Shown here: in pieces, positions 1 to 53,072 of the stretch | How the letters are laid out: every line of letters starts with the position of its first letter | Position numbering within the stretch: the first letter of the stretch is position 1 | From: Candidatus Levybacteria bacterium CG2_30_37_29 | GTDB taxonomy: Bacteria > Patescibacteriota > Microgenomatia > Levybacterales > GWA1-39-11 | Reading direction: 5' to 3' | Assembly (NCBI GenBank): GCA_001873215.1 | Contig: MNYS01000006.1 | Location: forward strand, 1,767-54,838 | Length of the DNA: 53,072 nucleotides | The notes under the pieces: model-generated | Seen by the model: only the letters and a program-made list of their open reading frames with translations | What the model was told of the DNA's origin: nothing | Database searches by the model: none | Made by a program: the position numbers and the translations under genes

Positions 1-1814
1 GCGCCATCGTTTATAATCGGTTTTTGTAAGTCAATTTTCCCCAAATCGTCCGGGATTAATTGTATATTTCCATTTGAGCTTGCGTTGGTCGCAAGAACAA
101 GCGGTTGACCCATGAGCTTGAACTGTCCGCCGCTTGCTTGAAAAGTAGGGGAGGCGCTATTTGCGATTGTCAAATTTCCGGAAGAGTCAAGCGCAAGAAC
201 AACATTTGTCGACGCAGCACCGACTTGAGTTATTGGCGGAAGTCCTTGGAGGACTTCCGCATTTGTTGCATAAGCAACAGTTGCAAGTTGTTGGCGCGGA
301 GTTAGCTCGGAATCATTTCCAATACTTATTCCCAGAAAAAGCTGCGCGTTATCGCGGAAAAGAGATTGCGGTATTCCACAGGCATCTGTTGCAGGGCTGG
401 CGGGCGGGCTGCCGCCATTACAAAGCGCTGCATTGCCGCCGGTTGCAGGATCTGAAGCAAGAAGAATAGAAAAAATTCCGTCTTGATCAGGATCAATACC
501 TCTTACTTCTTCCCATAGTCGCGAAGCTCCTGATGCGGTAATATCGTCATAAAGAATAAAGCGCACCTGTTCGTGGGATGTTATCGGGTTGTCGCTTGCA
601 TCAGTCAGTCTTCCTTGAAAAGAGTAGACTTTTAGCGGCTGGGCAGGCGCAGCAAAAAGCTGGCTTTTTTTGCCGGGCTCTTCAATAAGGTTTTGGTATA
701 GGATATAGCCGATACTGACAGAAAAGATTATTAGAATAGAGACATGAAGATAGTGCGCGAATGCATTACTATGATACCTTTTGTACCATTGCGGTCTTGT
801 GTGTTGAACATGGTGCCAAATTTTTTTGTGAAGCGGAAGATTTGTAAGCGATATAAGGTGTGGGGCATAAAATTCCTTTTTTATATTTTTTACTATAACT
901 TCCTGTGTATTTGTTGAAAACCCTTTTTTCAAAAAATCGAAAAGTGTTTTATTTGGGATATTTATTTTTAAAAATTTAAACCCCCTTATATTTTCTACAA
1001 TCTTTTGGGCTATAAAATCTTCGGCCATAGAATAAGCTCTTTCTGCGAATAGAATGAGCCTAACAGGCGCAAGTTTTGAATAAAAAGAAATTTTCTTTAC
1101 TTCATCTTTGTGGCTTAAATCTTCCAAGGCTATTGAAGCATTTTCCGGTTCTTGCGCAAGAATAATATTTGCGACAGGATCGCCAAGAAGACTGGAGTCT
1201 TTATCCAAAAATTCAGCGTACTTACGTATGGATGAAAGTTTTCGATTTATGCTGCGGGGAGCAAGATGAAGAATGTTCAAAAGTCTATCTTTATAAACCT
1301 CAAGAATTGCCTGCGTTATGTTTAGGCCATTTTCCTCTCCGATTGTTTTTTCATACCAAACCTTAAAAGCTTGTATATCTACGATATAGTTTTTTATACT
1401 AACGCCGGTAAAATTAGAAACATACAGACTGTCTTTGAATTCCCGTAAGCGCCAAGCATCTTTTTCTTTTTGAACTACAGGTGAAGTAGCGAAGGGATTG
1501 TTATCTGTAAGTCCCTCGTCTTTTAAGAATGTGAAAAATTTCCTAAGACTTGAAATAAGCCTGTCAATGGAAGGCTGTGACAGATGTTCTAGTTTTTTTT
1601 CTTGAGTGATGTGGGCTAGAAAAGTTGACAATACATTTTGAGAAAGTGCATGTGAATTAACCGGTGTTTGATAAGTAATCTCAAACCACTCAAAAAACTT
1701 TCGTATGTCGGAAAGATAATTCTTTACTGTTACTTTTGCGAGCGGTCTTTCCTGCCTGCCGGCAGGCAGGTTTTGGGAGAGAAGATTTTCTTTAAAAAGT
1801 TCGAGCAGTTCCAT
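1..1814 (-). CDS. Partial membrane-anchored surface protein (C-terminus lies beyond the window edge). It has two tandem tyrosine-recombinase SAM-like/core-binding-type repeats, one TM helix, then an extracellular fibre-type domain.
   Basis: Hand translation of the minus strand from ATG 1814-1812 (MELLELFKENLLSQNLPAGRQERPLAKVTVKNYLSDIRKFFEWF...) stays open to nt 1. It is absent from the ORF track because there is no stop in the window. Repeat 1 (KVTVKNYLSDIRKFFEWF...SIDRLISSLRKFFTFLKDEG) and repeat 2 (GVSIKNYIVDIQAFKVWY...SINRKLSSIRKYAEFL) fit the integrase N-terminal domain pattern. The TM is AHYLHVSILIIFSVSIGYILY. The ectodomain (FQGRLTD...LWEEV...GIFSILL...ELTPRQQLATVAYATNAE) parallels the N-terminus of the 39877 protein. 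Confidence 0.6.
   Translation of the reverse strand, partial: MELLELFKENLLSQNLPAGRQERPLAKVTVKNYLSDIRKFFEWFEITYQTPVNSHALSQNVLSTFLAHITQEKKLEHLSQPSIDRLISSLRKFFTFLKDEGLTDNNPFATSPVVQKEKDAWRLREFKDSLYVSNFTGVSIKNYIVDIQAFKVWYEKTIGEENGLNITQAILEVYKDRLLNILHLAPRSINRKLSSIRKYAEFLDKDSSLLGDPVANIILAQEPENASIALEDLSHKDEVKKISFYSKLAPVRLILFAERAYSMAEDFIAQKIVENIRGFKFLKINIPNKTLFDFLKKGFSTNTQEVIVKNIKKEFYAPHLISLTNLPLHKKIWHHVQHTRPQWYKRYHSNAFAHYLHVSILIIFSVSIGYILYQNLIEEPGKKSQLFAAPAQPLKVYSFQGRLTDASDNPITSHEQVRFILYDDITASGASRLWEEVRGIDPDQDGIFSILLASDPATGGNAALCNGGSPPASPATDACGIPQSLFRDNAQLFLGISIGNDSELTPRQQLATVAYATNAEVLQGLPPITQVGAASTNVVLALDSSGNLTIANSASPTFQASGGQFKLMGQPLVLATNASSNGNIQLIPDDLGKIDLQKPIINDG
1751..1770. repeat. GC palindrome CCTGCCTGCCGGCAGGCAGG ('PAGRQ element'), in frame within the CDS
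   Basis: Perfect palindrome read directly from the sequence. It translates as NLPAGRQERP in the 1..1814 CDS. Confidence 0.9.
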
Positions 1815-2464
1815 ATAGAAATTAGGTGATAGGTGTTAGGGTATAGGTTTTAGAACTTTTCACAACTGAATACTGTTTACCAAATACCAAATACTCGTTT
1901 ATTTCCGCAGGAATAAATTTTAGCCTCGAGATTATACAGATTATACGGATTATATAGTTCATATAAATAGCTAATAATATATAATGACATTTGTCAATAA
2001 CCTAGAGTAATTTATTCAAAGCAAAATGATATATTTTGATAGTCTGTTCTAAAAAAAATCGTCTTGTGAAATTTAGGCACAAAATAGCACGTTACTCTTT
2101 TCACATCAGAGGAATTTTAGAAAAAATTAGTTAAATTTTAAGAACATAATGTATCCTTTTATGTCAAATCTTGTATTTTCACAGATGATACACTTATTAC
2201 CACTTCTTAATATTTGTATACGGTAATAATTTTCATAAACCTTTTTGTTAAGAGTTTTTTCTCCTAGAACTACTTAGAGTTCGCAGTTTGTTAAAAACTA
2301 TTGACGTTTTTAAAAGGTCTAGCCCTTATGGTTTAGCAGAGGAAGTTACCGTGTGATTAAAAACAATCAATTATTTTTGGATTATATTTGTAAGCGATTT
2401 TAAAACTTGCGCAAAAATAAAGGTATAATTCTTGTAGATAAAGCAGGAAATTTTGGCAAAGGAG

Positions 2465-3469
2465 TTATTTACTATTAGCTAGTTGTAATTTTGTAATCTT
2501 TCTTCGAACACTAATGTATATGCCCAAAATAACTGCAAATATGACGCTTATACCAATAACCCAAATAAGAGGAAAGGCAAAAAAGACTATGCTTTTTTTA
2601 ATCGGACGTGTGTTGTCTGAAAGATTGACTTGCAAGGTTGCGGTGTACATGCCAAATAAAGCTTTTTCTGACCATATTACGCTTGGAATTTTGGCATCTT
2701 GATGAAATTTTATAACTTCCTCGCTTTGTTTTCCCTCGCTTCTGTCAATAAGATACCGTTGTGTTTGTGAGAGTATATATTGTGGTAATGTTTCAATCTT
2801 TCCAACGGTTTGACCAAAAATATTCTTTATTATAATCGTCGCATTTGGGAGTATAAAATGATCACTCGTATTGTAGATAAGAGCTTTGAAATATACAGGT
2901 CCATGTTCTACGAATAATGGTGCCCAAAATTCAGATATGCTTCCGGTTGCCGGCCCCTTTTGTCCTACGGAAAGAAGAACATTTGTTGCTATGCCTGCCG
3001 GAATTGTCGTTGAAGTCTGGGAAGCTTGATTCAGGCTTTCCGTTATAAACACAACTGAAAAGTAATAGTCCCCAATAGGAGAATCTTTTTGGAGATCTAT
3101 TTGCATATTGATTGTTTTTTGTTCAAGCGCATCCAGATGTATTTTTTGAACTTCTTCCCCGTTGACAAAAAAATGAACTTTTTGCCTTATTAGAGGATCC
3201 GGACCATAAAAGTCATCATTTATGAGATATTCAATAGTTCCGTTTAGCTCCTGTGATTGCCGAAAAGGATGAAGCTTGATATCAAAATCACGCGCTATTT
3301 CAGAGTAGTTTTGCAAAAAGATTTTAGCTTCAACTTTTGAAGGTGGAGTAGTTGCGATTTCAAATATAGGAGGGTTAATTCCTATATCAATCTCATCAGC
3401 CGCCATCGCAGCCGGGACAAATTTTGAAAAAAGAAAAAAAGCAAACAAAAGAATAAATACCTTACGCAT
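2465..3469 (-). CDS. Secreted two-beta-sandwich protein with C-terminal TM anchor and basic tail. The architecture resembles DUF916/DUF3324-type cell-surface proteins.
   Basis: ORF track 2465..3487; the likely start is the internal ATG (MRKVFILLFAFFLFSKFVPAAMA signal peptide). The C-terminal TM is LIWVIGISVIFAVILGIYI followed by SVRRKITK. It is paralogous to 16617, 33880 and 34802 (shared NIFGQ..., G.YTA.L motifs). Confidence 0.6.
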   Translation of the reverse strand: MRKVFILLFAFFLFSKFVPAAMAADEIDIGINPPIFEIATTPPSKVEAKIFLQNYSEIARDFDIKLHPFRQSQELNGTIEYLINDDFYGPDPLIRQKVHFFVNGEEVQKIHLDALEQKTINMQIDLQKDSPIGDYYFSVVFITESLNQASQTSTTIPAGIATNVLLSVGQKGPATGSISEFWAPLFVEHGPVYFKALIYNTSDHFILPNATIIIKNIFGQTVGKIETLPQYILSQTQRYLIDRSEGKQSEEVIKFHQDAKIPSVIWSEKALFGMYTATLQVNLSDNTRPIKKSIVFFAFPLIWVIGISVIFAVILGIYISVRRKITKLQLANSK

Positions 3470-3914
3470 ATAACAAGTGTAGTACAATTATAAAAGAAAT
3501 GAAAGTCTCAGGATATTGTTCGGATTAGTTTTAGGTGAAACTTTGAAGTTTAGAAAAAATGAGGCTGGTGCGGTAAATAAGTAGCCAATTATAAAGAAAA
3601 ATATACGAATTTAAAGGCAGCTTTTAGGTCGTGTAAATAATGCTTTATTAGATCGTGTCTGCGTATCAAAGTACATCAGAAAAATTTGAGTATCTTAATC
3701 AATATATTTATCAAAAGAGAATAAAAAGTGATAAAAAATTAACCGTTACTGTTTGGGCCGATAAATCAAGAAAAAAAATACCCCGCTCTATTTTTGTATT
3801 AGTTCTTTTTCACGCAATTATTTTACACGAAGAGAAGTAAGCTTTTTGCGAAAAAGAATTACCGGCTAAGAAAATTTTTGGATTTAGAAAAAAAGTTTTT
3901 ATCGCTTAAAATTG

Positions 3915-4643
3915 TTAAAAAGCAGGCGTGGCGATATACATTATTACATTTTGATATTGTCCTGCAGGTTGGGTTTGTGAGACATTTAACTTATACGTAA
4001 TTTGAGTCTGTTTCGAGCCTATGTTAGAGCCAAGCATAACAGGTTGGGGAACTTGATTTTTTGAAAGATCTGAAAATTGTTTGTAATAAGTTGAGTCTGA
4101 AAATCCAACCGCGCAGTCTGTTGCCAATAAATTGTCACAACGATAGCCAAAGCCATATGTAAGAGGACTTGTCCAAGCGCTAGATGTTACATCATTGCAT
4201 GTTCCGGAATCGCAAGTCGTGTTCTGAATGTCAACACCGCTAGTCAAAACGCGAAGAGGGTTGTTTTCAGATGCGGTTACTTGGTATCCATAGGCTGATT
4301 GGTTGGTAATAGAAAGTGTATTTGTTCTGCTTATCGGCTCGCCCGGATTAACTGTACCAAAATTTATAACCGTTGAGGAGATAGAAAAGCGAAAACCTTC
4401 CGGGCGTAGATACTGAAATCCGGCTCGAACTTTATAGTTGGTTCCCGAATAAAGTCCAATTCCCAATTCACCGCTTGTGAAACCAAGTTTGAATGTGGAA
4501 TTTGTAGGTTTTCCTGATGCTTGGTTAAAATTTCCTCCGCGAAGAATAAAATTTGAACTGCTCATCGTAATAGCTGTCACAACGGCAGTAAAAATCAGAA
4601 AGAGAAAAATGATGCTAAGAGTTATAGATATATATCTTTGCAT
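3915..4643 (-). CDS. Secreted beta-rich pilin-like/WxL-like surface protein ending ...YQNVIMYIATPAF
   Basis: Signal peptide ITLSIIFLFLIFTAVVTAITM. It carries SSNF/TNY repeat motifs (SSSNFILRGGNF..., SGTNYKVRAGFQY) and a C-terminal strand motif shared with 17593, 35973 and 37127. Confidence 0.55.
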   Translation of the reverse strand: MQRYISITLSIIFLFLIFTAVVTAITMSSSNFILRGGNFNQASGKPTNSTFKLGFTSGELGIGLYSGTNYKVRAGFQYLRPEGFRFSISSTVINFGTVNPGEPISRTNTLSITNQSAYGYQVTASENNPLRVLTSGVDIQNTTCDSGTCNDVTSSAWTSPLTYGFGYRCDNLLATDCAVGFSDSTYYKQFSDLSKNQVPQPVMLGSNIGSKQTQITYKLNVSQTQPAGQYQNVIMYIATPAF

Positions 4644-4671
4644 AATGTTGTAAGTTTATAATGTTTAGATA

Positions 4672-5310
4672 TCATTTTTCCGTCTCATCCCGAAGTTTTT
4701 GGGTTTTTTCAAGGATATCAGAAAGCTCTTCTACCTCTTCATCGTCATTTTCCACGTGGTCTGAATGTAAAAGCGAGTCAACATCCTCAATTATTTCTCC
4801 AGTTTTGTCTTCTACCTCTTTTTCAAGCTTTTCGCGTCTTTTAAATTCCCTGCCAAAGAAAAAAGCTATTGGGGAAAGAAATCCGAGAGACCCAATCTTT
4901 ATAAGATTTGATAGAACGTCATCTTTTAATGCCGGTTGAATAAATACGGCGGCAAATCCAAGCAAAAATACAAAAACAGTCACCGGTTCAAATAGAAATG
5001 CTATTCCAAAAAGAAGAAAATATAGTAAGAAGAAAAGGTTTGATTGTATTCCGCCCGTCAAAAAGACAGTCAGGACAATACCAGCAGTAATGACAAAAAC
5101 CTCACGAAGGGATCCGATAAATAATTCATCTCCCTGCCTGCCTGCCGGCAGGCCTTTGTTTCTGCGGCGTTGAATAACAACAAAAATAATGGAAAAAATT
5201 ATAAGAAGGGCAAGGATTTGGGTTATGAAGTCTGAAAGAGGAGTGTTAAGCGTGATAAAAACGAAAATCGTTGCGAGAATCAGAGTGGTGGATTGTTTTA
5301 AGGTTTTCAT
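4672..5310 (-). CDS. Polytopic membrane protein with acidic C-terminal tail, function unknown; carries an in-frame PAGRQ palindrome
   Basis: Long ORF with about 5 hydrophobic segments and an acidic coiled tail (EKEVEDKTGEIIEDVD...). The sequence NKGLPAGRQGDE is encoded by the palindrome. Confidence 0.6.
   Translation of the reverse strand: MKTLKQSTTLILATIFVFITLNTPLSDFITQILALLIIFSIIFVVIQRRRNKGLPAGRQGDELFIGSLREVFVITAGIVLTVFLTGGIQSNLFFLLYFLLFGIAFLFEPVTVFVFLLGFAAVFIQPALKDDVLSNLIKIGSLGFLSPIAFFFGREFKRREKLEKEVEDKTGEIIEDVDSLLHSDHVENDDEEVEELSDILEKTQKLRDETEK
5133..5154. repeat. PAGRQ-element copy (asymmetric variant CCTGCCTGCCTGCCGGCAGGCC), in frame within the CDS
   Basis: Read directly from the sequence. 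It encodes LPAGRQ in 4672..5310. Confidence 0.85.
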
Positions 5311-5385
5311 TTAGAAAAGTTCCTTTCACAATAATCATACCATAGAATAATTCAGTTTTGCTCTGTGATAGAGTTTATTTTTTTT

Positions 5386-5673
5386 GCGTCTTTTCAAAAA
5401 GACGCCCAAAACTTCTTGAGAGTATTCTTCCTTGTTCTTTCTGCCGAGAAAGAACCAAAGACTCTTGTCGTGTCGCGCTCACGCATTACGCCTTTCCCTC
5501 ACTCACTGAAAGAGCCGGACAAGCCTTTCCTCTTTCCTGGCGCTCGCTCGGTCAAGGCTCCAAGCGTTGTGCGTGAAACGACAAATACGTTAGATTGCAA
5601 GGGGAGAGCAGATTAAGAAAACGGCGATTAAAAGAAATTGAGAATTGGAGCAATGATAATTGATTGAAAATTT
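5386..5673 (+). repeat. Hairpin-rich intergenic repeat family, copy A
   Basis: Starts with the hairpin GCGTCTTTTCAAAAAGACGC followed by CCAAAACTTCTTGAGAGT. The second hairpin is GTTCTTTCT-GCCG-AGAAAGAAC followed by CCAAAGACT. It also has the TCACTCACT block and the tail GATAATTGATTGAAAATT shared with copy C. Confidence 0.75.
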
Positions 5674-5872
5674 AAAATTTAAAATTGAAAATTCCTCGAA
5701 GAGGTGTGTGGTGGTCCGGAAGGAAAGTTTACGCTGGTTGCGTAAAAACATTCCCTCCGGAACCGATTTCTCCGATTTAATCGGGGTTTCCCCGCGTCGG
5801 CGGCGAGAGTAGACCGTGCTGTCGGTCTGGTTCGCGTTTGACGCGTGACTGTTTCGTAGGTCATTCTACAGA

Positions 5873-6400
5873 TCAATGTGGCTTCATGGATTTCGATCCG
5901 GGTCCGGATCCTGTCTCGATGATGAATCCAAGAAGAGGGTCCCCAGAGTCTTCCACGATCATCTGCTCCACGAGATTGTGGACCATCGTTTTTGACCGCC
6001 TCATAGCAGTCTCCGATCCCTGAACGTATGTTTCGTGGATGAGCCTGATAACTCGTTCGTGACGCCGTGTTTCCTCGCTTACAGCGAGCCGGCGCCTTCC
6101 CCAGGCGGCTGTCTGGTGCCAAAACGTTGAGAGCCGTCTCTGCTCGTTGGAAATGTCCACCTTGAGGCGGGTTTCGATCTCGGCCAGGTTGTGTTCGTGC
6201 GCCGCGTTTTCGCTCTCGATGAACGGTTTCGCGGCGTTTTGCGCCTGAACGAAATGGTTGTGTCTTGATTGAGCTACATGGAGAAGTTCCAGGAGCTCGT
6301 TTTCGGTTGGCAAGTTTTTACCTTTCTGCGCGTTGCGCAAGCTAGTCCGCCGATTTGGCGGAGGTCGTGAACTTATGGTCGTCTTGTCTTGTTTGGCCAT
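5873..6400 (-). CDS. Island-1 hypothetical protein, basic N-terminus plus predicted helical/coiled region
   Basis: 175-aa ORF that overlaps the upstream ORF end by 28 nt (operon-like). I recognise no family. The Arg-rich overlapping frame 5679..6122 is judged spurious. Confidence 0.5.
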   Translation of the reverse strand: MAKQDKTTISSRPPPNRRTSLRNAQKGKNLPTENELLELLHVAQSRHNHFVQAQNAAKPFIESENAAHEHNLAEIETRLKVDISNEQRRLSTFWHQTAAWGRRRLAVSEETRRHERVIRLIHETYVQGSETAMRRSKTMVHNLVEQMIVEDSGDPLLGFIIETGSGPGSKSMKPH

Positions 6401-6987
6401 TTGTCTTGAACCAGGTGCCAGACGAAGCTCTTGTCCAGAGCGTCAACGGCTAGGGTTATGACATAAGCCAAGAGGAGTGCGAACGCAAACCATGCGAGAC
6501 CTCGTTCATAACCGTCTATCAGACCGAACTTAATCGCTTTCAGTCCTCCGTCAAAGAGCAGAGTGCTGGCCACGAAAAAAAACGGAACGTGAACAATCCT
6601 GTTCATGTTGACGAGATTATTGCCCCAAGTGGGGTTATCAGCCACGAAAACGAACATGAATGTGAGTACTTCTCCGAGCGCGAGCGCAACGAAAGAGAAA
6701 CTCGTGTCTGTCCATAAAGAGGAAGGAACTTCCGCTTTCTGGAGCCAAAGTGCGAGGACGCCTGCGAGCAGAGCAATAAAAATATCACCCACCCAGCAAG
6801 ATGTCCACCGCGTGATCGCCAATCCATAGGGAGGGCGATATGCCTCTGTGTGGTACCGGATGTTTTCGGCTATCCACACAAGGAATGGTGACCAAGTCAA
6901 GAGGATAAGGGTAACCGCCAAGGGCGGAAGACCCCAGAACCACCTGAATAGATCATGTTCGACAGGGCTCAAAATTGCACCTCCCAA
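6373..6987 (-). CDS. Island-1 polytopic membrane protein, unknown family
   Basis: About 6 hydrophobic helices (LAVTLILLTWSPFLVWIA, IFIALLAGVLALWL, FSFVALALGEVLTFMFVFV, VHVPFFFVASTLLF, WFAFALLLAYVITLAV). GGGAGGTG lies just upstream of an in-frame TTG, so the true start may be the second TTG (about 6972). Confidence 0.6.
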   Translation of the reverse strand: MGGAILSPVEHDLFRWFWGLPPLAVTLILLTWSPFLVWIAENIRYHTEAYRPPYGLAITRWTSCWVGDIFIALLAGVLALWLQKAEVPSSLWTDTSFSFVALALGEVLTFMFVFVADNPTWGNNLVNMNRIVHVPFFFVASTLLFDGGLKAIKFGLIDGYERGLAWFAFALLLAYVITLAVDALDKSFVWHLVQDKWPNKTRRP

Positions 6988-7020
6988 TAAGCGCCAACTG
7001 TAACTCCTGTTTTGATTCCT

Positions 7021-7062
7021 ATTGAATCGAAGTTGACTCCGATTGAATCGGAGTTGACCTAC
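7021..7062. promoter_or_regulatory. Two tandem 21-bp repeats containing the 17-bp perfect palindrome CTCCGATTGAATCGGAG (candidate operator or RNA hairpins) in the island-1 leader
   Basis: ATTGAATCGAAGTTGACTCCG is followed by ATTGAATCGGAGTTGACCTAC. The palindrome lies at 7037-7053, between the promoter and the membrane-protein start. Confidence 0.5.
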
Positions 7063-7205
7063 GAATTGTCAAAGTGCGAACGGTTGCTAGGTTTGTCAGG
7101 TGTTTGACGTGAATCAAACATCTGTCTTTCAACCGCGTGTTGATTGCTTTATGACAAAATATGCCCATGCAAAACGGGCCTTCTCCTGTCAAAAGCGAAT
7201 ACGGA

Positions 7206-7234
7206 ATTATACCACTTTTGGGCAAGAAAGCAAA
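7206..7234 (-). promoter_or_regulatory. Sigma70-like promoter for the island-1 operon
   Basis: The minus strand reads TTTGCT, a 17-nt spacer ending in TGG, then TATAAT (extended -10). It lies about 220 nt upstream of the ORF start. Confidence 0.5.
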
Positions 7235-7396
7235 AACTATGGGGCTACTAATTTTTAATTTACAATTTTTAATTTTTATTGAATTTTCAAGTTAAAATTA
7301 TTTAAACATTATTAATATTTGATTTCAGATTTAAAATTTAAAATTTGTAATTCTTAAGGCTTTAGGTTTGTAGTTGATTTTGCTATACTACATTTA

Positions 7397-10150
7397 ATGA
7401 AGAAAGATAAAAATTACTACAATCACAGTTTAATCGAGCCTAAGTGGCAAAAGTCTTGGGAAGAAAAAAAACTTTTCTCTCCTGACTTGAAAAATGCCAA
7501 AAATCCATACTACAACCTCATGATGTTCCCATATCCTTCAGCCGAAGGGCTTCATGTCGGCAATATGTATACTTTCACGGGGGCAGACGTTTACGCTCGT
7601 TTTAACCGTATGCAGGGAAAAGATGTTTTTGAACCGATTGGCCTTGACGGATTTGGGATTCACTCCGAAAATTATGCACTCAAGGTTGGCCGCCATCCGC
7701 GCGAGCAGGCGGAAATATCAGAGAAAAATTTCTACAGACAGCTGCGCGCTATCGGTAATTCTTTTGACTGGACAAGAACGCTTGAGACTTATGATCCTAA
7801 TTATTACAAATGGACACAATGGTTATTTGTCCAGCTTTTCAAAGCAGGTCTTGCGTACAGAAAAAAAGCAGAAGTTAACTGGTGTCCTTCATGTAAAACA
7901 GTTTTATCAGATGAACAAGTTATCGTAGATAAGTGCGAGAGGTGCAGTTCGACCGTCGAAAAAAGGGAACTGGAGCAATGGTTTTTCAGAATCACAGCCT
8001 ATGCCGAAAGACTTTTGAACAATTTAGAAAAGCTTGATTGGACCGAAAAAATAAAAATAGCCCAGAAAAACTGGATTGGCAGATCACAGGGTTGTTTGAT
8101 AAACTTTCAGGTTGTTGATTTAGACTGTCAAATCAAGGTTTTTACAACACGTCCCGATACGCTTTTTGGATCAACTTTTCTTGTTTTGTCCCCAGAACAC
8201 CCAATTTGTCAGAAAATTGACCAAAAAGACGTCAAAGACTATGTCCGAAAAGCTCACAATATATCAGACAATGACAGAATTACAGAAGGAAAGGAAAAAA
8301 CAGGGGTCTTTAGCGGGCTTTATGCAATAAATCCCGTAAATAGTGAAAAGATTCCAATTTGGATTGCGGATTATGTACTTATGGGTTATGGAACCGGTGC
8401 GATTATGGCTGTCCCAGCTCACGACCAAAGAGATTATGAGTTTGCCAAAAAGTATAATTTGCCGATAAGGCAGGTAATCGCGCCAGTATCAAGTAGTAAG
8501 TATCAAGTATTAAGCAAAAAAGAGGAAATACTTAATGCTAAATACGTAATACATAATACTGATATTGTTGAGGCCTATGCCGGAGATGGGAAAATATTAA
8601 ATTCAGGTGAGTGGAGTGGATGGGAAGTTCCAAAAGATATGGATATGGTTATCGATTGGATTGAGAAGAAAGGTTTTGGAAAACGTGAAGTAACTTTCCA
8701 TCTTCGTGACTGGCTGATTTCAAGACAGAGATATTGGGGTCCGCCGATCCCGATGATTTACTGCAAGGCATGTCATGATGCTGGCCGTTCGTGGTTTACT
8801 GAAAATAAAGCTGCGCTCGGTGAAAGAGAAGTATCAAGTAGTAAGTATCAAGTATTAAGCAAAAAAGAGGAAATACTTAACACTAAATACATAATACATA
8901 ATACTGAAATGAATGGATGGTATCCTGTTTTAGATGAAAATCTTCCGGTGCTTCTTCCTGATGTAGAAGATTGGAAACCCCGTTCAGCAAGTTCGGCAAG
9001 GTCGGGCCTTGCCAATAAGACTGAAGGGCCTTTGTCCTCACATCCGGAGTTTTATGAAACAAAATGCCCTAAATGCGGCGTAACAGCCAGAAGAGAGACA
9101 GATGTTTCCGATACCTTTCTTGACAGTGCTTGGTACTTTCTTCGTTATACGTCGGTTGATACAGAAAGTGTAGCTTTTGATAGGGAAACCGTAAAAAAAT
9201 GGCTTCCGGTAAATATGTATATTGGCGGAGCAGAGCATGCGGTGCTTCACCTTTTGTATAGCCGTTTTATCACGATGGTATTAAATGATTTGAAATTTGT
9301 TGATTTTGATGAACCTTTTACAAAACTCTTTGCGCATGGGCTTATCATAAAAGATGGTGCAAAGATGAGTAAATCACGCGGAAACGTGGTTATTCCTGAC
9401 GGATATATTAAAAAATACGGCGCGGATACTCTTCGAATGTATCTTATGTTTATAGGACCTTTCAATCAGGGAGGGGATTTCTCAGATTCTGGAATTGAAG
9501 GAATGAATCGTTTCCTCAAGAAAGTCTGGCGACTTCTTTCGGAAGCTCAAATTTCAAATTTAAAATTTCAAATTTCCAATCAAATTCCAAATGATGAATT
9601 TGCAAAATTAGATACAAAAATGCATAGAACTATAAAGGATATAACTGAAGATATTCAAAACTTTAAATACAATACCTCAATCGCGAGACTAATGGAATAC
9701 TATAATGTTCTTTTTGATTTTTATACTAAATACAAAATACCTGCCTCGCCGGCAGGCAGGCTAGATACCAAATACTGCAAAACATTAGTTTTGTTACTTG
9801 CGCCGTTTGCGCCGCATATGACTGAAGAATTGTGGCAAAGATTAAAGATTAAAGATTTAGGATTAAAGAATGAAGAGAAGAATCATCAATCAGCAATCAC
9901 CAATCATAAATCAATACATGTAGAGGCGTGGCCAACGTTTGATGAAAAATATTTAGTAGAAGATACGGTTACAATTGTTATTCAGGTAAATGGAAAAAAG
10001 CGTTCAGAGTTTATAGTTAATAGTTCACAGTTAAAAGATGAAGAAAAACTTAAAAGTCAGGCACAAGAAATAATAAAAAAATATATTGAAGGAAAAACAA
10101 TTAAAAAAACTATTTATGTTCAAGGTAAAATATTGAATTTTGTGGTGTAG
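7397..10150 (+). CDS. leuS: Leucyl-tRNA synthetase with multiple in-frame repeat insertions
   Basis: Class I signatures are present: PSAEGLHVGN (HIGH-type) and KMSKS (aa 656-660). It also has the zinc-knuckle CPSCKT...CERC, the editing-domain motif TTRPDTLFG and AVPAHDQRDYEFA. It is 917 aa, longer than I would expect for a bacterial LeuRS, because of the insertions. Confidence 0.95.
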   Translation: MKKDKNYYNHSLIEPKWQKSWEEKKLFSPDLKNAKNPYYNLMMFPYPSAEGLHVGNMYTFTGADVYARFNRMQGKDVFEPIGLDGFGIHSENYALKVGRHPREQAEISEKNFYRQLRAIGNSFDWTRTLETYDPNYYKWTQWLFVQLFKAGLAYRKKAEVNWCPSCKTVLSDEQVIVDKCERCSSTVEKRELEQWFFRITAYAERLLNNLEKLDWTEKIKIAQKNWIGRSQGCLINFQVVDLDCQIKVFTTRPDTLFGSTFLVLSPEHPICQKIDQKDVKDYVRKAHNISDNDRITEGKEKTGVFSGLYAINPVNSEKIPIWIADYVLMGYGTGAIMAVPAHDQRDYEFAKKYNLPIRQVIAPVSSSKYQVLSKKEEILNAKYVIHNTDIVEAYAGDGKILNSGEWSGWEVPKDMDMVIDWIEKKGFGKREVTFHLRDWLISRQRYWGPPIPMIYCKACHDAGRSWFTENKAALGEREVSSSKYQVLSKKEEILNTKYIIHNTEMNGWYPVLDENLPVLLPDVEDWKPRSASSARSGLANKTEGPLSSHPEFYETKCPKCGVTARRETDVSDTFLDSAWYFLRYTSVDTESVAFDRETVKKWLPVNMYIGGAEHAVLHLLYSRFITMVLNDLKFVDFDEPFTKLFAHGLIIKDGAKMSKSRGNVVIPDGYIKKYGADTLRMYLMFIGPFNQGGDFSDSGIEGMNRFLKKVWRLLSEAQISNLKFQISNQIPNDEFAKLDTKMHRTIKDITEDIQNFKYNTSIARLMEYYNVLFDFYTKYKIPASPAGRLDTKYCKTLVLLLAPFAPHMTEELWQRLKIKDLGLKNEEKNHQSAITNHKSIHVEAWPTFDEKYLVEDTVTIVIQVNGKKRSEFIVNSSQLKDEEKLKSQAQEIIKKYIEGKTIKKTIYVQGKILNFVV
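8486..8563 (+). repeat. 78-nt in-frame repeat module, copy 1 (VSSSKYQVLSKKEEILNAKYVIHNTD)
   Basis: Nearly identical (about 4 mismatches) to 8831..8908. It is built from the words AAGTATCAAGTA and AATAC..TAATAC seen elsewhere. Confidence 0.9.
8831..8908 (+). repeat. 78-nt in-frame repeat module, copy 2 (VSSSKYQVLSKKEEILNTKYIIHNTE)
   Basis: Direct comparison with copy 1. Confidence 0.9.
9545..9592 (+). repeat. AT-rich AAATTTAAAATT-type word repeat inserted in frame in leuS (AQISNLKFQISNQIPN)
   Basis: The sequence CAAATTTCAAATTTAAAATTTCAAATTTCCAATCAAATTCC matches the intergenic word repeats. Confidence 0.7.
9740..9760. repeat. PAGRQ-element variant CCTGCCTCGCCGGCAGGCAGG in frame in leuS (PASPAGRL)
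   Basis: Read directly from the sequence. Confidence 0.85.
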
Positions 10151-10151
10151 A

Positions 10152-10385
10152 TCTTTGTACTTTCGTTCCGGCGAAAGTACCAAAGACTCTCGTCGGGTCT
10201 TGTTCATACCATTCAAAAGCTCACTCATTCAGGGAAGTACCGGACTCTCCACCAGTCGGCGGATCGCCTTTCAACTTCTTGTTCCTTCGTTCGTTCACTT
10301 CTTCATGGGATTCACTTCGAATCGACGACTATGATGGCGCGTGAAACGGCGAATTTTGGAAAATGATCCTTGAAAATTTAAAATT
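10152..10385 (+). repeat. Hairpin-rich intergenic repeat family, copy B (lacks the 5' hairpin)
   Basis: Contains GTACTTTCG-TTCCGG-CGAAAGTAC followed by CCAAAGACTCTCGTCGGGTCTTGTTC, the block GCTCACTCATT, and the end TTCATGGGATTCACTTCGAATCGACGAC. It begins 2 nt after the leuS stop. Confidence 0.75.
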
Positions 10386-10397
10386 TAAAACTTAAAA

Positions 10398-11048
10398 TTG
10401 TTGTGTCGTATGGATGAAGGTACCGGCGAATTGTTTTCAAAGCTTCAAGTTTTTGCAAAAAATAATTTAATCATCTTGGTTCTGGGGGTTTTGGGACTTT
10501 CTCTACTAATTGTCGGTTTAATACAATTACTGGGTCAAAAGCCTCCCGAAGTAAATTTCAGTGCCGCACAAGATTTGAAAACAACACAATCAACAGCTTC
10601 TACGAGTCCAAAAATAGCAGTAGACATAGAAGGAGCCGTTCAAAAACCCGGAGTTTTCCGTCTTCCGCCTGATGCGCGCGTCCAGGACGCGCTGATTGCG
10701 GCAGGGGGAATAAGCGCGCAAGCAGATCGGAATTTTATTGAGAAAAGTCTTAATCTTGCTCAAAAGCTAACAGATGGGGCAAAGATTTATATTCCGCGTC
10801 AAGGAGAAGTTGCAACGAGTACTAAGTTAACCACAGGTTTAAGCGTAGACACAAGTCAGTCTGTTCGCGGACAAATAAATATTAATTCAGCAACGCTTGT
10901 CCAGCTTGATACGCTTCCGGGAGTAGGGCAAGTGATTGGTCAAAAAATAATTGATAACAGGCCGTATTCTGATATTTCCCAGCTTGTGTCAAAAAAAATA
11001 GTATCGCAAAAAACTTTTGACAAACTTAAAGATAGCATTGGGATATAG
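10398..11048 (+). CDS. comEA: ComEA-type DNA receptor (TM anchor, SLBB-like domain, helix-hairpin-helix)
   Basis: Motifs IAVDIEGAVQKPGVFRLP and INSATLVQLDTLPGVGQVIGQKIIDNRPY. The probable true start is the ATG at 10410. Confidence 0.85.
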   Translation: MLCRMDEGTGELFSKLQVFAKNNLIILVLGVLGLSLLIVGLIQLLGQKPPEVNFSAAQDLKTTQSTASTSPKIAVDIEGAVQKPGVFRLPPDARVQDALIAAGGISAQADRNFIEKSLNLAQKLTDGAKIYIPRQGEVATSTKLTTGLSVDTSQSVRGQININSATLVQLDTLPGVGQVIGQKIIDNRPYSDISQLVSKKIVSQKTFDKLKDSIGI

Positions 11049-11051
11049 TGT

Positions 11052-12296
11052 ATGCGCCTCGTAATTGTTTTTATTCTAATAACAGTCGTTTTGTTTTCCG
11101 CAAGAATTATTTTTTTTTATACAACATCACCAAATTTTCAAAAAGGGGAGGATGTTAATTTCACTTATACTTTTTTTTCCGACCCGACAAGAATTCCCAG
11201 CGGATACCTTTTAAAAGTAAAAAACATAAGAATATTTTTACCTAAAACTCAAGAGTTTTCTTACGGAGAGACTGTTGCCATAAAAGGGAAAATTACAGAA
11301 CAAGAGAGAGTTAGCAAAAGAGACAACCTTTTGCTAAAAGAACTGGTAATCAATAATCCTGAAGTAGAAAAAATCAAAAACAATAATTTTTTGTTATCAC
11401 TAACGTCGGTTATCCGCCAAAAAGTCACCAGTATTTATGGGAAATATTTAGGACAGAATGAGTCGGGTCTTTTGATGGGAATTGTTTTTGGGATACGGCA
11501 GGGGATGGATAGCGACCTTTTGGCGGCTTTTAGAACAACAGGAGTCTTGCATGTTATTGCCGCATCAGGAAGCAACGTGAGTCTGGTGTCGGGGTTTTTG
11601 CTAGCAACGTTTTTAGCCTTCATGAAAAGAAGAGTAGCTATACTTTTCACGCTGGCTGGAATAATTTTTTATGCTTTTTTGTCAGGCCTTGACACATCTA
11701 TTGTTAGGGCAAGTCTTATGGCGGCGTTTTCGTACGGTGCTTTGCTTTTCGGCCGCCAAAACTATTCAGTTCTGGCTCTTTATACGACAGGATTTATTAT
11801 GCTATTTGTTGATCCGGAAATTATAGGTGACATTGGGTTTCAATTATCTTTTTTGTCAACTTTTGGCATTCTAATACTCAAACCGCTAATCGATAATGTT
11901 TTATTTAGAAATAGAAATTTTTTTCTGCGTGACGACTTTTCTACAACTATATCGGCGCAAGTCATGACGGTACCAATTATGTTTTCCGCTTTTTCCGCGT
12001 ATTCTTTGATTTCCATCCCTGTAAATTTATTTGTTTTGTGGACCATTCCGCTTCTTATGATTTTGGGAGGTATTGCTGCTGTTGCAAGTTTGTTGTTTTC
12101 TGTTTTTGCTGCGCCCTTTTTGTATCTTTGTCTTCCCCTTTTACTTTACTTTGAAAATATAAGTCTTGCTTTTGCTCGTTATTCATTTCCTGTGCAAATT
12201 GACAAAACACCGCAAGTTTTAATTTTGGGGTACTACATTTTTTTAGCAAGTATTATTTTATTTTTAAACAAACACAGGAAGAATTTTAAATTTTAA
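11052..12296 (+). CDS. comEC: ComEC/Rec2 competence channel, membrane part only
   Basis: Polytopic protein with the motif GLLMGIVFGIRQGMDSDLLAAFRTTGVLHVIAASGSNVSLV. It ends before any metallo-beta-lactamase domain. Confidence 0.85.
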   Translation: MRLVIVFILITVVLFSARIIFFYTTSPNFQKGEDVNFTYTFFSDPTRIPSGYLLKVKNIRIFLPKTQEFSYGETVAIKGKITEQERVSKRDNLLLKELVINNPEVEKIKNNNFLLSLTSVIRQKVTSIYGKYLGQNESGLLMGIVFGIRQGMDSDLLAAFRTTGVLHVIAASGSNVSLVSGFLLATFLAFMKRRVAILFTLAGIIFYAFLSGLDTSIVRASLMAAFSYGALLFGRQNYSVLALYTTGFIMLFVDPEIIGDIGFQLSFLSTFGILILKPLIDNVLFRNRNFFLRDDFSTTISAQVMTVPIMFSAFSAYSLISIPVNLFVLWTIPLLMILGGIAAVASLLFSVFAAPFLYLCLPLLLYFENISLAFARYSFPVQIDKTPQVLILGYYIFLASIILFLNKHRKNFKF

Positions 12297-12335
12297 ATTA
12301 TAAAAGAGAAAAACGTTTAAAAAACAAAAAAAACC

Positions 12336-13187
12336 ATGAGAAATAAACTTTTTATTTTAGCACTGTCCCTTATGTTTCTATTCGGTCTTTTTGTCTTCCA
12401 AAGTTTTCAATATGCAGACGGCCGTCTTCATGTTGTTTTTTGCAACGTAGGGCAGGGTGATGGAATTTTCATAAGAACGCCTAAAGGGAGCGATATTGTT
12501 ATTGACGGAGGACCCGACGCAACAATTTTGAAGTGTTTGGAAAATCACATGCCGTTTTGGGATCGAGATATAGAGCTTGTTTTTGCAACGCATCCGGACA
12601 GCGATCACATAACCGGTTTGGAATCAGTTCTGAAGTCATATACGGTGAAATCATTTAATACGTCTCAAAAATCAAAAGGTACGGCAGTATTTCGCCGAAT
12701 AAACGCTCTTATAGAGAGTAATCATGTTCCTTTTCGATTCCTCGTAAAAGACGACACATATAAAATTTCAGACGGGGTAGAAATAAAAACATATTGGCCT
12801 ACACACGAATACGTTAACTCGGATATTAATGGAAAATTGGACGCTAACAGTTTTTCTTTGGTTCAGGTAGTTTCGTTTGGTTCATTCAAAACTTTATTGA
12901 CCGGAGATATTGAATTTGAAATTCTGGATAAACTTTTTACTTCCGGTTATGCTTTTGATATATTCAAGCTTCCTCATCATGGATCAAAGACAGGAGTGGA
13001 CGCAAAGACGTTTGAAATAATAAAACCTAGTTTGAGTATTGTTTCATCAGGGAAAAACAACCGTTATCACCACCCCTCGCCACAAGTTTTGGAACTGTTA
13101 AAACAATTCGGTTTAGGCTATAAAAATACAGCAGAAGTGGGGGAGATAGAAATTGTGAGCGATGGAAAGAGTTATTATTACAAATGA
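12336..13187 (+). CDS. ComEC C-terminal-type metallo-beta-lactamase domain encoded as a separate membrane-anchored protein
   Basis: Motifs VFCNVGQGDGIFIRTP...VIDGG, ATHPDSDHITGL (HxHxDH-type) and LPHHGS, with an N-terminal TM. It ends with TGA. Confidence 0.8.
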   Translation: MRNKLFILALSLMFLFGLFVFQSFQYADGRLHVVFCNVGQGDGIFIRTPKGSDIVIDGGPDATILKCLENHMPFWDRDIELVFATHPDSDHITGLESVLKSYTVKSFNTSQKSKGTAVFRRINALIESNHVPFRFLVKDDTYKISDGVEIKTYWPTHEYVNSDINGKLDANSFSLVQVVSFGSFKTLLTGDIEFEILDKLFTSGYAFDIFKLPHHGSKTGVDAKTFEIIKPSLSIVSSGKNNRYHHPSPQVLELLKQFGLGYKNTAEVGEIEIVSDGKSYYYK

Positions 13188-13273
13188 ATTTGGGACTTGC
13201 TTTTATTATTTAGACTTGATAGCCTTAAATTAGGGTATAGTTAGATAGGGTTTAGCGTTTAGTTTAAAAATAT

Positions 13274-13642
13274 ATGAAACGGATTCTTCTTGTTGATGAT
13301 GAAAAGGATACAGCCGCTGTTTTTCAAACAGCGCTTACCGGTGCAGGGTATGAAGTGTTTGTCGCGCCGGACGGCAAGACAGCAACAGATTTAATCGCAA
13401 AAGAACATTTTGACGGAATACTTCTTGACCAAATGCTTCCTGACGCTCACGGAAATGAAATCCTGAAAGGTATAAAAGCTAATGAAGCGACAAAAAATAT
13501 ACCTGTTGCGATGCTTACTAATTTCGGAGACGACGAAATGATAAAAGAAGCATTGAATACGGGGGCGCAGGATTATATTCTTAAATATCAAGTTTCAACC
13601 GATGACCTTATTGTAAAAGTTAAGACGTTGGTAGGTCAATAG
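13274..13642 (+). CDS. Stand-alone response-regulator receiver domain (CheY-like)
   Basis: Motifs ILLVDDEKD, ILLDQMLPDAHG and PVAMLTNFGD..K, 122 aa. Confidence 0.85.
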   Translation: MKRILLVDDEKDTAAVFQTALTGAGYEVFVAPDGKTATDLIAKEHFDGILLDQMLPDAHGNEILKGIKANEATKNIPVAMLTNFGDDEMIKEALNTGAQDYILKYQVSTDDLIVKVKTLVGQ

Positions 13643-13684
13643 GCGAAATAGGTTATAGGGGTTAGGTGATAGATAAAACATATT

Positions 13685-14194
13685 ATGCAGCCGCAAACAA
13701 CAGATTTTAAACAGCTTTTTACGGAGATAATCCATAAACAAATTGTAATTTTGGGTCCTGATATTACAATTGCAAAAGTCAAAAACGTTCATGGGATTGA
13801 AGTGGACAATACGGGTCAGGTAACAGCTCTAACAGGCGATCCGCAAATACTCCTTCAGGCGCTTATCAGCCAATTTGTTGAATTATCAGGCCTTATTGTC
13901 AAAAAAACAATGGAGTCAATACTATCAGCATATCCTGATGGGCAAAGTCTTTCACAACAGATATCAAATATGCAAATGCCTCAAGCACTGGCAGGAGTAG
14001 TACCACCGGTTTCTGTTGCCCCGCAAGCTCCGATTCAACCACCTGTTGAAGTCGCTCAAGCGTCTGCACAGGTATCAGCGCAAGTTCCGCAAACGCCAAT
14101 ACAGGGTGGCACGCAAGACGAATTGCAGAAAATGGTACAGGAAGTTAATGCAAGCATCGCGCAAGTTCAGGGAAGCGGAGAGAATAAGATCTAA
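13685..14194 (+). CDS. Hypothetical protein with P/Q/A-rich C-terminal half
   Basis: ORF located in the operon context between the receiver and kinase genes. No family recognised. Confidence 0.45.
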   Translation: MQPQTTDFKQLFTEIIHKQIVILGPDITIAKVKNVHGIEVDNTGQVTALTGDPQILLQALISQFVELSGLIVKKTMESILSAYPDGQSLSQQISNMQMPQALAGVVPPVSVAPQAPIQPPVEVAQASAQVSAQVPQTPIQGGTQDELQKMVQEVNASIAQVQGSGENKI

Positions 14195-14203
14195 GATTTA
14201 CGA

Positions 14204-14223
14204 CCTGCCTACCGGCAGGCAGG
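14204..14223. repeat. PAGRQ-element copy (CCTGCCTACCGGCAGGCAGG), intergenic
   Basis: Starts 10 nt after the stop of 13685..14194 and is followed by the word repeat TTTATGATTGATGATTG. Confidence 0.85.
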
Positions 14224-14279
14224 TTTATGATTGATGATTGAAGTTTTGAAAAAAATGGTTAATACTAATAGTTAGTTAG

Positions 14280-14363
14280 AATTTTAAATCAAATATAAAT
14301 TTTAAAATTAAAAACTCTAAAATTAATTTAAAACTTAAAACTTAAAATTGAAAATTTAAAATT
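14280..14363 (+). repeat. About 85-nt AT-rich leader repeat (copy X) ending 8 nt before a start codon
   Basis: AATTTTAAATCAAATATAAATTTTAAAATTAAAAACTCTAA...TTGAAAATTTAAAATT is roughly 85-90% identical by hand alignment to 52478..52554. Confidence 0.7.
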
Positions 14364-14371
14364 TTGAACCT

Positions 14372-14710
14372 ATGTTTGATAGCACACGATTTTTAACAAT
14401 AATTGTAGAAGGAATTTCTTTTGTAGCAGCATTTGCGGCGCTTGCTGCCGCAGTCATTATGTATCAAGTAACGAAAAAATTCGGTAGCGGAATTTTAGCG
14501 TCGGGCTTTAAAAGCATAGCGTTTGGTGTTCTTTTTTTAGCCTTGGGAATAATAATTGACGCGCTAAATTCATCGCTTCAAATTCAATACAACAATATAT
14601 ATTCAGTTGCGGTTTTAGTTATAAAAGGAGCGTGTTTTGTAATAGGAACATATATTATTGTTATAGGAACAAAAAATACCGCAGATCGCCTCGAGAATCT
14701 TACGAAATAA
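14372..14710 (+). CDS. Small 3-4-TM membrane protein
   Basis: 112-aa hydrophobic ORF directly upstream of the kinase gene. Confidence 0.55.
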   Translation: MFDSTRFLTIIVEGISFVAAFAALAAAVIMYQVTKKFGSGILASGFKSIAFGVLFLALGIIIDALNSSLQIQYNNIYSVAVLVIKGACFVIGTYIIVIGTKNTADRLENLTK

Positions 14711-14736
14711 TGATAACTAGGTTATATAGGTTATAG

Positions 14737-16488
14737 GTGATAGCAACGATTATGCAAACGATTGCCCTTATATTTTCAATTTTGGTATCCGGCTTTTTTG
14801 GAATACTTTCTATTTTTTATGCTTCGCGTGACGAAAAAACAAAGAAAGAAAGAGAATCGCAAAAAAAAGAGCTTTCACGAAGGCTTTATGAATCTACAAT
14901 CTTAAAAGATATTGCCCAAATTAGTGCATACTCTTTAAACATTGAACTTGTGGCCGGAGCCATTGTTGCATCAATACAAAACCTTTTCAAGCTCACCACC
15001 GCGTCATATGCAATAGCGACAGAAATCCAAATTACTATAAACACAAGAGCATCGCAGGGTATAGGTCCTCAATACCTTGAAAATATTTCAAAAATTATTC
15101 GAGATTCTTTATGCGGAATAGATGAGACAAAAAAAACAATCCCAATAAAAGTTTTTCCAGCGCAATATAATATAGAAAATACCATATCGTTACCTTTTGA
15201 TGCAGTACCTCTGTCTTATTTTAATATTCCTCTTATTGTCAACAATAGGCTAAGAGGTCTTATCACTATTTCCTCACACATCCCAAATATTTATCAGGAA
15301 GAAGATATGAGCATGATGTATAAAATTGTAAATACCGCAGCCCGCTCAATCGGTCGGCTTGAAGAAGTAATTGAAACGGAAAAAGGAAAGACCGATTCTC
15401 TCATCGCAAGCCTTTCTTCAGGCGCAATGCTTTTTATGCTTGAAAAAAACGGACTCTCAATTTCTACAATAAATGAAGCGGCGAGAATTTTTCTTAACCT
15501 TCCTGCAGGTTATTTGGAAACTTATATGGTACTTGACAGGTTTGGAAAAACTGAAAGCATACTTTTACACTTGCAAAAGGTTTTAACAGAAAAAAAGACT
15601 ATTGTTTTAAACGATATTATTCTATCTGAAAAGCATTTTAAGCTTTACATAAGTCCTGTTTTTTATTACGACACAAAGAACGTAATAGGTGTTTCAATTA
15701 CAATGCAGGATATTACTATGGAAAAAGATCTTGAGGCTCTTCGTGAGAATTTCACAAATATGGTAGTGCACCAGCTTCGCACTCCGCTTACAGCTATAAA
15801 AGGTGCGTCAAATCTGCTTTTGAATAAAAATCTAAACGATAAAGACTATGAAAAAATGCTTGATGTTATAAAAAATTCTTCGGAGGAAGGATTAAACGAT
15901 ATAGGAAGTCTTCTTGATGCGGCAAAAATAGACGCGGGTAAATTCGTACTCTACAAAGAGATGTTTGATATAAATAGTCTTGTTCATCAACGCGCACAAG
16001 AATTTTTGGTTCTTGCCGGTCAAAAAGGGATAACACTAAATACAAATACGCAAGTTGGAATTCCGGAATTTTCTTTTGATCCGCTTCGAATAGGTCAGGT
16101 TCTAAGCAACCTTTTTTCAAACAGCCTAAAAGCAACCCCTGTTGGCGGAACGATTACCATAAAAACCATTCTAAATGGTGGGAATTTAGAGGTTTTGGTA
16201 TCAGACACGGGGAATGGTATTCCTAAGGATAAGATAGGGCTTCTTTTCTCAAAATTTGGGCAAATTGGCAATACTGCAAACAAGGACAGTACAGGGCTCG
16301 GACTTTTTATTTCAAAAGGAATTGTTGTTGAGCACGGAGGGAAGATTTGGATAGAGTCTCCTGTTCTGTCTTCTCAAGGCGAAGGAGAAGGAAAGGGGAC
16401 GACCGTACATTTCACTTTGCCGATTGTAAAAGAAAAGAAAGAAGAGGAAAGAGAAGCCTTAGAAATTCCCCAGACGTTCGTGAATTGA
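14737..16488 (+). CDS. Sensor histidine kinase (TM, GAF/PAS-like region, HisKA, HATPase_c)
   Basis: H-box VHQLRTPLTAIKG, N-box LSNLFSNSLKAT, G1 DTGNGIP and G2 GLGLFISKGIV. The track start is a GTG at 14737; an alternative ATG lies at 14752. It ends with TGA. Confidence 0.9.
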   Translation: MIATIMQTIALIFSILVSGFFGILSIFYASRDEKTKKERESQKKELSRRLYESTILKDIAQISAYSLNIELVAGAIVASIQNLFKLTTASYAIATEIQITINTRASQGIGPQYLENISKIIRDSLCGIDETKKTIPIKVFPAQYNIENTISLPFDAVPLSYFNIPLIVNNRLRGLITISSHIPNIYQEEDMSMMYKIVNTAARSIGRLEEVIETEKGKTDSLIASLSSGAMLFMLEKNGLSISTINEAARIFLNLPAGYLETYMVLDRFGKTESILLHLQKVLTEKKTIVLNDIILSEKHFKLYISPVFYYDTKNVIGVSITMQDITMEKDLEALRENFTNMVVHQLRTPLTAIKGASNLLLNKNLNDKDYEKMLDVIKNSSEEGLNDIGSLLDAAKIDAGKFVLYKEMFDINSLVHQRAQEFLVLAGQKGITLNTNTQVGIPEFSFDPLRIGQVLSNLFSNSLKATPVGGTITIKTILNGGNLEVLVSDTGNGIPKDKIGLLFSKFGQIGNTANKDSTGLGLFISKGIVVEHGGKIWIESPVLSSQGEGEGKGTTVHFTLPIVKEKKEEEREALEIPQTFVN

Positions 16489-16555
16489 TCTTAGTTTACT
16501 TTCAAATAATTTCTTCTGTACTTTTATTTCGCCGATTTAAACTACGGTACATTTA

Positions 16556-16579
16556 TACAGGTATACTGGTATACCTGTA
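16556..16579. terminator. Perfect 11-bp-stem hairpin TACAGGTATAC-TG-GTATACCTGTA between convergent genes
   Basis: Read directly from the sequence. There is no clear U-tract, so it is a candidate bidirectional terminator only. Confidence 0.45.
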
Positions 16580-16616
16580 GCAGACGAAAAGTTCCGTTTA
16601 GAGAATAACTAAAAGA

Positions 16617-17579
16617 TTATTGCGTAGAGGTTGTTTCAGAGCCAGATGCAGGGCTTGTTTTTTTCTTCTTTCTCTCCCTCATGATGAAGAGCAGTACTAG
16701 AATTATTACAATAAGCGTTATAACTGTTGCGATTTTCCATGGAAATACTATAAAGCTTACTACGGCAACTAATGGAAGGTTATTATCTCTGCCGTAGGTT
16801 GCCGAAAGCCGCGCGGTGTAACGTCCAAGCATAAATTTTGTTCCAAAAGAGTTCTCGTTCAAAAAGCTTTTCTCTGGAAAAATATTATGTTCTTCAAGCG
16901 GAAGAATAGTTCTTTGGCCAAAAATATTTGTTACGGTAATTTCTCCTTTCGGTTTTATATGCAGGTCACCGTTGTTGAAAATTTCAGTTTGTACTTTTAC
17001 GGGTCCGTATTCTGAAAATCCTTTTGCGCTCATAACTGCATTTGCGGCTTCTGTAATTGGTCCTTTGACACCAAGATAAAAAAGAGTACCGATTTGAGTT
17101 TGGACTCCTGTTCCTGTTCCTTCAACAGGAATTGTTTGTGTTGGTTCGTAAATAACCGCAGCGTAATGTCCTCCCGGAGCAGCATCCAACGGAACTTGTA
17201 AAAAGTAATTTAGCTCCTGTTTTTGGTGGGGTAGAATTGTAAAAGTTGAAGGGGTAACTCCCAGCCAAGCTGCAGCCGAACGCTTTACAGAAAGATCGTT
17301 CGGAGCAAGAATTTGTGGTGTTCCATGATTGTCTGACACAACATAATCTCTTACCATTGCTGTGAAAGTGAGAAGTTCATTGCCATCATTTATTACTTTC
17401 ATGACTCCTTCTTTTTTGTCTCCCGGAGCTAGAGAATATTCAACAGCCGGAGGAACGATAGTCATTGTTCTTATTGCCTGGGGTGGTTCTTGAGCAAAGG
17501 CGTGAAGAAAAAGACTTGCCGCACCAAGCGCGCCCGCAATGGTTGATGCAGTTATGATTTTGGGCAGTTTGTTTTTCAT
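16617..17579 (-). CDS. Secreted two-beta-sandwich protein with C-terminal TM anchor (paralogue of 2465, 33880, 34802)
   Basis: Signal peptide ...ASLFLHAFAQ, shared motifs TNIFGQRT and GRYTARL, TM IATVITLIVIILVLLFIM followed by RERKKKK. Confidence 0.6.
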   Translation of the reverse strand: MKNKLPKIITASTIAGALGAASLFLHAFAQEPPQAIRTMTIVPPAVEYSLAPGDKKEGVMKVINDGNELLTFTAMVRDYVVSDNHGTPQILAPNDLSVKRSAAAWLGVTPSTFTILPHQKQELNYFLQVPLDAAPGGHYAAVIYEPTQTIPVEGTGTGVQTQIGTLFYLGVKGPITEAANAVMSAKGFSEYGPVKVQTEIFNNGDLHIKPKGEITVTNIFGQRTILPLEEHNIFPEKSFLNENSFGTKFMLGRYTARLSATYGRDNNLPLVAVVSFIVFPWKIATVITLIVIILVLLFIMRERKKKKTSPASGSETTSTQ

Positions 17580-17592
17580 AAATATTATTTAA

Positions 17593-19050
17593 CTAAAACG
17601 ACGGTGTTGCGACATAGGTAACAACAGCTTGATAAGTACCGGCGGGAACACGTGCATCAACGCCTGCGGCATAAGCAACGCTCACAAGACCGCTTCCAGT
17701 GGTAATAGTATTTCCTACAGGACCTGTAGTTCTATATGCTATTGTTACAGGTGACGTTTTTGTAGGCCATCCGTATTTGCAGATTGGATTGGTTGATCCG
17801 GTAATGTAGGTATTACAATTACCGCCACCTCCGATTGAGTTCCAAAACGTTGAAGCGGGATTTGTATCAAGACCGCAAGCATGGAGACCAAACCAGTTTT
17901 GCCCGTTTGGAAATACTGCCGGAGTAGTACTGCTTCCAATATCAAAACCGGTTGCTAAATTACGCAATGGTCCGCTTGACGTTGCAACAAGGCTGTACCC
18001 GTTTATAGCATTAGTAGAAACTGTCAATAGCTGTGCTGCAATATTTCCGACCTTTGTATCAGTACTCGTTGGAACATTAGCAAGCGTTCCTAGGTTTACG
18101 ACTGTTGCGGTTGATGCAAGTCCTGCATTTGTTGTTTCAGTCTGTAGACATCCTGTTGTATTGCCGTTGTTGATAGCTGTAGCATTTGCGATACCGGCTA
18201 TTGTAAAAGTTAGAGTTGGGTCAACGTTTGCAAATACCTGAACAGATTCAATGGTTCCCATCGCGACTTTAACAGTATCAAGTGCAACGCTGCTATCATC
18301 TTGCGTATCAATGGTTACTTTCCAGACGTCTGCAGTTCCTGCAGTTGCGGTTTTTGTAGGATTTATAAGGGTTGGAACTTGGGTTGTGCATTCGCCGTCT
18401 GTTTGAGCAGAGCACCCGACTAGAATAGTGACAACCGTTCCGGCGCCGACAGGAGCGGATAAAGTACATGTAATTGAAGGAGAACTGACTGCAAACGTGC
18501 ATGTTGCATTATTTGCGACAATATTTCCTGTTGTAAGACCGTTAAAAGCAAAGGTGGTTGCGGAAGGAGATGCGGTATTATCAGCCGCACCCGGGTAAGT
18601 AAGAATAATCTTTCCGGCATTTGGAATAGGATTTGTTGCGATAAACCTAAATTTATGCATTGCGCTTATGGCGGTAGTTATTGCATCTCCTTTGTGATGG
18701 GTATTTGCTGCAGTTCCCCCAAAATACACAACTCTTTGATTAGCAGCAGGAGTATTTGCCGCTGATAAAGATGCAACCGTTACGGTATTTAAAGTTTCTC
18801 CCGTGTCAGGTCTTAAAATAGCAGAGTCAGAAGCCAGATAAATGGATCCGTTATCTGTAATTGTTACCTGTCCTGCGCTTGCCGCTTGGTCTGCCCCTAA
18901 TGGAGCAGAAGCAGAAGGGCGTGAAGTAGTAAGGGTACCTGAAGCGCTTGCAAGAGTTGCCGCGTCTGCGCTCTTCACAGAAAAAAAGAAAAGCATAAAT
19001 ACTCCAACCAATAGAAAAAACAGAGTATAAATACGTGATAATATTTTCAT
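17593..19050 (-). CDS. Secreted T/A/G-rich pilin-like surface protein ending ...YQAVVTYVATPSF
   Basis: ORF track 17593..19089 (TTG). The ATG at 19050 is preceded by AAAGGA. It has a signal peptide ending SADA and the C-terminal strand motif shared with 3915, 35973 and 37127. Confidence 0.55.
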   Translation of the reverse strand: MKILSRIYTLFFLLVGVFMLFFFSVKSADAATLASASGTLTTSRPSASAPLGADQAASAGQVTITDNGSIYLASDSAILRPDTGETLNTVTVASLSAANTPAANQRVVYFGGTAANTHHKGDAITTAISAMHKFRFIATNPIPNAGKIILTYPGAADNTASPSATTFAFNGLTTGNIVANNATCTFAVSSPSITCTLSAPVGAGTVVTILVGCSAQTDGECTTQVPTLINPTKTATAGTADVWKVTIDTQDDSSVALDTVKVAMGTIESVQVFANVDPTLTFTIAGIANATAINNGNTTGCLQTETTNAGLASTATVVNLGTLANVPTSTDTKVGNIAAQLLTVSTNAINGYSLVATSSGPLRNLATGFDIGSSTTPAVFPNGQNWFGLHACGLDTNPASTFWNSIGGGGNCNTYITGSTNPICKYGWPTKTSPVTIAYRTTGPVGNTITTGSGLVSVAYAAGVDARVPAGTYQAVVTYVATPSF

Positions 19051-19101
19051 TCCTTTACTATTTAATACACTTTTTAGAATAGTTGTCAAGTAAGTAAGTT
19101 A

Positions 19102-20028
19102 TTACTTTTTTGTAACATTTTTTTTGTCTGTATCTACCAGTTTTAATAACCAGTCATGGTGTAGTCCTTTTTGTCTGTGTAATTTATCAAAAATGCTGCG
19201 AAATAACTTAGGACGCAAGATAAGTATAATAATGATGATAATTATAATAATTAACAATAAAAGAAGAATCAAAAAACCGATGATTGTAGATGTGAGCAAA
19301 GCAGTTCCGCTAGTTGTAATTTTTTCAATTTTTTTCCCTACCTGTTGTGGGAGTGAAAGAACAGTTAAGTCTATGCCTTTTTTTGGCGGAAGAGACTCTT
19401 TGTTATCTAATTTTCCGTATGCAAGAAAAGAGTATGTTCCTGCTTGAACATTTTTTATTGTTATAGAATAGTAACCGGTACTGTCTGTTTGTGCCGTATA
19501 AGCGTTTCCGTCTTTTGATTTTATGATAACCGTGCTGTTCGGCCTGCTGTAACCGTAAATTACTGCTTGGTCTCCCGCGCTTATTTCTTTTTTCAAAAGT
19601 CCAACAGTTGGAGGAAGGAAAATATTGTCAATAGTTGTATCGGTTGTTACAGGATTAATATCAAGACAGGCCTCAGCTTCTCCAAGACGTTTAAAATCTG
19701 TTACCGAAAGACAGAAGTTTGAAAAATTCTCTCTCACCAAAATCTGGGAGATAAAAAAATTTCCAAGTGCATCGGCAACAACTGATCTTATAAATTGCCC
19801 GTTTGATGTCATAACAATCGAGGCATAAGGCGAGGTATATCCGGAAATAGAAAGGTAAACGCCTCCAACGCTTGCGTTAACTGTTGTTGAAACATTCCCG
19901 GGATATACGATGGTTTGGGCATTTGCGCGCAGCGCAAAAGTCAAAAAGCAAAATGCATAAATCAAAAGAAAGAAAGCAATTTTGAATTTTGAGTTTTGAA
20001 TTTTTAATTTGAAACGGGCAGCGTTCAT
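19102..20028 (-). CDS. Secreted protein with two Ig/carboxypeptidase-regulatory-like domains and a C-terminal poly-Ile TM anchor
   Basis: The N-terminus MNAARFKLKIQNSKFKIAFF is partly encoded by the AT word repeat. Motifs include DSTGYYSITIKNVQAGTYSF and the TM LILLLLLIIIIIIIIILIL. Confidence 0.55.
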   Translation of the reverse strand: MNAARFKLKIQNSKFKIAFFLLIYAFCFLTFALRANAQTIVYPGNVSTTVNASVGGVYLSISGYTSPYASIVMTSNGQFIRSVVADALGNFFISQILVRENFSNFCLSVTDFKRLGEAEACLDINPVTTDTTIDNIFLPPTVGLLKKEISAGDQAVIYGYSRPNSTVIIKSKDGNAYTAQTDSTGYYSITIKNVQAGTYSFLAYGKLDNKESLPPKKGIDLTVLSLPQQVGKKIEKITTSGTALLTSTIIGFLILLLLLIIIIIIIIILILRPKLFRSIFDKLHRQKGLHHDWLLKLVDTDKKNVTKK

Positions 20029-20112
20029 AGTATTAGAATACCACAGTTAGGTTTTGGGTTTCTAGGTGGTAGGTTATTAGGAGAGTTAGGGTTTAAAAAT
20101 TATCTAACAATC

Positions 20113-20144
20113 TAACGATCCCGTCTAACGATCCCGTATCGTTA
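20113..20144. repeat. REP-like hairpin TAACGATCCCGTATCGTTA preceded by a truncated half copy
   Basis: The sequence is TAACGATCCCGTC followed by TAACGATCCCGTATCGTTA. The same hairpin flanks the RAYT gene at 48704. Confidence 0.85.
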
Positions 20145-20159
20145 GAGTCCTTTTTCTTT

Positions 20160-20403
20160 GCGTCTTTTCAAAAAGACGCCCAAAACTTCTTGCGAGTATT
20201 ATTCTTTGTACTTTCGTTCCGGCGAAAGTACCAAAGCCTATCGCCGAGTTTTGTTCCGTGCTTTCAAAACCTCGTTACTCACTGAATTTTCGAGTCCCCT
20301 TCGGCGAAAATTCCGGGCGCTTGCTCCTGGGTTTTTCATGCACTTCACTGCAAATCGGCGATTAAAAAATGAGTATTAGAATATTGATAATTGATTGAAA
20401 ATT
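20160..20403 (+). repeat. Hairpin-rich intergenic repeat family, copy C (most complete)
   Basis: Contains GCGTCTTTTCAAAAAGACGCCCAAAACTTCTTGCGAGT, GTACTTTCG-TTCCGG-CGAAAGTAC, TTACTCACT, TTCATGCACTTCACTGCAAATCGGCGATT and the tail GATAATTGATTGAAAATT. Confidence 0.8.
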
Positions 20404-20530
20404 GCTTGCCCTGAGGGAACCCGAAGGGAAAATTGTAAATTGAAAATTTCTGTCGGAATATTGGTAGGATTTGTGATTGAAGAGGTAAGAAATGAAACAT
20501 GAGGCACTAAGATATGTTTTGATACCCTAG

Positions 20531-21733
20531 TTATTGTAGTCCTAGTTTATAAATATTATATGGGCTTCCAGGGTTGAGTCGTGTAATTATTGCAATGCTT
20601 GTTCCGTCCGGCCAAGGAAAAATATAATTATCCAAAAAAGGTCCTGCATAAACAGTTGTTGGATTTCCTCCGTCGTATTCAAGAATAGTGATCTTGTTGT
20701 ATTTGGCAAAAACCAAATGGCGCGAATCCGAATTCCAGAAAAAGCGGGGTGAAGTTTCACTTTCCTTTATGTCTGTTTTGTCAAAGATAATATAATTCCT
20801 GTCGTCCTTAATGTCATAAACATAAGTATTTCCTTTTGTAAGCTTTCTTTGTTCTAAAGTGGAATTGCCTCCGACTATACGAGGTTTTTTAACAATAGGC
20901 AAAAGTGCGCTCTGGCTTGCAGTATAAAGAATTTTGTCTCCTTCCGGAGACATTGAAAAATCCGAAAAATTATCAATTACGATTGTTCGAAGTTCTTTTG
21001 GAAAAGAATCAAGTATTTTTTTGTTTTTATCCTGCGCTTGTTGTTCCCAGTCTTTTTGTACTTGAAAAAGCGATGTTGTAACGTCTTGTGGCGTATCGAT
21101 AAAGTTTCTTACCGGAAGAAGATATGATGTTATGCCGCTTTGAGTTTTTATTTGAGCAAGCATTTCTTTTCCGTCCGGGGAAAAAGAAAGAGTAGCATCG
21201 GAAAACGCGTCAACTTGGTTATTGGTAATTTGTGTTGTTTGCCCGCCAAAAGAAATAAGTGGCCGCGCATTCATGTCCAATACATAAGCACCATTTTTGG
21301 TCGCAGAAGAGGAAGAAACAGTATAGGCGATAAGAGTTCCGGTGGTGTCAAGGACCGGATTTGTTGCGCCGGTTGAAGTAATTGCTTCGAGCTTTGGGGC
21401 TGTAGGATAAAGAAGCGCGTTGACTTCCGAAACTACTTCTTTATCTACAACAATTTGCTTTTTCCACGGAATATAGCCATCTTTTTCAATAACTACGTCA
21501 TATTTTCCGGGTGAAAGATTAATTGTGTTATTGGTTGCTGTTGTGAGGTGGTTATTAATTTCAACTCGTGCTCCTTCAGGCTTGCTTGTCAAAACAAGAA
21601 GTCCTGTGCCTTCTATGTGTGCTCTACCGTTTTCAGGGAGAAAACGATAACCCCTGGCATACAGAATTGCGGCAATAGTACCTATTGTAATAAAAAATAG
21701 GATAAGAACCATGCTTACCCAAACCCGTTTCAT
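20531..21733 (-). CDS. Membrane-anchored PEGA-domain plus TolB-like beta-propeller protein
   Basis: N-terminal TM. The PEGA-type segment is TSKPEGARVEINNHLTTATNNTINLSPGKYDVVIEKDGYIPWKKQIVV. Repeated SPDG/SPEGD blade-like motifs follow. Confidence 0.6.
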   Translation of the reverse strand: MKRVWVSMVLILFFITIGTIAAILYARGYRFLPENGRAHIEGTGLLVLTSKPEGARVEINNHLTTATNNTINLSPGKYDVVIEKDGYIPWKKQIVVDKEVVSEVNALLYPTAPKLEAITSTGATNPVLDTTGTLIAYTVSSSSATKNGAYVLDMNARPLISFGGQTTQITNNQVDAFSDATLSFSPDGKEMLAQIKTQSGITSYLLPVRNFIDTPQDVTTSLFQVQKDWEQQAQDKNKKILDSFPKELRTIVIDNFSDFSMSPEGDKILYTASQSALLPIVKKPRIVGGNSTLEQRKLTKGNTYVYDIKDDRNYIIFDKTDIKESETSPRFFWNSDSRHLVFAKYNKITILEYDGGNPTTVYAGPFLDNYIFPWPDGTSIAIITRLNPGSPYNIYKLGLQ

Positions 21734-21853
21734 TCTCCTAATTATATATTTAATTTTCCCTATTGCAAGTTTTTTTAGACACTAATATAATCAGGTAAGA
21801 TTATAAGATAATTGATATATATAGTATATATTTTGATATAGTTAAAATTAGGT

Positions 21854-22903
21854 ATGTTTGGATCTTCAATGTTGTCAAAAAAAATAGGGATTGATCTCGG
21901 AACAGCCAATGTTTTAGTGTACGTTGCAGGTGAGGGGATTGTTCTTAATGAACCAACGGTTGTTGCAGTGCGGGCTGATGATAATAAAGTTGTTGCGGTA
22001 GGTCAAGAAGCAAAAGAAATGCTTGGAAGAACGCCCGGAAATATTATAGCGACCCGTCCATTAAAAGATGGAGTTATTGCCGATTATGGAATAACTCAAA
22101 GTATGCTTTCTTATTTTATAGATAAGGTCTCCGGACCGACGAGATTTTTGAGCGGATCTTTTCTTCGTACAAAACCTGAAGTAATGGTTTGTATCCCCTC
22201 CGGCATCACGCAAGTTGAAAAAAGAGCCGTTCTGGACGCAACCTTGGCCGCAGGAGCCGGCTCTGTATATCTTATTGAAGAGCCGTTGGCCGCGGCAATC
22301 GGTGCAAAACTTCCAATTGCCCAAGCGACAGGACATATGATACTTGATAGCGGAGGCGGAACTACTGATATTGCCGTCATTTCTCTTGGAGGAGTTGTGG
22401 AACATAAGTCAATTCGCATTGCCGGAAACAAAACAGAAGAGGCAATAGCAAACCATATCCGTAAGCGTTTCAATCTTTTAGTTGGAGAAAGAACTGCCGA
22501 AGAAATAAAAATAAAAATAGGAAATGCTATTCCGGATGCTTCTGACCCGCAAATCATGGGAGTAAGAGGCAGAGACAGCGTTACCGGTCTTCCTCGGTCA
22601 ATTGACATTTCAGACGAAGAAGTAAACGAGGCGATTTTACCTGTTCTTAAGCAAATAATAAATGCAATCAGAGAAACTTTTGAGATAACGCCACCGGAGC
22701 TGGCATCAGACATTATTGACAAAGGTATTGTGTTGTCAGGCGGAACATCGCTTTTAAAAAACCTTGATAAATATATAAGTAGGGAGACAGGAGTCCCTTC
22801 GTATGTAGCTGAAGATCCGCTTTTTTGTGTTGTAAGGGGTACCGGAGTAGCCCTTGAAAACCTTGAATTATACAAAAGGTCAATAAATAAAAATGAATAC
22901 TAA
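21854..22903 (+). CDS. mreB: Rod-shape-determining actin homologue MreB
   Basis: Motifs IGIDLGTANVLVY, DSGGGTTDIAVISLGG and GIVLSGGTSLLKNLD. Confidence 0.95.
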   Translation: MFGSSMLSKKIGIDLGTANVLVYVAGEGIVLNEPTVVAVRADDNKVVAVGQEAKEMLGRTPGNIIATRPLKDGVIADYGITQSMLSYFIDKVSGPTRFLSGSFLRTKPEVMVCIPSGITQVEKRAVLDATLAAGAGSVYLIEEPLAAAIGAKLPIAQATGHMILDSGGGTTDIAVISLGGVVEHKSIRIAGNKTEEAIANHIRKRFNLLVGERTAEEIKIKIGNAIPDASDPQIMGVRGRDSVTGLPRSIDISDEEVNEAILPVLKQIINAIRETFEITPPELASDIIDKGIVLSGGTSLLKNLDKYISRETGVPSYVAEDPLFCVVRGTGVALENLELYKRSINKNEY

Positions 22904-23213
22904 CGCATTCATTTTTTTGTTCGTCCGGCAAGCGGACTTCCAATAAAAACGAATACTAAAACAAGAGATAATAGCTTATAGTTTCATTTAAATAATAATA
23001 AAACAGATACTTTTTCACATAGAAAATTTTGGAGAGAAAAGCGAGAGAGCCTATAATAATAAGAGCAAAAAAATAAATTTTACACAAAGTAATAATTAAA
23101 ATACAGAAAAGTGTAAATATGACAAGAGATTTTGAAGAGTAAATAATCTATACAATTGAGCATACATTTTTTATATTCTAAAATTTGATACTATCATATA
23201 ATATTTAAAAAAA

Positions 23214-23978
23214 ATGGACAAAAATGATATTCTTGGAGTAGGAATAACAAAAGCATCTGAAGATGAAATCTTAGAGTATATTATTAAAAAGTTGGAAAAG
23301 ACCAATGAAAAGATAACAATCTTTACCCCAAACCCCGAAATTATTGTAAAAACTTACAAGGATCCGGCATTCAAAAAAATCCTAAATAGCGCTGATATTT
23401 CGTTACCTGACGGAGAAGGCGTTGTTATCGCAAGCCGATTCATGCGTAAAAACATAAAAAAACGTATAACCGGAGTTGACTTCATGGTGAGGCTATGTGA
23501 ATGTGTTTCACAGCATAATATAGGCGTGAAAAGGGTAGCTTCCAAAGATGCAAAAAAGCTTATTACGACGGGCTTTATTGGTGGTCAAGAGGGTGTAGCA
23601 GAAGAGGCTGCCAAGTGCTTGAAGAAAAAATACCCAACTCTTTGTGTAAATATGGCAAAAAATGAATGGTCTGAAGCGGATTTGTATAAAAAAACTGATA
23701 TATTGTTTGTTGCATTTGGCGCGCCAAAACAAGAAAAATGGATATGTGATAATATTCAAAAACTTCCGGTGAGGGTTATGATGTCGGTTGGAGGATCTTT
23801 CGACGTATTAAGTGGGAGAGTAGCCCGTGCTCCAAAATTTTTTCAGTTTGTCAAAGGAGAATGGCTTTTTAGATTGGCCATACAGCCATGGAGATGGAAG
23901 CGTCAATTAGCCTTGATTGAATTCATTTTTCTCGTTGCGTCAGATTTTTTCAGAAGTATTTTTAAAAATAGGCCCTAA
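23214..23978 (+). CDS. WecG/TagA/CpsF-family glycosyltransferase
   Basis: Motifs LPDGEGVV, FVAFGAPKQEKWI, GVGGSFDVLSGRVARAP and GEWLFRLAIQPWRWKRQ. Confidence 0.8.
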   Translation: MDKNDILGVGITKASEDEILEYIIKKLEKTNEKITIFTPNPEIIVKTYKDPAFKKILNSADISLPDGEGVVIASRFMRKNIKKRITGVDFMVRLCECVSQHNIGVKRVASKDAKKLITTGFIGGQEGVAEEAAKCLKKKYPTLCVNMAKNEWSEADLYKKTDILFVAFGAPKQEKWICDNIQKLPVRVMMSVGGSFDVLSGRVARAPKFFQFVKGEWLFRLAIQPWRWKRQLALIEFIFLVASDFFRSIFKNRP

Positions 23979-24161
23979 TTTTGCGTTTTTAGACCATATT
24001 TTCACAAAAAGCATCAACTAACCATCTAAAAAACGATAAAAAAAATATTTTCACAGCTTCAATTAGCTTTAAAAATTAGTTTAACTTCTTAAGTTTAAGT
24101 TTGGATTTTACCAAATTAGTTGCCCCGGATGAGCAAAATTAGATTTTTATAATTTAGCCCC

Positions 24162-24190
24162 TTGACAAGTCTGATGCGTTTTGCTAGTCT
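24162..24190 (+). promoter_or_regulatory. Sigma70-like promoter (TTGACA, 17 nt, TAGTCT) upstream of the HTH gene and pyrF
   Basis: Read directly from the sequence. It lies about 40 nt upstream of the 24232 start. Confidence 0.45.
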
Positions 24191-24231
24191 ATTTATAGAT
24201 ACGATATAGAGAGGCTCTAATCGTACACAGT

Positions 24232-24444
24232 ATGCAGCAGCACAACATATCAATAGAGAACTTACCAGATCTACTTACGGTTAGAGAAGTAGCAGAACTT
24301 CTTCGTGTTTCACCACTAACTATTAAAAGATGGGGGAAAAGAGGAAAATTGCCAGCAATCAGAATAAATTCGCGCGGAGACCGCAGATACAAGAAGGAAG
24401 CAGTGCTTTATCTACTGGGAATTCAACAAAAATCCACGATTTAA
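24232..24444 (+). CDS. Excisionase/MerR-type helix-turn-helix DNA-binding protein
   Basis: The motif LLTVREVAELLRVSPLTIKRWGKRGKLPAIRI..RGDRRYKKEAV is typical of the HTH_17/excisionase family. Confidence 0.7.
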   Translation: MQQHNISIENLPDLLTVREVAELLRVSPLTIKRWGKRGKLPAIRINSRGDRRYKKEAVLYLLGIQQKSTI

Positions 24445-24448
24445 ACTC

Positions 24449-25339
24449 ATGGGCGCAGAACAAAGACCACCAGCCCCTGAAGCAGAACAGCCACGATCAG
24501 AGTTTTATCAAACACTTGAAAACAGATGGAGTAAGGGACTTTTTGTTTGTGTGGGACTCGATTCGGAATTCGCAAAAATCCCCGATTTTCTTAAGAAGGG
24601 TTCTGTTGTGCAAAATATTTTTAACTTTAATACGCGCATTATTGACGCAACGCACGATTTAGCTCTTGCCTATAAGCCAAACAGTGCATTTTATGAAGAA
24701 ATGGGTGTGGATGGAATTCAGGCGCTTATTCTTACTGCTGATTATGCAAAACGTAAATATCCTGAAATTCCGATTATTCTTGACGCAAAAAGGGCAGACA
24801 TAGGTAACACTAATAACGGGTATGCAAAGTTTGCATTTGATATTGTAGGTGCTGATGCAATAACTGTTCATCCATATTTAGGTAAAGAGGCGTTAAAACC
24901 ATTTCTTAACAGAAAAGATAAAGGCGTAATCGTTTTGTGTAGGACTTCGAACCCAGGAGCGGGAGAGTTTCAGGATTTAATCGTAGACGATTGTAGCTAT
25001 GGAGATACTCCTCTTTTCGGAATGGTTGCGGCAAATGTTTTTCGTGATTGGAACGAACATGGGAATGTAGGATTGGTTGTGGGAGCAACATATCCTGAAG
25101 AACTTGAAAAGGTAAGAAAGACAGTAGGGGATATGCCGATTTTGATTCCGGGTGTTGGGGCACAGGGTGGAGATTTGGAAAAAGCAGTCAGAAATGGTAA
25201 AGATAGTAATAATCAGGGAATGATAATAAATTCTTCAAGAGGGATAATTTTTGCTTCCGGCGGAGAGGATTTTGCAGCAGCCGCAAGAAGAGAAACGCAA
25301 AAATTAACTAATGAAATAAACACCCACCGTCTCGCCTAA
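24449..25339 (+). CDS. pyrF: Orotidine-5'-phosphate decarboxylase, type 2
   Basis: Motifs LFVCVGLDS, ILDAKRADIGNT and PGVGAQGG; the length fits the long type. Confidence 0.85.
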   Translation: MGAEQRPPAPEAEQPRSEFYQTLENRWSKGLFVCVGLDSEFAKIPDFLKKGSVVQNIFNFNTRIIDATHDLALAYKPNSAFYEEMGVDGIQALILTADYAKRKYPEIPIILDAKRADIGNTNNGYAKFAFDIVGADAITVHPYLGKEALKPFLNRKDKGVIVLCRTSNPGAGEFQDLIVDDCSYGDTPLFGMVAANVFRDWNEHGNVGLVVGATYPEELEKVRKTVGDMPILIPGVGAQGGDLEKAVRNGKDSNNQGMIINSSRGIIFASGGEDFAAAARRETQKLTNEINTHRLA

Positions 25340-25378
25340 TATTTCTCAATTGAGATTCGCAAAGATGAAAATATAAAA

Positions 25379-25397
25379 TAACGATCCCGTATCGTTA
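25379..25397. repeat. REP-like hairpin TAACGATCCCGTATCGTTA
   Basis: Exact copy located 40 nt after the pyrF stop. Confidence 0.85.
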
Positions 25398-25419
25398 GGC
25401 TCGTTAGAGCTCATTAGGG

Positions 25420-25585
25420 CGTTAGAATACTTTACGGCTTAACTTTTCTCCTTTCAGCTTCTTTTTCCTTCACTCACTCGATTTTTCATGTGCTTCACGG
25501 CGAATCGCCGATTTTAATTGAGCGCAAAACGACAAATTAAGCGAGAAATTGCGCACAAAACGACGAATAAGGTTCATGCGTAAGT
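25420..25585 (+). repeat. Hairpin-rich intergenic repeat family, copy D (3' part only)
   Basis: Contains CTTCACTCACTCGATTTTTCATGTGCTTCACGGCGAATCGCCGATT, followed by repeated GCGCAAAACGACAAAT-type units. Confidence 0.6.
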
Positions 25586-25643
25586 TTAAATTGAAAAAAA
25601 ACTTCGAACAGAAAATGCTAGTGGAGCGAATAGCTTGTGAAAA

Positions 25644-25805
25644 TTAGTTGATGAGTCGTTTTGATGCCTTTGGAATGAGTAATTTTGCAACAAAAACAAA
25701 AAGGCCTGTTGCAATTGCCGAGTAAAATGCAATCATTGTCGCGCAAGAAAGTTGCCCTTCAAGTCCAACCGTATTGCTTTCATTTAAAACAGATATACCA
25801 TTCAT
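25644..25805 (-). CDS. Possible 53-aa small membrane protein (below the ORF-track cutoff)
   Basis: Hand translation gives MNGISVLNESNTVGLEGQLSCATMIAFYSAIATGLFVFVAKLLIPKASKRLIN. It has one TM and a weak RBS. Confidence 0.25.
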   Translation of the reverse strand: MNGISVLNESNTVGLEGQLSCATMIAFYSAIATGLFVFVAKLLIPKASKRLIN

Positions 25806-25866
25806 TCTTCGTATATTATAACAGATTTGTCAATGGTTTGTGCCTATTTACCCACAAATAAGTTGA

Positions 25867-26682
25867 TTACTTTCCAAAGAAGAAGAGGCCAAAAAGAAAA
25901 ATTGCAACTGCAATCCTGTAAATTCCGAATGGAATAAAGCTGTATTTTTTGACGTACGAGAGCAGCCATTTGATAGCAAAAATTGCAACAACAAATGATG
26001 TTATAATTCCTATACCAAGCGCAATCCATTCGTTTGTACTGAAATAAAAGCTCGTTTTGACAAGGTCAAGTCCTGTTGCCGCAAGCATTGTAGGGATTGC
26101 AAGTAAAAATGAGAATTCTACGGCTGTTTTTCGATCCATTCCCATTAACATTCCGCCGAAAATTGTTGCGGCAGCTCGTGAGACTCCCGGAACAACAGAA
26201 ATTGACTGGATAATGCCTATAATTACTGCGTTTTTATATGAAACAGTAGCAATAGATTGATGATTTATGACCTGCCTGCCGGCAGGCACGGTTGATGATT
26301 TCTGATTTTTACGTTTGAGGTAGAGTTCGAGCGCAATAAGAGCTATTCCTCCAAGCGCAAGTGACCACAAAACCACGCTTGAATTTCCAAGTAAATACTG
26401 TTTGATGAGTTTATATAGTAAAAATCCTATAACTCCGGTTGGGATAAAAGCGGCCAAAACCTTTTTTAGCGATTCGGTTTTTGTCATAATATCTTTCCAA
26501 TACAACGCGATTACGGCCAGAATTGCGCCTGATTGTATGGCAATTTCAAATGTTTTGACAAAATCTGTTTGGCTAATACTTAAAAGTTTGCTTGCTAAAA
26601 TAAGATGGCCCGTTGAGGAAATAGGGAGGAATTCGGTGATTCCTTCAACAATTCCTAAAATTATTGCTTGAAAGATATCCAT
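25867..26682 (-). CDS. uppP: Undecaprenyl-diphosphate phosphatase with an in-frame repeat insertion in the central loop
   Basis: Motifs GIVEGITEFLPISSTGHL and PGVSRAAATI. The insert is KSSTVPAGRQVINHQSIA. Confidence 0.9.
   Translation of the reverse strand: MDIFQAIILGIVEGITEFLPISSTGHLILASKLLSISQTDFVKTFEIAIQSGAILAVIALYWKDIMTKTESLKKVLAAFIPTGVIGFLLYKLIKQYLLGNSSVVLWSLALGGIALIALELYLKRKNQKSSTVPAGRQVINHQSIATVSYKNAVIIGIIQSISVVPGVSRAAATIFGGMLMGMDRKTAVEFSFLLAIPTMLAATGLDLVKTSFYFSTNEWIALGIGIITSFVVAIFAIKWLLSYVKKYSFIPFGIYRIAVAIFLFGLFFFGK
26271..26290. repeat. PAGRQ-element copy in frame in uppP, abutting a TGATGATTTATGA word repeat
   Basis: The plus strand reads CCTGCCTGCCGGCAGGCACG, which encodes TVPAGRQVI on the minus strand. 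Confidence 0.85.
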
Positions 26683-26710
26683 AAGCGTTTTTTGTTTAGC
26701 GTTTAGTTAA

Positions 26711-27088
26711 TTAGCGTTTAGGGTTTAGTTGACCAATCTTTATAATCATAACATGAAGCATGCGTGAAACTTCATTAACCAAGCTTTCAATATCATTGTA
26801 CGAGTTTATATTACCAAATTTTAAGTCTCTTGCTATGGTTAGTTGAGTTTCCAGTTCCAGCAATGATCCGTACGCTATTGAATAGAACTGTGAATATTCC
26901 CTAGAAGATTTTCTTGCATAACCCTCTGCTATATTTGATGGAATTGAAACTGCGGCTCGGCGCATTTGAGAGCTTAAACCATAAATTTCCGATTGAGGAA
27001 AGTTGTTTGTTAGTTTGTAAATTTCTTTTACAAGAGAAATTGATTTCTGCCACACAATTAGTTCTTTGTAAGATTTTATTGATGACAT
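26711..27088 (-). CDS. Four-helix-bundle protein (23S rRNA IVS protein / Avd-like family)
   Basis: Hallmark motifs YKELIVWQKSISLVKEIYKLTNNFPQSEIYGLSSQMRRAAVSIPSNIAEGYAR and GSLLELETQL. Confidence 0.85.
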   Translation of the reverse strand: MSSIKSYKELIVWQKSISLVKEIYKLTNNFPQSEIYGLSSQMRRAAVSIPSNIAEGYARKSSREYSQFYSIAYGSLLELETQLTIARDLKFGNINSYNDIESLVNEVSRMLHVMIIKIGQLNPKR

Positions 27089-27120
27089 AACTAAACGCTA
27101 ATTCCTAAATAACTAAACCC

Positions 27121-28503
27121 TTATCGCATCACAAGTGATGCGATTGTTGCTGCTCCTGCGATGGTCATAATCGCGACGGTTACATACCCCAAGATATTTG
27201 TATGTACACGGTTTTTCCATTCACCCATAATTTTTTTGTTGCTTGAGATGGTCACGATAAGAATAAGAATTACCGGGGCAATAAGTCCGTTGGTCACAGC
27301 AGAGTAGATAAGCATTTTTATAGGGTCAATTCCTATAAAATTTACCCCAAGCCCTATGAGTAGTGAAAAAATTATAACTCCGTAGAAAGAATAGGCGTCG
27401 TTTAGCTTTCTGTTCAGACCAAACCTCCATTGAAGAGCCTCTGAAATTGCGTATGCGGATGAGCCTGCAAGAATTGGTATTGCAAGCATTCCCGTTCCTA
27501 TAATTCCAAGTGTGAAAAGAAGATATGCGCCGTCTCCTGCAAGCGGACGCAAGGCTTCTGCTGCCTGCGAAGCAGTTTGGATATTGGTTATTCCTTTTGG
27601 AAAAAGAGTTGCAGCGCACGCCGCAATTATAAAATACATGACCAAATTTGAGACAAACATTCCTGACCAAACATCAACTCTCATGCGTTTTACTGCCCGC
27701 GGAGTCGTGCCGCGGCGCATAGCAAGTGTTATTTTTCCTTGCAGTATTTCTTCTTCAATTTCTTGAGACGTTTGCCAGAAAAAAAGATAAGGAGAAATTG
27801 TTGTGCCTAAAATCGCGCAGATTAAGAACGCTTGGTTTCCTGAAAATGACAGAGAAGGCAAGACGGTATTTTTTAAAAGTTGTGAAAAGTCCAAATTGAT
27901 ACTTAATGCAGAGAAAATATATGAAACAAGAATTAAAGCCAAAAACTTCAAATATTTTGCGTATCGTTCATAGCTTGTGAAAATTTGCAGCCCAACACAT
28001 ATCGCTGTGAAACTAAAAATAAGGTAAATAAAATCTATTTTTGGAACAAGAAGGCGGGTTGCATCTGCCATGGCACCAAGGTCAGCTCCTATATTCAAAG
28101 TATTTGCGACAAGCAAAAGTATGGTACATGTATAAATTACCCAAGGTGGAAAAAACTTTCTGATATTGGCTGCCAATCCGCGCCCCGTAACAAGTCCGAT
28201 TCGCGCGCACATCTCTTGAACTACAGCCATAAGAGGAAAAGTGAAAGTTGCAAGCCAGAGAAGTTGGAAACCGTATTGAGCGCCTGTTTGGGAATAAGTT
28301 GCAATTCCTGATGGATCATCGTCCGCCGCGCCTGTTGTTAGGCCCGGTCCCAAAGTCTGCCAGTACCTTTTTGCCCGTCTTACATGACTTTGTGTTACAG
28401 CATTATGTATTTGCTGAGAAGTATTTACCGTTTTATCCAAAATAACGGCTGGGGTTTCAACAACCCTTTCAACAGACCTTCTACTAAAAATGCTTTTAAT
28501 CAC
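27121..28503 (-). CDS. NRAMP-family divalent metal cation transporter
   Basis: Motif GPGLTTGAADDDPSGIATYSQTGAQYGFQLLW with about 11 TM segments. It starts with GTG, with AAGAGG upstream. Confidence 0.85.
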   Translation of the reverse strand: MIKSIFSRRSVERVVETPAVILDKTVNTSQQIHNAVTQSHVRRAKRYWQTLGPGLTTGAADDDPSGIATYSQTGAQYGFQLLWLATFTFPLMAVVQEMCARIGLVTGRGLAANIRKFFPPWVIYTCTILLLVANTLNIGADLGAMADATRLLVPKIDFIYLIFSFTAICVGLQIFTSYERYAKYLKFLALILVSYIFSALSINLDFSQLLKNTVLPSLSFSGNQAFLICAILGTTISPYLFFWQTSQEIEEEILQGKITLAMRRGTTPRAVKRMRVDVWSGMFVSNLVMYFIIAACAATLFPKGITNIQTASQAAEALRPLAGDGAYLLFTLGIIGTGMLAIPILAGSSAYAISEALQWRFGLNRKLNDAYSFYGVIIFSLLIGLGVNFIGIDPIKMLIYSAVTNGLIAPVILILIVTISSNKKIMGEWKNRVHTNILGYVTVAIMTIAGAATIASLVMR

Positions 28504-28607
28504 GTGAAAATAACCTCTTATTAATTATTTTCACCAAACGAGAAGAAAAGCAAGGACTGATTCGCCGTTTTTGTTTTCGTTTTACATTTTCGTGGGTATA
28601 ATTCACC

Positions 28608-28636
28608 TTGACTTTTTCAAAATCTCATTTTATACT
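28608..28636 (+). promoter_or_regulatory. Sigma70-like promoter (TTGACT, 17 nt, TATACT) with no downstream CDS
   Basis: Read directly from the sequence. It faces away from the NRAMP gene, towards a structured region and the tRNA cluster. Confidence 0.45.
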
Positions 28637-28962
28637 AAGTATGCTCTTAAGTGAAAAGTGGAAGCGGAATGTTTTCCTCTATACTTTTTTCGAAACTGGG
28701 GTAGTTTTTCGCCAAAAGCGGAGAGCAACGAGAAATTTTTGTTTACCCCGAGGGGTATGCAAGGTTTTTTTCCCAATTGATGTTTCGGGGAATTACCACT
28801 TCCAGCTTGCACTTGAGGGCGAAGTTATTAATAAATAGGTAGGGTTTAGCGTTTAGTTGCTAGGGTTTAGTTTATCAGTAGTTTAGATTTTAACCTTAGT
28901 GGGTGTTTCTTCCTTTTTTTCTTCACCTTTGATACAATTCCTTTAGGTTTTAGGTTTTAGGT

Positions 28963-29086
28963 TGCCGATGTAACCCAGTTGGTACCTGCCTGCCGGCAGG
29001 CAGGGAGTAGCTCTTTCGCCCCAGCACTTTCTTTCCAAATTTGCTAAAATTTGGAATTAGAAATGCGGGGTCCCGTAAAATCGGCT
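28963..29086 (+). pseudogene. tRNA-Thr-like remnant: the 5' half is disrupted by a PAGRQ palindrome in the D-loop and by a hairpin-containing insert after the anticodon-loop start
   Basis: GCCGATGTAACCCAGTTGGTA[CCTGCCTGCCGGCAGGCAGG]GAGTAGCTCTTTCG matches the D-arm and anticodon-stem 5' side of the adjacent tRNA-Thr. It then diverges (CCAAATTT-GCTA-AAATTTGG hairpin) and ends ...AAAATCGGCT, which pairs with the GCCGAT start. No intact T-arm is present. Confidence 0.35.
28986..29003. repeat. PAGRQ-element copy inside the tRNA-like remnant
   Basis: CTGCCTGCCGGCAGGCAG is a perfect 18-bp palindrome. Confidence 0.9.
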
Positions 29087-29087
29087 T

Positions 29088-29159
29088 GCCTGAGTAACTC
29101 AGTGGTAGAGTAGCTCTTTCGTAAAGAGCAAGTCGTGGGTTCGAATCCCACCTCAGGCT
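29088..29159 (+). tRNA. tRNA-Thr (anticodon CGT)
   Basis: Cloverleaf folded by hand. Acceptor GCCTGAG/CTCAGGC, D-arm ACTC-AGTGGTA-GAGT, anticodon arm GCTCT-TTCGTAA-AGAGC, T-arm GTGGG-TTCGAAT-CCCAC. No encoded CCA. Confidence 0.9.
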
Positions 29160-29288
29160 CACATCTTGCAAGCACGATTTGTACTGGGATAAAGAGTAAG
29201 TCCCGAGTTCGATTCTCACCGTTGGCTCAAATATTCCTCCCCCTCTATTTATTTGCTTTTCTAAAAATTAAGAGTATATTGATAGACT

Positions 29289-30299
29289 ATGACAGAAAGA
29301 AAATTTAACAGGCGTCAATTTGGAAGAATAGGCGTGGGTGCTACCGCTATGGCTTTTGGTATAGGAGTACGTACGGATTCTGATTTAAGGAATTATTTAG
29401 GCACATTATTTAATGAAGATGTAGATCATAGATTTATCAACAAGCAAGCTCTCCTCTGTGCAAATGAGTGCGGGGATGCAAAAATACCGTTCAGCTTGGC
29501 TTTTGATACAGGACAATTGCCATACAAGCTTCTTGTCCCCGGACTTTCTAAAGCAAACTATCCAGATGTGCCGGATGGTTGGGATTGGAAATTTATTCCA
29601 ATGCTTGCCGCTGATGGTCTGCCGCCGCCAGAACCAAAAAAACCGGAGAGGCCAAAATGGAGCCGCGAAGTTCTCCTAAACCCTGTTTTTAAGGGCCCAA
29701 GTGATCGTCCTTTGGTTGCTTTGACAGTAGATGACGGGTATTTTAACCGCGATGAAATTTTGCAAACAATTGTTGATATGAATGCTTCAGCGACATTTTT
29801 AATAATTGGTTCGGTTATGGATTCTGACCCTAATTTTATTATTAAGGCCAACAATTCTGGAAGAATTACATGGGGAAATCACACATATACCCACATGGAT
29901 TTATCGGCAAAAAGCGTCGATCAAATTCAAAGTGAACTTGGAAGAACTGAAGAAGCCCTCAAAAGAATATGTGGCGCTACAACAATTCCTGTAATGCGTC
30001 CGCCCGGAGGATCAAGGAGCAACACTTCAATTGCGGCCGCTGCAGATTTAGGTCTTAGAACATTTATGTGGAATGTTTCCGGTGATGCGGGGACTCAATG
30101 GACATCTAATAATCCTCAAGCTCTGGTCAATTATTATATGGGTCTTTTGGATGCTCAAACAAATCCGTGGGGATCAATTGTTCTTTTACATTTTAGGACT
30201 TCAACTTCCGCAGCATTGCCGGGAATTATAAAAGGAATCCGCGCCCGCGGAATGGAACCGGTATCTTTTGATAAACTGTATGAAGGCGGAAGAGTCTAG
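29289..30299 (+). CDS. Polysaccharide deacetylase (NodB homology domain) with Tat-like signal
   Basis: The N-terminus NRRQFGRIGVGATAMAFG looks like a Tat signal. Catalytic motifs are ALTVDDGY, GNHTYTHMDL and MRPPGG. Confidence 0.8.
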   Translation: MTERKFNRRQFGRIGVGATAMAFGIGVRTDSDLRNYLGTLFNEDVDHRFINKQALLCANECGDAKIPFSLAFDTGQLPYKLLVPGLSKANYPDVPDGWDWKFIPMLAADGLPPPEPKKPERPKWSREVLLNPVFKGPSDRPLVALTVDDGYFNRDEILQTIVDMNASATFLIIGSVMDSDPNFIIKANNSGRITWGNHTYTHMDLSAKSVDQIQSELGRTEEALKRICGATTIPVMRPPGGSRSNTSIAAAADLGLRTFMWNVSGDAGTQWTSNNPQALVNYYMGLLDAQTNPWGSIVLLHFRTSTSAALPGIIKGIRARGMEPVSFDKLYEGGRV

Positions 30300-30356
30300 G
30301 ACAGCACTACATTTAATCTTATAGTTTTATAATTGTTTTTTTGCTATAATATCCTC

Positions 30357-30917
30357 ATGCAAAAAGAACAAAGTATCAGGCGTATAGAAAAAATATTTGA
30401 CGCACTCGCTCAAGGGTATCCTGCCGGAGAAATTGATGAGCTTATTGAGTTGCAGATAAGACAAGAGAAAGAAATGATTAATCGCGCAGAAGCCGGTTTT
30501 CGTGGTGATAGCTCAGAGAAAAACATTGCAGAAATTGTTTCAGTTCTTCCCTATGTGACTTCGGTACGATGAACACAAAAATTCAGCGAAGAAGACAAAG
30601 AGGGAATCGATATTGTTGTTGGGTTGGATGATGACATATTGCCCGTTGTTTATGTACAGGTGAAATCGAGTAATCACGCAATCTGGTTCTTTGAAAGAGA
30701 AAAAAAGAGACACTTTGGTATTACCGGTTCTGAATTAGATAATTGGTTAATGGAAAATGGATTGTTAATTATAAACGGCGCACAATCAGAAAAATATATT
30801 TTGGATAAATTTGTGAGTAAATTAAATAAAATTAGAAACTACAAAATTCTTGAAGGGAATCCTACGGGAATACCGCCTCTTATCCATCGTCCAGTTCAAG
30901 CAAGCATTGTCCCATAG
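30357..30917 (+). pseudogene. One reading frame interrupted by a single in-frame TGA (30570-30572): a pseudogene, or two small ORFs
   Basis: ORFs 30333..30572 and 30624..30917 are in the same frame (offset 291 nt). The frame reopens immediately after the TGA. The second ORF has no ATG or RBS near its beginning. Confidence 0.4.
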
Positions 30918-31035
30918 TTTGACTTTTGCTTCATTTTCTGTTAGCATTTCCACATTGAATTTCTTTTCGTTTGGGTATTTGCGTGCCTAAAAACGTATTG
31001 AAATTCTTATTTCCCGATTGATTCGGGATTGCTCT

Positions 31036-31064
31036 TTGACAACTTGCGAAAGATTTAATAATAA
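31036..31064 (+). promoter_or_regulatory. Candidate promoter of island 2 (TTGACA, 17 nt, TAATAA); the spacer is the left inverted repeat
   Basis: The -35 is perfect and the -10 is weak. The palindrome TCCCGATTGATTCGGGA (31012-31028) lies just upstream and the 14-bp palindrome TAGCTATATAGCTA (31082-31095) just downstream. Confidence 0.35.
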
Positions 31065-31106
31065 ATTGCTATTTGGCCAGTTAGCTATATAGCTATTAAT
31101 TTTTTT

Positions 31107-31194
31107 GTGGGTGGCAACGCGCGCAGAGCGCGCAATTTTTAATTTTTAATTTTTAATTTTAAATTGCAGGTAAGCTGCTCGGGTTGCCACCTAC
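31107..31194 (+). ncRNA. Structured leader of island 2: a 12-bp outer stem enclosing the GCGCGC-AGA-GCGCGC hairpin, an AT-rich word-repeat linker and the GCAG-GTAAG-CTGC hairpin
   Basis: GTGGGTGGCAAC (31107-31118) pairs with GTTGCCACCTAC (31183-31194), giving 11 Watson-Crick pairs plus 1 G-U. The inner hairpin is followed by AATTTTTAATTTTT, which is terminator-like. Confidence 0.45.
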
Positions 31195-31234
31195 AAGGTG
31201 AGTTTTTAACCCCAAGGAGGGTAAATAGGAGGAA

Positions 31235-31555
31235 GTGACCGAAGGTTACGACCTCAAGGAGGGTCCGATCATCAAGTTGGATCCGGTCGGAAGACACGGA
31301 TACGTACTCGATGAAACGACAGGTAAGCCTTACTTTTTCTACTTTACTCATCGCCGCATGGCCGTGATTTTTCGCGGACATGTCGACTTTGGGAACAAGA
31401 CGACTAAGCAAGGATTTCACCTTCGCGCAGCGATTCGATGTGTATTCACACTAACGAAAAACGTACGCGGAGAAACCGTAGTCCATCGTATCGCACCAGC
31501 GGACGATTGGCACAACCTTGAGATATCAATCTCGTCAAACACCAGTTTGGCGTAG
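31235..31555 (+). CDS. Island-2 ORF1, small beta-rich protein; possible OB/cold-shock-like fold (weak)
   Basis: GTG start with AAGGAGG/AGGAGG upstream. GPIIKLDPVGRHGYVLDETTGKPYFFYFTH loosely resembles a CSD core; this rests on inference only. Confidence 0.45.
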   Translation: MTEGYDLKEGPIIKLDPVGRHGYVLDETTGKPYFFYFTHRRMAVIFRGHVDFGNKTTKQGFHLRAAIRCVFTLTKNVRGETVVHRIAPADDWHNLEISISSNTSLA

Positions 31556-31596
31556 ATACGACCGGAATTCAGACAAGCGCATGGAGGCGCAAGTAA

Positions 31597-31881
31597 ATGA
31601 TACAGTTCAGCATCTCCTTTGGAGAAGCTCAAATCCTGAGGCCCGCGCTCCAGGAAAATTTCTCGCGCATGGATGCGGGGCAGGCACAGGTGCTCTTGAG
31701 TATCGCAAAACGTTTCGAAATGTTCGGAATCGCATTTGCGGTAGACGAAACGCCGTATGCAGGCTCAATTCCACATTCTTACATGAGGGCAACCTTTTCC
31801 CCCGAATTTTTGGGACTGGTCAAGGCCATTCTCATGGGGAACACCATCGGATCGGACGGGAAGTCCTTCATCGTCCCTTAG
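31597..31881 (+). CDS. Island-2 ORF2, hypothetical 94-aa protein
   Basis: ATG preceded by GGAGG at about 9 nt. No family recognised. Confidence 0.45.
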   Translation: MIQFSISFGEAQILRPALQENFSRMDAGQAQVLLSIAKRFEMFGIAFAVDETPYAGSIPHSYMRATFSPEFLGLVKAILMGNTIGSDGKSFIVP

Positions 31882-31952
31882 GGCAATACCCGAGAGCGGT
31901 AAAGGACTAAGCCCGAATAGCGACAATTAGACAGAACCGATGGGAGGGTTCT

Positions 31953-32165
31953 ATGAGTCAAGATACAGCAGTCAAGCTAGCCATTTGGGTCTTTGCGGGC
32001 GTCATCGCGCTCCTCCTCGCGGCAGCCGTGGCGTTCACCGTCAATATCTGGAAGGGTGTCGAGCGGAACGGAAAGTTCTCTCTTGTAGCCATCTGGGTAC
32101 TGTTCGCCATGATCATCGCGTGCACAACAGCAGGAGCTGCGCTGTACGTCGTCGTCCTGACCTAG
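31953..32165 (+). CDS. Island-2 ORF3, 70-aa two-TM membrane protein
   Basis: ATG preceded by GGGAGGG. Two hydrophobic helices (LAIWVFAGVIALLLAAAVAF and LVAIWVLFAMIIACTTAGAALYVVV). Confidence 0.55.
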   Translation: MSQDTAVKLAIWVFAGVIALLLAAAVAFTVNIWKGVERNGKFSLVAIWVLFAMIIACTTAGAALYVVVLT

Positions 32166-32221
32166 TTCGGTAGCCATCCGAACAGCGAATCGGAGTTCAA
32201 GCACACATGGAGGTGTAGCTA

Positions 32222-32524
32222 ATGTCAATTGAGGGAGGACCCGGGGGTAGTGTCGAGCGAGAACCTGGAATCAGGTCAGCTCAGGCATCAACTTTGCGGG
32301 TTAACTGTCGCTTTTGCGAAGGCTCCGGGCTCGGCCTCCTACGTCCCGACGAATCGGGCGAAGCTTTCTTCTGCGCAGCGTGCGACGGCCATGGATTCAT
32401 TACGGCTACACGCTTCACAGGTTTGAGGGTTCTTGCTTCGGTGAAAAAGGTTTCACGGCACCCTGACGCGCAGGGAAATCCCGTGACCTACAAGGGATTT
32501 CTTGCAGGGAAGCGGCCGACCTAA
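32222..32524 (+). CDS. Island-2 ORF4, small DnaJ-type zinc-finger protein (two CxxCxGxG motifs)
   Basis: ATG preceded by GGAGGTG. The motifs are CRFCEGSG and CAACDGHG. Its stop codon is the first triplet of the right inverted repeat. Confidence 0.55.
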   Translation: MSIEGGPGGSVEREPGIRSAQASTLRVNCRFCEGSGLGLLRPDESGEAFFCAACDGHGFITATRFTGLRVLASVKKVSRHPDAQGNPVTYKGFLAGKRPT

Positions 32525-32705
32525 ATCTTTCGCAAGTACGTATCAGTCTTTACCCAAGCGGCAAAAGGGCCAAAAGCCCACGCATCTGCCGTAGAGGTAG
32601 GACAAAGATACTCCCGAGTTTCTCGGGTACACACACGTGCCGCCGCTTCCTTCACAGGAAACGGCGGCACACCACAACTTTTCCTCTATTACTTTTAATT
32701 TCCTC

Positions 32706-32925
32706 TGCGTCTTTTGAAAAGACGCCCAAAACTTCTTGCGAGTGAAGCCGGACTATTTTTGTTCGTTCACTTGTCGGGTGATTTCACCCCTTCCTCGATC
32801 CTTCGGACGAGGAATCCCCCTGACGCATTCACTCACAAAAACTTAACGTCCTAATGCTTCAATCGCAAGGAGAAAGCATAAATACAAGCGACGAACATGA
32901 GAGCTTTCACGGCGAATCGCCGACT
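32706..32925 (+). repeat. Hairpin-rich intergenic repeat family, copy E
   Basis: Contains GCGTCTTTTGAAAAGACGCCCAAAACTTCTTGCGAGT, the block CATTCACTCAC and the end GCTTTCACGGCGAATCGCCGAC. Confidence 0.7.
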
Positions 32926-32983
32926 AGAATTTGAGACTTTATTGTTTAATAATTTCCCTTTTCTTTGTTATAATATTCTTTGC

Positions 32984-33055
32984 GCCGAAGTAACTCAGCG
33001 GTAGAGTAGCTGTTTTGTAAACAGCAAGTCGCGGGTTCGAATCCCGCCTTCGGCT
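32984..33055 (+). tRNA. tRNA-Thr (anticodon TGT)
   Basis: Acceptor GCCGAAG/CTTCGGC, D-arm ACTC-AGCGGTA-GAGT, anticodon arm GCTGT-TTTGTAA-ACAGC, T-arm GCGGG-TTCGAAT-CCCGC. Confidence 0.9.
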
Positions 33056-33085
33056 CAAAAAACGTAAACAGCCTTTCGATAAATC

Positions 33086-33234
33086 TCAGGGTAAACAAGT
33101 CTGGGGTCTCGCGAAGCGAGATTCTCTCACTGAGGAGCACATTCGATTTTCTCAGTGCGACGAATGTGTTCGTTCTTTTTGCTTTGCAAAAAGCGACGCG
33201 ATCCGCCAATTCGCGGATCGAGCGAATCCCTGAG
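33086..33234 (+). ncRNA. Densely structured GC-richer element downstream of tRNA-Thr(TGT), closed by CTCAGGG/CCCTGAG
   Basis: Hairpins are TCTCGC-GAA-GCGAGA, TTTTTGC-TTT-GCAAAAA and CGATCCGC-CAATTC-GCGGATCG. Stems CACTGAG/CTCAGTG (33128-34 with 33151-57) and CACATTCG/CGAATGTG (33138-45 with 33161-68) interleave. Confidence 0.35.
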
Positions 33235-33292
33235 GCGGCTCAAATCCTTTATGTCATTGATAACTAAGTGAAAAATATAGTACTATAATTGT

Positions 33293-33883
33293 GTGAAAAG
33301 ACGTCTTGTTGTTCTCGGAGTTTTTATTAGTGTTATTGCTCTGGTTGCTTATATTTTAGAAAAGCCTTCGGTCGCGCGCCTCAGCCAAAAAGAAAAGGAA
33401 GCGGCACTTACCAAACTTCTTGGAAGAAAAGTTAATTTAAACGAAAAAAATGTTCCCAAAGGAAATGTTGAATTCAGGGGTAAATATATATCTTTTTGGT
33501 ACCCAAAAAAAGCAATAAAATATGAGAAGACTGATCCTAGTTTTGCCTCCTCAAGCGCTCTTCTGGACTTTTTAAGTTTTGACATTAAAGAACCAAGGAC
33601 AATTTTTAATATGGTTGTCGTAAAAAACGATGCAAACATTCAAACAATAGATGATGATCCCGGTGTCATGCTTCGGCGCAACTCGACAAGTTATAAAGAA
33701 AGTAAAATTATTGCAGGCGGTTTGGAATGGAAAGTTTATGAGAAAAAAGAATCACAGCAGTCTGAAAAAACAGCGTTTCTTTTGCACAAAAATAGGCTTT
33801 ATTCGATTGCAATTCTATGCAACGACATAGAGGAGCTTCAAGTGCTTTTCGGCGATATTTTGCGCTCCGTGAAGATTTTTTAG
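33293..33883 (+). CDS. Membrane-anchored hypothetical protein
   Basis: GTG start, N-terminal TM LVVLGVFISVIALVAYIL. No family recognised. Confidence 0.5.
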   Translation: MKRRLVVLGVFISVIALVAYILEKPSVARLSQKEKEAALTKLLGRKVNLNEKNVPKGNVEFRGKYISFWYPKKAIKYEKTDPSFASSSALLDFLSFDIKEPRTIFNMVVVKNDANIQTIDDDPGVMLRRNSTSYKESKIIAGGLEWKVYEKKESQQSEKTAFLLHKNRLYSIAILCNDIEELQVLFGDILRSVKIF

Positions 33884-34791
33884 TTCTTCTTCTTTTTCCT
33901 TACCCTTCTTGCGATAATACTTCCCGCAACCAGTAGCGCAATAAGGCCTGCAATTGTTATCTTTATATCAATAGACCCTTCGGTAAAGATTTGTGTTTTT
34001 GTCTCAATGGTTTTATTTGCTTTTCCATAACGAAGTTTTATTACTGCAGTGTAAGTTCCTGGGGAAATAAAGCTTTGCAACGGTTTTATCGCAAGCGTGT
34101 ACTTTCTGATTGATTCGGGAAGTGTGATAAGAGAGTCTTCATTGACAATGCCTTTTCCGACAACCTTATTATTTGAATCGGTTATTTCGACTGTACCGTA
34201 AGGAGCAAGATCAACATTGCCGGTATTTTGAAACCTGAAAATTGCTTTTTTTGGAAATTGGAAAAAGTTTTGCTCAAGACCAAAAAAAGCAATTTTTGCT
34301 TCTTCGATTTCAAATCCGGTGTGTGCCCGGACAAAGAGTAGACTTGCCAATATGGCTTTTACCTGAACTTTTTTCTTTTCCGTTGTTTGTACGATTTCAG
34401 CAAGAATGCTTCCATAATGGCCACCGGGACTTAATTTTTCTTTGGTAATTGACGCTTTTACTTGGCGTTTTTCACCGGGAGCCAAAAGTAAAGTTTGTTT
34501 GTCCAAATAGACCCACGAAGAAAGTGAATATTTATAATTTTGCGCATTTTTTGGGTCAAGAAATCCTACCGGATTTCTTTCTTCAAGCTCTGCGACATCG
34601 TGAACAGATAGTTTTAGCTCAAGGGCTGAAGAAGTGTTATTTGTGTAATAAATTATTGCTTCTGGCGCGTCATTTGCCAAGTCAATTTGCGTAAGTTGGG
34701 GAGTAACTTGTATGTTTTGTTCTGCAAAAGACACGGAGGCAAAAGCCATAAATCCAATAAAAAGTAAAAGCCCAAGGAATAACTTTTTCAT
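33880..34791 (-). CDS. Secreted two-beta-sandwich protein with C-terminal TM anchor (paralogue family)
   Basis: ORF track 33880..34833. The internal ATG gives the signal peptide MKKLFLGLLLFIGFMAFASVSFA and removes the overlap with 34802. The TM is ITIAGLIALLVAGSII followed by ARRVRKKKKN. Confidence 0.6.
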   Translation of the reverse strand: MKKLFLGLLLFIGFMAFASVSFAEQNIQVTPQLTQIDLANDAPEAIIYYTNNTSSALELKLSVHDVAELEERNPVGFLDPKNAQNYKYSLSSWVYLDKQTLLLAPGEKRQVKASITKEKLSPGGHYGSILAEIVQTTEKKKVQVKAILASLLFVRAHTGFEIEEAKIAFFGLEQNFFQFPKKAIFRFQNTGNVDLAPYGTVEITDSNNKVVGKGIVNEDSLITLPESIRKYTLAIKPLQSFISPGTYTAVIKLRYGKANKTIETKTQIFTEGSIDIKITIAGLIALLVAGSIIARRVRKKKKN

Positions 34792-34801
34792 AAAAAAGAA
34801 A

Positions 34802-35854
34802 TTAGCGAAGATTTTTTTGACGCTTAAGTTCACGACGTATGTAACCCTTCAGAACAAATTTGACTATAATAAAGAGCGCGATAAGAGAAATACCGATGAG
34901 AATAAGAGGACCATATGGAATAATCCAGAATTTAGTACTTCCTTCAAGCGTAACATCCCGTTTTCCGTCATCAAAAACCATTAAAAGAGAAGCAGTATAT
35001 GGCCCAAACCGAAAACTCGTGAACTTATTCCAGTTGACGACAATATGAGTTATGGGATTTCCTTTTGCGTCAACCTTTACTTTATTGTCTTCCATAACAG
35101 GCTCTTTTACCAAAAATCCATCATTCCAGCTTGCGCTAAAAGAACGCGTTCCATCAGGTAAAACACTAATTTGAGTTGGGTTGATTTCAAGAATTCCTAT
35201 CTCTTTTTGATTTGTGCCGCGTATAAATATATTACCTCTCGGTCTTATGTGAACATTCCCCTTGTTGGCTATTCTAGCTGTGAATTCAACCGGAAGATAT
35301 TCGCTTATGAAAGAATTTGTCTTAAATTCAAGAACTTGTGCTTCAGTCTTGACCCCCTCCTTTTTCACATTAAGAAGTGTCGGGATAAGAATTTCACCTT
35401 TAACCTCCGCGCCGACACCCTTAAATTGCTGGTCTGATTTTTCTGCAATCCGGAATACATAATAATAACCGAATGCCGCACTTTGAGGAATTTCAATTGT
35501 GAATGAAACATCTATCCATTCTTTTGGCAGAGCGTTAAAATTGGGTGAATCAAAAGTAACCCAGGAGATAAATTCGTCATCCGGACCCGGATTAGCAGGT
35601 ACCGGTTCACCATTTGTTGAATTGGCAACCAGCTTCAAAGTAGAAACAGAAAGATTTACTGACTGGGAAAGGTTATTTCTGATTCTGAATTTCTCCTTTA
35701 TTTTATCTCCCGGCTTTACATTAAGCTCAATAACAGGAGGACTAACGGTAATATCAAGACCTCCTGCGCTTTGAGCATTTGTTTTGATGGAAAAGATTAC
35801 AATGGCTGCTAGAAGAGTAAGAAGAGTTATGCTTGCGATAAATATTTTTTTCAT
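34802..35854 (-). CDS. Secreted two-beta-sandwich protein with C-terminal TM anchor (paralogue family)
   Basis: Signal peptide MKKIFIASITLLTLLAAIVIFSIKTNAQ. Motifs ITVSPPVIELNVKPGDKIKEKFRIRNN and GNVHIRPRGNIFIRG. The TM is followed by RRELKRQKNLR. Confidence 0.6.
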   Translation of the reverse strand: MKKIFIASITLLTLLAAIVIFSIKTNAQSAGGLDITVSPPVIELNVKPGDKIKEKFRIRNNLSQSVNLSVSTLKLVANSTNGEPVPANPGPDDEFISWVTFDSPNFNALPKEWIDVSFTIEIPQSAAFGYYYVFRIAEKSDQQFKGVGAEVKGEILIPTLLNVKKEGVKTEAQVLEFKTNSFISEYLPVEFTARIANKGNVHIRPRGNIFIRGTNQKEIGILEINPTQISVLPDGTRSFSASWNDGFLVKEPVMEDNKVKVDAKGNPITHIVVNWNKFTSFRFGPYTASLLMVFDDGKRDVTLEGSTKFWIIPYGPLILIGISLIALFIIVKFVLKGYIRRELKRQKNLR

Positions 35855-35972
35855 TTTTTGTATTTAGAGGGCAGAAAAGAGCAGGGCAAAAATAAAAGAA
35901 AGCTGTAAATACTAGCTAAAATTAAAACATTCCATGATAAATTCATATTTCCATTATACCATTTTATGGATT

Positions 35973-37073
35973 TTAGAAATTCCCTGCTGCCGAAACAACA
36001 AGTGTGTCTGCATAATCTGTTGCCGCAGCTTGCGTAGAAGAAATTTTTGCGCGGACATTAAGAACGACAGTTGTTGCTGCTTGTCCGCCTGTTAAAGATG
36101 AAACCTCATGGAAAACTCCTCCTTCAAAATTTCCTCCCGAACTTGTTCCGTTTCCGTCAAACCCTGCGTTAATAGTTGGTGAATTTGTTCCGGGTACAGC
36201 GTCTAAGACTACGCCTGTTGTGCCTGATAAGTCAGAAACAGTAGGAAAAGAGCCCGGAGTTGCAATTGTTGCGCCGGCGACTGTTGAACGAAGTCCTGAC
36301 CCCCCTGTTGTATTTGTTCCTTTAATCCACGATACATATCCGTTACGGGCGTTTGTTGAAACCTCTTGTGTAACACTTCCGGAGGTAACAGCGCTTGTTG
36401 ATAAGGTACCAAGCGCAATGGAATTTGCGGTAAGTGAAAACGACATGGTTGCCGAAACAGATGCTGTTACAGAAATTTGATCTGCTCCCGATGAAACAAC
36501 GGAAGTTGCGTAAAAAATCGTATCAAGGAGAACAGCGTCTGCCGCCCTTGTTTTTAAAGATCCTGTTTGGTTATTTGCCGCGCTTCCTACTGTTGAACTT
36601 GCTCCTGTGAAATTAAAACAATAAAAAGTACCGGTTGAAAGGTTTGACGTAGGGAAAACAACAGATAATCCTGTTACGTCTGTTGCTGTTCCGATACCAG
36701 CCCATGCGCTTGCCGCTCCGCCACCGGAAGGATCTGTTGGCAAATTTGTTGTAGTAACAGTCCAGTCACCTGGAGTCTGGGAAATTGTCCACCCTGTAGG
36801 AAAGACAATAACAGTACTGGTTTCTGTTCCTATATCATCTGATCCTGTTTTCTGACATGCCGTTCCGGAAATTGCAGCGCCGGTTGCAAGTCTGTCAAAA
36901 CGTACAAAACCTTCTTGCGCATAAGTCGCGGCCTGCGCATTTTTTGGAACAAGAAGAGGGTAGAAAATGCTGACAAGAAGAATTATATGAAGAAAAATAC
37001 TTATTTTTGCCTTGCGATTATGAATATTAATTCCCAAAACAATCTTTTTGGCTTTTTTTACACGTAAATTCAT
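35973..37073 (-). CDS. Secreted T/A/G-rich pilin-like surface protein ending ...YADTLVVSAAGNF
   Basis: The ATG at 37073 lies within ORF 35973..37091. The N-terminal domain (GFVRFDRLATGAAISGTAC...FYCFNFTGASSTVGSAANNQTG...DQISVTASV) is homologous to the N-terminus of 49452..52349. Confidence 0.55.
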   Translation of the reverse strand: MNLRVKKAKKIVLGINIHNRKAKISIFLHIILLVSIFYPLLVPKNAQAATYAQEGFVRFDRLATGAAISGTACQKTGSDDIGTETSTVIVFPTGWTISQTPGDWTVTTTNLPTDPSGGGAASAWAGIGTATDVTGLSVVFPTSNLSTGTFYCFNFTGASSTVGSAANNQTGSLKTRAADAVLLDTIFYATSVVSSGADQISVTASVSATMSFSLTANSIALGTLSTSAVTSGSVTQEVSTNARNGYVSWIKGTNTTGGSGLRSTVAGATIATPGSFPTVSDLSGTTGVVLDAVPGTNSPTINAGFDGNGTSSGGNFEGGVFHEVSSLTGGQAATTVVLNVRAKISSTQAAATDYADTLVVSAAGNF

Positions 37074-37126
37074 ATTTATAATATATAGCAAATCATTTTT
37101 TTAATACCTTGTCAATACCCTAATTT

Positions 37127-38224
37127 TTAGAAATTTCCTGTCGCAATAACTGTAAGTGTGTCTGCGTAATCTGTTGCGCTCGGAGTGGTATTTGAAGCTT
37201 TTGCTTTAAGAGTGAATGAAACCCGCCCGCCTGTAACCGGCGCTAGGGTCGAGTCAAACATCGTCCTTTTTGCAGTATCAAGCACTCCTACGGTTGTTCC
37301 CGTTCCGTCATAAGGATTTACGACTTCCATATTTCCGCTTGTGGCAAAAAGAGTATTATACTGTGCGCCATATCCCTCCAAAGCATCACCCAGATCATTT
37401 TTTGCGGGGACGGTGTTAATAGTATGTAGGGCGGTCTGACTCTCAAGTCCTGTATTTGTTCCCTGAACATAAATAACTCCTCCGCTATTGGCATTAGTTG
37501 TAAGGTCAACCCAGACTTTATCGTTTGCTGCAGTTACCGTCGCAGGAGATAGGTTTCCTATATTAACAGTATAGGGGCCGGCTGTTTCACTATCCGTTGG
37601 TGAAACATCTATGTCAAAGATTAATGTCGGATTTTCCGTTGTTGCTTGAGCTGTTGGGCCCCACATAAGATTCGTATAAAAATCTCCTTGTTTTGCGGCA
37701 ACTTTTGCAGTGTAGATTGTGCCGGGATAAAGCCCGATAATTGTTGTTCCAGACGCACCACCCCAAGAGGAATATGTCTGCCAATCCTCAAGTCCAAGCG
37801 CGTCACCAACCGTATTGTCATTTTGTACATACTGAAATTGTCCCGAACCGCTTGCTATTGCAATTGCGTATTTGTAATCTGCTGGGTCATTTCCCCCACG
37901 GTTTATGGTAAGTTTTAGCTTGTTGTACCAGTTTGAGGAATTTACGAATGTCGGTGTAGCAGGAACGCTTGCTTGCAAAGTAAATTCAAGGCCTGCGCCA
38001 ATAAAATAATTTGCCGAAGACGGACTTCCCTGATCTACTTGTCCAAGTGTTCCAAAAAGGGAATAATTGGTGGATGAAGAAGACGCAATACCGCCACCGC
38101 CAAAACCATAATTGACAATCTTATAGTTAGTACTTGACGGAGGGTTTTGCGCGAAAGCAACACTGGTAAAATGTATTAATAAAGACAGTATCAGACTATT
38201 AATTAGTATGTATTTATGTTTCAT
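37127..38224 (-). CDS. Secreted pilin-like surface protein ending ...YADTLTVIATGNF
   Basis: It has a signal peptide and STNY/SANY repeats (SSTNYKIVNYGFGGGG..SSTNYSLFGTLGQ..SSANYFIGAGLEF) as in 3915..4643. Confidence 0.55.
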   Translation of the reverse strand: MKHKYILINSLILSLLIHFTSVAFAQNPPSSTNYKIVNYGFGGGGIASSSSTNYSLFGTLGQVDQGSPSSANYFIGAGLEFTLQASVPATPTFVNSSNWYNKLKLTINRGGNDPADYKYAIAIASGSGQFQYVQNDNTVGDALGLEDWQTYSSWGGASGTTIIGLYPGTIYTAKVAAKQGDFYTNLMWGPTAQATTENPTLIFDIDVSPTDSETAGPYTVNIGNLSPATVTAANDKVWVDLTTNANSGGVIYVQGTNTGLESQTALHTINTVPAKNDLGDALEGYGAQYNTLFATSGNMEVVNPYDGTGTTVGVLDTAKRTMFDSTLAPVTGGRVSFTLKAKASNTTPSATDYADTLTVIATGNF

Positions 38225-38244
38225 AACGTATCAAGATTTATGAT

Positions 38245-38631
38245 TTATGATTTCTGATTAATGAATGTCTTACTTTTTCTTATAAAGCCCTGTAATAGTC
38301 GATCAACAATGTCTGTTTGTTCCGTTAAAATTTTAAGATCCATTTCTGATAGACAATCAACATCTTTTGCGATTAATATAAAATTTTTAAGCTCTGAAAG
38401 CGACCCTTTTGACATATAGTAGAATTGAACTTTTTCTCTGTAGCCTTGTCTTCCAAAGCCTTCCGTAATGTTCCCTGTTATCGAAGCTGCAGCTCGTCTC
38501 ATTTGGTCTATTAGAGAGTATGTTTCTTCTCGAGGGAAACTCTTGGTGATTTTATAAGTCATAATTACAAGCTTATGTCCTTCCCTCCATACACTCAAAT
38601 CCGTAAATGATTCTATTTTCCCGTTTTTCAT
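38245..38631 (-). CDS. Four-helix-bundle protein (23S rRNA IVS protein / Avd-like family)
   Basis: Motifs FTDLSVWREGHKLVIMTYKITKSFPREETYSLIDQMRRAAASITGNITEGFGR and GSLSELKNF. Confidence 0.85.
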   Translation of the reverse strand: MKNGKIESFTDLSVWREGHKLVIMTYKITKSFPREETYSLIDQMRRAAASITGNITEGFGRQGYREKVQFYYMSKGSLSELKNFILIAKDVDCLSEMDLKILTEQTDIVDRLLQGFIRKSKTFINQKS

Positions 38632-38669
38632 ATTCTTTAATCATTAATCATTAATCTTTAATCAAGTAT

Positions 38670-39635
38670 CTAAATTTTCGTATAATACACCGAGCGACCT
38701 TTTCCTGCCGAAAAAATTAGACCTAGAGTAGCAAGTTTTACAAGGTCGCGACTTGCTGTAATTTGAGAAACTTTAAAATATTGCTGTACTGTTTTATTGG
38801 TTATTTTTAGACCCGGCCGATTAAGGAGTGAAAGTATAGATTTCTGTCTTTCAGAAATCTGATAAAAATGATTCGGCATGCTTGATTGGATGGGCCCTTT
38901 TTCTATCTTTTTCAGTATTCTTTCTGCTTGAAGCGCAATGTTTTGGGAAAAATATTCAAGGTAAGATGATAGATTTTTGTCACGGAGCGCTCCTGATAAA
39001 AGTTCTTGAAAACGGCTCAAATCTTCTATTATGAATTCTGCGATATTTACATTATCCCTAAAATCAAAACCGCTTTTGTATAAAAAAACGGTCGAAAAAA
39101 GTATTGAAATAGGCAGATTTTCTTGGTTTTGAGGCGTGATGCTTGAAAAAAGAATAAGAGCAAGAGCAGCCTGGACCACGGGGTGTTCAGGATTAACTTG
39201 GATAAATTCAACAACATGGGCAACACCTTTTGTGTCTGCTTTAAAAGCAGGAACGGTTTTGAAAAGCGCTTCTATGTCTTTTGCCTGAAGTTTCTGCGGG
39301 TTAAGTTTCCAATTTTGACGGATTAAATCATATACATTTTTGTAAGAAAGGACTGTTTGGAATTGTCTGGGATCTTTTTTCTTTTGTGAAAAGGTGAGCG
39401 AGTCTACGATTTGACTCTTTTTTAAATTCTCACCGCTTAATTTAAGAAGATCATGTATTCGTAAAAGGGTTTCTTCCCATTGAATTTCTAATTCCGCTTT
39501 GGGAGGAATAAGTTCTACCAGAATTTTATTTCTTGTTCTCTGAATATTTTCTAGTTCCTGTTTGAGAGAGGGGGTTAGCGTGTAAGAAAAATTCATCATA
39601 TGATTTAAAATAGTTTTAAGCAATTTAACATCCAA
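38670..39635 (-). CDS. Fic-like fold protein with a degenerate active-site motif and a C-terminal winged-HTH
   Basis: HPVVQAALALILFSSITPQNQENLPISILFSTVFLYKSGF aligns by eye to HP..AA..H..IHPFxDGNGRxxR, with the catalytic H, F, D, G and R residues replaced. The C-terminus LSERQKSILSLL...VSQITASRDLVKLATLGLI is HTH-like. Confidence 0.4.
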   Translation of the reverse strand: MDVKLLKTILNHMMNFSYTLTPSLKQELENIQRTRNKILVELIPPKAELEIQWEETLLRIHDLLKLSGENLKKSQIVDSLTFSQKKKDPRQFQTVLSYKNVYDLIRQNWKLNPQKLQAKDIEALFKTVPAFKADTKGVAHVVEFIQVNPEHPVVQAALALILFSSITPQNQENLPISILFSTVFLYKSGFDFRDNVNIAEFIIEDLSRFQELLSGALRDKNLSSYLEYFSQNIALQAERILKKIEKGPIQSSMPNHFYQISERQKSILSLLNRPGLKITNKTVQQYFKVSQITASRDLVKLATLGLIFSAGKGRSVYYTKI

Positions 39636-39779
39636 CTATCTAACTATTTGGCATAAACGTATCATAATCTTATCACGATGTCAACAGACCTTTTAAACGA
39701 GGCTAAATAAGCAATTAATTGACAAAAACGATAAGATTATGATTAGATTAAATTTCGTGAAAAATAATGTTTTCACCCC

Positions 39780-39809
39780 TTGACAAATGCTTTTAAAAAT
39801 GGATATGAT
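39780..39809 (+). promoter_or_regulatory. Sigma70-like promoter (TTGACA, 17-18 nt, TATGAT) upstream of the giant-protein operon
   Basis: Read directly from the sequence. It lies about 70 nt upstream of the 39877/39886 start. Confidence 0.45.
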
Positions 39810-39876
39810 TATGAATAGATTATTTCTCGGCCAGCGAGCCGAAAAAATAGAAATTAGTAAAAATTAGAAATAGAAT

Positions 39877-42800
39877 TTGCGCAGAATGCGTAAACTGCCC
39901 ATCAGCTTAAGATATATATATACTACTATTATAATAATAGTATTAGCGCTCGCATGGACAGCAGTTCCCCAAAAAACTTCAGCCGCGCAAGGAATTCCTG
40001 ACTTAATAAATTTCCAAGGAAAGATTGTAAATAGCGACGGTACAAACGTTGCGGATGGAAATTATAATATAACATTCAAAATATGGGATGCGGCAACAGA
40101 CGGAAGTACGATATGGACAGAAACAAGAACAGGCGGAAATCAAGTTGAGGTCTCGGGCGGAATTTTCCGCGTTCAGTTGGGTTCTGTTCAGGCACTTCCG
40201 GGTTCGGTAGATTTCAACACGGACAATCTATATCTTGGGATCGCATTTAACGGCGATTCCGAGATGACGCCGCGTGTCCAATTTACATCCGTCCCGTACG
40301 CTTTTAACGCGGAAAAAGTCAATGGTTTGACAGTTACAAATACTTCGGACTTACCGTTTTCTACAACTACCACGCTTAAAATTGCTGACGGAAAGACAGT
40401 TGCTGTAAATGCCGGACTTACTTTTTCAGGAACCGATTCGACAACCTTTACGTTTCCGGCAAGCGGCGGAAATATCGTGACCGAGGATTTCACGCAAAGT
40501 TTGACTAATAAAACGATTGGTTCAACAGGACTTACGTTTTCAGGAGCTCCAACAGATATTGCTACAGTAACAAATGAAGACTTCTCAATTGTTCCGAATG
40601 GTACCGGGAAAGTGAATATTAATACAACTAGCGGCCTTGCGTCTTTTGATGTTCGGGCAAATTCTGAAGTTGGCGGAACTCTTGCTGTTGCTTCAGTTTC
40701 CGGAGCAACATCTTTTGCAAGTTTGGTAGTTGATAATACTGGATTAGGCGACATCTTCACAGCATCAACGGGAGGTGTTCCCAAATTTACAATTAATAAC
40801 TCTGGGAGTATTAAATTTTCAAATTACACACTTAACGGTGGAGTTTTCTATGCTGATACAACCGGAAATTTGTTGCAAACCGCAGTCGGAGACGGCGGTC
40901 AATGTCTTCAGTCTGTAGGCGGCGGGGCTCCAACATGGGGTTCATGCGGCGGGGCTCCTGCAGGCGGCGGTTCCAACTGGACACTTTCAACTGTCAACGG
41001 AACACTATCTCCCAACAACAATACGCTTGACTTCCTCTGGGGCGGAATTTCCACCGATTCTGCAAAATTTGCTATTTTGGGAATTGCGGATACCGGCGCA
41101 ACAAACAATCCTTCAGCGTCAGTTTCGGCAATAACCGGGAATAATGCAGGGAACGGCGTTGCGCTTTTTGGGAACGGATCAATTCAGTCCTTGAGAAACA
41201 ACACTCTTACTCTCGGCGGAGCAACAACAGGAGACATTGCATTCAAACCGGGAAATGTTTCAGCGCCATCCCTTACCCTTGCATCAAATGGATTTGTCGG
41301 TATAGGAACGACAAGCCCCGCGCAAAAACTTAATTTATATGACACGACAGCGATTAATTCAGGAACAAAGTCAACGCAAAGAATTTTTACGACCTTTACC
41401 CCGTCATCCACTAACTATACTTCAAGTATTGAAGGGTTAAATATTTACACGGAACTTAATTCTTCAACTGCAGTAGATTCAACCGATGGGAGTGCTTATA
41501 TCCGTGGATTTTTCTCCGAGGCGCCAAATTTTTCAAGCAAGACAATTAACGCGACCTACGGTGGAACATCGGCATCAGGTATCGGTGGCGGGGCAAGCGG
41601 GGGCATAACAAACGCGTACGGTTGGCATGGGTATGTTTATCAAAATGGCACAGGAACTATTACTAATGCGTTTCCGTTCTTCTCGGAAATCCGTTCTACG
41701 GGCAACGGAACGATTGACACGGGAGTAAATTTTTACGCTGACGTTTCAAACTCGCTTGGAACAATAAATACTGTTATAGGCTTTAAGAATAATGACGCAT
41801 CAAGTCTTGTAGGTAATCAATACGGAATTCTGGCATACGGCAAATCCCGTTTCGGCGATACTAGTTATCCGACAGCAATGGTGGAAGTAGCCGGAGACCT
41901 TAATGTTGTCGGTAGAAGAACGGGAAAAGCATTGGTTGTTTTTGATGAGACGGGTGATCAGGCAATCCTTACCGCTTCCGCAGCAGGAGTTACCAAGTTT
42001 ATTCTTACAAATACCGGTAATATAGGGATTGGAACTTCAACGCCAACAACAAATCTTGATATTTCGGGTTCGGCTTCCGTTTCTGCCAATCTTGGGCTGT
42101 ACGGTGCGGGCGATGCACATACTTTCAATATTTTTGACAACGGAAGTTTGAATATCCAAAGATCTGCCGGTGGAGATGCAGGACTTGCTACCGCGTTATT
42201 TGTTCAAAACAACGGAAATGTTGGAATCGGAACGTCATTACCCGGAGCGCCTTTGGAAATTTATAAGAACGGATCAGGTTCGGACAATACAGGCGGAGGC
42301 ATAATATTAGCAAGATATGACGGAAGTGGAGTCAATTATCGAGGCGGAGCAATTTATTCCCGTTATATTAGCGCAGTGAGTGCTGACGCTATGGTTTTTG
42401 GTGTGACACTTGTTGATGGCAAAAACCCATATTCAGACTTTGATCAAGCAAGAATGGCTCTTCTATATGACGGTAGATTGGGTGTCGGAAACACTGCTCC
42501 GACAGTAAATTTGGATGTCGGTCCTATTACTCTGGGAGCATCGGAAGTCGTGCAGATTCGGGTAGGAGATTTTTTGATGCAAAGTCAGCAAGGAGCAGCA
42601 AACGGTATTACTGCATTAACTACCCGCGGTTCAAATGGCAATTTAACTCTTGACGGAGCTGCAGGATCCGGTTTTTACACAAGTCCTTTCAGCACAAATA
42701 ATAACTTTTTGGTATCAGGAGGAGGTAAGGTAATCGTAGGATCAACTGCTGATCCAACAGCAACTTTTGATATAAGAGCTACAAGCGGAACTCTCCCTGT

Positions 42801-43584
42801 CGCATCAGTTTCAGGAGTAACAGCATTTGCAGGTTTGGTAGTAGATAACTCAGGATCAGGAGACATTTTCACAGCTTCCTCTTCAGGTCTCAACCGTTTT
42901 GTCATTACAAATCAAGGAAATGTGGGTATTGGAAAAGTAAATCCCGGAGTAACTCTAGACGTAGTTGGCGCAGGACAATTTTCAACTTCTGTTACGTCTC
43001 CTACTTATACCGGAACAGATGCAGTTACTCTTTCTTCCGGCGGGACATCAGGATTGACTTTTGATAGTGCATCCGGAGATATTACAGTTTCCGCCAATGA
43101 CGGCCTAACTTTTGCAGCTACCACCGCTGGCAATAACGGCTCGGTAAACTTAACCATTAATGCGGGTTCAACCGGGACTACAGCAACGTTACTTATAAAA
43201 CTGGATACATCAGGAACCGTAGTAACCACCAATACTACGACACTTAATGAAGCAGTAGGTGTCGCCTTGGATACAAAATCAAGCGGTCAGGCAGTACGAG
43301 TTGCAACCCAAGGTGTTGTAACCGTAACTGCAGATAATACAGTAGCAGCAGGAGACTATATAGGAGTAGGAACAACAACTGCAGGACGGGCAAAAAGTTT
43401 GGGAACAACATATCCAACCACAACAGGCGTCCAGGTTATCGGACGCGCTTTAAGCGGAGCATCCGCAGGAAGCACATTTTTACTTATGCTAAATGGTTTG
43501 GATAATAATGCAGGCGGAGGCGGAGGAGGAGCAAATGAGGCTCAAGTTATATTTTTCTCAAATGCAGAGGCGGTAGCTTTTTAA
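39877..43584 (+). CDS. Giant secreted fibre-like protein (1235 aa) with tail-fibre-type G-N-V-G-I-G-T repeats
   Basis: It has a signal/anchor segment and the N-terminal FQGKIVNSDG...IWTE...GIFRVQLG...EMTPRVQFTSVPYAFNAE module. Repeated motifs include GNIGIGTSTPTTNLDISG, GNVGIGTSLPGAPLEIY and GRLGVGNTAPTVNLDVG. There is an internal duplication (LAVASVSGATSFASLVVDNTGLGDIFTAS vs LPVASVSGVTAFAGLVVDNSGSGDIFTAS). Confidence 0.7.
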   Translation: MRRMRKLPISLRYIYTTIIIIVLALAWTAVPQKTSAAQGIPDLINFQGKIVNSDGTNVADGNYNITFKIWDAATDGSTIWTETRTGGNQVEVSGGIFRVQLGSVQALPGSVDFNTDNLYLGIAFNGDSEMTPRVQFTSVPYAFNAEKVNGLTVTNTSDLPFSTTTTLKIADGKTVAVNAGLTFSGTDSTTFTFPASGGNIVTEDFTQSLTNKTIGSTGLTFSGAPTDIATVTNEDFSIVPNGTGKVNINTTSGLASFDVRANSEVGGTLAVASVSGATSFASLVVDNTGLGDIFTASTGGVPKFTINNSGSIKFSNYTLNGGVFYADTTGNLLQTAVGDGGQCLQSVGGGAPTWGSCGGAPAGGGSNWTLSTVNGTLSPNNNTLDFLWGGISTDSAKFAILGIADTGATNNPSASVSAITGNNAGNGVALFGNGSIQSLRNNTLTLGGATTGDIAFKPGNVSAPSLTLASNGFVGIGTTSPAQKLNLYDTTAINSGTKSTQRIFTTFTPSSTNYTSSIEGLNIYTELNSSTAVDSTDGSAYIRGFFSEAPNFSSKTINATYGGTSASGIGGGASGGITNAYGWHGYVYQNGTGTITNAFPFFSEIRSTGNGTIDTGVNFYADVSNSLGTINTVIGFKNNDASSLVGNQYGILAYGKSRFGDTSYPTAMVEVAGDLNVVGRRTGKALVVFDETGDQAILTASAAGVTKFILTNTGNIGIGTSTPTTNLDISGSASVSANLGLYGAGDAHTFNIFDNGSLNIQRSAGGDAGLATALFVQNNGNVGIGTSLPGAPLEIYKNGSGSDNTGGGIILARYDGSGVNYRGGAIYSRYISAVSADAMVFGVTLVDGKNPYSDFDQARMALLYDGRLGVGNTAPTVNLDVGPITLGASEVVQIRVGDFLMQSQQGAANGITALTTRGSNGNLTLDGAAGSGFYTSPFSTNNNFLVSGGGKVIVGSTADPTATFDIRATSGTLPVASVSGVTAFAGLVVDNSGSGDIFTASSSGLNRFVITNQGNVGIGKVNPGVTLDVVGAGQFSTSVTSPTYTGTDAVTLSSGGTSGLTFDSASGDITVSANDGLTFAATTAGNNGSVNLTINAGSTGTTATLLIKLDTSGTVVTTNTTTLNEAVGVALDTKSSGQAVRVATQGVVTVTADNTVAAGDYIGVGTTTAGRAKSLGTTYPTTTGVQVIGRALSGASAGSTFLLMLNGLDNNAGGGGGGANEAQVIFFSNAEAVAF

Positions 43585-43587
43585 ATT

Positions 43588-46500
43588 ATGCATATTTTAA
43601 ATAAAAAATTAAATCTAAAATCTAAAATCTTAAAAAAAGGATTAGGATGGAGTAAAAAATCCTTAGCAATAGTACTCATTCTTTTGCTTCAGGCGTCATA
43701 TTTCTATTTGCCGCTTTCCCGGTATTTTAATCAAAAATCCCCAATCCCGAAGGTTGAAGCTGCGAATGCCAATGGTATGGTGGTATATCCGGTAACCGGA
43801 AGTAATATTCCAAGATACAGAGCATGGGACGGCAGTGCTTTTGGTACGGAAAATAATGCTGCGGCTGCTGTCTCGGTTATCCAATATTCTGTCCTCCAAG
43901 AGTCGCCAACCAGAAGCGAGCATATACTGGGAACACTGGCAAATACCGGCGTAATTACTTTTCAAGTGGAAAACGGATCTTGGGGAAACGAAGTCAGCAG
44001 CACTCCTGGCGTTGGTACTACAAACGATGCATACCGGGGTTTTGATGTTGCATACGAGCAGCTAAGCGGTGACGGACTTGTTGTTTACGAGGATAATTCA
44101 TCTGCAAACACAGATATTAAATACAATACATGGAACGGATCTGCTTGGGGCGGAGAACAATCTTTAACAGTAAACAGCGCAAATGTGCTTTGGGTAAGAA
44201 TGGAAACTAAGCCTCTTACTAACGAAATAATGCTTGTAACACTTGATAGCAATTCTGGTATTTATGCTTATGTATGGGATGGAACCCAATGGGGTAGCGG
44301 ACAGTTACTTACAGATGCGGCTTCCTTTACAACCTCTCCAATACTTGATGTTGCTTATGAAAACACTTCCGGAGACGCTATGGTAGCTTATGGAACCGGA
44401 ACTACCTGGGATTACTGGACATACGTTGGAACTACATGGACAGATGGTACAAATGGTTCAACTTGCGCAGGAGACGGAACAACAAATGCCTGCGCTAATG
44501 TAGAAGGTACAGTCGTAAATCTTAACTTATCGGGAAGCAGTGAAAATAACTCTATTGCAGTTGCAATTGAAGAAACTACGGGAGACGACTTTATTGCGCA
44601 AGTGTGGGATGGAACCCAGTGGCTCGCTATGCCTCAAGCCGTAACGCTGTGGGATGAGGCTGGTGCTGTTGAAAATGCAGCCTCTGAGATGGCGCAAAAT
44701 GTGGTTTATGAAGCAGCCGGAAACCGCTTTATGTTTTTGTATGCACTAAATGGTACATTTGCCGCTACTTATTTCTTCTATGACTTAGACGATTCCACTT
44801 GGTATAACGGAGACGGAACTACCTCAATTACCGATATAGACAGTGTTAATACAACTACCGGTAATATTACCACCGATGATTTGGCATGGATAAACGTTAA
44901 GGCAAATCCCGATGATGCTTCTCAAATAATGCTAACCGCAAACGATATTGATAAAGTAAGCAGGTCCAGATTATGGGACGGTTCTTCTTGGTCGACTCCA
45001 ACAAACGGCGACCATGGAATAAATACCAGCTCCTTGATTGGAGGACAAGCTTATTTTGCCTGGGACAGGACATTAAATGTTACAACAGTAGGTACTAGCG
45101 GAAGCCAAAATTCCACTCTTGCAATTACCGCTACAGATAAGCATGTGGGTGGAGCATTTACACTTATAAACAGCTTGTCTTCGGCAAATGTTACTTCTAT
45201 TAAAATAAGCGAGAAAGGAAACGTTAACGCAAACAGCAATTTAACCAATGTAAAGCTTTTATATAAACAGGAAGCAACTTGCTCTTCAACAGTTCCGGCA
45301 GGCACTACTCAATTTGGTACAACAGGTACTTTTAACGCGTCTGACGAATCCACATTTACAGGCACAATGAGCGTTGGAACATCGCAAATATGCGTATATG
45401 TAACTTTAGATATTGGATCGGGCGCAAGCGCCGGCCAAACTGTAGAAATAGAAATAACCGCTCCTCAAAGCGATGTAACATCTGCTGCAAACGCAATTGC
45501 GCCGTCTACTGCGCTTGCTATTTCCGGAACTTCTACCCTTGAAGCAGCCGCACTAACTGTTGCAGCTTCCGGAACTCAAAAAACCGAAATGGGAATTCCA
45601 TCAGATGATAACTTTATCGGAGCCTCATTTACATTTGTTAGAAATGTAGGATCAACCAATGTTACTTCTATTAAATTTACGGAAACAAACACAGTTGATG
45701 CAGACGTTGAGCTTTCAAACGTAGACGTTTATTATAAAGAAGAAGCAAGCTGTTCGGAAACAGTCCCAGGAGATGCTACTCTTTTTAATGTGAGCACCGG
45801 AAGCTTTGTGGCAGCTGACACGGTTACCGTTACGGGTACTATGCCGGTTGATACCGATCAGACGTGCGTTTATTTTACTCTTAATGTTACAAGCGCAGCA
45901 GACGATGCCGATTTATTTGATATAGAAATTACAAATCCTTCAACCGATGTTGCCGTTTCATCAAATACCGTTACGCCGGCAACCGTAATAGCCTTAAGCG
46001 GATCTACTCCCCTTGTAGCGCCCAGTTATGTATCTTACGGATCACCTTTCCTTTATACACAGGCAAACTGGAATTCAGGGTCTGGGTCAAGTTTTACATT
46101 TGAAGTCTATTGGAAGAAAACTATTGGCAACGTTTTTGCAAGAGTATGGGATGAAACATCAAGCGCCGAAGTAACAGGATCAGTAGTTTATATTTCCGAT
46201 TCAACTTTTGTAAGAACCCGAACAGGCGATTTGACCCTAACTGATGGACATATTTATAGAGCGCAACTTGGCCACGTTACAGGAGCAAGCGGGGAAGTTT
46301 ATAGCGCAAAACTTCTTTCAGACGGTTCAGGCGGAGGCGCTGATTTGGCAGAGTATTATCATTCTAATGAGCCTTTGCAGCTGGGCGAGGTTGTTTCAAT
46401 TGATTCCTCTAAAGTCGCATTTGTAAAAGGGTCAAGTAAGCCGTATCAAGGGGATGTTTTAGGAGCAGTCTCAACTCAACCCGGAATTATACTGGGTGCA

Positions 46501-48054
46501 AACATAGGACAGTCCTATCCGGTTGCCTTGTCCGGAAGAGTTCCGGTTAAAGTAACTACCGAAAACGGAGAAATAAAGGTTGGAGATTTTGTAACATCTT
46601 CTTCTACCAAAGGCTTCGGAATGAAAGCAACAAGCGCAGGTAGAGTTTTAGGACAGGCTTTGGAATCATTTGATTCTGTAACTACATATGTATGCCCTGC
46701 GGGAACCAAAGAAAATATAAAGTGCGCATCAGTAATGGTTTTTGTAAACCTGACCAATTATTTTGGACAGTCAATTGATATAGCTATGGTACAAAGTCCA
46801 AGCGCCAACCTGAAAGTTTCAGGCCTTAATATTGCACCCAATTCTCAAACTTCAACGCAAGGTCTAACAAGCGCAGATTCAGATATATTTATACCATCGG
46901 CCCAAGCGCCGGATAAAGAGTCACAAATATTAGCATTTCTTGAAAAATCCCAACAGCAAGCAAGCGTATCTGCCCAGCTTTCTGAAATTTTCACGGGAAG
47001 AGTGAGTGCAACAAGTGCCGTAGTTGCGCCTTTAATTGTGACGGATACCTTGTATGCTAAAAAAATTAAAGCTGATTCGATAGAAGGTTTGGAGTTTCTT
47101 ATTAATAATGGAATTAAAAACTTCGGAGCAACCGATTCGGCAAATCTTGTAAGTTCCGAATCTGCCCAGACAAAACTTACGGGGAAAGTTGCGGCGGGCG
47201 ACATTGAAGGACTTCCTGATTTAATCGCAAGTCTTATTCAGCGCGATGTCAAGGGAATTGCGACTTCAAGCGGTCAGACAACGGTTGTTCCCGACGGACT
47301 TATTGCTCTTGGTCCGACAACTTTTGGCGAGGCAAGCATTCTTGACAGACTTACTGTAGGGACAGGATTTATTCTGGAACACAATTCTGTCAATGTACTT
47401 GGTACTGATTTTGAAATACAATCGCTTCGCCAGGGCGGCGTATCATTCCTCGGGGGACTTGTTAGTATTTCAACAGACGGCGTATTCAAAGTCGCAGGAC
47501 AGTCTGTTTTTGAAGGAGATACGGTATTTAAAAACATTACGATTTTCTTTGCAAAGGCGATATTTAAGAGTGACGTTGAATTTGAGAAGCCGCCTGTTTT
47601 TGCGCGAGACACTGCAGGAACAGTTGTTGTCAAAAAAAGTGAAGACAGGGCTGAAGTAAAATTTGATACAGAATATCCAAATGTGCCAAGAGTTAATACA
47701 ACTCTTGAAATTGCAGAAGTAAAATTGCTTGATGGAACCGCCGAGGAAAGCCTTGTTACGGAGCAGAGAATTTTGCAAGCGGGATATAGTTATGTGGTTT
47801 CCAAAAAGAACGTTGGGGGATTTGCGATTGTTTTGAATAAGAAAGCCGCAGAAGACCTTACATTTTCATGGACGGCGATTGGTGCAAAAGAATCTTTGCA
47901 AACAAACGGTTCAACAAGTATTTCGGCGACAAGTCCTACGGGTTCGGCAAGCTCACCGCAAGCTCCAACGCCTACGATTTCTGAAACGATTTTGTTACCA
48001 GGGTTGCAGATGGTGGGAGAGATAGCGGGCGTGGCGACGGAAAGCGCACAGTAA
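43588..48054 (+). CDS. Giant membrane-anchored surface protein (1488 aa): WDGxxW beta-propeller-like repeats, two ~150-aa tandem domains and a DLAEYY...-type C-terminal module
   Basis: Starts 4 nt after the previous stop. It has an N-terminal TM and five W(D/N)G(S/T)xW repeats (YRAWDGSAFG, YNTWNGSAWG, YVWDGTQWG, QVWDGTQWL, RLWDGSSWS). The tandem domains share NVTSIK..E...V.A...L.NV.. ..Y.E.A.CS.TVP. Confidence 0.7.
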   Translation: MHILNKKLNLKSKILKKGLGWSKKSLAIVLILLLQASYFYLPLSRYFNQKSPIPKVEAANANGMVVYPVTGSNIPRYRAWDGSAFGTENNAAAAVSVIQYSVLQESPTRSEHILGTLANTGVITFQVENGSWGNEVSSTPGVGTTNDAYRGFDVAYEQLSGDGLVVYEDNSSANTDIKYNTWNGSAWGGEQSLTVNSANVLWVRMETKPLTNEIMLVTLDSNSGIYAYVWDGTQWGSGQLLTDAASFTTSPILDVAYENTSGDAMVAYGTGTTWDYWTYVGTTWTDGTNGSTCAGDGTTNACANVEGTVVNLNLSGSSENNSIAVAIEETTGDDFIAQVWDGTQWLAMPQAVTLWDEAGAVENAASEMAQNVVYEAAGNRFMFLYALNGTFAATYFFYDLDDSTWYNGDGTTSITDIDSVNTTTGNITTDDLAWINVKANPDDASQIMLTANDIDKVSRSRLWDGSSWSTPTNGDHGINTSSLIGGQAYFAWDRTLNVTTVGTSGSQNSTLAITATDKHVGGAFTLINSLSSANVTSIKISEKGNVNANSNLTNVKLLYKQEATCSSTVPAGTTQFGTTGTFNASDESTFTGTMSVGTSQICVYVTLDIGSGASAGQTVEIEITAPQSDVTSAANAIAPSTALAISGTSTLEAAALTVAASGTQKTEMGIPSDDNFIGASFTFVRNVGSTNVTSIKFTETNTVDADVELSNVDVYYKEEASCSETVPGDATLFNVSTGSFVAADTVTVTGTMPVDTDQTCVYFTLNVTSAADDADLFDIEITNPSTDVAVSSNTVTPATVIALSGSTPLVAPSYVSYGSPFLYTQANWNSGSGSSFTFEVYWKKTIGNVFARVWDETSSAEVTGSVVYISDSTFVRTRTGDLTLTDGHIYRAQLGHVTGASGEVYSAKLLSDGSGGGADLAEYYHSNEPLQLGEVVSIDSSKVAFVKGSSKPYQGDVLGAVSTQPGIILGANIGQSYPVALSGRVPVKVTTENGEIKVGDFVTSSSTKGFGMKATSAGRVLGQALESFDSVTTYVCPAGTKENIKCASVMVFVNLTNYFGQSIDIAMVQSPSANLKVSGLNIAPNSQTSTQGLTSADSDIFIPSAQAPDKESQILAFLEKSQQQASVSAQLSEIFTGRVSATSAVVAPLIVTDTLYAKKIKADSIEGLEFLINNGIKNFGATDSANLVSSESAQTKLTGKVAAGDIEGLPDLIASLIQRDVKGIATSSGQTTVVPDGLIALGPTTFGEASILDRLTVGTGFILEHNSVNVLGTDFEIQSLRQGGVSFLGGLVSISTDGVFKVAGQSVFEGDTVFKNITIFFAKAIFKSDVEFEKPPVFARDTAGTVVVKKSEDRAEVKFDTEYPNVPRVNTTLEIAEVKLLDGTAEESLVTEQRILQAGYSYVVSKKNVGGFAIVLNKKAAEDLTFSWTAIGAKESLQTNGSTSISATSPTGSASSPQAPTPTISETILLPGLQMVGEIAGVATESAQ

Positions 48055-48110
48055 GTTTAATTTTAAATTTTCAATTTTAAATTTTAAATCAAATCAAAAT
48101 ACAAATCAAA

Positions 48111-48470
48111 ATGACAAGCAATAATAAAACATATGATCTTGAGGAAAGAACTGCAAAGTTTGGAGAGGCAATAATTGACGTTTGTAAAAAAGTATCAAAA
48201 GATACGGTTTCAGCTCCAATTATTACCCAGTTGGTAAAAGCAGGGACGAGCATCGGAGCAAATTATTATGAAGCAAATGGTGCTTCAAGTAAAAAAGATT
48301 TTCTGAACAAGATATTTATTGCAAAAAAAGAAGCAAGAGAAACAAAATATTGGTTACGAATGGTTGTAAAATTGCAGACAGATTTGAGGGATTCGTGTTC
48401 GGTGCTCTGGAAGGAAGCACAAGAACTGACGCTTATTTTTTCAAAAATAGCCATTACGACAAAAAAATGA
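48111..48470 (+). CDS. Four-helix-bundle protein (23S rRNA IVS protein / Avd-like family), divergent
   Basis: Motif YDLEERTAKFGEAIIDVCKKV...IITQLVKAGTSIGANYYEANGASSKKDFLNKIFIAKKEARETKYWLRM. Confidence 0.75.
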   Translation: MTSNNKTYDLEERTAKFGEAIIDVCKKVSKDTVSAPIITQLVKAGTSIGANYYEANGASSKKDFLNKIFIAKKEARETKYWLRMVVKLQTDLRDSCSVLWKEAQELTLIFSKIAITTKK

Positions 48471-48669
48471 AATTTAATATTTATTATTCATTTAAAATTG
48501 TAAATTTAAAATTTAAAATTTATAAGCGGATGTCTATGCACAATTTAATTAAAAAAGTTGTGTTGAGGTGGAAGGCTTTTTTTAAGCGCTTCCCGATAGC
48601 ACAACTTTATACATACAAAATTTAGAAGGACGAGGTTAATTTTTTCTTCTCTTGACACTTGACGACACT

Positions 48670-48688
48670 TGACGATCCCGTATCGTTA
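48670..48688. repeat. REP-like hairpin (TGACGATCCCGTATCGTTA) 15 nt upstream of the RAYT start
   Basis: Read directly from the sequence. It is preceded by the CTTGACACTTGACGACACTTGAC word repeats. Confidence 0.85.
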
Positions 48689-48703
48689 TGAGATGCTGTA
48701 ATT

Positions 48704-49375
48704 ATGAGAAAAGTGTCGCTTACAACAAACAATATTTACCATATATTTAATAGAGGAGTGAATAAGGCCCCAGTTTTTTTCGGCGATGACGATCGCCGTC
48801 AATTCATAAAGAGTATCGTTCATTATTTAAGTCACTCAGGTAAATTAAGCTACCGCTCCAATGCACCCAGCGAATCTAACGAAGCTAACGATCCCGTATC
48901 GTTAGCTTCAGGAGAAGTTGATATAATTTTCCCTAAGGTGGAGATACTTGCATACTGTCTCATGCCAAACCATTTTCATCTATTGCTTAAGCAGAAAGAA
49001 GAAGGTGGAATTACGTGGTTTATGCGTCGCGCAATGAACAGTTATGTACACTTTATAAACGTAAAACATAAAAGGGTAGGTCCGTTATTTCAGGGAAGGT
49101 TTAAAAGCGTGCATATTGAAACAGATGAACAATTAATTCATCTTTCCCGATACATCCATTTAAATCCGGTAGTTGGTAATCTAGTAAAAAACATAAATGA
49201 TTATCCCTGGAGTTCGTTTCAGGAGTATTTTCAGCTTGATAAAAAGAGGATTGTTAATGCAGATGCTGTTCTTAATCAGTTTGCTGACAAGAAGGCTTAT
49301 GAACAGTTTGTGATTGATCATATTGATTACGCAAAGATGCTTGATGCGATAAAGCATTTAACCTTCGAGGACTAA
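48704..49375 (+). mobile_element. REP-associated tyrosine transposase (RAYT; IS200/IS605-like Y1 HUH family) gene
   Basis: The HUH motif is LMPNHFHLLLK and the catalytic-Tyr region is LSRYIHLNPVVGNLV followed by DYPWSSFQEY. The same REP hairpin lies on both sides. Confidence 0.8.
48883..48907. repeat. REP hairpin with a 10-bp stem (AGCTAACGAT-CCCGT-ATCGTTAGCT) inside the RAYT reading frame
   Basis: It encodes EANDPVSLA within SESNEANDPVSLASGE, and the frame is maintained. Confidence 0.85.
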
Positions 49376-49390
49376 ACTGGTAAATGAATT

Positions 49391-49409
49391 TAACGATCCC
49401 GTATCGTTA
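49391..49409. repeat. REP-like hairpin 15 nt downstream of the RAYT stop
   Basis: Exact TAACGATCCCGTATCGTTA. Confidence 0.85.
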
Positions 49410-49451
49410 GATTCAGATTCACTAGATTCGTTGCTGTTTAAATAATATATT

Positions 49452-52349
49452 TTAGTACGCGGCGCCTATCGTTTTTCTCAAAATTCTTTTTGCGTAGGCA
49501 AGCCACATAATTATTGTAACAACGGTTATTCCTATAAAAGGAAGGGCTCTCAAGAGTCCTATGCTTTGCGCAAAAATTAACTCAAGAAAAATACAGATTA
49601 GTATTATAAATTCAAACAAAAACCCTATAAAATTTTCCGCGCCGCCGAGAACCAGCCTTGAAAATGATGGTATTGGGTTGTCTTCTATCTTTTTTATTAT
49701 GTACTCCAGCTTTCCGATAAGAGCGTTCGGAAGGTAATCGGGAATTGTAAAACCTTCGTAATCATTTTTTGAAATGACAATTTTATATTTAGCGGCTTGA
49801 GGCTTTCTCATATAAAACTCACCGATTTTATTTGTTGAAGTTTGCGCTAAAAGTGTGTTTGATTTAGCATCATAAAGCTTAACTGTCGCGCGCGAAACCG
49901 CACGTCCGCCGTGTTGATCCTTTACTTCACCGTGAACATATCGTTCATGTGTCCTCCTAAATAAAGTATCTTCCGCGTTGAAAAGAAAAAAGAGAGGAAG
50001 ATGCTGAAGCGGAATATGAGTTCTGACACTGAAGGAAAAAATTGAAATTGTGACAAGAAGGGTAAGCGAAACAAGCGCTACAAGGTCAAAGAATCTTATT
50101 GATTTTGAAATATCTTTCACGAAAACAACAGTACTGTTGAAAACGTCGTAAGCTGTTCCGGCGTAATATATTATGGTGGTTATTATATTAAAAGGTTGTT
50201 TGTCAAGGTAAATTTGCGGATAGTTTTGATTCTCTTTTGCACCGATTACAAACTCTACATTTGTCAGCGGATACCCCAAAGCATTAATTTGAACCTTATA
50301 TTTGCCTTCTGCAAGAACTATCGGTACGGTCCCGTCATACAAAGAATTGCTTGGGTTTTTTACGCCTATGACATCGGACGATATGATACTGTATATTCTT
50401 GAAGACGGATTATAAAAGTAAAAAAGAACAGTCGCATTTTCAACCGGCTGATGGGTTGATTTGTCAAAAATGCCGAATGGTTTTACAATTCTAATTTCTC
50501 CAATCTTTTGCTCGGCGACATTTCCGTTATTGTCATATATTTGAATAAATAGCTCGTATATTCCCGGAATCGGCTGTCCCAAAAGCCTTCCCGCGTATAC
50601 TCCTGTTTGAACTTCTTGGATTTCTACATTCGCGCTGTTGTCATTTGATGCTTCAGCACTGCTTACGCCCAAAACCTTTTTATTTCTAAGTATTGCCTTT
50701 ATTCTTTTGACAACCTGACGTCCCTGCAGGGAAAATCTGAATTGATAAGGTGTGCTTATAGGTAAAACCATAATGGGTTTATTTTCGGCGATTTTGTTTG
50801 AAGGGTCATCGCCCGTAGTTGCGGCACCGGTTGAGCCTGTATCCGGAGATAGATTGCTTACAAGAATAGTATTGGAGCTTGTGACAACGAGGGTTTGAAA
50901 ATCTATTTCCGGAGCAAGAGAGGGAAGGGCGGTTTTAAAAGTAAAAATATCAGAATCAATAGTGCCCCCGCTTTTGTCAATTGCGCGTACTTTAAAGTAA
51001 TACTCTGTATCGGGTGAAAGGGCAGAAAGAAAAATTATTCGTGAAGTTGAAAAAGCAGGGTCTGTCGTTTTGCCGCCCAAATTGTTTATCGATGTGCCGT
51101 AATTTAAAACAACGCCGGTTGAATTTGTTGTTGTAATCCCGATTGACGCATTTGTCGCCAAAACACTTCTTACGGTTATATCTTGAAAGGAAAGTTTTGT
51201 TTTTGTTTTAGGAGTAGGGGTAGGTGTCAATTTGACTTTTGGCGTGGGAGTTGGAGTTGCTGTTGTAGCGGGTTTTGGGGTAGGGGTATTCGTTGCGCCG
51301 GGAGCGGGAGTCGAAGTTGGGCCAGGAGTAGATGTAGGGGTAGAAGTTGGACTAGATTGGGAGCTATTTTGGTAAGTAAGACTTACTGTAGAATCGGCAG
51401 TGCTTACGTTGCCGGGACCGATAATCCGCGCTTTGACAGGAAATGTTATTGCGCTTGACCCTGTATAATTTTCCGTTTCGAGCTTGAAAGAAACAGTTTG
51501 TCCGGAAGTATTTGCAGGAAAACTTGAAATCGTCCACGTAATTTTATTGTTTACCGTATCAATAACAGGTGCAGTACTTGCGTACGCACTTCCCGCAGAT
51601 CCCACAACATAACTCACAATATCAACTGATGGAGATCCTTGTCCGCTTAATGTTCCTTGGTACCATTGCGCTTCAAGCGTTATGTTGGAGGCGTAAGAAA
51701 GATTTGACCCATAGGTTATTTTGTAGGATATTGTAGTATTTTCGGGAAAAAGACTGTTTGATGGGTCTGTTTTTTCAAGATTTACGGAAAAATCGGTAGG
51801 ATTTGCGGGGACAGTTGCGGTGACACTAATTTGGTCATCTGAAACAATAGAAAACGCAATCGGGACCGTATCAATAGTTGTATTTGAAGAATTTCTTGTT
51901 GCAAAGTTCCCCGCCTTGTTGTTTCCCGCGCTTCCAGTTGTCGAGCTTCCCGATGAAAAATTAAAACAATAAAGACTTGAGGTTGATAAATCAGAGCTTG
52001 TAAAGATAATGGAGTTATTCGTAACCTGCGAAACACCGATTCCAGGCCATGCAACAGCGCCTGCGGGAAGATTGGAGGTCGAGACAGACCAGTTTGAAGT
52101 GTTCGAGTTGATTGTGAAATCTGACGGAAAGTCGATAACAACTTTTGCTTCTGTTCCGGCACCGCTTGATGACGGTGTTGCGCATGCAGTTCCCGAAAGA
52201 GTAGTACTTGCTTTATTCCGATCCAATCGGACATAAGAATCGGTGAATGAGGAAGCATGGACCGAGAGAGCAAAAAACATAAAACAAAAAACAAAGAGTA
52301 AAAAACAAAGAAGAGTTTTGTATTTTCTGAGAAATAAGGCAGGTAGCAT
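49452..52349 (-). CDS. 965-aa surface/membrane chimera: pilin-like N-terminal domain, beta-sandwich domains, P/T-rich linker, FN3-like and carboxypeptidase-regulatory-like domains, then a C-terminal polytopic membrane region
   Basis: It has a signal peptide. The N-terminal domain is homologous to 35973. The linker is SSPTSTPTSTPGPTSTPAPGATNTPTPKPATTATPTPTPKVKLTPTPTPKTKTK. TM segments include LVALVSLTLLVTISIFSF, FIGFLFEFIILICIFLELIF and LPFIGITVVTIIMWLAY. Confidence 0.65.
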   Translation of the reverse strand: MLPALFLRKYKTLLCFLLFVFCFMFFALSVHASSFTDSYVRLDRNKASTTLSGTACATPSSSGAGTEAKVVIDFPSDFTINSNTSNWSVSTSNLPAGAVAWPGIGVSQVTNNSIIFTSSDLSTSSLYCFNFSSGSSTTGSAGNNKAGNFATRNSSNTTIDTVPIAFSIVSDDQISVTATVPANPTDFSVNLEKTDPSNSLFPENTTISYKITYGSNLSYASNITLEAQWYQGTLSGQGSPSVDIVSYVVGSAGSAYASTAPVIDTVNNKITWTISSFPANTSGQTVSFKLETENYTGSSAITFPVKARIIGPGNVSTADSTVSLTYQNSSQSSPTSTPTSTPGPTSTPAPGATNTPTPKPATTATPTPTPKVKLTPTPTPKTKTKLSFQDITVRSVLATNASIGITTTNSTGVVLNYGTSINNLGGKTTDPAFSTSRIIFLSALSPDTEYYFKVRAIDKSGGTIDSDIFTFKTALPSLAPEIDFQTLVVTSSNTILVSNLSPDTGSTGAATTGDDPSNKIAENKPIMVLPISTPYQFRFSLQGRQVVKRIKAILRNKKVLGVSSAEASNDNSANVEIQEVQTGVYAGRLLGQPIPGIYELFIQIYDNNGNVAEQKIGEIRIVKPFGIFDKSTHQPVENATVLFYFYNPSSRIYSIISSDVIGVKNPSNSLYDGTVPIVLAEGKYKVQINALGYPLTNVEFVIGAKENQNYPQIYLDKQPFNIITTIIYYAGTAYDVFNSTVVFVKDISKSIRFFDLVALVSLTLLVTISIFSFSVRTHIPLQHLPLFFLFNAEDTLFRRTHERYVHGEVKDQHGGRAVSRATVKLYDAKSNTLLAQTSTNKIGEFYMRKPQAAKYKIVISKNDYEGFTIPDYLPNALIGKLEYIIKKIEDNPIPSFSRLVLGGAENFIGFLFEFIILICIFLELIFAQSIGLLRALPFIGITVVTIIMWLAYAKRILRKTIGAAY

Positions 52350-52411
52350 GCTTTAATAATACATATTGTCAAGGTAAAAAGTAAAGTTTGAAATTAGAGG
52401 CGGTATATTTC

Positions 52412-52440
52412 TTGACAGAAAAGAGGATTTGAGGCATACT
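52412..52440 (+). promoter_or_regulatory. Sigma70-like promoter (TTGACA, 17 nt, CATACT)
   Basis: Read directly from the sequence. It lies upstream of the AT-rich leader repeat and the 52563 start. Confidence 0.45.
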
Positions 52441-52477
52441 ATACTATACAAATAACAATTTTAAATTATAAATTACA

Positions 52478-52554
52478 AATTTTAAATCAAGTATAAATTT
52501 TAAAATTAAAAACTTTAACATTCAATTAAAATTTAAAATTGAAAATTTAAAATT
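52478..52554 (+). repeat. AT-rich leader repeat (copy Y) ending 8 nt before a start codon
   Basis: Aligns with 14280..14363. Confidence 0.7.
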
Positions 52555-52562
52555 ATACCGGT

Positions 52563-53072
52563 ATGAAAGCTTTTAAAAAGTTGCCTATAAATAAAACCAC
52601 TTACATTATTGCCGTTGTAGCTTTTATTATTGTCGGGATTATTCCGTCATTTTATTTTTATAACCAATACAAAACATCTCAAAAGCTTTTACAAAACCCA
52701 AATCAGGCTGCAAAACAAGAAATAAAATCTCTTGTTGAAAAAGTCGGAAAGCTTATGGTGCTTCCAAAAGGAGAAGATCCTACGGTTGCCACAGTGACAG
52801 ATAAGACAAAACTTGCAGGTCAGGCTTTCTTTCAAAATGCCGAGAACGGAGACAAAGTTCTGATATATGGAAATGCACAAAAAGTATTTTTGTATAGGTC
52901 TTCTATTAATAAGATTATAAATGTAGGACCGATTAATACGGGCGGTGAGACAAATGCGAATCCTGCAAATTCTCCTGCACCGATAACTTCCAAAGTTTCT
53001 CCGTCGCAAGGCCCTACTTCAACACCTACCCCTACGCCAAAACAGCTCAGAACCGTTTTGCTAAATGGCACA
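52563..53072 (+). CDS. Partial membrane-anchored protein with P/T-rich linker (C-terminus beyond the window)
   Basis: Hand translation gives MKAFKKLPINKTTYIIAVVAFIIVGIIPSFYF...GPTSTPTPTPKQLRTVLLNGT, open to the window end. The final LRTVLLNGT could begin a LytR_C-type domain (weak). Confidence 0.55.
   Translation, partial: MKAFKKLPINKTTYIIAVVAFIIVGIIPSFYFYNQYKTSQKLLQNPNQAAKQEIKSLVEKVGKLMVLPKGEDPTVATVTDKTKLAGQAFFQNAENGDKVLIYGNAQKVFLYRSSINKIINVGPINTGGETNANPANSPAPITSKVSPSQGPTSTPTPTPKQLRTVLLNGT

Follow-up and report, generated by a model that had tools for sequence, protein, structure and literature searches.

Island 1, the GC-rich island adjoining leuS, is a self-contained two-gene unit of about 1.55 kb, and it is protein-coding. 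Its host belongs to the Levybacteria (CPR/Patescibacteria), and we studied it within a window of 53,072 nt, the whole stretch of DNA that was analyzed. Judged by sequence comparison, island 1 belongs to a small cassette family with a common non-coding backbone and variable cargo. Our preferred explanation, which we hold with about even confidence, is that it represents an accessory transcription unit of moron-like layout, horizontally derived and located in a lineage-specific hotspot of the Levybacteria genome. CPR/Patescibacteria have tiny genomes, and their gain of accessory functions is poorly understood. Gene turnover can be traced here at one intergenic site, which across species is empty or holds different GC-rich gene sets with the same promoter and structured 3' end.

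A GC-rich, protein-coding unit joined to host DNA

The island (window positions 5695-7244) has a GC content of 0.51, compared with 0.397 across the whole window. GC3 reaches 0.56 in ORF204/199 and 0.62 in ORF175, against 0.28-0.34 in host genes. These figures bear out the compositional jump described in the initial annotation. A GC peak at window positions 1-500 was considered as a third island and rejected; it is the end of a long minus-strand gene. Contiguity with the host was likewise confirmed, as both junctions are present in more than 20 island-bearing contigs from different assemblers, samples and archives (JGI, ENA, Logan and NCBI, GCA_002773275.1), with the same context and 98.8-100% identity. 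The features of the island and its borders are collected in Table 1.

Table 1. Features of island 1 and its immediate surroundings (window coordinates)
Feature	Position	Strand	Basis or remark
REP/BIME-like structured repeat, copy c1	5369..5690	+	Separate insertion between cassette and 212-aa gene
Left AT-rich AAAATT-word repeat	5664..5694	.	Repeat lists; generic host intergenic repeat at junction
Conserved 3' multi-hairpin module (~170 nt)	5695..5872	-	Alignment with L028 and L035
CCACCACACACCTCTTCGAGG tail	5695-5716	-	Part of 3' module
Long terminal hairpin	5717-5761	-	Part of 3' module
Palindrome CTCCGATTTAATCGGGG, polymorphic	5770-5788	-	Part of 3' module
Hairpin GACCG-N6-CGGTC	5812-5827	-	Part of 3' module
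3' arm of inverted repeat, AATGACCTACGAA	5853..5865	-	Repeat list; identical arm in L028
ORF175, basic helical protein	5873..6400	-	ORF; 28-nt overlap with ORF204
ORF204/199, polytopic membrane protein, new family	6373..6972 (mechanical ORF to 6987)	-	ORF and gene calls
5' leader, ~225 nt	6973..7203	-	Sequence and cassette comparison
Shine-Dalgarno GGGAGGTG	6978..6985	-	5 nt upstream of TTG 6972
Two tandem 21-bp repeats, 86% identical	7012-7032 and 7033-7053	.	Candidate operator or RNA hairpins
Leader motif CTTTGACAA-TTCGTAGGTCA, 5' arm of inverted repeat	7055..7074	-	Repeat list, cassette comparison
Conserved 5' boundary and promoter, CCCATAGTTTTTGC...AAAAGTGGTATAATTC	7204..7244	-	Direct reading, exact match
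Right AT-rich word repeats	7247..7353	.	Repeat lists; between cassette and leuS promoter region

Both ORFs are real genes. They overlap as the initial annotation had described, and third codon positions hold 10 of their 14 SNPs (five of seven in ORF175). The true start of the membrane protein is most likely the TTG at 6972, which would give 199 rather than 204 aa; this start is favored because GGGAGGTG precedes it and because most gene calls and homologues use it. The GGAGGTGCAA-N-start arrangement is common to the window and the related locus L035.

That neither protein is recognizable, as first proposed, holds for both ORFs in Pfam, PHROGs, PADLOC and NCBIfam, and word-indexed homology searches with either ORF returned only its own cluster. 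It does not hold for ORF204 beyond these, since 19 remote full-length homologues were found, all of about 200 aa and with 23-48% identity. ORF204 shares with them the length, the six-helix membrane topology and the motifs RPPxGL..FRW..GD and NxNRxxH; P48, G50, G62, R125 and H128 are invariant in the family. Its AlphaFold2 model is confident (pLDDT 93.4, pTM 0.88) and matched no entry of the PDB or of the viral structure library BFVD with E < 0.8. Neither Pfam nor a PDB sequence-profile search matched the sequence, and the ORF204 profile found no relative in IMG/VR. ORF204 represents a new protein family whose modeled fold has no counterpart in the PDB or the viral structure library.

For ORF175, no homologues were detected outside its own cluster, and comparison with the small proteins downstream of the ORF204 homologues in L035 and L156 gave no significant similarity. 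Its single-sequence AlphaFold2 model (pLDDT 68) contains a long helix at residues 33-106 and no recognizable DNA-binding fold.

Calls of 94, 75, 139 and 155 aa looked like pseudogene variants and were rejected as such, being mostly gene-caller differences on identical DNA. The only real variant among them is the nonsense allele W81*, present in four contigs. Because of this allele we consider the encoded function dispensable. Its most likely site of action would be the membrane, where it might contribute to exclusion or serve some other accessory role in the envelope; no homology points to a function.

A shared backbone with changing cargo at one locus

Alignments and motif searches recovered the backbone across cassettes. 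Its parts are a sigma-70-type extended -10 promoter starting from CTCATAGT, the leader motif TTGACAA-CGTAGGTCA, the 3' arm AATGACCTACGAA after the last gene, and a module of three or four hairpins, the last of which is long, GC-rich and followed by a CCACAC tail. The predicted minus-strand promoter consists of a -35 element TTGCTT (7233-7228), a 16-nt spacer, TG (7214-7213) and a -10 element TATAAT (7211-7206). This extended -10 promoter, proposed in the initial annotation, can be read directly in the sequence, and the same block opens the cassettes of L028, L035 and L156. A generic promoter scanner overlooked it because the -35 element has only three of six matches. Upstream of CTCATAGT the sequences are unrelated from cassette to cassette, and the putative transcript start TCC(G)TATTCGCTT is kept in L028 and L156.

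The leader, initially put at about 220 nt, does contain the two 21-bp repeats and, within the second of them, a perfect 17-bp palindrome, CTCCGATTGAATCGGAG (7037-7053). Exact matches to the repeat motif occur inside island 1 only. We abandoned the term 'iteron-like' because it points to replication, of which we saw no sign; the repeats, being palindromic, resemble operators or hairpins. A third copy of the palindrome motif, overlooked at first, lies 3' of the genes at 5770-5788. The leader motif recurs as TTGACAACGTAGGTCA in L028 and L156 and is absent from L035. A second promoter at TTGACAA was rejected, as none of three cassettes has a -10 element after it.

The long 3' hairpin reported earlier was confirmed and is kept with compensatory changes in L028 and L035. 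Across the 3' module, 8 of 31 consensus pairs show such changes. The module folds equally well on both strands (z-scores of -5.1 on the minus and -4.7 on the plus strand), and its identity between the window and L028 is 70%, compared with only 41-52% at host third-codon positions. It carries an 18-bp indel in L012 and L017. Rfam searches of island 1, island 2 and repeat c2 stayed empty at both the gathering and the E-value cut-off (E < 5 for island 1), bar one chance match.

The 11-bp inverted repeat around the two ORFs (5853-5863/7055-7065) is exact; on its own it does not exceed chance, since by our estimate 1.5 kb should contain about 0.3 pairs of this kind (35 inverted-repeat pairs were listed). 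Conservation gives it more weight: the independent cassette L028 has both arms as well, and L035 has neither. The repeat sits within the conserved backbone, with promoter and hairpins outside its arms. The inverted AAAATT-word flanks also exist as claimed; the words themselves, however, are intergenic repeats of a generic kind, and the window contains 7 + 6 copies of them.

Behind this backbone the cargo forms a mosaic. Here it comprises the six-helix membrane protein of the new family and the helical basic protein; elsewhere it includes a DUF1660-type small protein, Ndk and other small ORFs. DUF1660-like genes are found in L028 and L156, ORF204 in the window, L035 and L156, and Ndk in L028 and L034. 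A phage link is suggested by L156, because its first gene lies above the Pfam threshold for DUF1660, a 'prophage protein'. Cassette genes of the window, L028, L035 and L156 have a GC3 of 0.56-0.71 throughout, compared with 0.33-0.39 (window, L028) and 0.26-0.34 (L034) in the orthologues of leuS and of the flanking 212-aa gene. The 212-aa orthologue of L035 is the exception, with a GC3 of 0.58.

The idea of a family of small modules was upheld in part: L028, L035 and L156 share the promoter with island 1, subsets of them share the leader motif or the 3' module, and the cargo differs or is mosaic. It was not borne out for island 2, the other GC-rich cassette that the initial annotation had placed in the same family, for which blastn and tblastx detected no similarity to island 1, L028, L035 or L156. 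Island 2 resembles these cassettes only in a GC-rich hairpin, loosely analogous to theirs, with a CACCACA tail after it. Comparison of island 1 with the L023 island showed no similarity.

The gene order 334aa-242aa-212aa / leuS-comEA-comEC is conserved in related genomes. The site lies between leuS, followed by comEA and comEC, and a conserved envelope operon that includes the 212-aa membrane-protein gene. Within these same flanks the content varies: L030 has an empty site, with a 56-bp intergenic region between the 212-aa gene and leuS; L028 has an island of 54% GC with a 74-aa DUF1660-like gene and Ndk; L034 has ACP and NDK (49% GC); L032 has a TrpR-like gene; and in L035 an ORF204 homologue and two further ORFs directly precede the 212-aa orthologue. 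The empty site supports the initial view of a foreign module. All three cassettes with known flanks (window, L028, L035) occupy this one chromosomal locus, a pattern more in keeping with a fixed hotspot or a long-resident locus than with free transposition. The window and L028 represent sister species (212-aa protein 71% identical) and have no cargo gene in common. By identity of the 212-aa protein, L030 falls among the cassette-bearing species.

The structured repeat c1 lies outside the cassette backbone and is absent from other Levybacteria loci. A 20-mer of this repeat occurred in metagenome contigs only in the same-population contigs L023-L025 plus one chance match, had one chance coding match among genome contigs (a Staskawiczbacteria MAG), and was not found in viral contigs. 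The window also encodes a RAYT-like Y1 transposase of the single-strand-DNA type, flanked by its own hairpin repeat; this hairpin, TAACGATCCCGTATCGTTAG, is unrelated to the cassette hairpins.

Origin and maintenance of the island

The initial annotation had suggested mobility, and our searches did not bear this out. Recombinase, transposase, replication and packaging genes were not found in or beside the cassette, no target-site duplication was present, and flanking direct repeats were limited to generic AT words. The 11-13-bp arms are internal rather than terminal and the RAYT hairpins are unrelated, so that island 1 does not look like an IS element, MITE or transposon. Nor does it behave as an inverton: all 22 assembled contigs are colinear with the window and in one orientation, with no excision or inversion variants among them, and no invertase was found. 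Phage and plasmid collections searched by tblastn and blastn gave no match. A 15-mer scan for the promoter in viral contigs produced 120 chance matches, the pattern being too short.

We propose that the predicted promoter drives a bicistronic mRNA in which the 5' and 3' arms of the inverted repeat would pair, and that the 3' hairpins would terminate or stabilize this transcript ahead of the downstream 212-aa operon. The leader's two palindromes and the one in the 3' region may serve as operators for a dimeric regulator or form RNA hairpins. Cargo would be renewed by recombination with a GC-rich reservoir, for example a phage- or plasmid-like element, with the conserved backbone or the locus acting as a possible docking site; lineage-specific deletions could be a further source of differences. 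This postulated reservoir is unobserved, because the phage, plasmid and IMG/VR collections contained no relative. A bolder reading, which we consider unlikely, is a hitherto undescribed 'expression-ready' cassette system of CPR with a fixed docking site, in which promoter and structured 3' module would be handles for recombination or RNA processing and cargo, including a membrane family with an unmatched fold, would be exchanged from a GC-rich reservoir without a cassette-encoded recombinase.

Could island 1 simply be old? It might be a vertically inherited clade operon. In this view the ancestor had a GC-rich multi-gene locus ahead of the 212-aa operon (DUF1660-like, ORF204, helical proteins, Ndk, ACP and others), which was pared down differently from lineage to lineage; nothing would be mobile now, and the conserved ends would be a promoter and a terminator or leader under purifying selection. 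Between the window and L035, ORF204 (48% amino acid identity, third-position identity 0.39) and the flanking 212-aa gene (55% and 0.33) have diverged to a similar extent, and together with the single locus this fits long vertical residence rather than recent transfer. The cargo mosaic across L028, L034, L035, L156 and the window, and the failure to find mobility genes, point the same way. We nevertheless consider this rather unlikely. The homologues are syntenic in relatives, as those of ordinary vertical genes would be, yet they lack the matching composition, so the refuting condition set in the initial annotation has a mixed outcome. GC3 stays at 0.56-0.71 in hosts whose own value is about 0.33-0.39, and amelioration is not seen even though synonymous divergence is saturated. 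Moreover, no cargo gene is common to the sister species, the site in L030, amid cassette-bearing species, is clean and 56 bp long, and identity between the Ndk proteins of L028 and L034 is only 37%. Exchange at a fixed docking site could instead follow the integron principle, with the 3' hairpin module or the 13-bp inverted arms recognized, as folded single-stranded or as double-stranded DNA, by a recombinase encoded elsewhere. Structured conserved ends around unrelated cargo at a single site, the orphan genes typical of cassettes, strong folding on either strand and a genome-encoded RAYT-type single-strand-DNA Y1 transposase are all in keeping with this. It is nonetheless quite improbable, as no RYYYAAC / GTTRRRY cores bound the hairpin, there is no array, intI or attI, the cassette has its own promoter, and TAACGATCCCGTATCGTTAG is unlike the cassette hairpins. 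Furthermore, no tyrosine or serine recombinase or integrase was found in the 39 window ORFs scanned, a set that does not comprise every long ORF.

Island 1 also recalls a toxin-antitoxin or abortive-infection module serving defense or addiction: its two genes are small, overlap and have a promoter of their own, and tandem palindromes follow that promoter ahead of the start codon. In such a module a membrane effector would be paired with a helical partner, and this partner would also autoregulate via palindromic operators. The hotspot location, the dispensable nonsense allele and the prophage-type DUF1660 neighbors in related cassettes suit such a module. We think it improbable, as PADLOC, Pfam, PHROGs and NCBIfam returned no match, the ORF175 model has no recognizable DNA-binding fold, and no detectable ORF175 homologue stands beside the ORF204 relatives of L035 and L156, which means that the two genes are not conserved as a pair. 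In AT-rich genomes, structured RNA genes classically stand out as GC-rich intergenic islands, and island 1, with a strongly structured 3' region of 180 nt, could be read as one large non-coding RNA gene whose ORFs are chance open frames in GC-rich sequence. Full-length protein homologues of ORF204 and its fold with a pLDDT of 93, the SNP bias to third codon positions, the conserved Shine-Dalgarno sequence and the empty Rfam result even at E < 5 make this very improbable; the reading is effectively refuted for the coding part, and the 3' module alone could be an RNA element. Finally, the sharp compositional jump might have come from a chimeric assembly or from contaminating DNA fused to a CPR contig. 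This is refuted by the recurrence of both junctions in the contigs described above and by the related cassettes at the same locus in other species.

The family has significance beyond this genome. The backbone motifs provide a handle for finding more such units and their source, high GC that persists in an AT-rich host over deep divergence bears on amelioration and gene flow, and ORF204 adds a new membrane-protein family with a confidently modeled, unmatched fold.

Comparison with known systems

Structured intergenic repeats that all lie on one strand, with copies abutting both islands, liken repeat c1, not the cassette, to REP/BIME elements and their RAYTs. The cassette backbone differs in sharing no sequence with these repeats, and the orientation of repeat relative to cassette is inconsistent between loci.

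Integron cassettes lie in a tandem array next to intI, attI and Pc and usually have no promoter. Like them, island 1 and its relatives are small orphan-gene units that end in a conserved, imperfectly paired element (the hairpin at 5717-5761), with unrelated cargo behind the same site. They differ in having no attC cores, integrase, attI or Pc and in carrying one promoter per unit, and they occur only as single cassettes at one chromosomal site; in the window this is a single unit between leuS and the conserved operon.

A phage moron is an autonomous promoter-gene-terminator unit of deviant composition between conserved genes. Island 1 has this layout as far as it can be read from sequence, with a predicted near-consensus promoter, genes and terminal 3' hairpins, deviant GC3 and dispensable accessory cargo in a self-contained unit, and a related cassette carries the DUF1660 'prophage protein' domain. 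In contrast to morons, it is flanked by housekeeping chromosomal genes (leuS, the envelope operon) rather than by a prophage, with no phage context and no match in PHROGs or phage databases; it is GC-rich relative to its host, and one non-coding backbone behind different cargos is not a moron feature.

Variable islets and hotspots, such as the defense or cargo hotspots of phages and bacteria, differ from the island 1 family in that its occupants share conserved regulatory ends, are very small (1-2 kb) and have no integrase. The likeness lies in an identical flanking gene order around a site that is empty or variously filled with content of deviant composition.

A compositionally foreign two-gene unit beside leuS

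Island 1, a GC-rich cassette on the minus strand next to leuS, was established as a real, dispensable and compositionally foreign two-gene transcription unit. The compositional jump described in the initial annotation was confirmed: GC content is 51% at 5695-7244 vs 39.7% for the window mean, and GC3 reaches 0.56 in the membrane-protein ORF (ORF204) and 0.62 in the downstream ORF175 compared with 0.28-0.34 across eight host genes including leuS. The island edges are sharp and lie at AT-rich word repeats. The inverted AAAATT-word flanks proposed earlier are real but generic, because the same words recur at many intergenic sites. Exact island 1 proteins were present on contigs of JGI, ENA, Logan and NCBI (GCA_002773275.1), all with the identical order leuS, island, 212-aa gene, and 21 loci aligned to window 5300-7450 at 98.8-100% identity. 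Junction contiguity is thereby confirmed and an assembly artefact ruled out. No inverted or excised form of the island was found among the aligned contigs.

The predicted signals were also present in the sequence, namely an extended -10 promoter, tandem leader repeats with a perfect 17-bp palindrome, a 3' hairpin and an exact 11-bp inverted repeat. The promoter had been passed over by a consensus scanner solely since its -35 element fits at 3/6 positions. The palindrome sits within the second leader repeat, a third copy of its motif lies 3' of both genes (5770-5788), and exact matches to CCGATTNAATCGG were confined to island 1. By itself, the inverted repeat is estimated not to be significant.

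Positions of features in the window and content of the interval between leuS and the 212-aa orthologue in related contigs
Feature	Position	Strand	Remark
-35 element TTGCTT	7233-7228	-	followed by 16-nt spacer
TG of extended -10	7214-7213	-	
-10 element TATAAT	7211-7206	-	perfect
Tandem 21-bp leader repeats	7012-7032, 7033-7053		86% identical
Long 3' hairpin	5717-5761		
11-bp inverted repeat	5853-5863 / 7055-7065		exact
Structured repeat, full copies	5369-5690 (c1), 20143-20410, 32695-32940	+	
Structured repeat, degenerate copies	10152-10400, ~25420-25560	+	
RAYT-type Y1 (HUH) transposase gene	48704-49375 (region 48668-49409)		Pfam Y1_Tnp above threshold
Interval in L030			empty, 56 bp
Interval in L028/L029			54% GC island; 74-aa DUF1660-like gene and Ndk
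Interval in L034			ACP and NDK, 49% GC
Interval in L032			TrpR-like gene

Judged from the sequence, both ORFs, which overlap by 28 nt, are coding: 10/14 SNPs within them fall in the third codon position, and the same SNPs fall mostly in positions 1 and 2 of an alternative 147-aa frame. SNPs are scattered among the island 1 contigs, an 18-bp deletion at 5766-5791 takes out the downstream palindrome (L012, L017), and a W81* nonsense allele (window 6745) truncates the membrane protein in four contigs (L019-L022). Most seeming gene fragments were gene-caller disagreements on identical DNA. For the first ORF, TTG 6972 (199 aa) is the better start: GGGAGGTG stands 5 nt upstream, most gene callers choose this codon and the homologues start there too.

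Among 1.84 billion representatives scanned in full with HMMER, 19 homologues of the membrane protein were recovered, all of ~200 aa and 23-48% identical, with P48, G50, G62, R125 and H128 invariant in the alignment. An AlphaFold2 model using this alignment (pLDDT 93.4, pTM 0.88) predicts approximately six long helices. Foldseek searches of PDB and BFVD gave no match to the model (best E 0.86, TM < 0.3), and neither did Pfam and PDB profile searches with the protein; this unmatched fold is one source of interest. No homologues of ORF175 were found, and its single-sequence model consists of one long helix and low-confidence segments. A membrane-level accessory role is a candidate function of the cassette.

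A variable site and a shared non-coding backbone

The LeuS sequence assigns the host to Candidatus Levybacteria, with the nearest LeuS only 63% identical. Gene order near leuS is conserved: the 334-aa, 242-aa and 212-aa genes share a strand, and leuS-comEA-comEC runs on the opposite one. On L035, the contig carrying the closest ORF204 homologue, an island of 53.5% GC stops directly upstream of a gene whose product is 53% identical to the window 212-aa protein, which places the island at the same locus. The cassette occupies an established variable site, empty in one relative. In the more distant Levybacteria contig L034, the site (4050-4860, 49% GC) has GC3 of 0.47-0.49 vs 0.26-0.34 in the host and keeps mere remnants of the cassette backbone; it may be an older, partly ameliorated version of the island. 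In the window, leuS itself holds two in-frame 81-nt repeat copies (8485-8565 and 8830-8910, 95% identical) encoding SSSKYQVLSKKEEILNxKY.IHNT and translates AT-word repeats in frame (…ISNLKFQISNQ…, ~9515-9575); LeuS of relatives is 37-40 aa shorter.

The cassette is established as a member of a family whose defining features are a promoter/leader and a structured 3' end, both conserved. The 5' homology of the four cassettes (window, L028, L035, L156) starts at (C)TCATAGT in each, with unrelated sequences upstream. It spans the -35/-10 region (…AAAGTGGTATAATTC in L035 and the window, TGTTATAATTCC in L028) and includes the predicted first transcribed bases TTCGCTT. The leader motif TTGACAA-(0-2 nt)-CGTAGGTCA is common to the window, L028 and L156. 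Following the last gene, window and L028 carry AATGACCTACGAA, an identical GACCG-TGCTGT-CGGTC and more hairpins; the inner stem of the terminal hairpin is wholly different between the two yet still paired, and a CCACAC-rich tail comes next. At the L035 3' end the terminal hairpin is flanked as in these two (GGTTCCGGARGGAA…TTCCTTCCGGACC), and the tail is present together with a TCCGATTAATCGGA palindrome; both inverted-repeat arms are missing. RNAalifold predicted 31 pairs in the 3' module, 8 with compensatory double changes. Folding z-scores of the window module are -5.1 for the mRNA strand and -4.7 for the opposite strand, leaving the strand undecided. Between window and L028 this module is 70% identical, against only 41-52% at third codon positions in leuS and the 212-aa gene, so it is either constrained or younger than its flanks. 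The palindromes are candidate operators or RNA hairpins, and the 5' and 3' inverted-repeat arms could pair in the transcript, as the co-occurrence of both arms weakly suggests. A short hairpin motif, (T)TCGCCAACCGGCGAA, in intergenic spacers (L156 1655-1720 and 2033-2091; L028 ~5085-5115) may act as a signal for processing or attenuation in the family.

The cargo is mosaic: a DUF1660-like gene is common to L028 and L156, the ORF204 family to window, L035 and L156, and Ndk to L028 and L034, whose copies are just 37% identical.

Structured repeats and other GC-rich islands

Immediately left of island 1 lies c1, a copy of a structured repeat of ~250-300 nt that occurs at least five times in the window, always on the plus strand. 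The hairpin GCGTCTTTT(C)AAAAAGACGC opens the repeat and CCAAAACTTCTTG comes next; the copies carry compensatory stem changes. It had no Rfam match, and a 15-mer from it was not found in the other Levybacteria loci fetched. The hairpin TAACGATCCCGTATCGTTAG occurs on both sides of the RAYT gene (best PDB match TnpA-REP, 4ER8), once more in frame inside it, and just 5' of the repeat copies c2 (20118-20151) and c5 (25371-25404). The structured repeats are probably REP/BIME-like elements, in which case c1 is probably a separate insertion outside the cassette. Three paralogous genes for PF05635, the 23S rRNA intervening-sequence protein/bAvd-like four-helix bundle, lie within the 53 kb (26711-27088, 38245-38631, 48111-48470), one directly upstream of the RAYT gene.

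Three structured-repeat copies adjoin GC-rich islands: island 1, island 2 (31170-32700) and a third on metagenome contig Ga0100378_1035431 (L023, 1650-3695). Island 2 adjoins tRNA-Thr (32984-33056) and has four small plus-strand ORFs, one of which (32222-32524) encodes a DnaJ-type CxxCxGxG zinc finger/anti-TRAP-like domain; its 3' end, a GC-rich hairpin then CACCACAAC, bears a loose likeness to island 1. The third island (50-55% GC, small minus-strand ORFs) adjoins a c3-like copy in a different genomic context, and its sequence is unrelated to the other islands. Neither it nor island 2 has detectable sequence in common with the island 1 family, so the claim of one family for both window islands is unsupported. 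Of the foreign-cassette reading in the initial annotation, this part fell, whereas the foreign two-gene unit and its place in a family of small modules stood.

Origin of the cassette

Neither the cassette nor its neighbours were found to encode a recombinase or transposase, a replication or packaging function or a known defence system. No flanking direct repeats were found besides generic AT words, and no relatives in phage, plasmid and IMG/VR collections. With middling confidence, we favour a hotspot at which cargo is renewed. Input from a GC-rich pool is indicated by cassette GC3 of 0.56-0.71, which persists in hosts at 0.33-0.39, by the absence of any common cargo gene between window and L028, the closest pair by 212-aa protein, and by the L030 site, clean and empty though no farther from window and L028 than cassette-bearing L035. 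The same observations speak against a resident operon long settled at the locus, which we consider doubtful even though the locus is identical in every case and ORF204 and the host gene beside it have diverged to a similar degree (48% and 55%). An integron-like mechanism, though possible, is unlikely; it fails the attC, array and integrase tests.

Interest in the cassette otherwise lies in a backbone with swappable cargo and in the unexplained persistence of high GC. The cassette can be likened to a moron or hotspot cassette; the unusual feature here is the conserved backbone.

Follow-up and report, generated by a model that had tools for sequence, protein, structure and literature searches.

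Palindromic and heptamer-built segments in the leucyl-tRNA synthetase gene of a Levybacteria bacterium

The leuS gene and its product

The window (the whole analyzed stretch of 53,072 nucleotides) comes from a tiny Levybacteria (CPR) groundwater bacterium. Its leuS gene was characterized by comparison with Pfam, PDB, sequence motifs and a structural model.

7397..10150, plus strand: leuS, intact gene for a bacterial-type leucyl-tRNA synthetase (LeuRS) of 917 aa

The gene product matches PDB 1h3n (E 6e-226) and contains the Pfam domains tRNA-synt_1, tRNA-synt_1_2 and Anticodon_1, with the CP1 editing domain (PF13603, residues 224-422) and the anticodon-binding domain (PF08264, residues 740-880) both present. 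The class I signatures HVGN (residues 53-56) and KMSKS (residues 656-660) are whole, in agreement with a preliminary description of this DNA, which had called the catalytic motifs intact. Across 120 relatives, the His and Gly residues of HVGN are invariant, and Val and Asn nearly so. The editing motifs TTRPDT (at 250) and AHD (at 341) were also found, and all residues invariant in the family are retained in the 120-relative comparison. An AF2 model built from an alignment of 120 sequences, which was used instead of a 24-sequence model with a pLDDT of 60, has a mean pLDDT of 84.5 and a pTM of 0.83, and superimposes on LeuRS structures with TM scores of 0.78-0.86 (2bte 0.78/0.81; 4aq7 0.80/0.85). 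Signature motifs, domain order (the editing domain inserted behind the ZN domain, then an anticodon-binding and a C-terminal domain) and overall fold are all those of bacterial-type LeuRS, and on these sequence grounds leuS apparently encodes a working enzyme.

The leucine-specific domain is absent, and the tetrapeptide IKDG stands in its place. The minimal LeuRS of Mycoplasma mobile also lacks the editing domain; unlike that protein, the present enzyme keeps its editing domain and has gained repeat-derived loops. The two are alike in that a tetrapeptide replaces the leucine-specific domain (GKDG in M. mobile, IKDG here; PDB 3ziu; PMC3643597).

Repetitive and palindromic segments within leuS

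Six short segments with repetitive or palindromic sequence lie in the leuS reading frame.

8485..8565, plus strand: module copy 1 (site 1), direct repeat at the end of the editing domain, about T. thermophilus residues 363-375, encoding VSSSKYQVLSKKEEILNAKYVIHNTD
8830..8910, plus strand: module copy 2 (site 2), between the Cys pairs 456/459 and 557/560, T. thermophilus C442 to V444
8992..9015, plus strand: sixth insert, GC hairpin GGCAAGG TCGGG CCTTGCC (hairpin z -2.4), encoding part of SASSARSGLA
9545..9592, plus strand: insert 3, (C/A)AAATTT heptamer array, encoding AQISNLKFQISNQIPN
9740..9763, plus strand: insert 4, GC palindrome of the CCTGCCTGCCGGCAGGCAGG family, 21 nt
9837..9913, plus strand: insert 5, four AAGATTA words, a spacer and five AATCANN words forming a GATT/AATC hairpin, encoding KIKDLGLKNEEKNHQSAITNHKS

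The earlier view of leuS as a mosaic carrying in-frame repeat-derived segments was borne out, the ORF at 7397-10150 being intact. All five inserts named at that time were seen, but the count was one short, the GC hairpin at 8992-9015 having been missed. All six lie at length-variable sites, which are longer here than the median of the 120 relatives (34/17, 51/16, 21/11, 29/19.5, 20/12.5 and 29/17 aa, the third pair being that of the GC hairpin). In the AF2 model, the two module copies (pLDDT <50 at residues 368-388 and 475-502) and the GC hairpin (residues 531-541) are the main stretches of pLDDT <50 apart from the KMSKS loop.

The AT-rich inserts are all built from 7-nt words, a construction that had escaped the preliminary description, as had the significance of the likeness to the flanks of the four-helix-bundle gene. 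The module comprises, over 78 nt, four AGTATNA words, two spacer heptamers and five AATACNN words, so that its arms are inverted arrays. Its two copies had been described as near-identical 78-nt sequences with about four differences, and they indeed form a direct repeat of 81 nt with 95% identity and four differences. The ends of the duplicate are sharp, and both copies have a non-repetitive spacer in common. No shuffled version of the window reached even one match to the module. The predicted hairpin is pronounced in copy 1 (z -4.15) and weak in copy 2 (z about -1.8), and neither copy is flanked by a target-site duplication. A doubled 52-aa query of the module peptide found no match in the protein database, the single peptide being too short to search.

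A 51-nt unitig shared by the two copies has a depth of 301, twice that of its flanks (141-162), which indicates that the genome contains exactly two module copies, both in leuS. The proposed search of the genome for further copies thus yielded none, and the module does not form a genome-wide family as had been supposed; the family is known instead from other genomes and other genes. An assembly artefact or a pseudogene is extremely improbable as an explanation of the segments. De Bruijn contigs do break at the module repeats, but the unitig depth is exactly double that of the flanks and the same 917-aa ORF recurs in independent samples and with independent assemblers, on about 30 contigs, while the open frame and the full set of invariant residues speak against a pseudogene. 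The four strain variants found on these contigs, from more than 20 metagenomes, all encode a LeuRS of 917 aa. No indel or joint variants of leuS were detected in four runs. Candidate module-less alleles were rejected, as their joints belong to the LeuRS of other species (12-17 mismatches) and none showed 93% likeness or more.

At site 1 the module has no counterpart in any of the 120 relatives and is unique to this genome, so the site-1 copy is probably the younger of the two, with the direction of copying judged from this distribution. A similar module is present at site 2 in seven of the 120 (P0030, P0018 and P0024 among them), where about 20 additional extra residues precede it in the present enzyme. 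These seven carriers could descend from one old insertion kept by selection, so that the site-2 module at least would be an exapted, lineage-specific LeuRS peptide with a function such as a binding surface, and the site-1 module its duplicate. We consider such exaptation unlikely. It would account for the position of the module in the carriers, which is exactly the same, and for the module being the best nucleotide-conserved stretch of 27 codons between the window and the L005 sequence (84% identity against a gene mean of 64.5%). Yet this conservation is at the nucleotide level and extends to synonymous sites, with matching codons for 16 of 19 identical residues in the module against 221 of 476 elsewhere (p 0.0016), while seven of the 27 residues differ. 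The module segment is modelled with pLDDT <50, most relatives are without it, others carry unrelated repeats at site 2, and the same peptide recurs in many unrelated enzymes. Site 2 is a hot spot with four different repeat types among the relatives. The neighbor-joining tree of the carriers is star-like and hence does not distinguish one insertion from several.

Insert 3 comprises 6.9 tandem units with a 7-nt period (9547-9592). The CCTGCCTGCCGGCAGGCAGG family of insert 4 has six copies, including 9741-9763, and insert 4 itself corresponds to a 7-aa insertion, IPASPAG, within a run of AATAC-type words encoding YTKYK..LDTKYCK. Both insert 3 and this run have homologues in relatives, and the sites of inserts 3 and 4 fall in stretches that are variable throughout LeuRS; their description as insertions holds against close relatives but not against the T. 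thermophilus enzyme, relative to which there is no net gain. Insert 5 consists of two arrays (9837-9869, AAAGATT, 4.7 units; 9881-9913, AATCATC, 4.7 units) with a weak hairpin (z about -1.8). Extra contig depth in leuS was confined to 9548-9581, 9728-9761 and 9837-9870, and the contributing contigs have unrelated flanks. Together with further copies in the window, this supports the earlier attribution of inserts 3, 4 and 5 to multi-copy families, whose words occur in many copies in the window and the community. The GC hairpin at 8992-9015 has no second copy or family within the window.

Removal of the segments before or after translation, as an intron, an RNase III-cut intervening sequence or an intein, would leave an enzyme without them. 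Their hairpins are in keeping with this idea, as are the rRNA relatives of the elements, which are excised by RNase III (PMC4990558). However, such excision leaves the RNA unjoined and would destroy the mRNA, as is well established (PMC4990558). Excision at the RNA level would also impose no constraint on the reading frame, yet of the six frames, the module and insert 5 each have a single open one, which is the frame in use. The segments measure 21-81 nt (7-27 aa), and no intein-sized block is present. Group I and II introns and inteins were rejected because of the segment size and the lack of an Rfam hit, and hence of a catalytic core, in leuS; across the window, no Rfam family reached its gathering score, only a chance miRNA-like hairpin appeared at E<=1, and no rRNA was found. 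We therefore regard removal as very unlikely. Among the fates raised in the preliminary description, splicing out is thus disfavored by Rfam and by the exclusive use of open frames, tolerance fits the low-confidence loops of the AF2 model, and exaptation would be an unlikely though possible outcome.

Heptamer arrays and PF05635 cassettes

Outside leuS, the window contains a second host gene and three cassettes in which a PF05635 gene (23S rRNA intervening sequence protein, four-helix bundle) is bracketed by inverted heptamer arrays.

26253..26310, minus strand: in-frame GATT words, GC palindrome and GATT words in UppP/BacA (KNQKSSTVPAGRQVINHQSIATV)
26694..27124, minus strand: cassette with the second PF05635 gene (26711..27088) and inverted GTTTAG-type arrays
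38230..38666, minus strand: cassette with a PF05635 gene (38245..38631) and inverted GATT-type arrays
48055..48526, plus strand: cassette with the third PF05635 gene (48111..48470) and inverted AAAATTT-type arrays

When the 50 ORFs of the window were ranked blindly by their inverted flanks, the three PF05635 genes came out on top. In a set of 21 cassettes, arms were more similar to their own partner than to foreign ones (34 versus 17, p <= 5e-5). The inverted-repeat-enclosed PF05635 ORF is found in the three window cassettes and in most of the 21, and it is missing from the leuS inserts. The arms of insert 5 match the arrays at 38632-38663 (29/32) and 38235-38281 (35/47), which confirms that its words also occur beside the four-helix-bundle gene at 38245, as had been noticed before. 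The 38230-38666 cassette is, judging by these matches, the putative full-length counterpart of insert 5, which would represent both arms without the ORF. The AAAATTT-type arms of the 48055-48526 cassette belong to the same word family as insert 3. Heptamer arrays are low-complexity sequences, so chance similarity between arms arises more easily than in ordinary sequence. No transposase was found, PF05635 being the only ORF between matching arms, and to our knowledge PF05635 is not a transposase and has no role in moving DNA.

The window contains 21 arrays with a period of seven, compared to 0-3 for any other period between 2 and 12, and L005-L007 are likewise enriched in period 7. Four strict arrays lie in leuS, more than their frequency across the remaining coding sequence would predict (P about 5e-5). 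The AGTA array occurs at no fewer than 118 genome loci against about nine expected under equal base use. Only two of these 118 loci have a PF05635 gene nearby, which rules out the simple idea of a cassette behind every array and leaves room for arrays that have no link to PF05635. Viral contigs gave five array matches, all intergenic and uninformative.

Copies also lie in frame in other proteins. The RseP gene of L079, an unrelated gene in an unrelated genome, matches the module in frame at 71 of 78 aligned nucleotides, spacer included. The left arm was found in frame in Mur ligase, ArgRS, TyrRS, IleRS, Cob adenosyltransferase, GT1, GT2, AP endonuclease, GATase_3 and MTase sequences. Across other CPR genomes, in-frame copies are spread over more than 10 Pfam families; the window itself has them in LeuRS (two copies) and in UppP.

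Arrays of this kind could have grown in place, as low-complexity sequence expanded in variable loops by 7-nt slippage and short conversions, in the same way as intergenic arrays. Heptanucleotide repeats are reported to be the commonest long simple-sequence repeats of prokaryotes, for which polymerase slippage has been proposed (PMC4679880). Strains are separated by an indel of one 7-nt unit, and when the window was compared with four other strain contigs over 18.5 kb, four of the five differences clustered in the insert-3 array, all shifting it toward the repeat consensus, as templated change would. The homology of insert 3 and of the YTKYK..LDTKYCK run with sequences of relatives agrees with growth in place as well. 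As an origin of the segments it is nevertheless fairly unlikely, given the sharp ends and common non-repetitive spacer of the 81-nt duplicate, the RseP match that includes this spacer, the match of insert 5 to both arms of one particular cassette, and a different 75-nt palindrome that is also duplicated in frame in the P0029 LeuRS.

Origin of the segments and comparison with known systems

The explanation that we favor, with a probability of roughly 60%, is that the segments are translated and tolerated hairpin elements, resembling Rickettsia palindromic elements (RPE), that were picked up by a working LeuRS. Short palindromic repeats would have entered leuS at six length-variable sites and would be transcribed and translated along with the gene rather than removed. 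The AT-rich elements would be hairpins with arms of inverted arrays of about four to five seven-base words. Full-length relatives would bracket a PF05635 gene, as 23S rRNA intervening sequences do, and the leuS copies would be arms only, presumably derived from such cassettes and spread by copy and paste. The survivors would be copies that reached a permissive loop with their frame open, because selection removes the others. After arrival the arrays may keep changing through one-unit slippage and short templated conversion. Counting against transposition, both module copies of the genome lie in leuS, and a duplication within the gene would account for site 1.

RPE are reportedly found inside genes (Ogata 2000). 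Like them, the elements are hairpin-forming palindromic repeats with in-frame copies in several unrelated genes, and they appear to be read into extra surface peptides and tolerated. They differ from RPE in their CPR/Patescibacteria host, in arms composed of repeated 7-nt words instead of unique sequence, in the presence of just two copies of the 78-nt module in this genome, and in having arms that also flank PF05635 genes. The proposed likeness is one of working mode and not of membership. REPs and MITEs have also been found inside genes (PMC3733652), with further MITEs known from Coxiella (PMC5896051), and as in all these systems short palindromic repeats lie in frame in housekeeping genes, here including aminoacyl-tRNA synthetases, as well as between genes. 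The elements differ from MITEs in showing no target-site duplication and no transposase-encoding relative among the ORFs between matching arms. REP/RAYT systems are defined by a tagged GC-rich palindrome of 20-40 nt plus a RAYT gene, and CCTGCCTGCCGGCAGGCAGG carries neither a GTAG nor a CGTC tag, which would place it outside this class.

Intervening sequences of 23S rRNA with an S23p ORF are known from Coxiella, Leptospira and Xanthomonas and are considered selfish elements subject to horizontal transfer (PMC4990558). The window cassettes share with them a terminal inverted-repeat stem around a PF05635 four-helix-bundle ORF. In contrast to those sequences, which reside in helix 25 or 45 and are excised by RNase III, the three cassettes are intergenic and have heptamer-array stems, and the leuS copies are without the ORF and sit in a coding gene, whose mRNA would not survive excision by RNase III.

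The STRR of cyanobacteria are heptanucleotide tandem repeats, and long simple-sequence repeats (SSRs) were reportedly described by Mrazek. TAACTGA heptanucleotide repeats occur in Beggiatoaceae, Cyanobacteria and Bacteroidetes (PMC4679880). The present arrays are similar to all three in their 7-nt tandem units, mostly intergenic position, proximity to start codons and patchy distribution across Bacteroidota, cyanobacteria and other phyla. They differ from STRR and TAACTGA repeats in their words (AGTATCA, AAGATTA, AAAATTT, GTTTAGC), in forming inverted, hairpin-forming pairs, in lying in frame in essential genes and in their tie to PF05635 genes. A literature search for these heptamer arrays, or for PF05635 with heptamers, returned nothing relevant.

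A broader proposal, possible but doubtful, is that heptamer-armed hairpin cassettes with PF05635 represent widespread, undescribed selfish elements in Patescibacteria and Bacteroidota, free-living relatives of the 23S rRNA intervening sequences. The pentameric protein would recognize its own 7-nt arrays, and arms-only copies would spread between genes and would also enter loops of essential enzymes such as LeuRS in frame. The match between arms and PF05635-associated arrays gives a testable clue to the role of the "23S rRNA intervening sequence protein" family, and bears on why 7-nt tandem repeats abound in some bacterial phyla. The best-known host of selfish palindromic DNA translated in essential genes is Rickettsia, and the present gene appears to offer a comparable case from the CPR. 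CPR proteins are often oddly long, and repeats would be a concrete source of part of this length, adding about 90 residues to this LeuRS. For annotation, the peptides SSKYQVLS, NLKFKISN and PAGRQ in CPR proteins flag repeat DNA rather than protein domains.

The leuS product and its insert sites

7397..10150, + strand: leuS open reading frame, 917 aa, bacterial-type LeuRS

The leuS product matches the LeuRS of T. thermophilus (1h3n, E = 6e-226) and contains the Pfam class I catalytic, LeuRS editing and anticodon-binding domains. Its closest relatives in sequence are Candidatus Levybacteria (CPR/Patescibacteria) proteins, with the best match outside the same organism sharing only 63% identity. 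The catalytic motifs, described as intact in the preliminary description, are both present (HVGN at residue 53 and KMSKS at residue 656). HVGN represents the HIGH motif; across 120 relatives its H and G are invariant, with V and N almost so. The protein also keeps the editing motifs, the Cys pairs 163/166, 180/183, 456/459 and 557/560, and every invariant column of the 120-relative alignment. Instead of the leucine-specific domain (T. thermophilus residues 578-635), the protein has IKDG (residues 651-654, window 9349-9360); this resembles the LeuRS of Mycoplasma mobile, where the domain is replaced by GKDG (PMC3643597). Many Levybacteria LeuRS of ~970-1211 aa, including the relatives P0005, P0009, P0034, P0048 and P0057, have NUDIX (PF00293) or alpha/beta-hydrolase (PF00561, PF06821) matches.

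Relative to the T. thermophilus enzyme and the 120 relatives, the window LeuRS is longer at six sites, with ~90 extra residues in total.

Sites of extra length in the window LeuRS (length against the relatives' median)
Site 1, residues 361-392: 34 aa against 17, end of the editing domain (module copy 1)
Site 2, residues 459-509: 51 aa against 16, between Cys pairs 456/459 and 557/560 (module copy 2)
GC hairpin site, residues 526-546, 8992-9015: 21 aa against 11
Site 3, residues 713-741: 29 aa against 19.5 (insert 3, CAAATTT-type array)
Site 4, residues 776-795: 20 aa against 12.5 (insert 4, GC palindrome)
Site 5, residues 813-841: 29 aa against 17, between T. thermophilus P796 and D797 (insert 5, double-arm array)

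The five inserts listed previously were located; the sixth site, the GC hairpin at 8992-9015, was absent from that list. Inserts 3 and 4 are insertions in comparison with close relatives, but not in comparison with the Thermus enzyme, against which there is no net insertion. At the position of FYTKYKIPASPAGRLDTKYCK in the window protein, three relatives (P0003, P0004 and P0029) have FYTKYK-------ILDTKYCK. For the structure mapping proposed earlier, a model from 24 sequences was of too low quality, and one from 120 sequences was used instead (mean pLDDT 84.5, pTM 0.83; TM 0.78-0.86 against solved LeuRS structures). Long stretches with pLDDT below 50 are limited to the KMSKS loop and residues 368-388 (module copy 1), 475-502 (module copy 2) and 531-541 (GC hairpin); inserts 3-5 have pLDDT of 65-76.

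Repeat structure, copy number and strain variation

The duplicated module, reported previously with about four differences between copies, was borne out as an 81-nt direct repeat (8485-8565 and 8830-8910) with four differences. A module search at three mismatches found just these two copies within the window, and shuffled windows gave none. The AT-rich inserts are period-7 arrays, as detected by Tandem Repeats Finder and a custom detector. The module has a left arm (AGTATCA AGTAGTA AGTATCA AGTATTA), spacer words (AGCAAAA AAGAGGA) and a right arm (AATACTT AATGCTA AATACGT AATACAT AATACTG), and insert 5 shares this plan (4 x AAGATTA, spacer, 5 x AATCANN). Since the cores of the left and right arms are complementary (GTAT/ATAC and GATT/AATC), RNA or single-stranded DNA is predicted to fold as an interrupted hairpin with 4-bp stems and 3-nt bulges (z-scores -4.15 for module copy 1, -1.8 for copy 2 and -1.8 for insert 5). 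The window contains 21 arrays at period 7 compared to 0-3 at each other period from 2 to 12, and the period-7 excess is also present in related Levybacteria loci. Although the window is 85% coding, its arrays are mostly intergenic; leuS has four strict period-7 arrays (P ~5e-5 at the rate of other coding sequence).

The organism is present in more than 20 groundwater and aquifer metagenomes, where four allelic LeuRS variants on ~30 contigs all encode 917 aa with all inserts; no alleles without the module or the other inserts were seen in these data. In run X1, the 51-nt unitig common to both module copies had a depth of 301 against 141-162 for its flanks, indicating that the genome has exactly two module copies, both in leuS. 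Extra contig depth with unrelated flanks was confined to inserts 3, 4 and 5, at 9548-9581 (where it reached up to 100 times that of the genome itself), 9728-9761 and 9837-9870; these inserts therefore belong to multi-copy families. The earlier assignment of the inserts to genome-wide repeat families may hold for these three, but does not hold for the two-copy module. Within the window, the GC palindrome occurs six times; two more ORFs contain it, the UppP/BacA gene and the unannotated ORF 4672..5310.

26253-26310: GATT-type words, GC palindrome and GATT-type words, in frame, in UppP/BacA (25867..26682, - strand), a second housekeeping gene

Between the window and the strain contig L001 there are five differences over 18.5 kb, four of which cluster in a 10-nt stretch of the insert-3 array (clustering chance ~3e-9). 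Four strain contigs read CAAATGT CAAATGA CAAATTT compared to CAAATTT CAAATTT AAAATTT in the window, with all four differences shifting toward the repeat consensus, which looks like short templated conversion. In the intergenic array 14291-14364, precisely one 7-nt unit (TTAAAAC, at 14334) is missing from strain contigs L002 and L004, a case of unit slippage. Slippage and conversion would keep the leuS arrays in flux; an origin of the inserts by purely local slippage is a minority possibility. The stretch 14710-14748 is heavily rewritten between strains.

Related repeats in other genes and genomes

The relative P0030 (locus L005, ~60% identity overall) has the module at site 2 (68/81 nt) with the heptamer layout kept. 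This is the most nucleotide-conserved 27-codon stretch between the window and L005 (84%; gene-pair mean 64.5%, sd 8.4), and codons for identical residues agree in 16 of 19 cases in the module versus 221 of 476 elsewhere (p = 0.0016). Such codon agreement, despite differences at 7 of 27 residues, points to DNA-level constraint or homogenisation rather than protein selection; exaptation of the site-2 module is a minority possibility. Module-like segments occur at site 2 in 7 of 120 relatives, scattered over a poorly resolved tree, and other relatives have AAATTT-type, GATT-type or GC-type repeat peptides there; site 2 is a hot spot. In P0029 LeuRS (L006 5718-8303), a palindrome of 75 nt distinct from the module, GTCATCCTGAG...CTCAGAATGAC (VILSEAKDLPASQQGGDSSAMLQND), is present twice in frame. 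The insert-3 site of P0029 has an AGTA-type array (SSKYQVSS).

A left-arm pattern scan of 185,579 species genomes revealed at least 118 loci against ~9 expected, the latter being our own estimate at equal base use, which would be higher for AT-rich DNA. Bacteroidota and Patescibacteria predominate among the matches listed, of which 103 of 124 are intergenic and 19 lie within long ORFs, encoding (L/S)SSKY(K/Q)VL or QV(A/V)SIKY. The flanks keep the 7-nt register, and many of the copies read through have an inverted arm 10-60 nt downstream. Array hosts confirmed by Pfam include GT2, Mur ligase, Cob adenosyltransferase, ArgRS, TyrRS, AP endonuclease, GT1, RseP, GATase_3 and methyltransferase proteins, with IleRS and a GluRS identified by eye. 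The RseP gene of another Patescibacteria genome (L079) contains the whole module (71/78 aligned nt), including the non-repetitive spacer. The in-frame occurrence of the module and other palindromes across relatives and other genes indicates that the phenomenon is general in this group. These repeats work like Rickettsia palindromic elements and REPs/MITEs inside genes (PMC3733652, PMC5896051), and the leuS inserts are a variant of an already known kind, selfish palindromes inside genes.

In a Cob adenosyltransferase (L031), an ArgRS (L056) and a large surface protein (L062), AGTA and ATAC arms are ~10-25 aa apart, separated at least in L031 by native protein, suggesting that the two arms can sit apart. 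Five IMG/VR viral contigs (L149-L153) all have an AGTA-type array between genes; the IMG sample numbers of L150 and L151 are near that of the host contig L004.

PF05635 cassettes and the origin of the inserts

The gene at 38245 encodes a four-helix-bundle protein of family PF05635 (23S rRNA intervening sequence protein; E = 8e-32). The similarity noted earlier between insert 5 and the words beside this gene was reproduced: insert 5 matches the upstream arm (29/32) and then the downstream arm (35/47) and has no ORF between them.

PF05635 cassettes in the window, each with matched inverted arrays of its own 7-nt word (arm types AAAATTT, GTTTAG and GATT among the three)
38230-38666
26694-27124
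48055-48526

When the upstream 76 nt of all 50 window ORFs were locally aligned to the reverse complement of the downstream 88 nt, the best three scores (48, 36 and 34; next 25, median 14) belonged to exactly the three PF05635 genes. The 19 non-duplicate metagenome PF05635 loci had a median arm score of 33 compared to 14 for 33 control ORFs from the same loci. Arm words vary between cassettes and agree within one (own partner 34 versus others 17 in 21 cassettes, permutation p <= 5e-5). Several cassettes have AGTAT-type arms aligning with the leuS module (26/30 and 28/35 in L147, 28/32 in L143), these alignments resting on low-complexity arrays. Among the matches listed, a PF05635 gene lies near the AGTA array in only 2 of 118 loci. 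PF05635 proteins are not known to mobilise DNA, and a literature search found neither a link of PF05635 to heptamer repeats nor these repeat strings; the connection between insert arms and cassettes, if it holds, is the new part.

The cassettes have the same layout as 23S rRNA intervening sequences, in which a terminal inverted-repeat stem is combined with an S23p ORF. RNase III excises such intervening sequences, which are considered selfish and acquired by horizontal transfer (PMC4990558). Removal of the leuS inserts by splicing is very unlikely, because an Rfam search of leuS matched no family, the module and insert 5 are each open in one frame of six, precisely that used in leuS, and RNase III-type excision would cut the mRNA. 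Most likely, the leuS inserts derive from small hairpin elements and persist as translated, tolerated relics, with arms that would be related to those of PF05635 cassettes and with selection filtering the elements to open frames and permissive loops; we infer that they are translated into the enzyme.

The window has further repeats. An intergenic element of 250-330 nt begins directly after the leuS stop codon (10152-10405), with copies at 5340-5700 and 20115-20455; within it lies a conserved hairpin (CTTTGTACTTTCG..CGAAAGTACCAAAG), an AAAATTT array forms its end, and neither Rfam (for the element) nor Pfam (for its small ORFs) gave a match. A small intergenic hairpin family (TAACGATCCCGTATCGTTA) occurs at 20125, 25378, 48669, 48885 and 49390. 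Two tRNA genes (29088-29159 and 32984-33055) share 86% identity, with a GC palindrome and a TTTAGGT array a short distance upstream of the former.

Follow-up and report, generated by a model that had tools for sequence, protein, structure and literature searches.

The six palindromic sites in the window, the 53,072-nucleotide stretch of Levybacteria DNA analysed here, each represent a solo copy of an insertion module, the 20-nt self-complementary sequence CCTGCCTGCCGGCAGGCAGG. Outside the window, the same palindrome is a fixed part of a tRNA-associated mini-element that encodes a GIY-YIG protein. The palindrome is a hallmark of these GIY-YIG/tRNA mini-elements; the solo copies were probably inserted as hairpins by a structure-specific nuclease supplied in trans.

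Six copies of a 20-nt palindrome

The unit is a perfect palindrome with the structure (CCTG)2-CCGG-(CAGG)2 and contains a GCCGGC/CCGG core. All six copies of the original prediction are present. The copies, their hosts and the adjoining duplications are as follows.

1751-1770: perfect 20-nt palindrome CCTGCCTGCCGGCAGGCAGG, in frame (NLPAGRQ) near the N-terminus of a minus-strand ORF
Start at 1814, minus strand: long ORF hosting the 1751 copy, running past the left edge of the window
5133-5152: unit-shifted 20-nt variant, (CCTG)3-CCGG-CAGG, in frame (GLPAGRQ) in a membrane-protein ORF
4672-5310, minus strand: membrane-protein ORF hosting the 5133 copy
9740-9760: 21-nt variant CCTGCCTCGCCGGCAGGCAGG, one base longer than the unit, read in frame as PASPAGR within leuS
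7397-10150: leuS, host of the 9740 copy
14204-14223: intergenic copy with one substitution (G>A), 10 nt past the stop codon of the ORF at 13685-14194
26271-26291: 21-nt variant, one base longer than the unit, read in frame as VPAGRQ within uppP, minus strand
25867-26682, minus strand: uppP, host of the 26271 copy
26256-26270: 15-nt sequence to the left of the uppP palindrome (ATTGATGATTTATGA), imperfectly duplicated in direct orientation on its right
26291-26305: right copy of this duplication (GTTGATGATTTCTGA), whose first base overlaps the palindrome's extra base
28985-29004: perfect 20-nt palindrome CCTGCCTGCCGGCAGGCAGG in a dead tRNA-Thr, inserted after position 21 (D-loop) and before position 22 (D-stem)

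The copies exceed what oligonucleotide composition predicts within the window. Allowing up to three mismatches, the 18-mer yielded seven overlapping matches, and the 10-mer core four exact ones, versus none of either in 100 dinucleotide-preserving shuffles. The GC content of the window is 39.7%, and not about one third as had been stated for the host. Four of the six copies are genic, all in frame within real ORFs. The intergenic copy at 14204 has a predicted hairpin fold of -8.1 kcal/mol; it is followed by TTTATGATT, and no intrinsic terminator was called there.

Genic copies compared with orthologues and sister strains

Judged from orthologue alignments, the copies that were checked are inserted DNA and not ancestral sequence. 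The insert is absent at the same sites from orthologues of UppP (n=17), LeuS (n=13) and the membrane protein (n=11), and in all three proteins the site lies in a stretch of variable length among orthologues. In the closest membrane-protein orthologue, P0361, RRNK-GED corresponds to RRNKGLPAGRQGDE in the window, an exact 7-codon insert. Similarly, the LeuS orthologues P0123, P0124 and P0126 read KYKILDTKYC where the window reads KYKI(PASPAGR)LDTKYC. At the site of the uppP copy, unrelated ACAATAA words are present in the closest orthologue (88% amino-acid identity; 83% identity over the uppP DNA segment); relative to 257-residue orthologues, the window's uppP has a net gain of 12 codons, corresponding to 21 + 15 nt. 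A target-site duplication was considered for the leuS copy and rejected: the 15-nt repeat flanking it, like the AAATAC words that adjoin it, is ancestral coding sequence (TKYKI...DTKYC in orthologues) and lies outside the element. In other hosts, the palindrome is also an in-frame insert in FtsK, RfbB and S6. An apparently shared insertion site in orthologous genes of different phyla (loci L044 and L048) was discarded, as the host genes are unrelated.

The peptide follows from the DNA. The statement that the copies are always read as P-A-G-R is true for the window's genic copies, but is a property of the sequence, which gives LPAGR in two of its three frames. The codons are CCG GCA GGC AGG in the leuS copy and CCT GCC GGC AGG in the other three genic copies. 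The third frame, PACRQAG, is also used in other genomes, where we counted nine LPAGRQ, four CLPAGR and two PACRQAG peptides. Nor is the frame kept by virtue of the palindrome, as had been supposed: a 20-nt unit cannot do so. One added base restores the frame in the three orthologue-checked genic copies, which thereby persist as inserts of 21 nt, or seven codons. These data support tolerance of the palindrome as a 7-residue peptide.

Six assemblies obtained independently from different samples each agree with the window in the copies that they cover. A 99.6%-identical strain, L204, differs at the 1751 copy; five of the six copies in the window are fixed in every strain sampled. In L204, a further 21 nt are inserted in frame at the exact centre of the 1751 copy, showing that the centre of the palindrome can itself receive a new insertion. 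Nested palindromes also occur at loci L018, L043 and L165.

A relic of tRNA-Thr replacement

The copy at 28985 marks the relic of a tRNA-Thr replacement event, which is organized as follows.

28964-29018, plus strand: 5' half of a dead tRNA-Thr(CGT), including the palindrome
29019-29189, plus strand: 171-nt insert in the old anticodon loop, carrying an intact tRNA-Thr(CGT) at 29088-29160
29190-29229, plus strand: 3' half of the dead tRNA-Thr

When the palindrome and the 171-nt insert were removed in silico, ARAGORN called a 74-nt tRNA-Thr(cgt). The segment at 28964-29229 shows a trait of the mini-element described below: a non-functional tRNA copy with a clean 20-nt insertion, next to a live tRNA. 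A tRNA with a functional D-loop insertion or intron was rejected as a candidate: every palindrome-bearing tRNA examined in detail is partial or dead and lies beside a live one.

A GIY-YIG ORF accompanies the palindrome at tRNA genes

At loci L010, L038, L061, L078 and L109, a GIY-YIG ORF or its remnant starts 20-60 nt from the palindrome; an ORF adjacent to the palindrome was also found at L239, an instance of phage carriage. L038, where both parts occur, belongs to the WWE3 genome RIFOXYC1_FULL_40_10 (897 kb). The ORF encodes about 80 residues that match the Pfam GIY-YIG family with E-values of 1e-13 to 1e-17. Among solved structures, the closest are UPF0213 proteins (1zg2, 3e-11) and SLX1, a structure-specific nuclease (about 1e-3), followed by I-TevI (0.02). 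The family is mostly chromosomal and occurs in Bacteroidota, among them the cultured Ekhidna lutea and Flavobacterium sp. MAHUQ-51, and in Patescibacteria.

Relatives of the ORF numbered 498 in metagenomes, and the best 80 of these 498 formed 56 non-redundant clusters. Among these best matches, the palindrome lies near the ORF in 51 of the 56 clusters (≤160 nt upstream in 49, downstream in two), the remaining five having different GC hairpins in the same tRNA fragment; an intact tRNA follows within 60 nt of the ORF in 42 of the 56. On whichever side of the ORF it lies, the palindrome is always in the tRNA pseudo-copy; the live tRNA never carries it. Of 30 resolvable elements, 24 regain colinearity with the intact tRNA when exactly 20 nt are deleted, and show no duplication. 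The insertion points fall after nt 14-15, 21-23, 32 and 9-10 of the tRNA, for the most part within the D-loop or anticodon loop or next to them. One palindrome (two in L010) is present per GIY-YIG unit, and palindrome half-sites do not bound the unit.

The converse association is sparse: an ORF is nearby at only about 4-5% of palindrome loci. Remnants that have lost the ORF occur at L030, L015 and the window's 28964-29229 segment. According to a six-frame hmmsearch, the 53-kb window contains no GIY-YIG ORF or remnant, and none was found within 10 kb past its right end; the window therefore holds solo copies and the relic only. A literature search on the palindrome sequence, on GIY-YIG proteins with tRNA fragments, on UPF0213 and on COG2827 did not retrieve a description of the element.

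Distribution of the 20-mer

The 18-mer core was found in at least 120 genome stretches from Patescibacteria, Bacteroidota, Omnitrophota, Planctomycetota, Proteobacteria and viral contigs. Among the matches listed, 121 of 125 extend to the full 20-mer, versus a chance expectation of 1 in 16, and the exact 20-mer is present in 35 viral-contig stretches. Cultured isolates that carry it include Winogradskyella echinorum (KCTC 22026), Flagellimonas yonaguniensis, Longitalea luteola and Flavivirga. Flanks are unrelated between loci, and no nucleotide similarity of the window to other palindrome loci, flanks included, was detected.

The length is uniform at 20 nt in most copies. Unit number varies in some copies: L010 and L037 each have three CAGG units, and L018 and L043 show nested or extended forms. 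In the variants CCTGAC..GTCAGG and CCTGTC..GACAGG, paired changes preserve the stem. The variants support both registers of the hairpin relative to the ORF and so do not bear out a consistent asymmetry between strands. No Rfam family matches the hairpin.

The possibility of a larger composite unit, raised in the original prediction, is borne out insofar as short direct word repeats flank 21 of 117 copies from unrelated genomes, compared with 6.5% of random positions; the leuS words, being ancestral, do not belong to such a unit. In eight of the 21 repeat-flanked copies, the right repeat begins directly after the palindrome. The flank duplications that do occur are 14-36 nt long.

A model for insertion of the hairpin

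Each mini-element consists of a stand-alone gene for a nuclease of about 80 residues, of SLX1/UPF0213 type, which is located within or next to a tRNA gene and is accompanied by a duplicated part of the same tRNA. Owing to this partial duplicate, an intact tRNA is kept; the leftover fragment of the tRNA has the palindrome as a clean 20-nt insertion, usually in a loop or next to one. In the model that we favour, and consider more likely than not, the hairpin would enter the single-stranded tips or loops of DNA hairpins, or breaks made there, through the action of the structure-specific GIY-YIG nuclease in trans followed by host ligation and repair. The occasional flank duplications (14-36 nt) and short word repeats would be by-products of repair, and horizontal transfer of the nuclease element could account for the identical 20-mer across phyla.

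Several observations count against the nuclease model. With no GIY-YIG ORF or remnant in the window or in the 10 kb to its right, mobilization in trans is only putative for this genome, and few palindrome loci (about 4-5%) have the ORF nearby. No DNA-binding module is obvious in the 80-residue catalytic domain. GIY-YIG enzymes act by hydrolysis, and strand transfer by them is not known to us. Insertions in tRNAs are clean and free of target duplication, while some solo copies have a duplication; Y1 (RAYT-like) transposases that mobilize hairpins are also encoded in this genome; and all but one of the window copies are fixed in every strain sampled. The model gives no reason why the restored intact tRNA escapes cleavage.

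A bolder version, which we regard as speculative, is that the 20-nt hairpin is a transposable unit in its own right and would be the smallest known. The 80-residue SLX1-like GIY-YIG nuclease would cut it out and insert it, in single-stranded form, into loops of other hairpins in DNA (D- and anticodon loops of tRNA genes, terminators and its own tip). The nuclease gene would ride tRNA genes between phyla, and the pair would represent a new nuclease-plus-hairpin class that also generates 7-residue protein insertions and short tandem word repeats.

If the link between ORF and palindrome holds, an autonomous unit of approximately 300-350 bp, comprising an 80-residue nuclease gene and a 20-nt hairpin, would be among the smallest bacterial selfish elements; to our knowledge, SLX1-like GIY-YIG enzymes have not been associated with the mobilization of repeats. 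The identical 20-mer in many phyla and viral contigs points to frequent horizontal spread, for which it provides a simple sequence tag. The palindrome would be one concrete way in which essential proteins (LeuS, UppP, FtsK, RfbB and ribosomal protein S6) acquire small in-frame insertions, and the element would account for some tRNA pseudogene fragments and nested tRNAs in annotation. The flank duplications, together with a contig end at the 1751 copy, suggest that some short tandem repeats and assembly breaks can likewise be traced to it. As several hosts are cultured Bacteroidota, the biochemistry is directly testable.

Alternative explanations

The palindrome resembles REP/RAYT systems in having short GC-rich hairpins in many copies, a small nuclease-type gene that the hairpins flank and insertion without target duplication. 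A Y1 (HUH) tyrosine transposase might move it as single-stranded DNA, the GIY-YIG link being secondary. Y1 transposases of IS200/IS605 insert into single-stranded hairpin loops without target duplication, which favours this explanation; a RAYT-like Y1_Tnp ORF is present in the window (48704-49375) and a second just past its right edge, and other small hairpins in this genome likewise lie in frame within genes. However, both RAYT genes have their own, differing flanking hairpins (TAACGATCCCGTATCGTTA; TTGAGGTGGCACCTCAA) and not the CCTGCC palindrome, and 1.37 Mb of palindrome-bearing loci contained only one RAYT-like match, 1.8 kb from a palindrome. REPs are typically extragenic and species-specific or otherwise lineage-specific, and are imperfect palindromes with a conserved GTAG-type head. 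By contrast, the present palindrome is perfect, lacks that head, is identical across phyla, is genic in four of the six window copies and has a GIY-YIG and not an HUH/Y1 partner. We consider a REP/RAYT-type origin unlikely. Formation of the palindrome de novo during break repair appears quite unlikely as well. Here, both 3' ends of a double-strand break would gain the same (CCTG)n-CC tail by slippage or a templated polymerase and join via the self-complementary CCGG into a perfect palindrome, and no hairpin would move. The unit-number variants, namely (CCTG)3 with (CAGG)1 at 5133, three CAGG in L010/L037 and the nested or extended forms of L018/L043, are consistent with such a scar, as are the position of the palindrome exactly at the loops of tRNA fragments that adjoin a nuclease gene and the variable-length flank duplications, which fit filled-in staggered ends. 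We know of no enzyme or template that adds CCTG repeats, and none was seen near the copies. The strikingly uniform 20-nt length of most copies also argues against a scar, and the unrelated GC hairpins at the same spot in other elements fit inserted hairpins better than a single repeat-adding activity.

We give similarly little weight to the view that the palindrome serves the GIY-YIG/tRNA element in cis only (for example, by preventing the leftover tRNA copy from recombining or being cleaved again, or as a hairpin in RNA or a terminator) and that solo copies are remnants left by the decay of full elements. Its confinement to the tRNA pseudo-copy on either side of the ORF, the ORF-less remnants (L030, L015 and 28964-29229) and the stem-preserving changes agree with this view. 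The exact 21 nt in leuS and the membrane-protein gene and the 21 + 15 nt in uppP are nonetheless implausible as remains of an element of about 300 nt, and the 21-nt insertion at the centre of the L204 copy is an independent small event. Selection by the host, whether for a terminator or attenuator, a protein-binding site, a methylation or restriction target, or the PAGRQ peptide, is very unlikely and is largely refuted by the orthologue alignments, in which the peptide is absent. The stable hairpin, the GCCGGC/CCGG core and the location of the 14204 copy 10 nt past a stop codon and before TTTATGATT could be taken to favour it. Yet four of the six copies are in unrelated genes and one is in a dead tRNA, the intergenic copy was not called as a terminator, identity is at the DNA level across phyla with unrelated flanks, and an Rfam match is absent; we found no evidence for the role as a restriction or recombination target that had been proposed. 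An assembly or sequencing artefact, or chance, can be practically discounted. By coordinate arithmetic, one 168.8-kb assembly of the strain ends at approximately window position 1771, the edge of the 1751 copy, as assemblies do at repeats. Against this stand the absence of matches in the shuffles, the agreement of six independent assemblies on the copies that they cover, the occurrence of the palindrome in cultured isolates and the preservation of reading frames.

Relation to other mobile sequences

Rickettsia palindromic elements (RPEs), cited as a precedent in the original prediction, are units of about 150 bp in ten families that lie in frame in unrelated housekeeping genes, where they are tolerated as extra peptides, and also in RNA genes and intergenic DNA (PMC10969869). 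The precedent holds for the mode of insertion: the palindrome lies in frame in unrelated protein genes whose orthologues lack it (LeuS, UppP, membrane protein, FtsK, RfbB and S6), is tolerated as a peptide and, like RPEs, occurs in RNA genes and between genes as well. It is nevertheless not an RPE, its unit being 20 nt (21 in genes, or seven codons) and requiring one additional base to keep the frame, and its hosts belonging to many phyla, in the window to Levybacteria, and not to Rickettsia alone. Furthermore, it is tied to a GIY-YIG gene and tRNA genes, whereas we know of no partner gene for RPEs.

Homing endonucleases of the SegB type have a GIY-YIG catalytic domain joined to a DNA-binding domain and cleave tRNA genes site-specifically. 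According to the portions of the reports consulted, SegB of phages T4/T6 is a free-standing GIY-YIG homing endonuclease in tRNA gene clusters that recognizes a conserved tRNA stem-loop motif, spreads with adjoining tRNA genes and drives segmental duplication at tRNA loci (PMC2330249; PMC13096335). The mini-element likewise has a GIY-YIG nuclease gene adjoining tRNA genes. It differs in that its ORF of about 80 residues encodes the catalytic domain only, with no space for an extra domain, is nearer to UPF0213/SLX1 than to I-TevI and is mostly chromosomal, in Bacteroidota and Patescibacteria. The duplicated tRNA fragment of the mini-element also has an invariant 20-nt palindrome, of which those portions make no mention for SegB (PMC2330249; PMC13096335).

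The palindrome resembles MITEs and the GC clusters of yeast mitochondrial DNA in being non-autonomous short inverted-repeat DNA that is GC-rich in an AT-richer genome and able to sit inside genes. At 20 nt, it is far below the size of MITEs and appears to share no terminal inverted repeats with a transposase-bearing parent. It also differs from MITEs in usually lacking a target-site duplication of fixed length: 24 of the 30 tRNA cases are clean, and duplications elsewhere vary from 14 to 36 nt.

The palindrome and its copies in the window

The consensus of the repeat is a perfect 20-nt palindrome, CCTGCCTGCCGGCAGGCAGG, with the architecture (CCTG)2-CCGG-(CAGG)2. Its 10-mer core, CTGCCGGCAG, occurs four times in the window, and a search with the 18-mer allowing up to 3 mismatches returned seven overlapping matches representing five loci. 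The sixth locus, at 9740, carries an indel and lies outside these matches. Dinucleotide-preserving shuffles of the window yielded no palindrome matches.

Palindrome copies in the window, by start position
1751: perfect 20-mer; in frame inside a long ORF on the minus strand whose start is at 1814
5133: variant (CCTG)3-CCGG-CAGG; in frame in a membrane-protein ORF, 4672-5310
9740: 21-nt form with one extra base; in frame in leuS
14204: one substitution; 10 nt 3' of a stop codon
26271: 21-nt form with one extra base; in frame in uppP
28985: perfect 20-mer; within tRNA-like sequence

Four of the six copies are thus in frame inside real ORFs. The original prediction contrasted a GC-rich palindrome with a host of about one-third GC; the window is 39.7% GC. 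It also held that the palindrome is always read as P-A-G-R. This is true of the window's genic copies, but the peptide is intrinsic to the sequence, which encodes LPAGR in two frames and PACRQAG in the third. In other genomes, all three frames are used, in a ratio of 9:4:2 (the two LPAGR frames and PACRQAG, respectively).

Comparison of genic copies with orthologues

By its best homologues, the window belongs to Candidatus Levybacteria, Patescibacteria. In UppP, the inserted peptide was absent from all 17 aligned orthologues, and the protein is 271 aa long versus 257 aa in most of them. The nearest orthologue (88% protein identity; 83% identity over the uppP DNA segment) has unrelated ACAATAA words at the palindrome site. 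The uppP palindrome has an imperfect 15-nt duplication on either side, such that 21 + 15 nt account for the 12 additional codons. In LeuS, the window encodes KYKI[PASPAGR]LDTKYC where orthologues have KYKILDTKYC; the insert is exactly 21 nt, matching the 21-nt palindrome variant. The membrane protein reads RRNKGLPAGRQGDE versus RRNK-GED in its nearest orthologue, with exactly seven codons added. Because a 20-nt unit shifts the frame, one extra base is needed, and the uppP, leuS and membrane-protein copies each possess one, at a position that differs among the three. In the genes compared with orthologues, the palindrome survives as 21 nt only. As predicted, the three host proteins carry the palindrome as an insert found in none of the aligned orthologues, and these alignments show that the three copies are insertions.

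Distribution of the palindrome

Among genomes scanned at one per species, the exact 18-mer was present in at least 120 stretches, as compared to about 9-17 matches expected by chance in 596 Gb according to our own estimate. Hosts among the 18-mer matches listed included many Patescibacteria lineages, Bacteroidota (cultured isolates among them), Omnitrophota, Planctomycetota, Gamma- and Deltaproteobacteria, Thermodesulfovibrionia and others, and 121 of the 125 matches listed contained the full 20-mer. The exact 20-mer also occurred in 35 viral-contig stretches. In-frame host proteins in other genomes included FtsK, dTDP-glucose dehydratase and ribosomal protein S6. Flanking DNA was unrelated from locus to locus, and no DNA shared between the window and other palindrome loci was found, the palindrome aside. 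These sequence data show that the palindrome is identical across phyla.

Association with a GIY-YIG nuclease gene at tRNA genes

At several loci, a partial tRNA with the palindrome in its D-arm (or anticodon arm) closely precedes an intact copy of that tRNA, and at several an ORF of ~80 residues lies between the two. This ORF encodes a GIY-YIG catalytic domain on its own (Pfam, E = 1e-13 to 1e-17). Among solved structures, its nearest relatives are UPF0213 proteins and SLX1, a structure-specific nuclease; I-TevI ranks behind them. Databases name the family, from Bacteroidota and Patescibacteria, only 'GIY-YIG nuclease family protein' or 'putative endonuclease'. A metagenome search using an alignment of four such ORFs retrieved 498 relatives, the best 80 of which formed 56 clusters. 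Among these 56, the palindrome (≤2 edits) lay within 160 nt upstream of the ORF in 44, upstream at ≤4 edits in 5 more, and downstream, in the 3' tRNA fragment, in 2; 5 had different GC hairpins in the tRNA fragment. An intact tRNA lay within 60 nt 3' of the ORF in 42. Overall, a small SLX1-like nuclease gene located at tRNA genes is tightly linked to the palindrome.

In 24 of 30 non-redundant cases, the tRNA fragment became perfectly colinear with the live tRNA once exactly 20 nt were deleted. The palindrome was inserted after nt 14-15, 21-23, 32 or 9-10, and most of these points fall within or next to the D-loop or where the anticodon loop starts. The ORF usually lies in or adjoining the anticodon loop. 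In one genomic stretch (L061, 3858-4150), palindrome and GIY-YIG domain are in frame within an hsdS-like gene (type I restriction specificity subunit). Another (L010) has a partial palindrome, the right half only, just upstream of the ORF and a complete one downstream. In some GIY-YIG/tRNA elements, unrelated GC hairpins occupy the usual D-loop spot (L040, 860-1030; upstream of the ORF in L122, L158, L180 and L186), such as CCCGCC-GNNG-GGCGGG types and a 33-nt hairpin in L040.

The window holds a nested tRNA arrangement.

28964-29229: dead tRNA-Thr(CGT), the old copy, carrying the sixth palindrome and a 171-nt insert
29088-29160: live tRNA-Thr(CGT), inside the 171-nt insert

The palindrome lies between positions 21 and 22 of the dead tRNA, which the insert splits in the anticodon loop. 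With both removed in silico, ARAGORN called a 74-nt tRNA-Thr. An unrelated Patescibacteria MAG (L015) has the same nested layout. No GIY-YIG remnant was detectable anywhere in the window, and we interpret 28964-29229 as what remains of a tRNA-replacing element after loss of its ORF.

Flanks, variants and strain comparison

Left and right flanks matched in direct orientation at ≥10 of 12 bases in 21 of 117 palindrome copies; in controls, the rate was 6.5% for randomly chosen positions and 4% between different loci. The right repeat began directly after the palindrome in 8 of these 21, and the implied duplications were 14-36 nt. The proposed larger composite unit is borne out to the extent of these short direct repeats. 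Inverted flanks were ~2-fold as common as in controls, meaning that the palindrome had inserted into the loop of a pre-existing hairpin. A or G usually precedes the palindrome and T usually follows it; the 22-mer A...T accounts for 23% of copies. In variants, paired changes kept the stem (CCTGAC..GTCAGG, CCTGTC..GACAGG, CCCGCC..GGCGGG), which fits either selection on the hairpin or self-templated correction.

Six contigs from other samples encode the very LeuS of the window; in DNA, one matches the window exactly and the other five are 99.0-99.6% identical. The comparison shows recent activity in the form of a nested insertion: in one strain contig (L204), 21 additional bases, GCCCACCTGCCGGACGGGCAG, lie in frame at the exact centre of the 1751 palindrome, whereas the remaining copies covered were fixed in all six. 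In another (L207), a 21-nt hairpin, TTGGCCCCGATTAAATCGGGG, was added inside the loop of an existing hairpin, CCGCCGATTTGGCGG, at window position 6355. Palindromes nested in palindromes also occurred in three unrelated genomes (L018, L043 and L165). The palindrome prefers loop positions and its own centre as insertion sites.

By coordinate arithmetic, a 168.8-kb assembly of the window's strain (ERZ909569) ends at ~1771, right at the 1751 palindrome, which suggests that assemblies break at the repeat or because of its polymorphism. Genes for the 23S rRNA intervening-sequence protein (PF05635) emerged at 48111-48470 and on comparing 1816-1899 with 268-651 of L204; in one strain, an additional copy has been inserted beside the start of the ORF hosting the 1751 palindrome.

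Proposed mechanism and alternatives

We propose that the nuclease cuts the single-stranded tips of extruded hairpins, where host ligation or repair would insert the 20-mer. Repair would leave flank duplications and word repeats as by-products, and the nuclease element may ferry the hairpin between hosts.

Mobilization by a Y1 transposase, as in REP/RAYT systems, is a serious alternative, as RAYT-like transposases are encoded at 48704-49375 and just outside the window. However, each of these two genes is flanked by its own hairpin, different from the CCTGCC palindrome, and RAYT genes had no association with the palindrome across 1.37 Mb of palindrome loci. The unit-number variants suggest instead a (CCTG)n scar arising de novo from break healing; we know of no enzyme that would generate one, and such a scar leaves unexplained the unrelated hairpins at the same tRNA-fragment spot. 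Decay of full elements into solo copies could not yield exact 21-nt inserts. Finally, a host function, a selected peptide, an artefact or chance is contradicted by the orthologue alignments, the unrelated flanks, and the occurrence in independent assemblies and isolates.

Relation to known systems

In line with the suggested precedent, the palindrome resembles Rickettsia palindromic elements (PMC10969869) in being inserted in frame within genes, but its size, taxon and partner gene differ and therefore exclude it from that family. The closest enzyme precedent for the GIY-YIG ORF is phage SegB. According to two studies, this GIY-YIG homing nuclease, free-standing and encoded in tRNA clusters, recognizes a stem-loop motif of tRNAs and causes duplications at these clusters (PMC2330249; PMC13096335). 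SegB is larger and of a different subfamily, and the portions of the two papers covered mention no invariant palindrome such as that of the GIY-YIG/tRNA element. A full-text search of non-subscription literature found no description of the palindrome sequence or of the ORF-hairpin-tRNA unit. We rate the unit as resembling two known kinds, small palindromic insertion repeats and tRNA-associated GIY-YIG selfish genes, and consider that there is a fair chance that palindrome and nuclease represent a new class of mobile element.

Other repeats

The ORF at 48704-49375 matches Pfam Y1_Tnp weakly and has HxH and YIHLNP motifs. Hairpins of a second family lie on both sides of it, and one is in frame within it; together they resemble a REP/RAYT pair, here within a CPR genome. 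The second RAYT-like Y1_Tnp gene, ~1 kb past the window's right edge (8293-8958 of contig L243), has the hairpin TTGAGGTGGCACCTCA(A/T) on both sides. An 81-nt AT-rich element encoding VSSSKYQVLSKKEEILN.KY.IHNT occurs as two in-frame copies in leuS that are 95% identical; a Levybacteria LeuS (P0150, 58% identical) has a similar peptide at the second site, whereas other orthologues do not.

Other repeats in the window
48669-48688, 48885-48904, 49390-49409, 20125-20144, 25378-25397: hairpin family T(T/A)ACGATCCCGTATCGTTA
8485-8565, 8830-8910: 81-nt element in leuS
5634-5696, 7293-7355, 10370-10402, 14264-14364, 48461-48523, 52438-52562: intergenic heptamer-word arrays (AAAATTT, TTAAAAC, others)
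13237, 26703, 28831: TTTAGGG-like words
5369-5481, 10152-10222, 20143-20273, 32712-32743, 25494-25519, 32906-32931: longer intergenic repeat family (TTTGCGTCTTTTCAAAAAGACGCCCAAAACTTCTTG..., GAAAGTACCAAAGAC..., TTCACGGCGAATCGCCGA)

The heptamer unit at 14328 was gained or lost among strains ~99.0-99.6% identical.

Follow-up and report, generated by a model that had tools for sequence, protein, structure and literature searches.

The locus considered here, from Candidatus Levybacteria bacterium CG2_30_37_29, raises the question of what a compact GC-rich block of four small genes (positions 31005–32700) represents in this genome, and what is indicated by the exact 16-bp inverted repeat that brackets its coding region. 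The analysis covered the whole stretch of 53,072 nucleotides that contains this block, which we will refer to as the window. The GC content of the main block is 0.508 (0.533 for its coding part, 31235–32524), in comparison to 0.395 and 0.378 for the sequences flanking it (29161–31004 and 33060–35000, respectively) and 0.397 for the full window. An earlier, sequence-only reading of this DNA had put the GC content at more than 50% inside the block, which agrees with these values, and at about one-third outside it, which is slightly too low. A stronger foreign signal than overall GC is provided by the third codon positions, where the GC content (GC3) of ORF1–ORF4 is 0.54, 0.63, 0.70, and 0.54, versus 0.26–0.35 for all of the approximately 36 host ORFs. 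The codon usage of the main block correlates with that of two other GC-rich blocks at r = 0.34–0.38 and its tetranucleotide usage at r = 0.39–0.65, whereas both are unlike those of the host (r = -0.18 to 0.24); the composition check that had been suggested earlier thus shows the block to be deviant from the host in both GC and tetranucleotides. By a two-boundary likelihood fit, the GC-rich segment extends from 31165 to 33239 and also includes the downstream repeat copy and the tRNA-Thr gene.

The features of the main block and of other parts of the window that are relevant to this work are summarized in Table 1. The main block is a single self-contained operon: a promoter region of its own and a structured leader precede the genes, which have strong ribosome-binding sites, and a structured 3′ trailer follows them. 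As described in the sequence-only reading, its four ORFs are co-directional and carry strong Shine-Dalgarno sites, with GGAGG or GGGAGG present 5–9 nt upstream of every start codon. The ORFs on one strand cover 0.89 of the block versus 0.51 in shuffled sequences, only 0.3% of which reach this value, and three-base GC periodicity is observed in them (0.556/0.452/0.596); the coding signal is therefore present both as codon periodicity and as ORF coverage beyond that of the shuffles. An AT-rich repeat (31132–31168) forms part of the apical portion of the leader hairpin, and the GC-rich hairpin in the trailer, together with the T-rich tract following it, likely marks the end of the transcription unit. 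The repeat copy and the tRNA-Thr gene that had been reported downstream were both located, and the former was found to belong to a structured multi-copy intergenic element, not recognized earlier, in which an invariant 8-bp hairpin and a 10-bp closing stem surround a variable interior. A specific tie of this element to GC-rich cassettes was rejected, as two of its four copies in the window follow ordinary host genes. In Rfam searches at both gathering and permissive thresholds, two tRNAs were the only matches.

Table 1. Positions of the features discussed in the text (numbering of the window).
Feature	Position	Strand	Description
Second GC-rich orphan cassette	5695–7232	-	ORFs 6373–6987 and 5873–6400
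Complementary arm TGACCTACGAA, second cassette	5863–5853	-	9 nt after last stop codon
Arm TTCGTAGGTCA, second cassette	7065–7055	-	directly follows TTTGACAA
TTGACA, second cassette	7072–7067	-	within TTTGACAA, octamer common to both cassettes
Candidate upstream promoter TTGACT-17-TAGCAT	30919–30947	+	promoter scan, 9/12 positions; consensus match only
Palindromic hairpin TCCCGATTGATTCGGGA	31012–31028	+	terminator-like; CCGATTNAATCGG family, which occurs at the termini of the two cassettes
TTGACA, -35-like hexamer	31036–31041	+	within TTTGACAA, directly 5′ of left arm; read from sequence
Left arm ACTTGCGAAAGATTTA	31042–31057	+	16-bp perfect inverted repeat
TAATAA, AT-rich -10-like box	31059–31064	+	3/6 positions as in TATAAT; read from sequence
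Long leader hairpin	31105–31196	+	inverted repeat; fold -63.2 kcal/mol, z = -5.3
ORF1	31235–31555	+	106 aa, GTG start; orphan; all-beta predicted, low confidence
Junction repeat AAGCGCATGGAGGCGCA	31575–31591	+	duplicated on either side of an additional 65-aa gene in variant strains
ORF2	31597–31881	+	94 aa; orphan
ORF3	31953–32165	+	70 aa; two hydrophobic helices in translation
ORF4	32222–32524	+	100 aa; two CxxCxGxG zinc-finger motifs (CRFCEGSG, CAACDGHG)
Right arm TAAATCTTTCGCAAGT	32522–32537	+	exact reverse complement of left arm; begins with TAA stop of ORF4
Hairpin CCCGAGTTTCTCGGG in 3′ trailer	32612–32628	+	complementary to hairpin 31012–31028
GC-rich 15-bp hairpin, then T-rich tract	32637–32670	+	inverted repeat
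Structured multi-copy intergenic element, copy 3	32699–32944	+	8-bp hairpin and 10-bp closing stem, variable interior
tRNA-Thr(UGU)	32984–33056	+	tRNA/Rfam searches
Y1 transposase (Y1_Tnp, PF01797)	48704–49375		E = 1.5e-7; 16 kb from main block

No above-threshold match for the cassette proteins was found in Pfam, PHROGs, PADLOC, NCBIfam or PDB sequence searches, and word-index searches with ORF1, ORF2, and ORF4 recovered only self-matches. Overall, 5.8 billion and 1.8 billion proteins were covered, and nothing other than the query proteins was returned. A HMMER search with ORF1 against 1.84 billion representatives gave only two weak matches, to Ig-like repeat proteins, and these were taken as spurious, being both weak and inflated by repeats. 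For ORF4, matches were obtained to the Pfam families DnaJ_CXXCXGXG (PF00684; E = 2.6e-5, 24.8 bits, gathering cut-off 32.7) and Anti-TRAP (PF15777; E = 8.4e-5, 22.9 bits, cut-off 32) and to the NCBIfam family RtpA (E = 0.0059). ORF4 resembles the central zinc-finger domain of DnaJ and Anti-TRAP in its two CxxCxGxG motifs with DnaJ-like spacing, but it differs from them in its scores below the cut-offs, in having no J domain and in its N- and C-terminal parts, which are unrelated to theirs. The AlphaFold2 single-sequence models of ORF1 and ORF2 had pLDDT values of 42.6 and 43.1, respectively, at which fold-search matches would be meaningless, and the OB-like character suggested earlier for ORF1 is putative. 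A lysis cassette was rejected, since ORF3 has two TM helices but no charged tail and no endolysin is present; a toxin-antitoxin or defence system was likewise rejected, the searches having given no match. The main-block proteins are orphans with no homologue in the databases searched, and the earlier description of a self-contained four-gene unit corresponding to no recognized system holds in view of its foreign composition and the results of these searches.

The main block was found in 15 independent contigs from at least 14 samples (NCBI, ENA, JGI, and Logan, produced by several assemblers), with site, orientation and junctions identical in all of them and no SNPs. Because identical junctions are present across so many assemblies, the chimeric assembly join that the sequence-only reading had considered is ruled out. 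All 15 contigs were occupied and collinear, with no empty site among them, and no inverted form was seen in the 15 assemblies, a result that applies at the assembly level, as minority orientations need read-level data. Two contigs appear divergent, L091 on account of a scaffold gap and L008 on account of a run of Ns. Within a single population, the main block is fixed at one location and varies in its gene content, which had been missed earlier: in some strains (L011 and L006, in comparison to the window) a fifth gene of 65 aa is found between ORF1 and ORF2. Exact look-ups with ORF1, ORF4, the flanking proteins of 196 and 97 aa and the second-cassette protein returned the same context only, and those with P0003 (a 99%-identical match to ORF2) and a window-edge protein (2465–3487) returned nothing. 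A genome scan with the neighbouring deacetylase gave distant, non-syntenic loci only, and no homologous cassettes were detected in the databases searched.

The main block is a horizontally acquired, compositionally foreign "genomic islet" in an AT-rich groundwater bacterium, probably a member of the Candidate Phyla Radiation (CPR). Small genomic islands, or islets, of horizontally acquired orphan genes have been reported in Patescibacteria/CPR genomes (PMC12455944), and the main block is similar to them in its deviant GC and codon usage, in its accessory genes of unknown function, in adjoining a tRNA gene and in the variation of its gene content within the population. It differs from them in that it is only about 1.7 kb long, contains no integrase and no delimiting direct repeats, lies upstream rather than downstream of the tRNA, in this case tRNA-Thr(UGU), and is fixed in all sampled contigs with no findable donor or homologue. 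Among the features of tRNA-associated islands, neither an integrase nor direct repeats of the tRNA 3′ end delimiting the main block were found; two tRNA-like fragments (29210–29231 and 33223–33244) do not flank it, and the second of these matches an alternative tRNA-Thr copy present in other strains. When the cassette proteins and those adjoining them were scanned against Pfam, NCBIfam, and PADLOC, no recombinase or integrase was identified in or beside the main block, in agreement with the earlier statement that none lies inside it. The Y1_Tnp gene is the sole transposase-like gene found in the window scans, and a second copy is located 10 kb further on, beyond the window.

The 16-bp inverted repeat is exact and lies where it had been reported, its right arm starting with the stop codon of the last ORF. 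The complementarity ends sharply, with zero further bases pairing on either side and no degenerate extension. The 16-mer is not of low complexity and has no internal dyad symmetry, and no third copy was found in the 53-kb window with up to three mismatches allowed, the other matches within this limit being located in coding sequence and no more numerous than chance predicts. When the window was simulated 200 times with a first-order Markov model, perfect inverted 16-mers separated by 100–2500 nt occurred at 0.125 per window, with at least one in 7.5% of the simulated windows; this is higher than the chance expectation of about 0.03 given in the sequence-only reading, and the 16-mer is by itself only marginally improbable. 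The left arm does follow a perfect TTGACA, as had been stated, and the AT-rich TAATAA box on its other side is also present, but the promoter scan rejects this box as a -10 element. The left arm falls short of the fitted GC-rich segment by about 120 nt, and the right arm is located within this segment, about 700 nt from its boundary.

A second GC-rich cassette with the same layout, unrelated to the main block and overlooked earlier, is present in the window. In the order of its coding strand it reads TTTGACA-A-TTCGTAGGTCA ... TGA-9 nt-TGACCTACGAA, and its helix is lengthened by TGAC/GTCA across a small internal loop. In both cassettes one arm comes right after TTTGACAA and the other arm is 0–9 nt from the last stop codon; in sequence, the arms of one cassette are unrelated to those of the other, and what they have in common is complementarity and position. 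Both arms of the second cassette lie 55–160 nt inside its fitted GC-rich segment. The -10 near the arm is poor in both cassettes, and an extended -10 (TGgTATAAT), as read from the sequence, occurs about 130 nt 5′ of the arm in the second. Palindromes of the CCGATTNAATCGG type are found near both ends of both cassettes, beside both promoters, and their order and position relative to TTGACA and the arm differ between the two. The window contains 65 TTGACA sites, and for 5 of them the 24 nt immediately downstream have a complementary stretch of 11 nt or more within the following 4 kb. The 11-mer of the second cassette is thus weak alone and it is unusual only in adjoining the last stop codon, a feature that was seen post hoc.

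These observations bear upon the possibility, which we consider rather unlikely, that the repeat has no function and that the main block is an ordinary acquired orphan islet, in which the 16-mer arose by chance or is the relic of an old hairpin or of fold-back repair, and the 11-mer of the second cassette is a coincidence. Such an explanation is favoured by the frequency of 16-mers in the simulated windows, by the common occurrence of 11–12 nt complements to post-TTGACA sequence, by the sharp edges of the complementarity and by the nature of this genome, which is filled with short intergenic repeats in both orientations, where inverted repeats bracketing genes are frequent. However, the 16-mer is unique and not of low complexity, and in both cassettes one arm follows TTTGACAA and the other adjoins the last stop codon; for the second cassette, the probability of such a coincidence of positions is estimated at <1e-3, a rough figure obtained before allowing for its post-hoc choice.

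The explanation that we tentatively prefer, and which appears quite possible, is that of a foreign orphan operon in which base pairing joins the leader to the nucleotides immediately 3′ of the final stop codon. The two arms would be the two strands of one long-range helix which, as the leader arm pairs directly past the last stop codon, would enclose the whole coding region. This helix may act on the transcript, either in RNase III-type processing or as a stabilizing stem, as in rRNA precursors, or alternatively it may constitute a fold-back controlling translation or decay. In model transcripts of 1.5–1.7 kb, the helices of both cassettes are part of the predicted minimum-energy fold with pair probabilities of 0.8–1.0, and their duplex energies are -20.9 and -16.3 kcal/mol. 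The arms share complementarity and position and not sequence, as a base-paired element predicts and a protein-binding site does not. The left arm would be transcribed if the candidate promoter at 30919–30947, upstream of it, is used, and the extended -10 of the second cassette could likewise place its arm within the transcript. On the other hand, if the TTGACA at 31036 is a working -35 element, then the transcript would begin near 31070 and lack the left arm; the terminator-like hairpin just 5′ of the left arm also argues against the helix. As all of the pairs are Watson-Crick, they do not indicate the strand of the helix or whether it is of RNA or DNA. Three steps are inferred here: transcription of the left arm, formation of the helix in vivo, and its cleavage or reading by some factor. 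The stems of rRNA precursors and of 23S rRNA intervening sequences (IVS) are RNase III substrates, and hok mRNA folds back 5′ to 3′. The cassettes are similar to these in that distant complementary sequences enclose a functional RNA (predicted in the present case) and in that the sequences are specific to each unit while complementarity and position are kept; they differ in that a polycistronic orphan mRNA is enclosed, the helix is only 11–16 bp long, and both transcription of the 5′ arm and cleavage are putative.

A broader form of this proposal, which we regard as improbable, is that at least three cassettes (the two in the window and one on the metagenome contig L064) represent a class of "stem-bracketed" foreign operons, with a leader arm by TTTGACAA, a complementary arm after the last stop codon, CCGATTNAATCGG-type hairpins near the ends and a helix serving as a handle for processing or moving. 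In this class the helix would function in processing, as in an rRNA intervening sequence, or in movement as folded single-stranded RNA or DNA, and the Y1 (IS200-like) transposases, which are abundant in the genome, might do the moving. If this is true, structure and not sequence would be the defining feature of such a cassette system.

It is somewhat less probable still that the arms are paired DNA sites for a cassette protein (e.g., the zinc-finger protein ORF4, or ORF1), located in the promoter spacer and at the end of the operon, by which the promoter is repressed, possibly via DNA looping over about 1.5 kb; paired regulator sites were among the earlier suggestions. The 16–17 nt after TTGACA are occupied exactly by the left arm, each cassette has its own arm sequence along with its own proteins, ORF4 carries two CxxCxGxG motifs and palindromes lie beside both promoters, all of which would fit such sites. 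However, zinc fingers of the DnaJ and Anti-TRAP types are protein-binding, and not DNA-binding, modules, no helix-turn-helix match was found in any cassette protein (Pfam and NCBIfam), and the 16-mer lacks internal dyad symmetry. Additionally, the -10 is poor in both cassettes and there is no obvious rationale for a site exactly after a stop codon.

The 16-bp repeat is most probably neither a transposon end nor the crossover site of a DNA switch. The sequence-only reading had suggested terminal repeats of a mobile cassette, and it is very improbable that the arms represent terminal inverted repeats of a non-autonomous cassette of this kind (a mobile insertion cassette, or MIC, or a MITE with cargo), or that the end hairpins are IS200/IS605-like ends moved in trans by the Y1 transposase. 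Foreign DNA with no transposase of its own, genes bracketed by an inverted repeat, two Y1_Tnp genes (one in the window and one beyond it) and similar small palindromes near both ends of both cassettes are consistent with mobility, and precedents are provided by mobile insertion cassettes (PMC4337579) and Correia elements (PMC2649163). However, the target-site test (left flank ...TTTGACA, ...CTCTTTGACA; right flank ACGTATCA..., ACGTATCAGT...) revealed no direct repeat and hence no target-site duplication, the arms are off the compositional boundaries in both cassettes, arm sequences and palindrome positions differ between the cassettes, and no empty site is found. The 16-mer forms one pair only in the window, and in 2.9 million viral contigs it gave 30 single matches and no pairs; viral-contig scans with the repeat core and the second-cassette proteins gave chance matches or none. 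In mobile insertion cassettes, passenger genes between IS-derived inverted repeats are moved in trans (PMC4337579); the main block is similar in its transposase-free passenger genes between inverted repeats, but it has no cognate IS, target-site duplication or second copy, and the foreign DNA does not end at its repeats. In the Correia repeat enclosed elements of Neisseria, the inverted repeats overlap promoter-like hexamers and even create promoters, and when transcribed they can form RNase III substrates; these elements are non-coding and 100–150 bp long, carry a TA target duplication and occur in hundreds of copies that share one repeat (PMC2649163). The main block shares with them an inverted repeat overlapping promoter-like hexamers, but it differs in that only one pair of repeats is present, enclosing 1.46 kb of genes, and no target duplication is found. 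An integron gene cassette (a promoterless ORF with attC) was rejected, as the main block has four ORFs with its own promoter-like region and leader, and no attC-like site (RYYYAAC/GTTRRRY cores) is visible in its sequence.

That the arms are crossover sites at which a site-specific recombinase inverts the 1.46-kb segment, so that the -35 is no longer joined to the -10 and genes, in the manner of an ON/OFF switch (expected junctions of the inverted form, CTCTTTGACA-ACTTGCGAAAGATTTA-GGTCGGCCGCTTCCC and GCAATTTATTAT-TAAATCTTTCGCAAGT-ACGTATCAGTC), was also suggested earlier and would fit the exactness of the repeat, the left arm between -35-like and -10-like hexamers and the same position of an arm in the second cassette, but it is extremely improbable in view of the lack of an invertase or tyrosine-recombinase gene in or beside either cassette, the one orientation seen in 15 assemblies from at least 14 samples, the differing arms of the two cassettes, which would need different recombinases, and a segment length well beyond that of known invertible promoters.

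The genomes of groundwater CPR bacteria are tiny and these organisms depend on other cells, and compact, strongly expressed-looking foreign orphan operons such as the main block are candidates for host-interaction or phage-derived functions. The finding of no relative among several billion proteins shows that much of this gene pool is unsampled. If the repeat is due to chance, then the finding reduces to an ordinary small island. Should the proposed pairing between leader and post-stop sequence prove both real and general, the processing, stability or mobility of foreign operons in these genomes would follow a common structural rule, for which one could search in the absence of any sequence similarity.

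Cassette 3, the GC-rich operon of orphan genes in our window, has a GC content of 0.508 overall and 0.533 in its coding part, compared with 0.38-0.40 in the flanks and 0.397 in the whole window. Its four ORFs (ORF1-ORF4) have third-position GC values of 0.54, 0.63, 0.70, and 0.54, respectively, and as these lie outside the range of about 36 host ORFs (all 0.26-0.35), codon position provides a sharper foreign signal than bulk GC. The ORFs run in one direction without overlaps, and each is preceded at the right distance by GGAGG or GGGAGG. ORF coverage on one strand is 0.89 against a shuffle mean of 0.51, a value reached by 0.3% of shuffles, and the three-base GC periodicity is that of coding sequence. 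ORF3 is made up of two long hydrophobic helices, and ORF4 contains the motifs CRFCEGSG and CAACDGHG. All of the features that a sequence-only reading had described for this block are present at 30700-33100, including the strong ribosome-binding sites of four co-directional ORFs. ORF2, ORF3, and ORF4 each have their ribosome-binding site in a hairpin loop; these hairpins are short and have different stems.

The earlier statement that the four proteins match no recognised system was borne out, as no family match above threshold was obtained for the cassette 3 proteins in sequence searches of Pfam, PHROGs, PADLOC, NCBIfam, and PDB. A word-index search of 5.8 billion proteins with ORF1, ORF4, and ORF2 returned nothing but the query itself. 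A full HMMER search with ORF1 against 1.84 billion representatives gave two weak additional matches to Ig-like strand repeats of very large proteins, which were regarded as spurious. Sub-threshold matches of ORF4 were to the DnaJ CxxCxGxG domain and Anti-TRAP, and single-sequence AlphaFold2 models of ORF1 and ORF2 had a pLDDT of about 43.

The inverted repeat that brackets the coding region is exact over 16 bp, and its complementarity breaks off sharply at both ends. TTGACA abuts the left arm, and the first bases of the right arm are the TAA stop of ORF4, both placed as originally read; outside the arms the flanks are ...TTTGACA on the left and ACGTATCAG... on the right. Fifteen distinct contigs, which come from 14 or more samples, span both arms; they were obtained by searching for exact matches to ORF1, ORF4, and the neighbouring proteins in NCBI metagenome-assembled genomes (GCA_002790535.1, GCA_002793055.1, and GCA_002773275.1), several ENA projects, JGI groundwater metagenomes, and Logan. 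As all 15 are collinear with the window and show no substitution in 30900-33100, a chimeric assembly join is ruled out; apparent differences within the cassette are N runs or scaffold gaps. These contigs record cassette 3 neither inverted nor at another location, and none of them has an empty site. In two contigs, L011 (JGI 3300008007) and L006, an additional 263 bp is present between ORF1 and ORF2, and it encodes a 65 aa product with an H-x3-C-x2-C motif and a weak zf-HC2 match (E = 0.072). Judged by these two contigs, the unit can have five genes, and the window shows a version with four. On either side of the insert is a copy of the 17-bp direct repeat AAGCGCATGGAGGCGCA, which includes the ribosome-binding site, and the four-gene version likely arose by deletion between these copies.

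Elsewhere in the window, foreign codon usage was observed only at 5695-7232 (- strand), which we refer to as cassette 1. Its proteins have no family match and no viral relatives, it is likewise fixed in all contigs, and AT-rich repeats lie on either side of it. On its coding strand, the upstream sequence is TTTGACA-A-TTCGTAGGTCA, and the exact complement TGACCTACGAA is found 9 nt past the stop codon of its last ORF. Hence, in both cassettes one arm directly follows TTTGACAA and the other is 0-9 nt from the last stop codon, with arms of unrelated sequence. A third GC-rich block, composed of small orphan ORFs (- strand), is present on L064, a separate contig recovered from this aquifer, where its upstream end runs off the contig. 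Another contig, L007, changes from window sequence to this L064 block at window 32875, within the repeat element described below. In codon and tetranucleotide usage the three GC-rich blocks are alike and unlike the host.

The reading most likely to account for the repeat is a base-paired element, which is favored because its position and complementarity are common to both cassettes while its sequence is not. The leader arm would pair with sequence just past the last stop codon, and the resulting stem would enclose the coding region in the way that processing stems enclose the rRNA of rRNA precursors, the enclosed part being coding here. Folding of 1.5-1.7 kb model transcripts placed both long-range helices in the minimum-energy structure, with pair probabilities of 0.8-1.0 and duplex energies of -20.9 and -16.3 kcal/mol; the cassette 1 helix is lengthened by TGAC/GTCA beyond a small internal loop. 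A good extended -10 (TGgTATAAT) is located about 130 nt before the arm of cassette 1, and cassette 3 has a promoter-like site at 30919-30947, so that both arms are plausibly contained in one RNA. If the TTGACA at 31036 is a working -35, the left arm would lie outside the transcript. A terminator-like hairpin lies shortly upstream of the left arm.

A chance match is a serious rival to such pairing. The chance expectation had initially been put at about 0.03, but in 200 simulated first-order Markov windows (arm spacing 100-2500 nt) we obtained 0.125 perfect inverted 16-mers per window, with at least one in 7.5% of windows. The real window contains three other such pairs, all built of the AT-rich intergenic repeat, and no further copies of the 16-mer with up to three mismatches were found in it beyond the chance rate. 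Taken alone, the 16-mer repeat is suggestive, not compelling. The 11-mer of cassette 1 is also weak by itself, since the window has 65 TTGACA sites and 5 of them have a complement of at least 11 nt to the 24 nt after TTGACA within the next 4 kb. What argues against chance is the arm beside the last stop codon in cassette 1 also, a coincidence that we estimate at <1e-3 before post-hoc correction. The proposal that the arms are terminal repeats of a mobile cassette fares less well: no target duplications, no other copies in the window, and no empty site among the 15 contigs are seen, and the arms are off the edge of the foreign DNA, both of those in cassette 1 being well inside GC-rich DNA. Recombinase crossover sites of an invertible segment are likewise unsupported: no recombinase lies nearby, the two cassettes have no core sequence in common, and the 15 collinear contigs lack the junctions expected after inversion (CTCTTTGACAACTTGCGAAAGATTTAGGTCGGCCGC and GCAATTTATTATTAAATCTTTCGCAAGTACGTATCAG).

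Other structured sequences surround the cassettes. A leader hairpin (31105-31196; z = -5.3) carries the AT-rich repeat in its apical part. Small CCGATTNAATCGG-type palindromes occur near both ends of both cassettes, where about 0.1 are expected by chance; 31013-31028 and 32612-32627 can pair mutually outside the 16-bp helix, and the order of palindromes relative to arms differs between the cassettes. We read them as possible local hairpins or protein-binding sites, not transposon ends. The repeat copy noted immediately downstream of the block was confirmed as a member (copy 3) of a family represented four times in the window and once more on L064, in which an invariant 8-bp hairpin GCGTCTTTTNAAAAGACGC is followed by a 10-bp closing stem (CTTCTTGCGA / TCGCAAGGAG) with a variable interior. 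Copy 3 folds with z = -5.0, and no Rfam match was found. Every copy is just downstream of the 3' end of some gene, one of them adjoining the L064 block; as two follow ordinary host genes, a specific link to GC-rich cassettes was dropped. The closing stem and the 16-bp repeat have the heptamer CTTGCGA/TCGCAAG in common.

Coordinates of features in the window and in compared metagenome contigs (L-numbers)
Feature	Coordinates	Strand	Detail
Cassette 3	31005-32700	+	ORF1-ORF4
16-bp repeat arms	31042-31057, 32522-32537		left, right
Fifth-gene insert	L011 5108-5340; L006 3708-3797		enters after window 31591
ORF2 ribosome-binding-site hairpin	31577-31590		GCGC-AUGGAG-GCGC
ORF3 ribosome-binding-site hairpin	31933-31952		AGAACC-GAUGGGAG-GGUUCU
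ORF4 ribosome-binding-site hairpin	32203-32216		ACAC-AUGGAG-GUGU
Cassette 1 ORFs	6373-6987, 5873-6400	-	GC3 0.55 and 0.62
Third GC-rich block	L064 1640-3695	-	
L064-type tail of L007	3136-3346		
CCGATTNAATCGG-type palindromes	5772, 7039, 31014; similar one 32614		
Palindrome CCGATTGATTCGG			small cassette-end palindrome
Repeat-element copies	5380-5679, 20155-20429, 32702-32944; truncated 10150-10385; L064 1437-1634		
AT-rich intergenic repeats	5656-5693, 7246-7325, 10370-10402, 12282-12313, 14276-14365, 31132-31168, 48052-48094, 48459-48526, 52445-52558		AAAATTTAAAATT...
bAvd-like / Y1 transposase loci	26711-27088, 38245-38631, 48111-48470, 48704-49375; L079 7392-8958		
tRNA-Thr loci	28965-29231, 33100-33244; L094 1408-1618; L093 201-275		rearranged
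tRNA 3'-end remnants	29185-29231, 33223-33244		

Copies of the AT-rich repeat are often placed in opposite orientation on the two sides of a gene or an operon and so form perfect inverted repeats of 16-17 bp (e.g., 10375/12284 and 48073/48505). The leucyl-tRNA synthetase gene (7397-10150) contains two near-identical inserts, VSSSKYQVLSKKEEILN[A/T]KY[V/I]IHNT..., as well as NLKFQISNQIPN, a segment that the AT-rich repeat encodes, on which basis intergenic repeats seem to have invaded coding sequence. Three genes are of the 23S-rRNA-intervening-sequence/bAvd-like four-helix-bundle type; two adjoin IS200-like Y1 transposase genes, and a 14-bp inverted repeat (26696/27088) encloses the one at 26711-27088, overlapping its start codon. 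At the rearranged tRNA-Thr loci, a tRNA 5' half is broken by a palindromic insert (28965-29020), 3'-end remnants are present, and in some strains the window's tRNA-Thr(UGU) copy is interrupted and followed by a different intact tRNA-Thr(UGU). Contig L004 (81-270) differs from window 24768-24955 at about 55 positions in 190 bp of an OMP-decarboxylase-like gene and is identical elsewhere, which looks like a local recombination tract.

Cassette 3 is best classed as a small island of orphan genes acquired by horizontal transfer, of a kind well documented in Patescibacteria (PMC12455944). It differs in the defining features tested from cassettes with terminal inverted repeats (PMC4337579), Correia-like elements (PMC2649163), and invertible switches, and also from integron cassettes and tRNA islands of the integrase type. 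That a structure-defined class of foreign operons exists appears improbable to us; what could set this block apart from ordinary islands is only the putative stem-bracket layout, of which we have two instances, one in each cassette.
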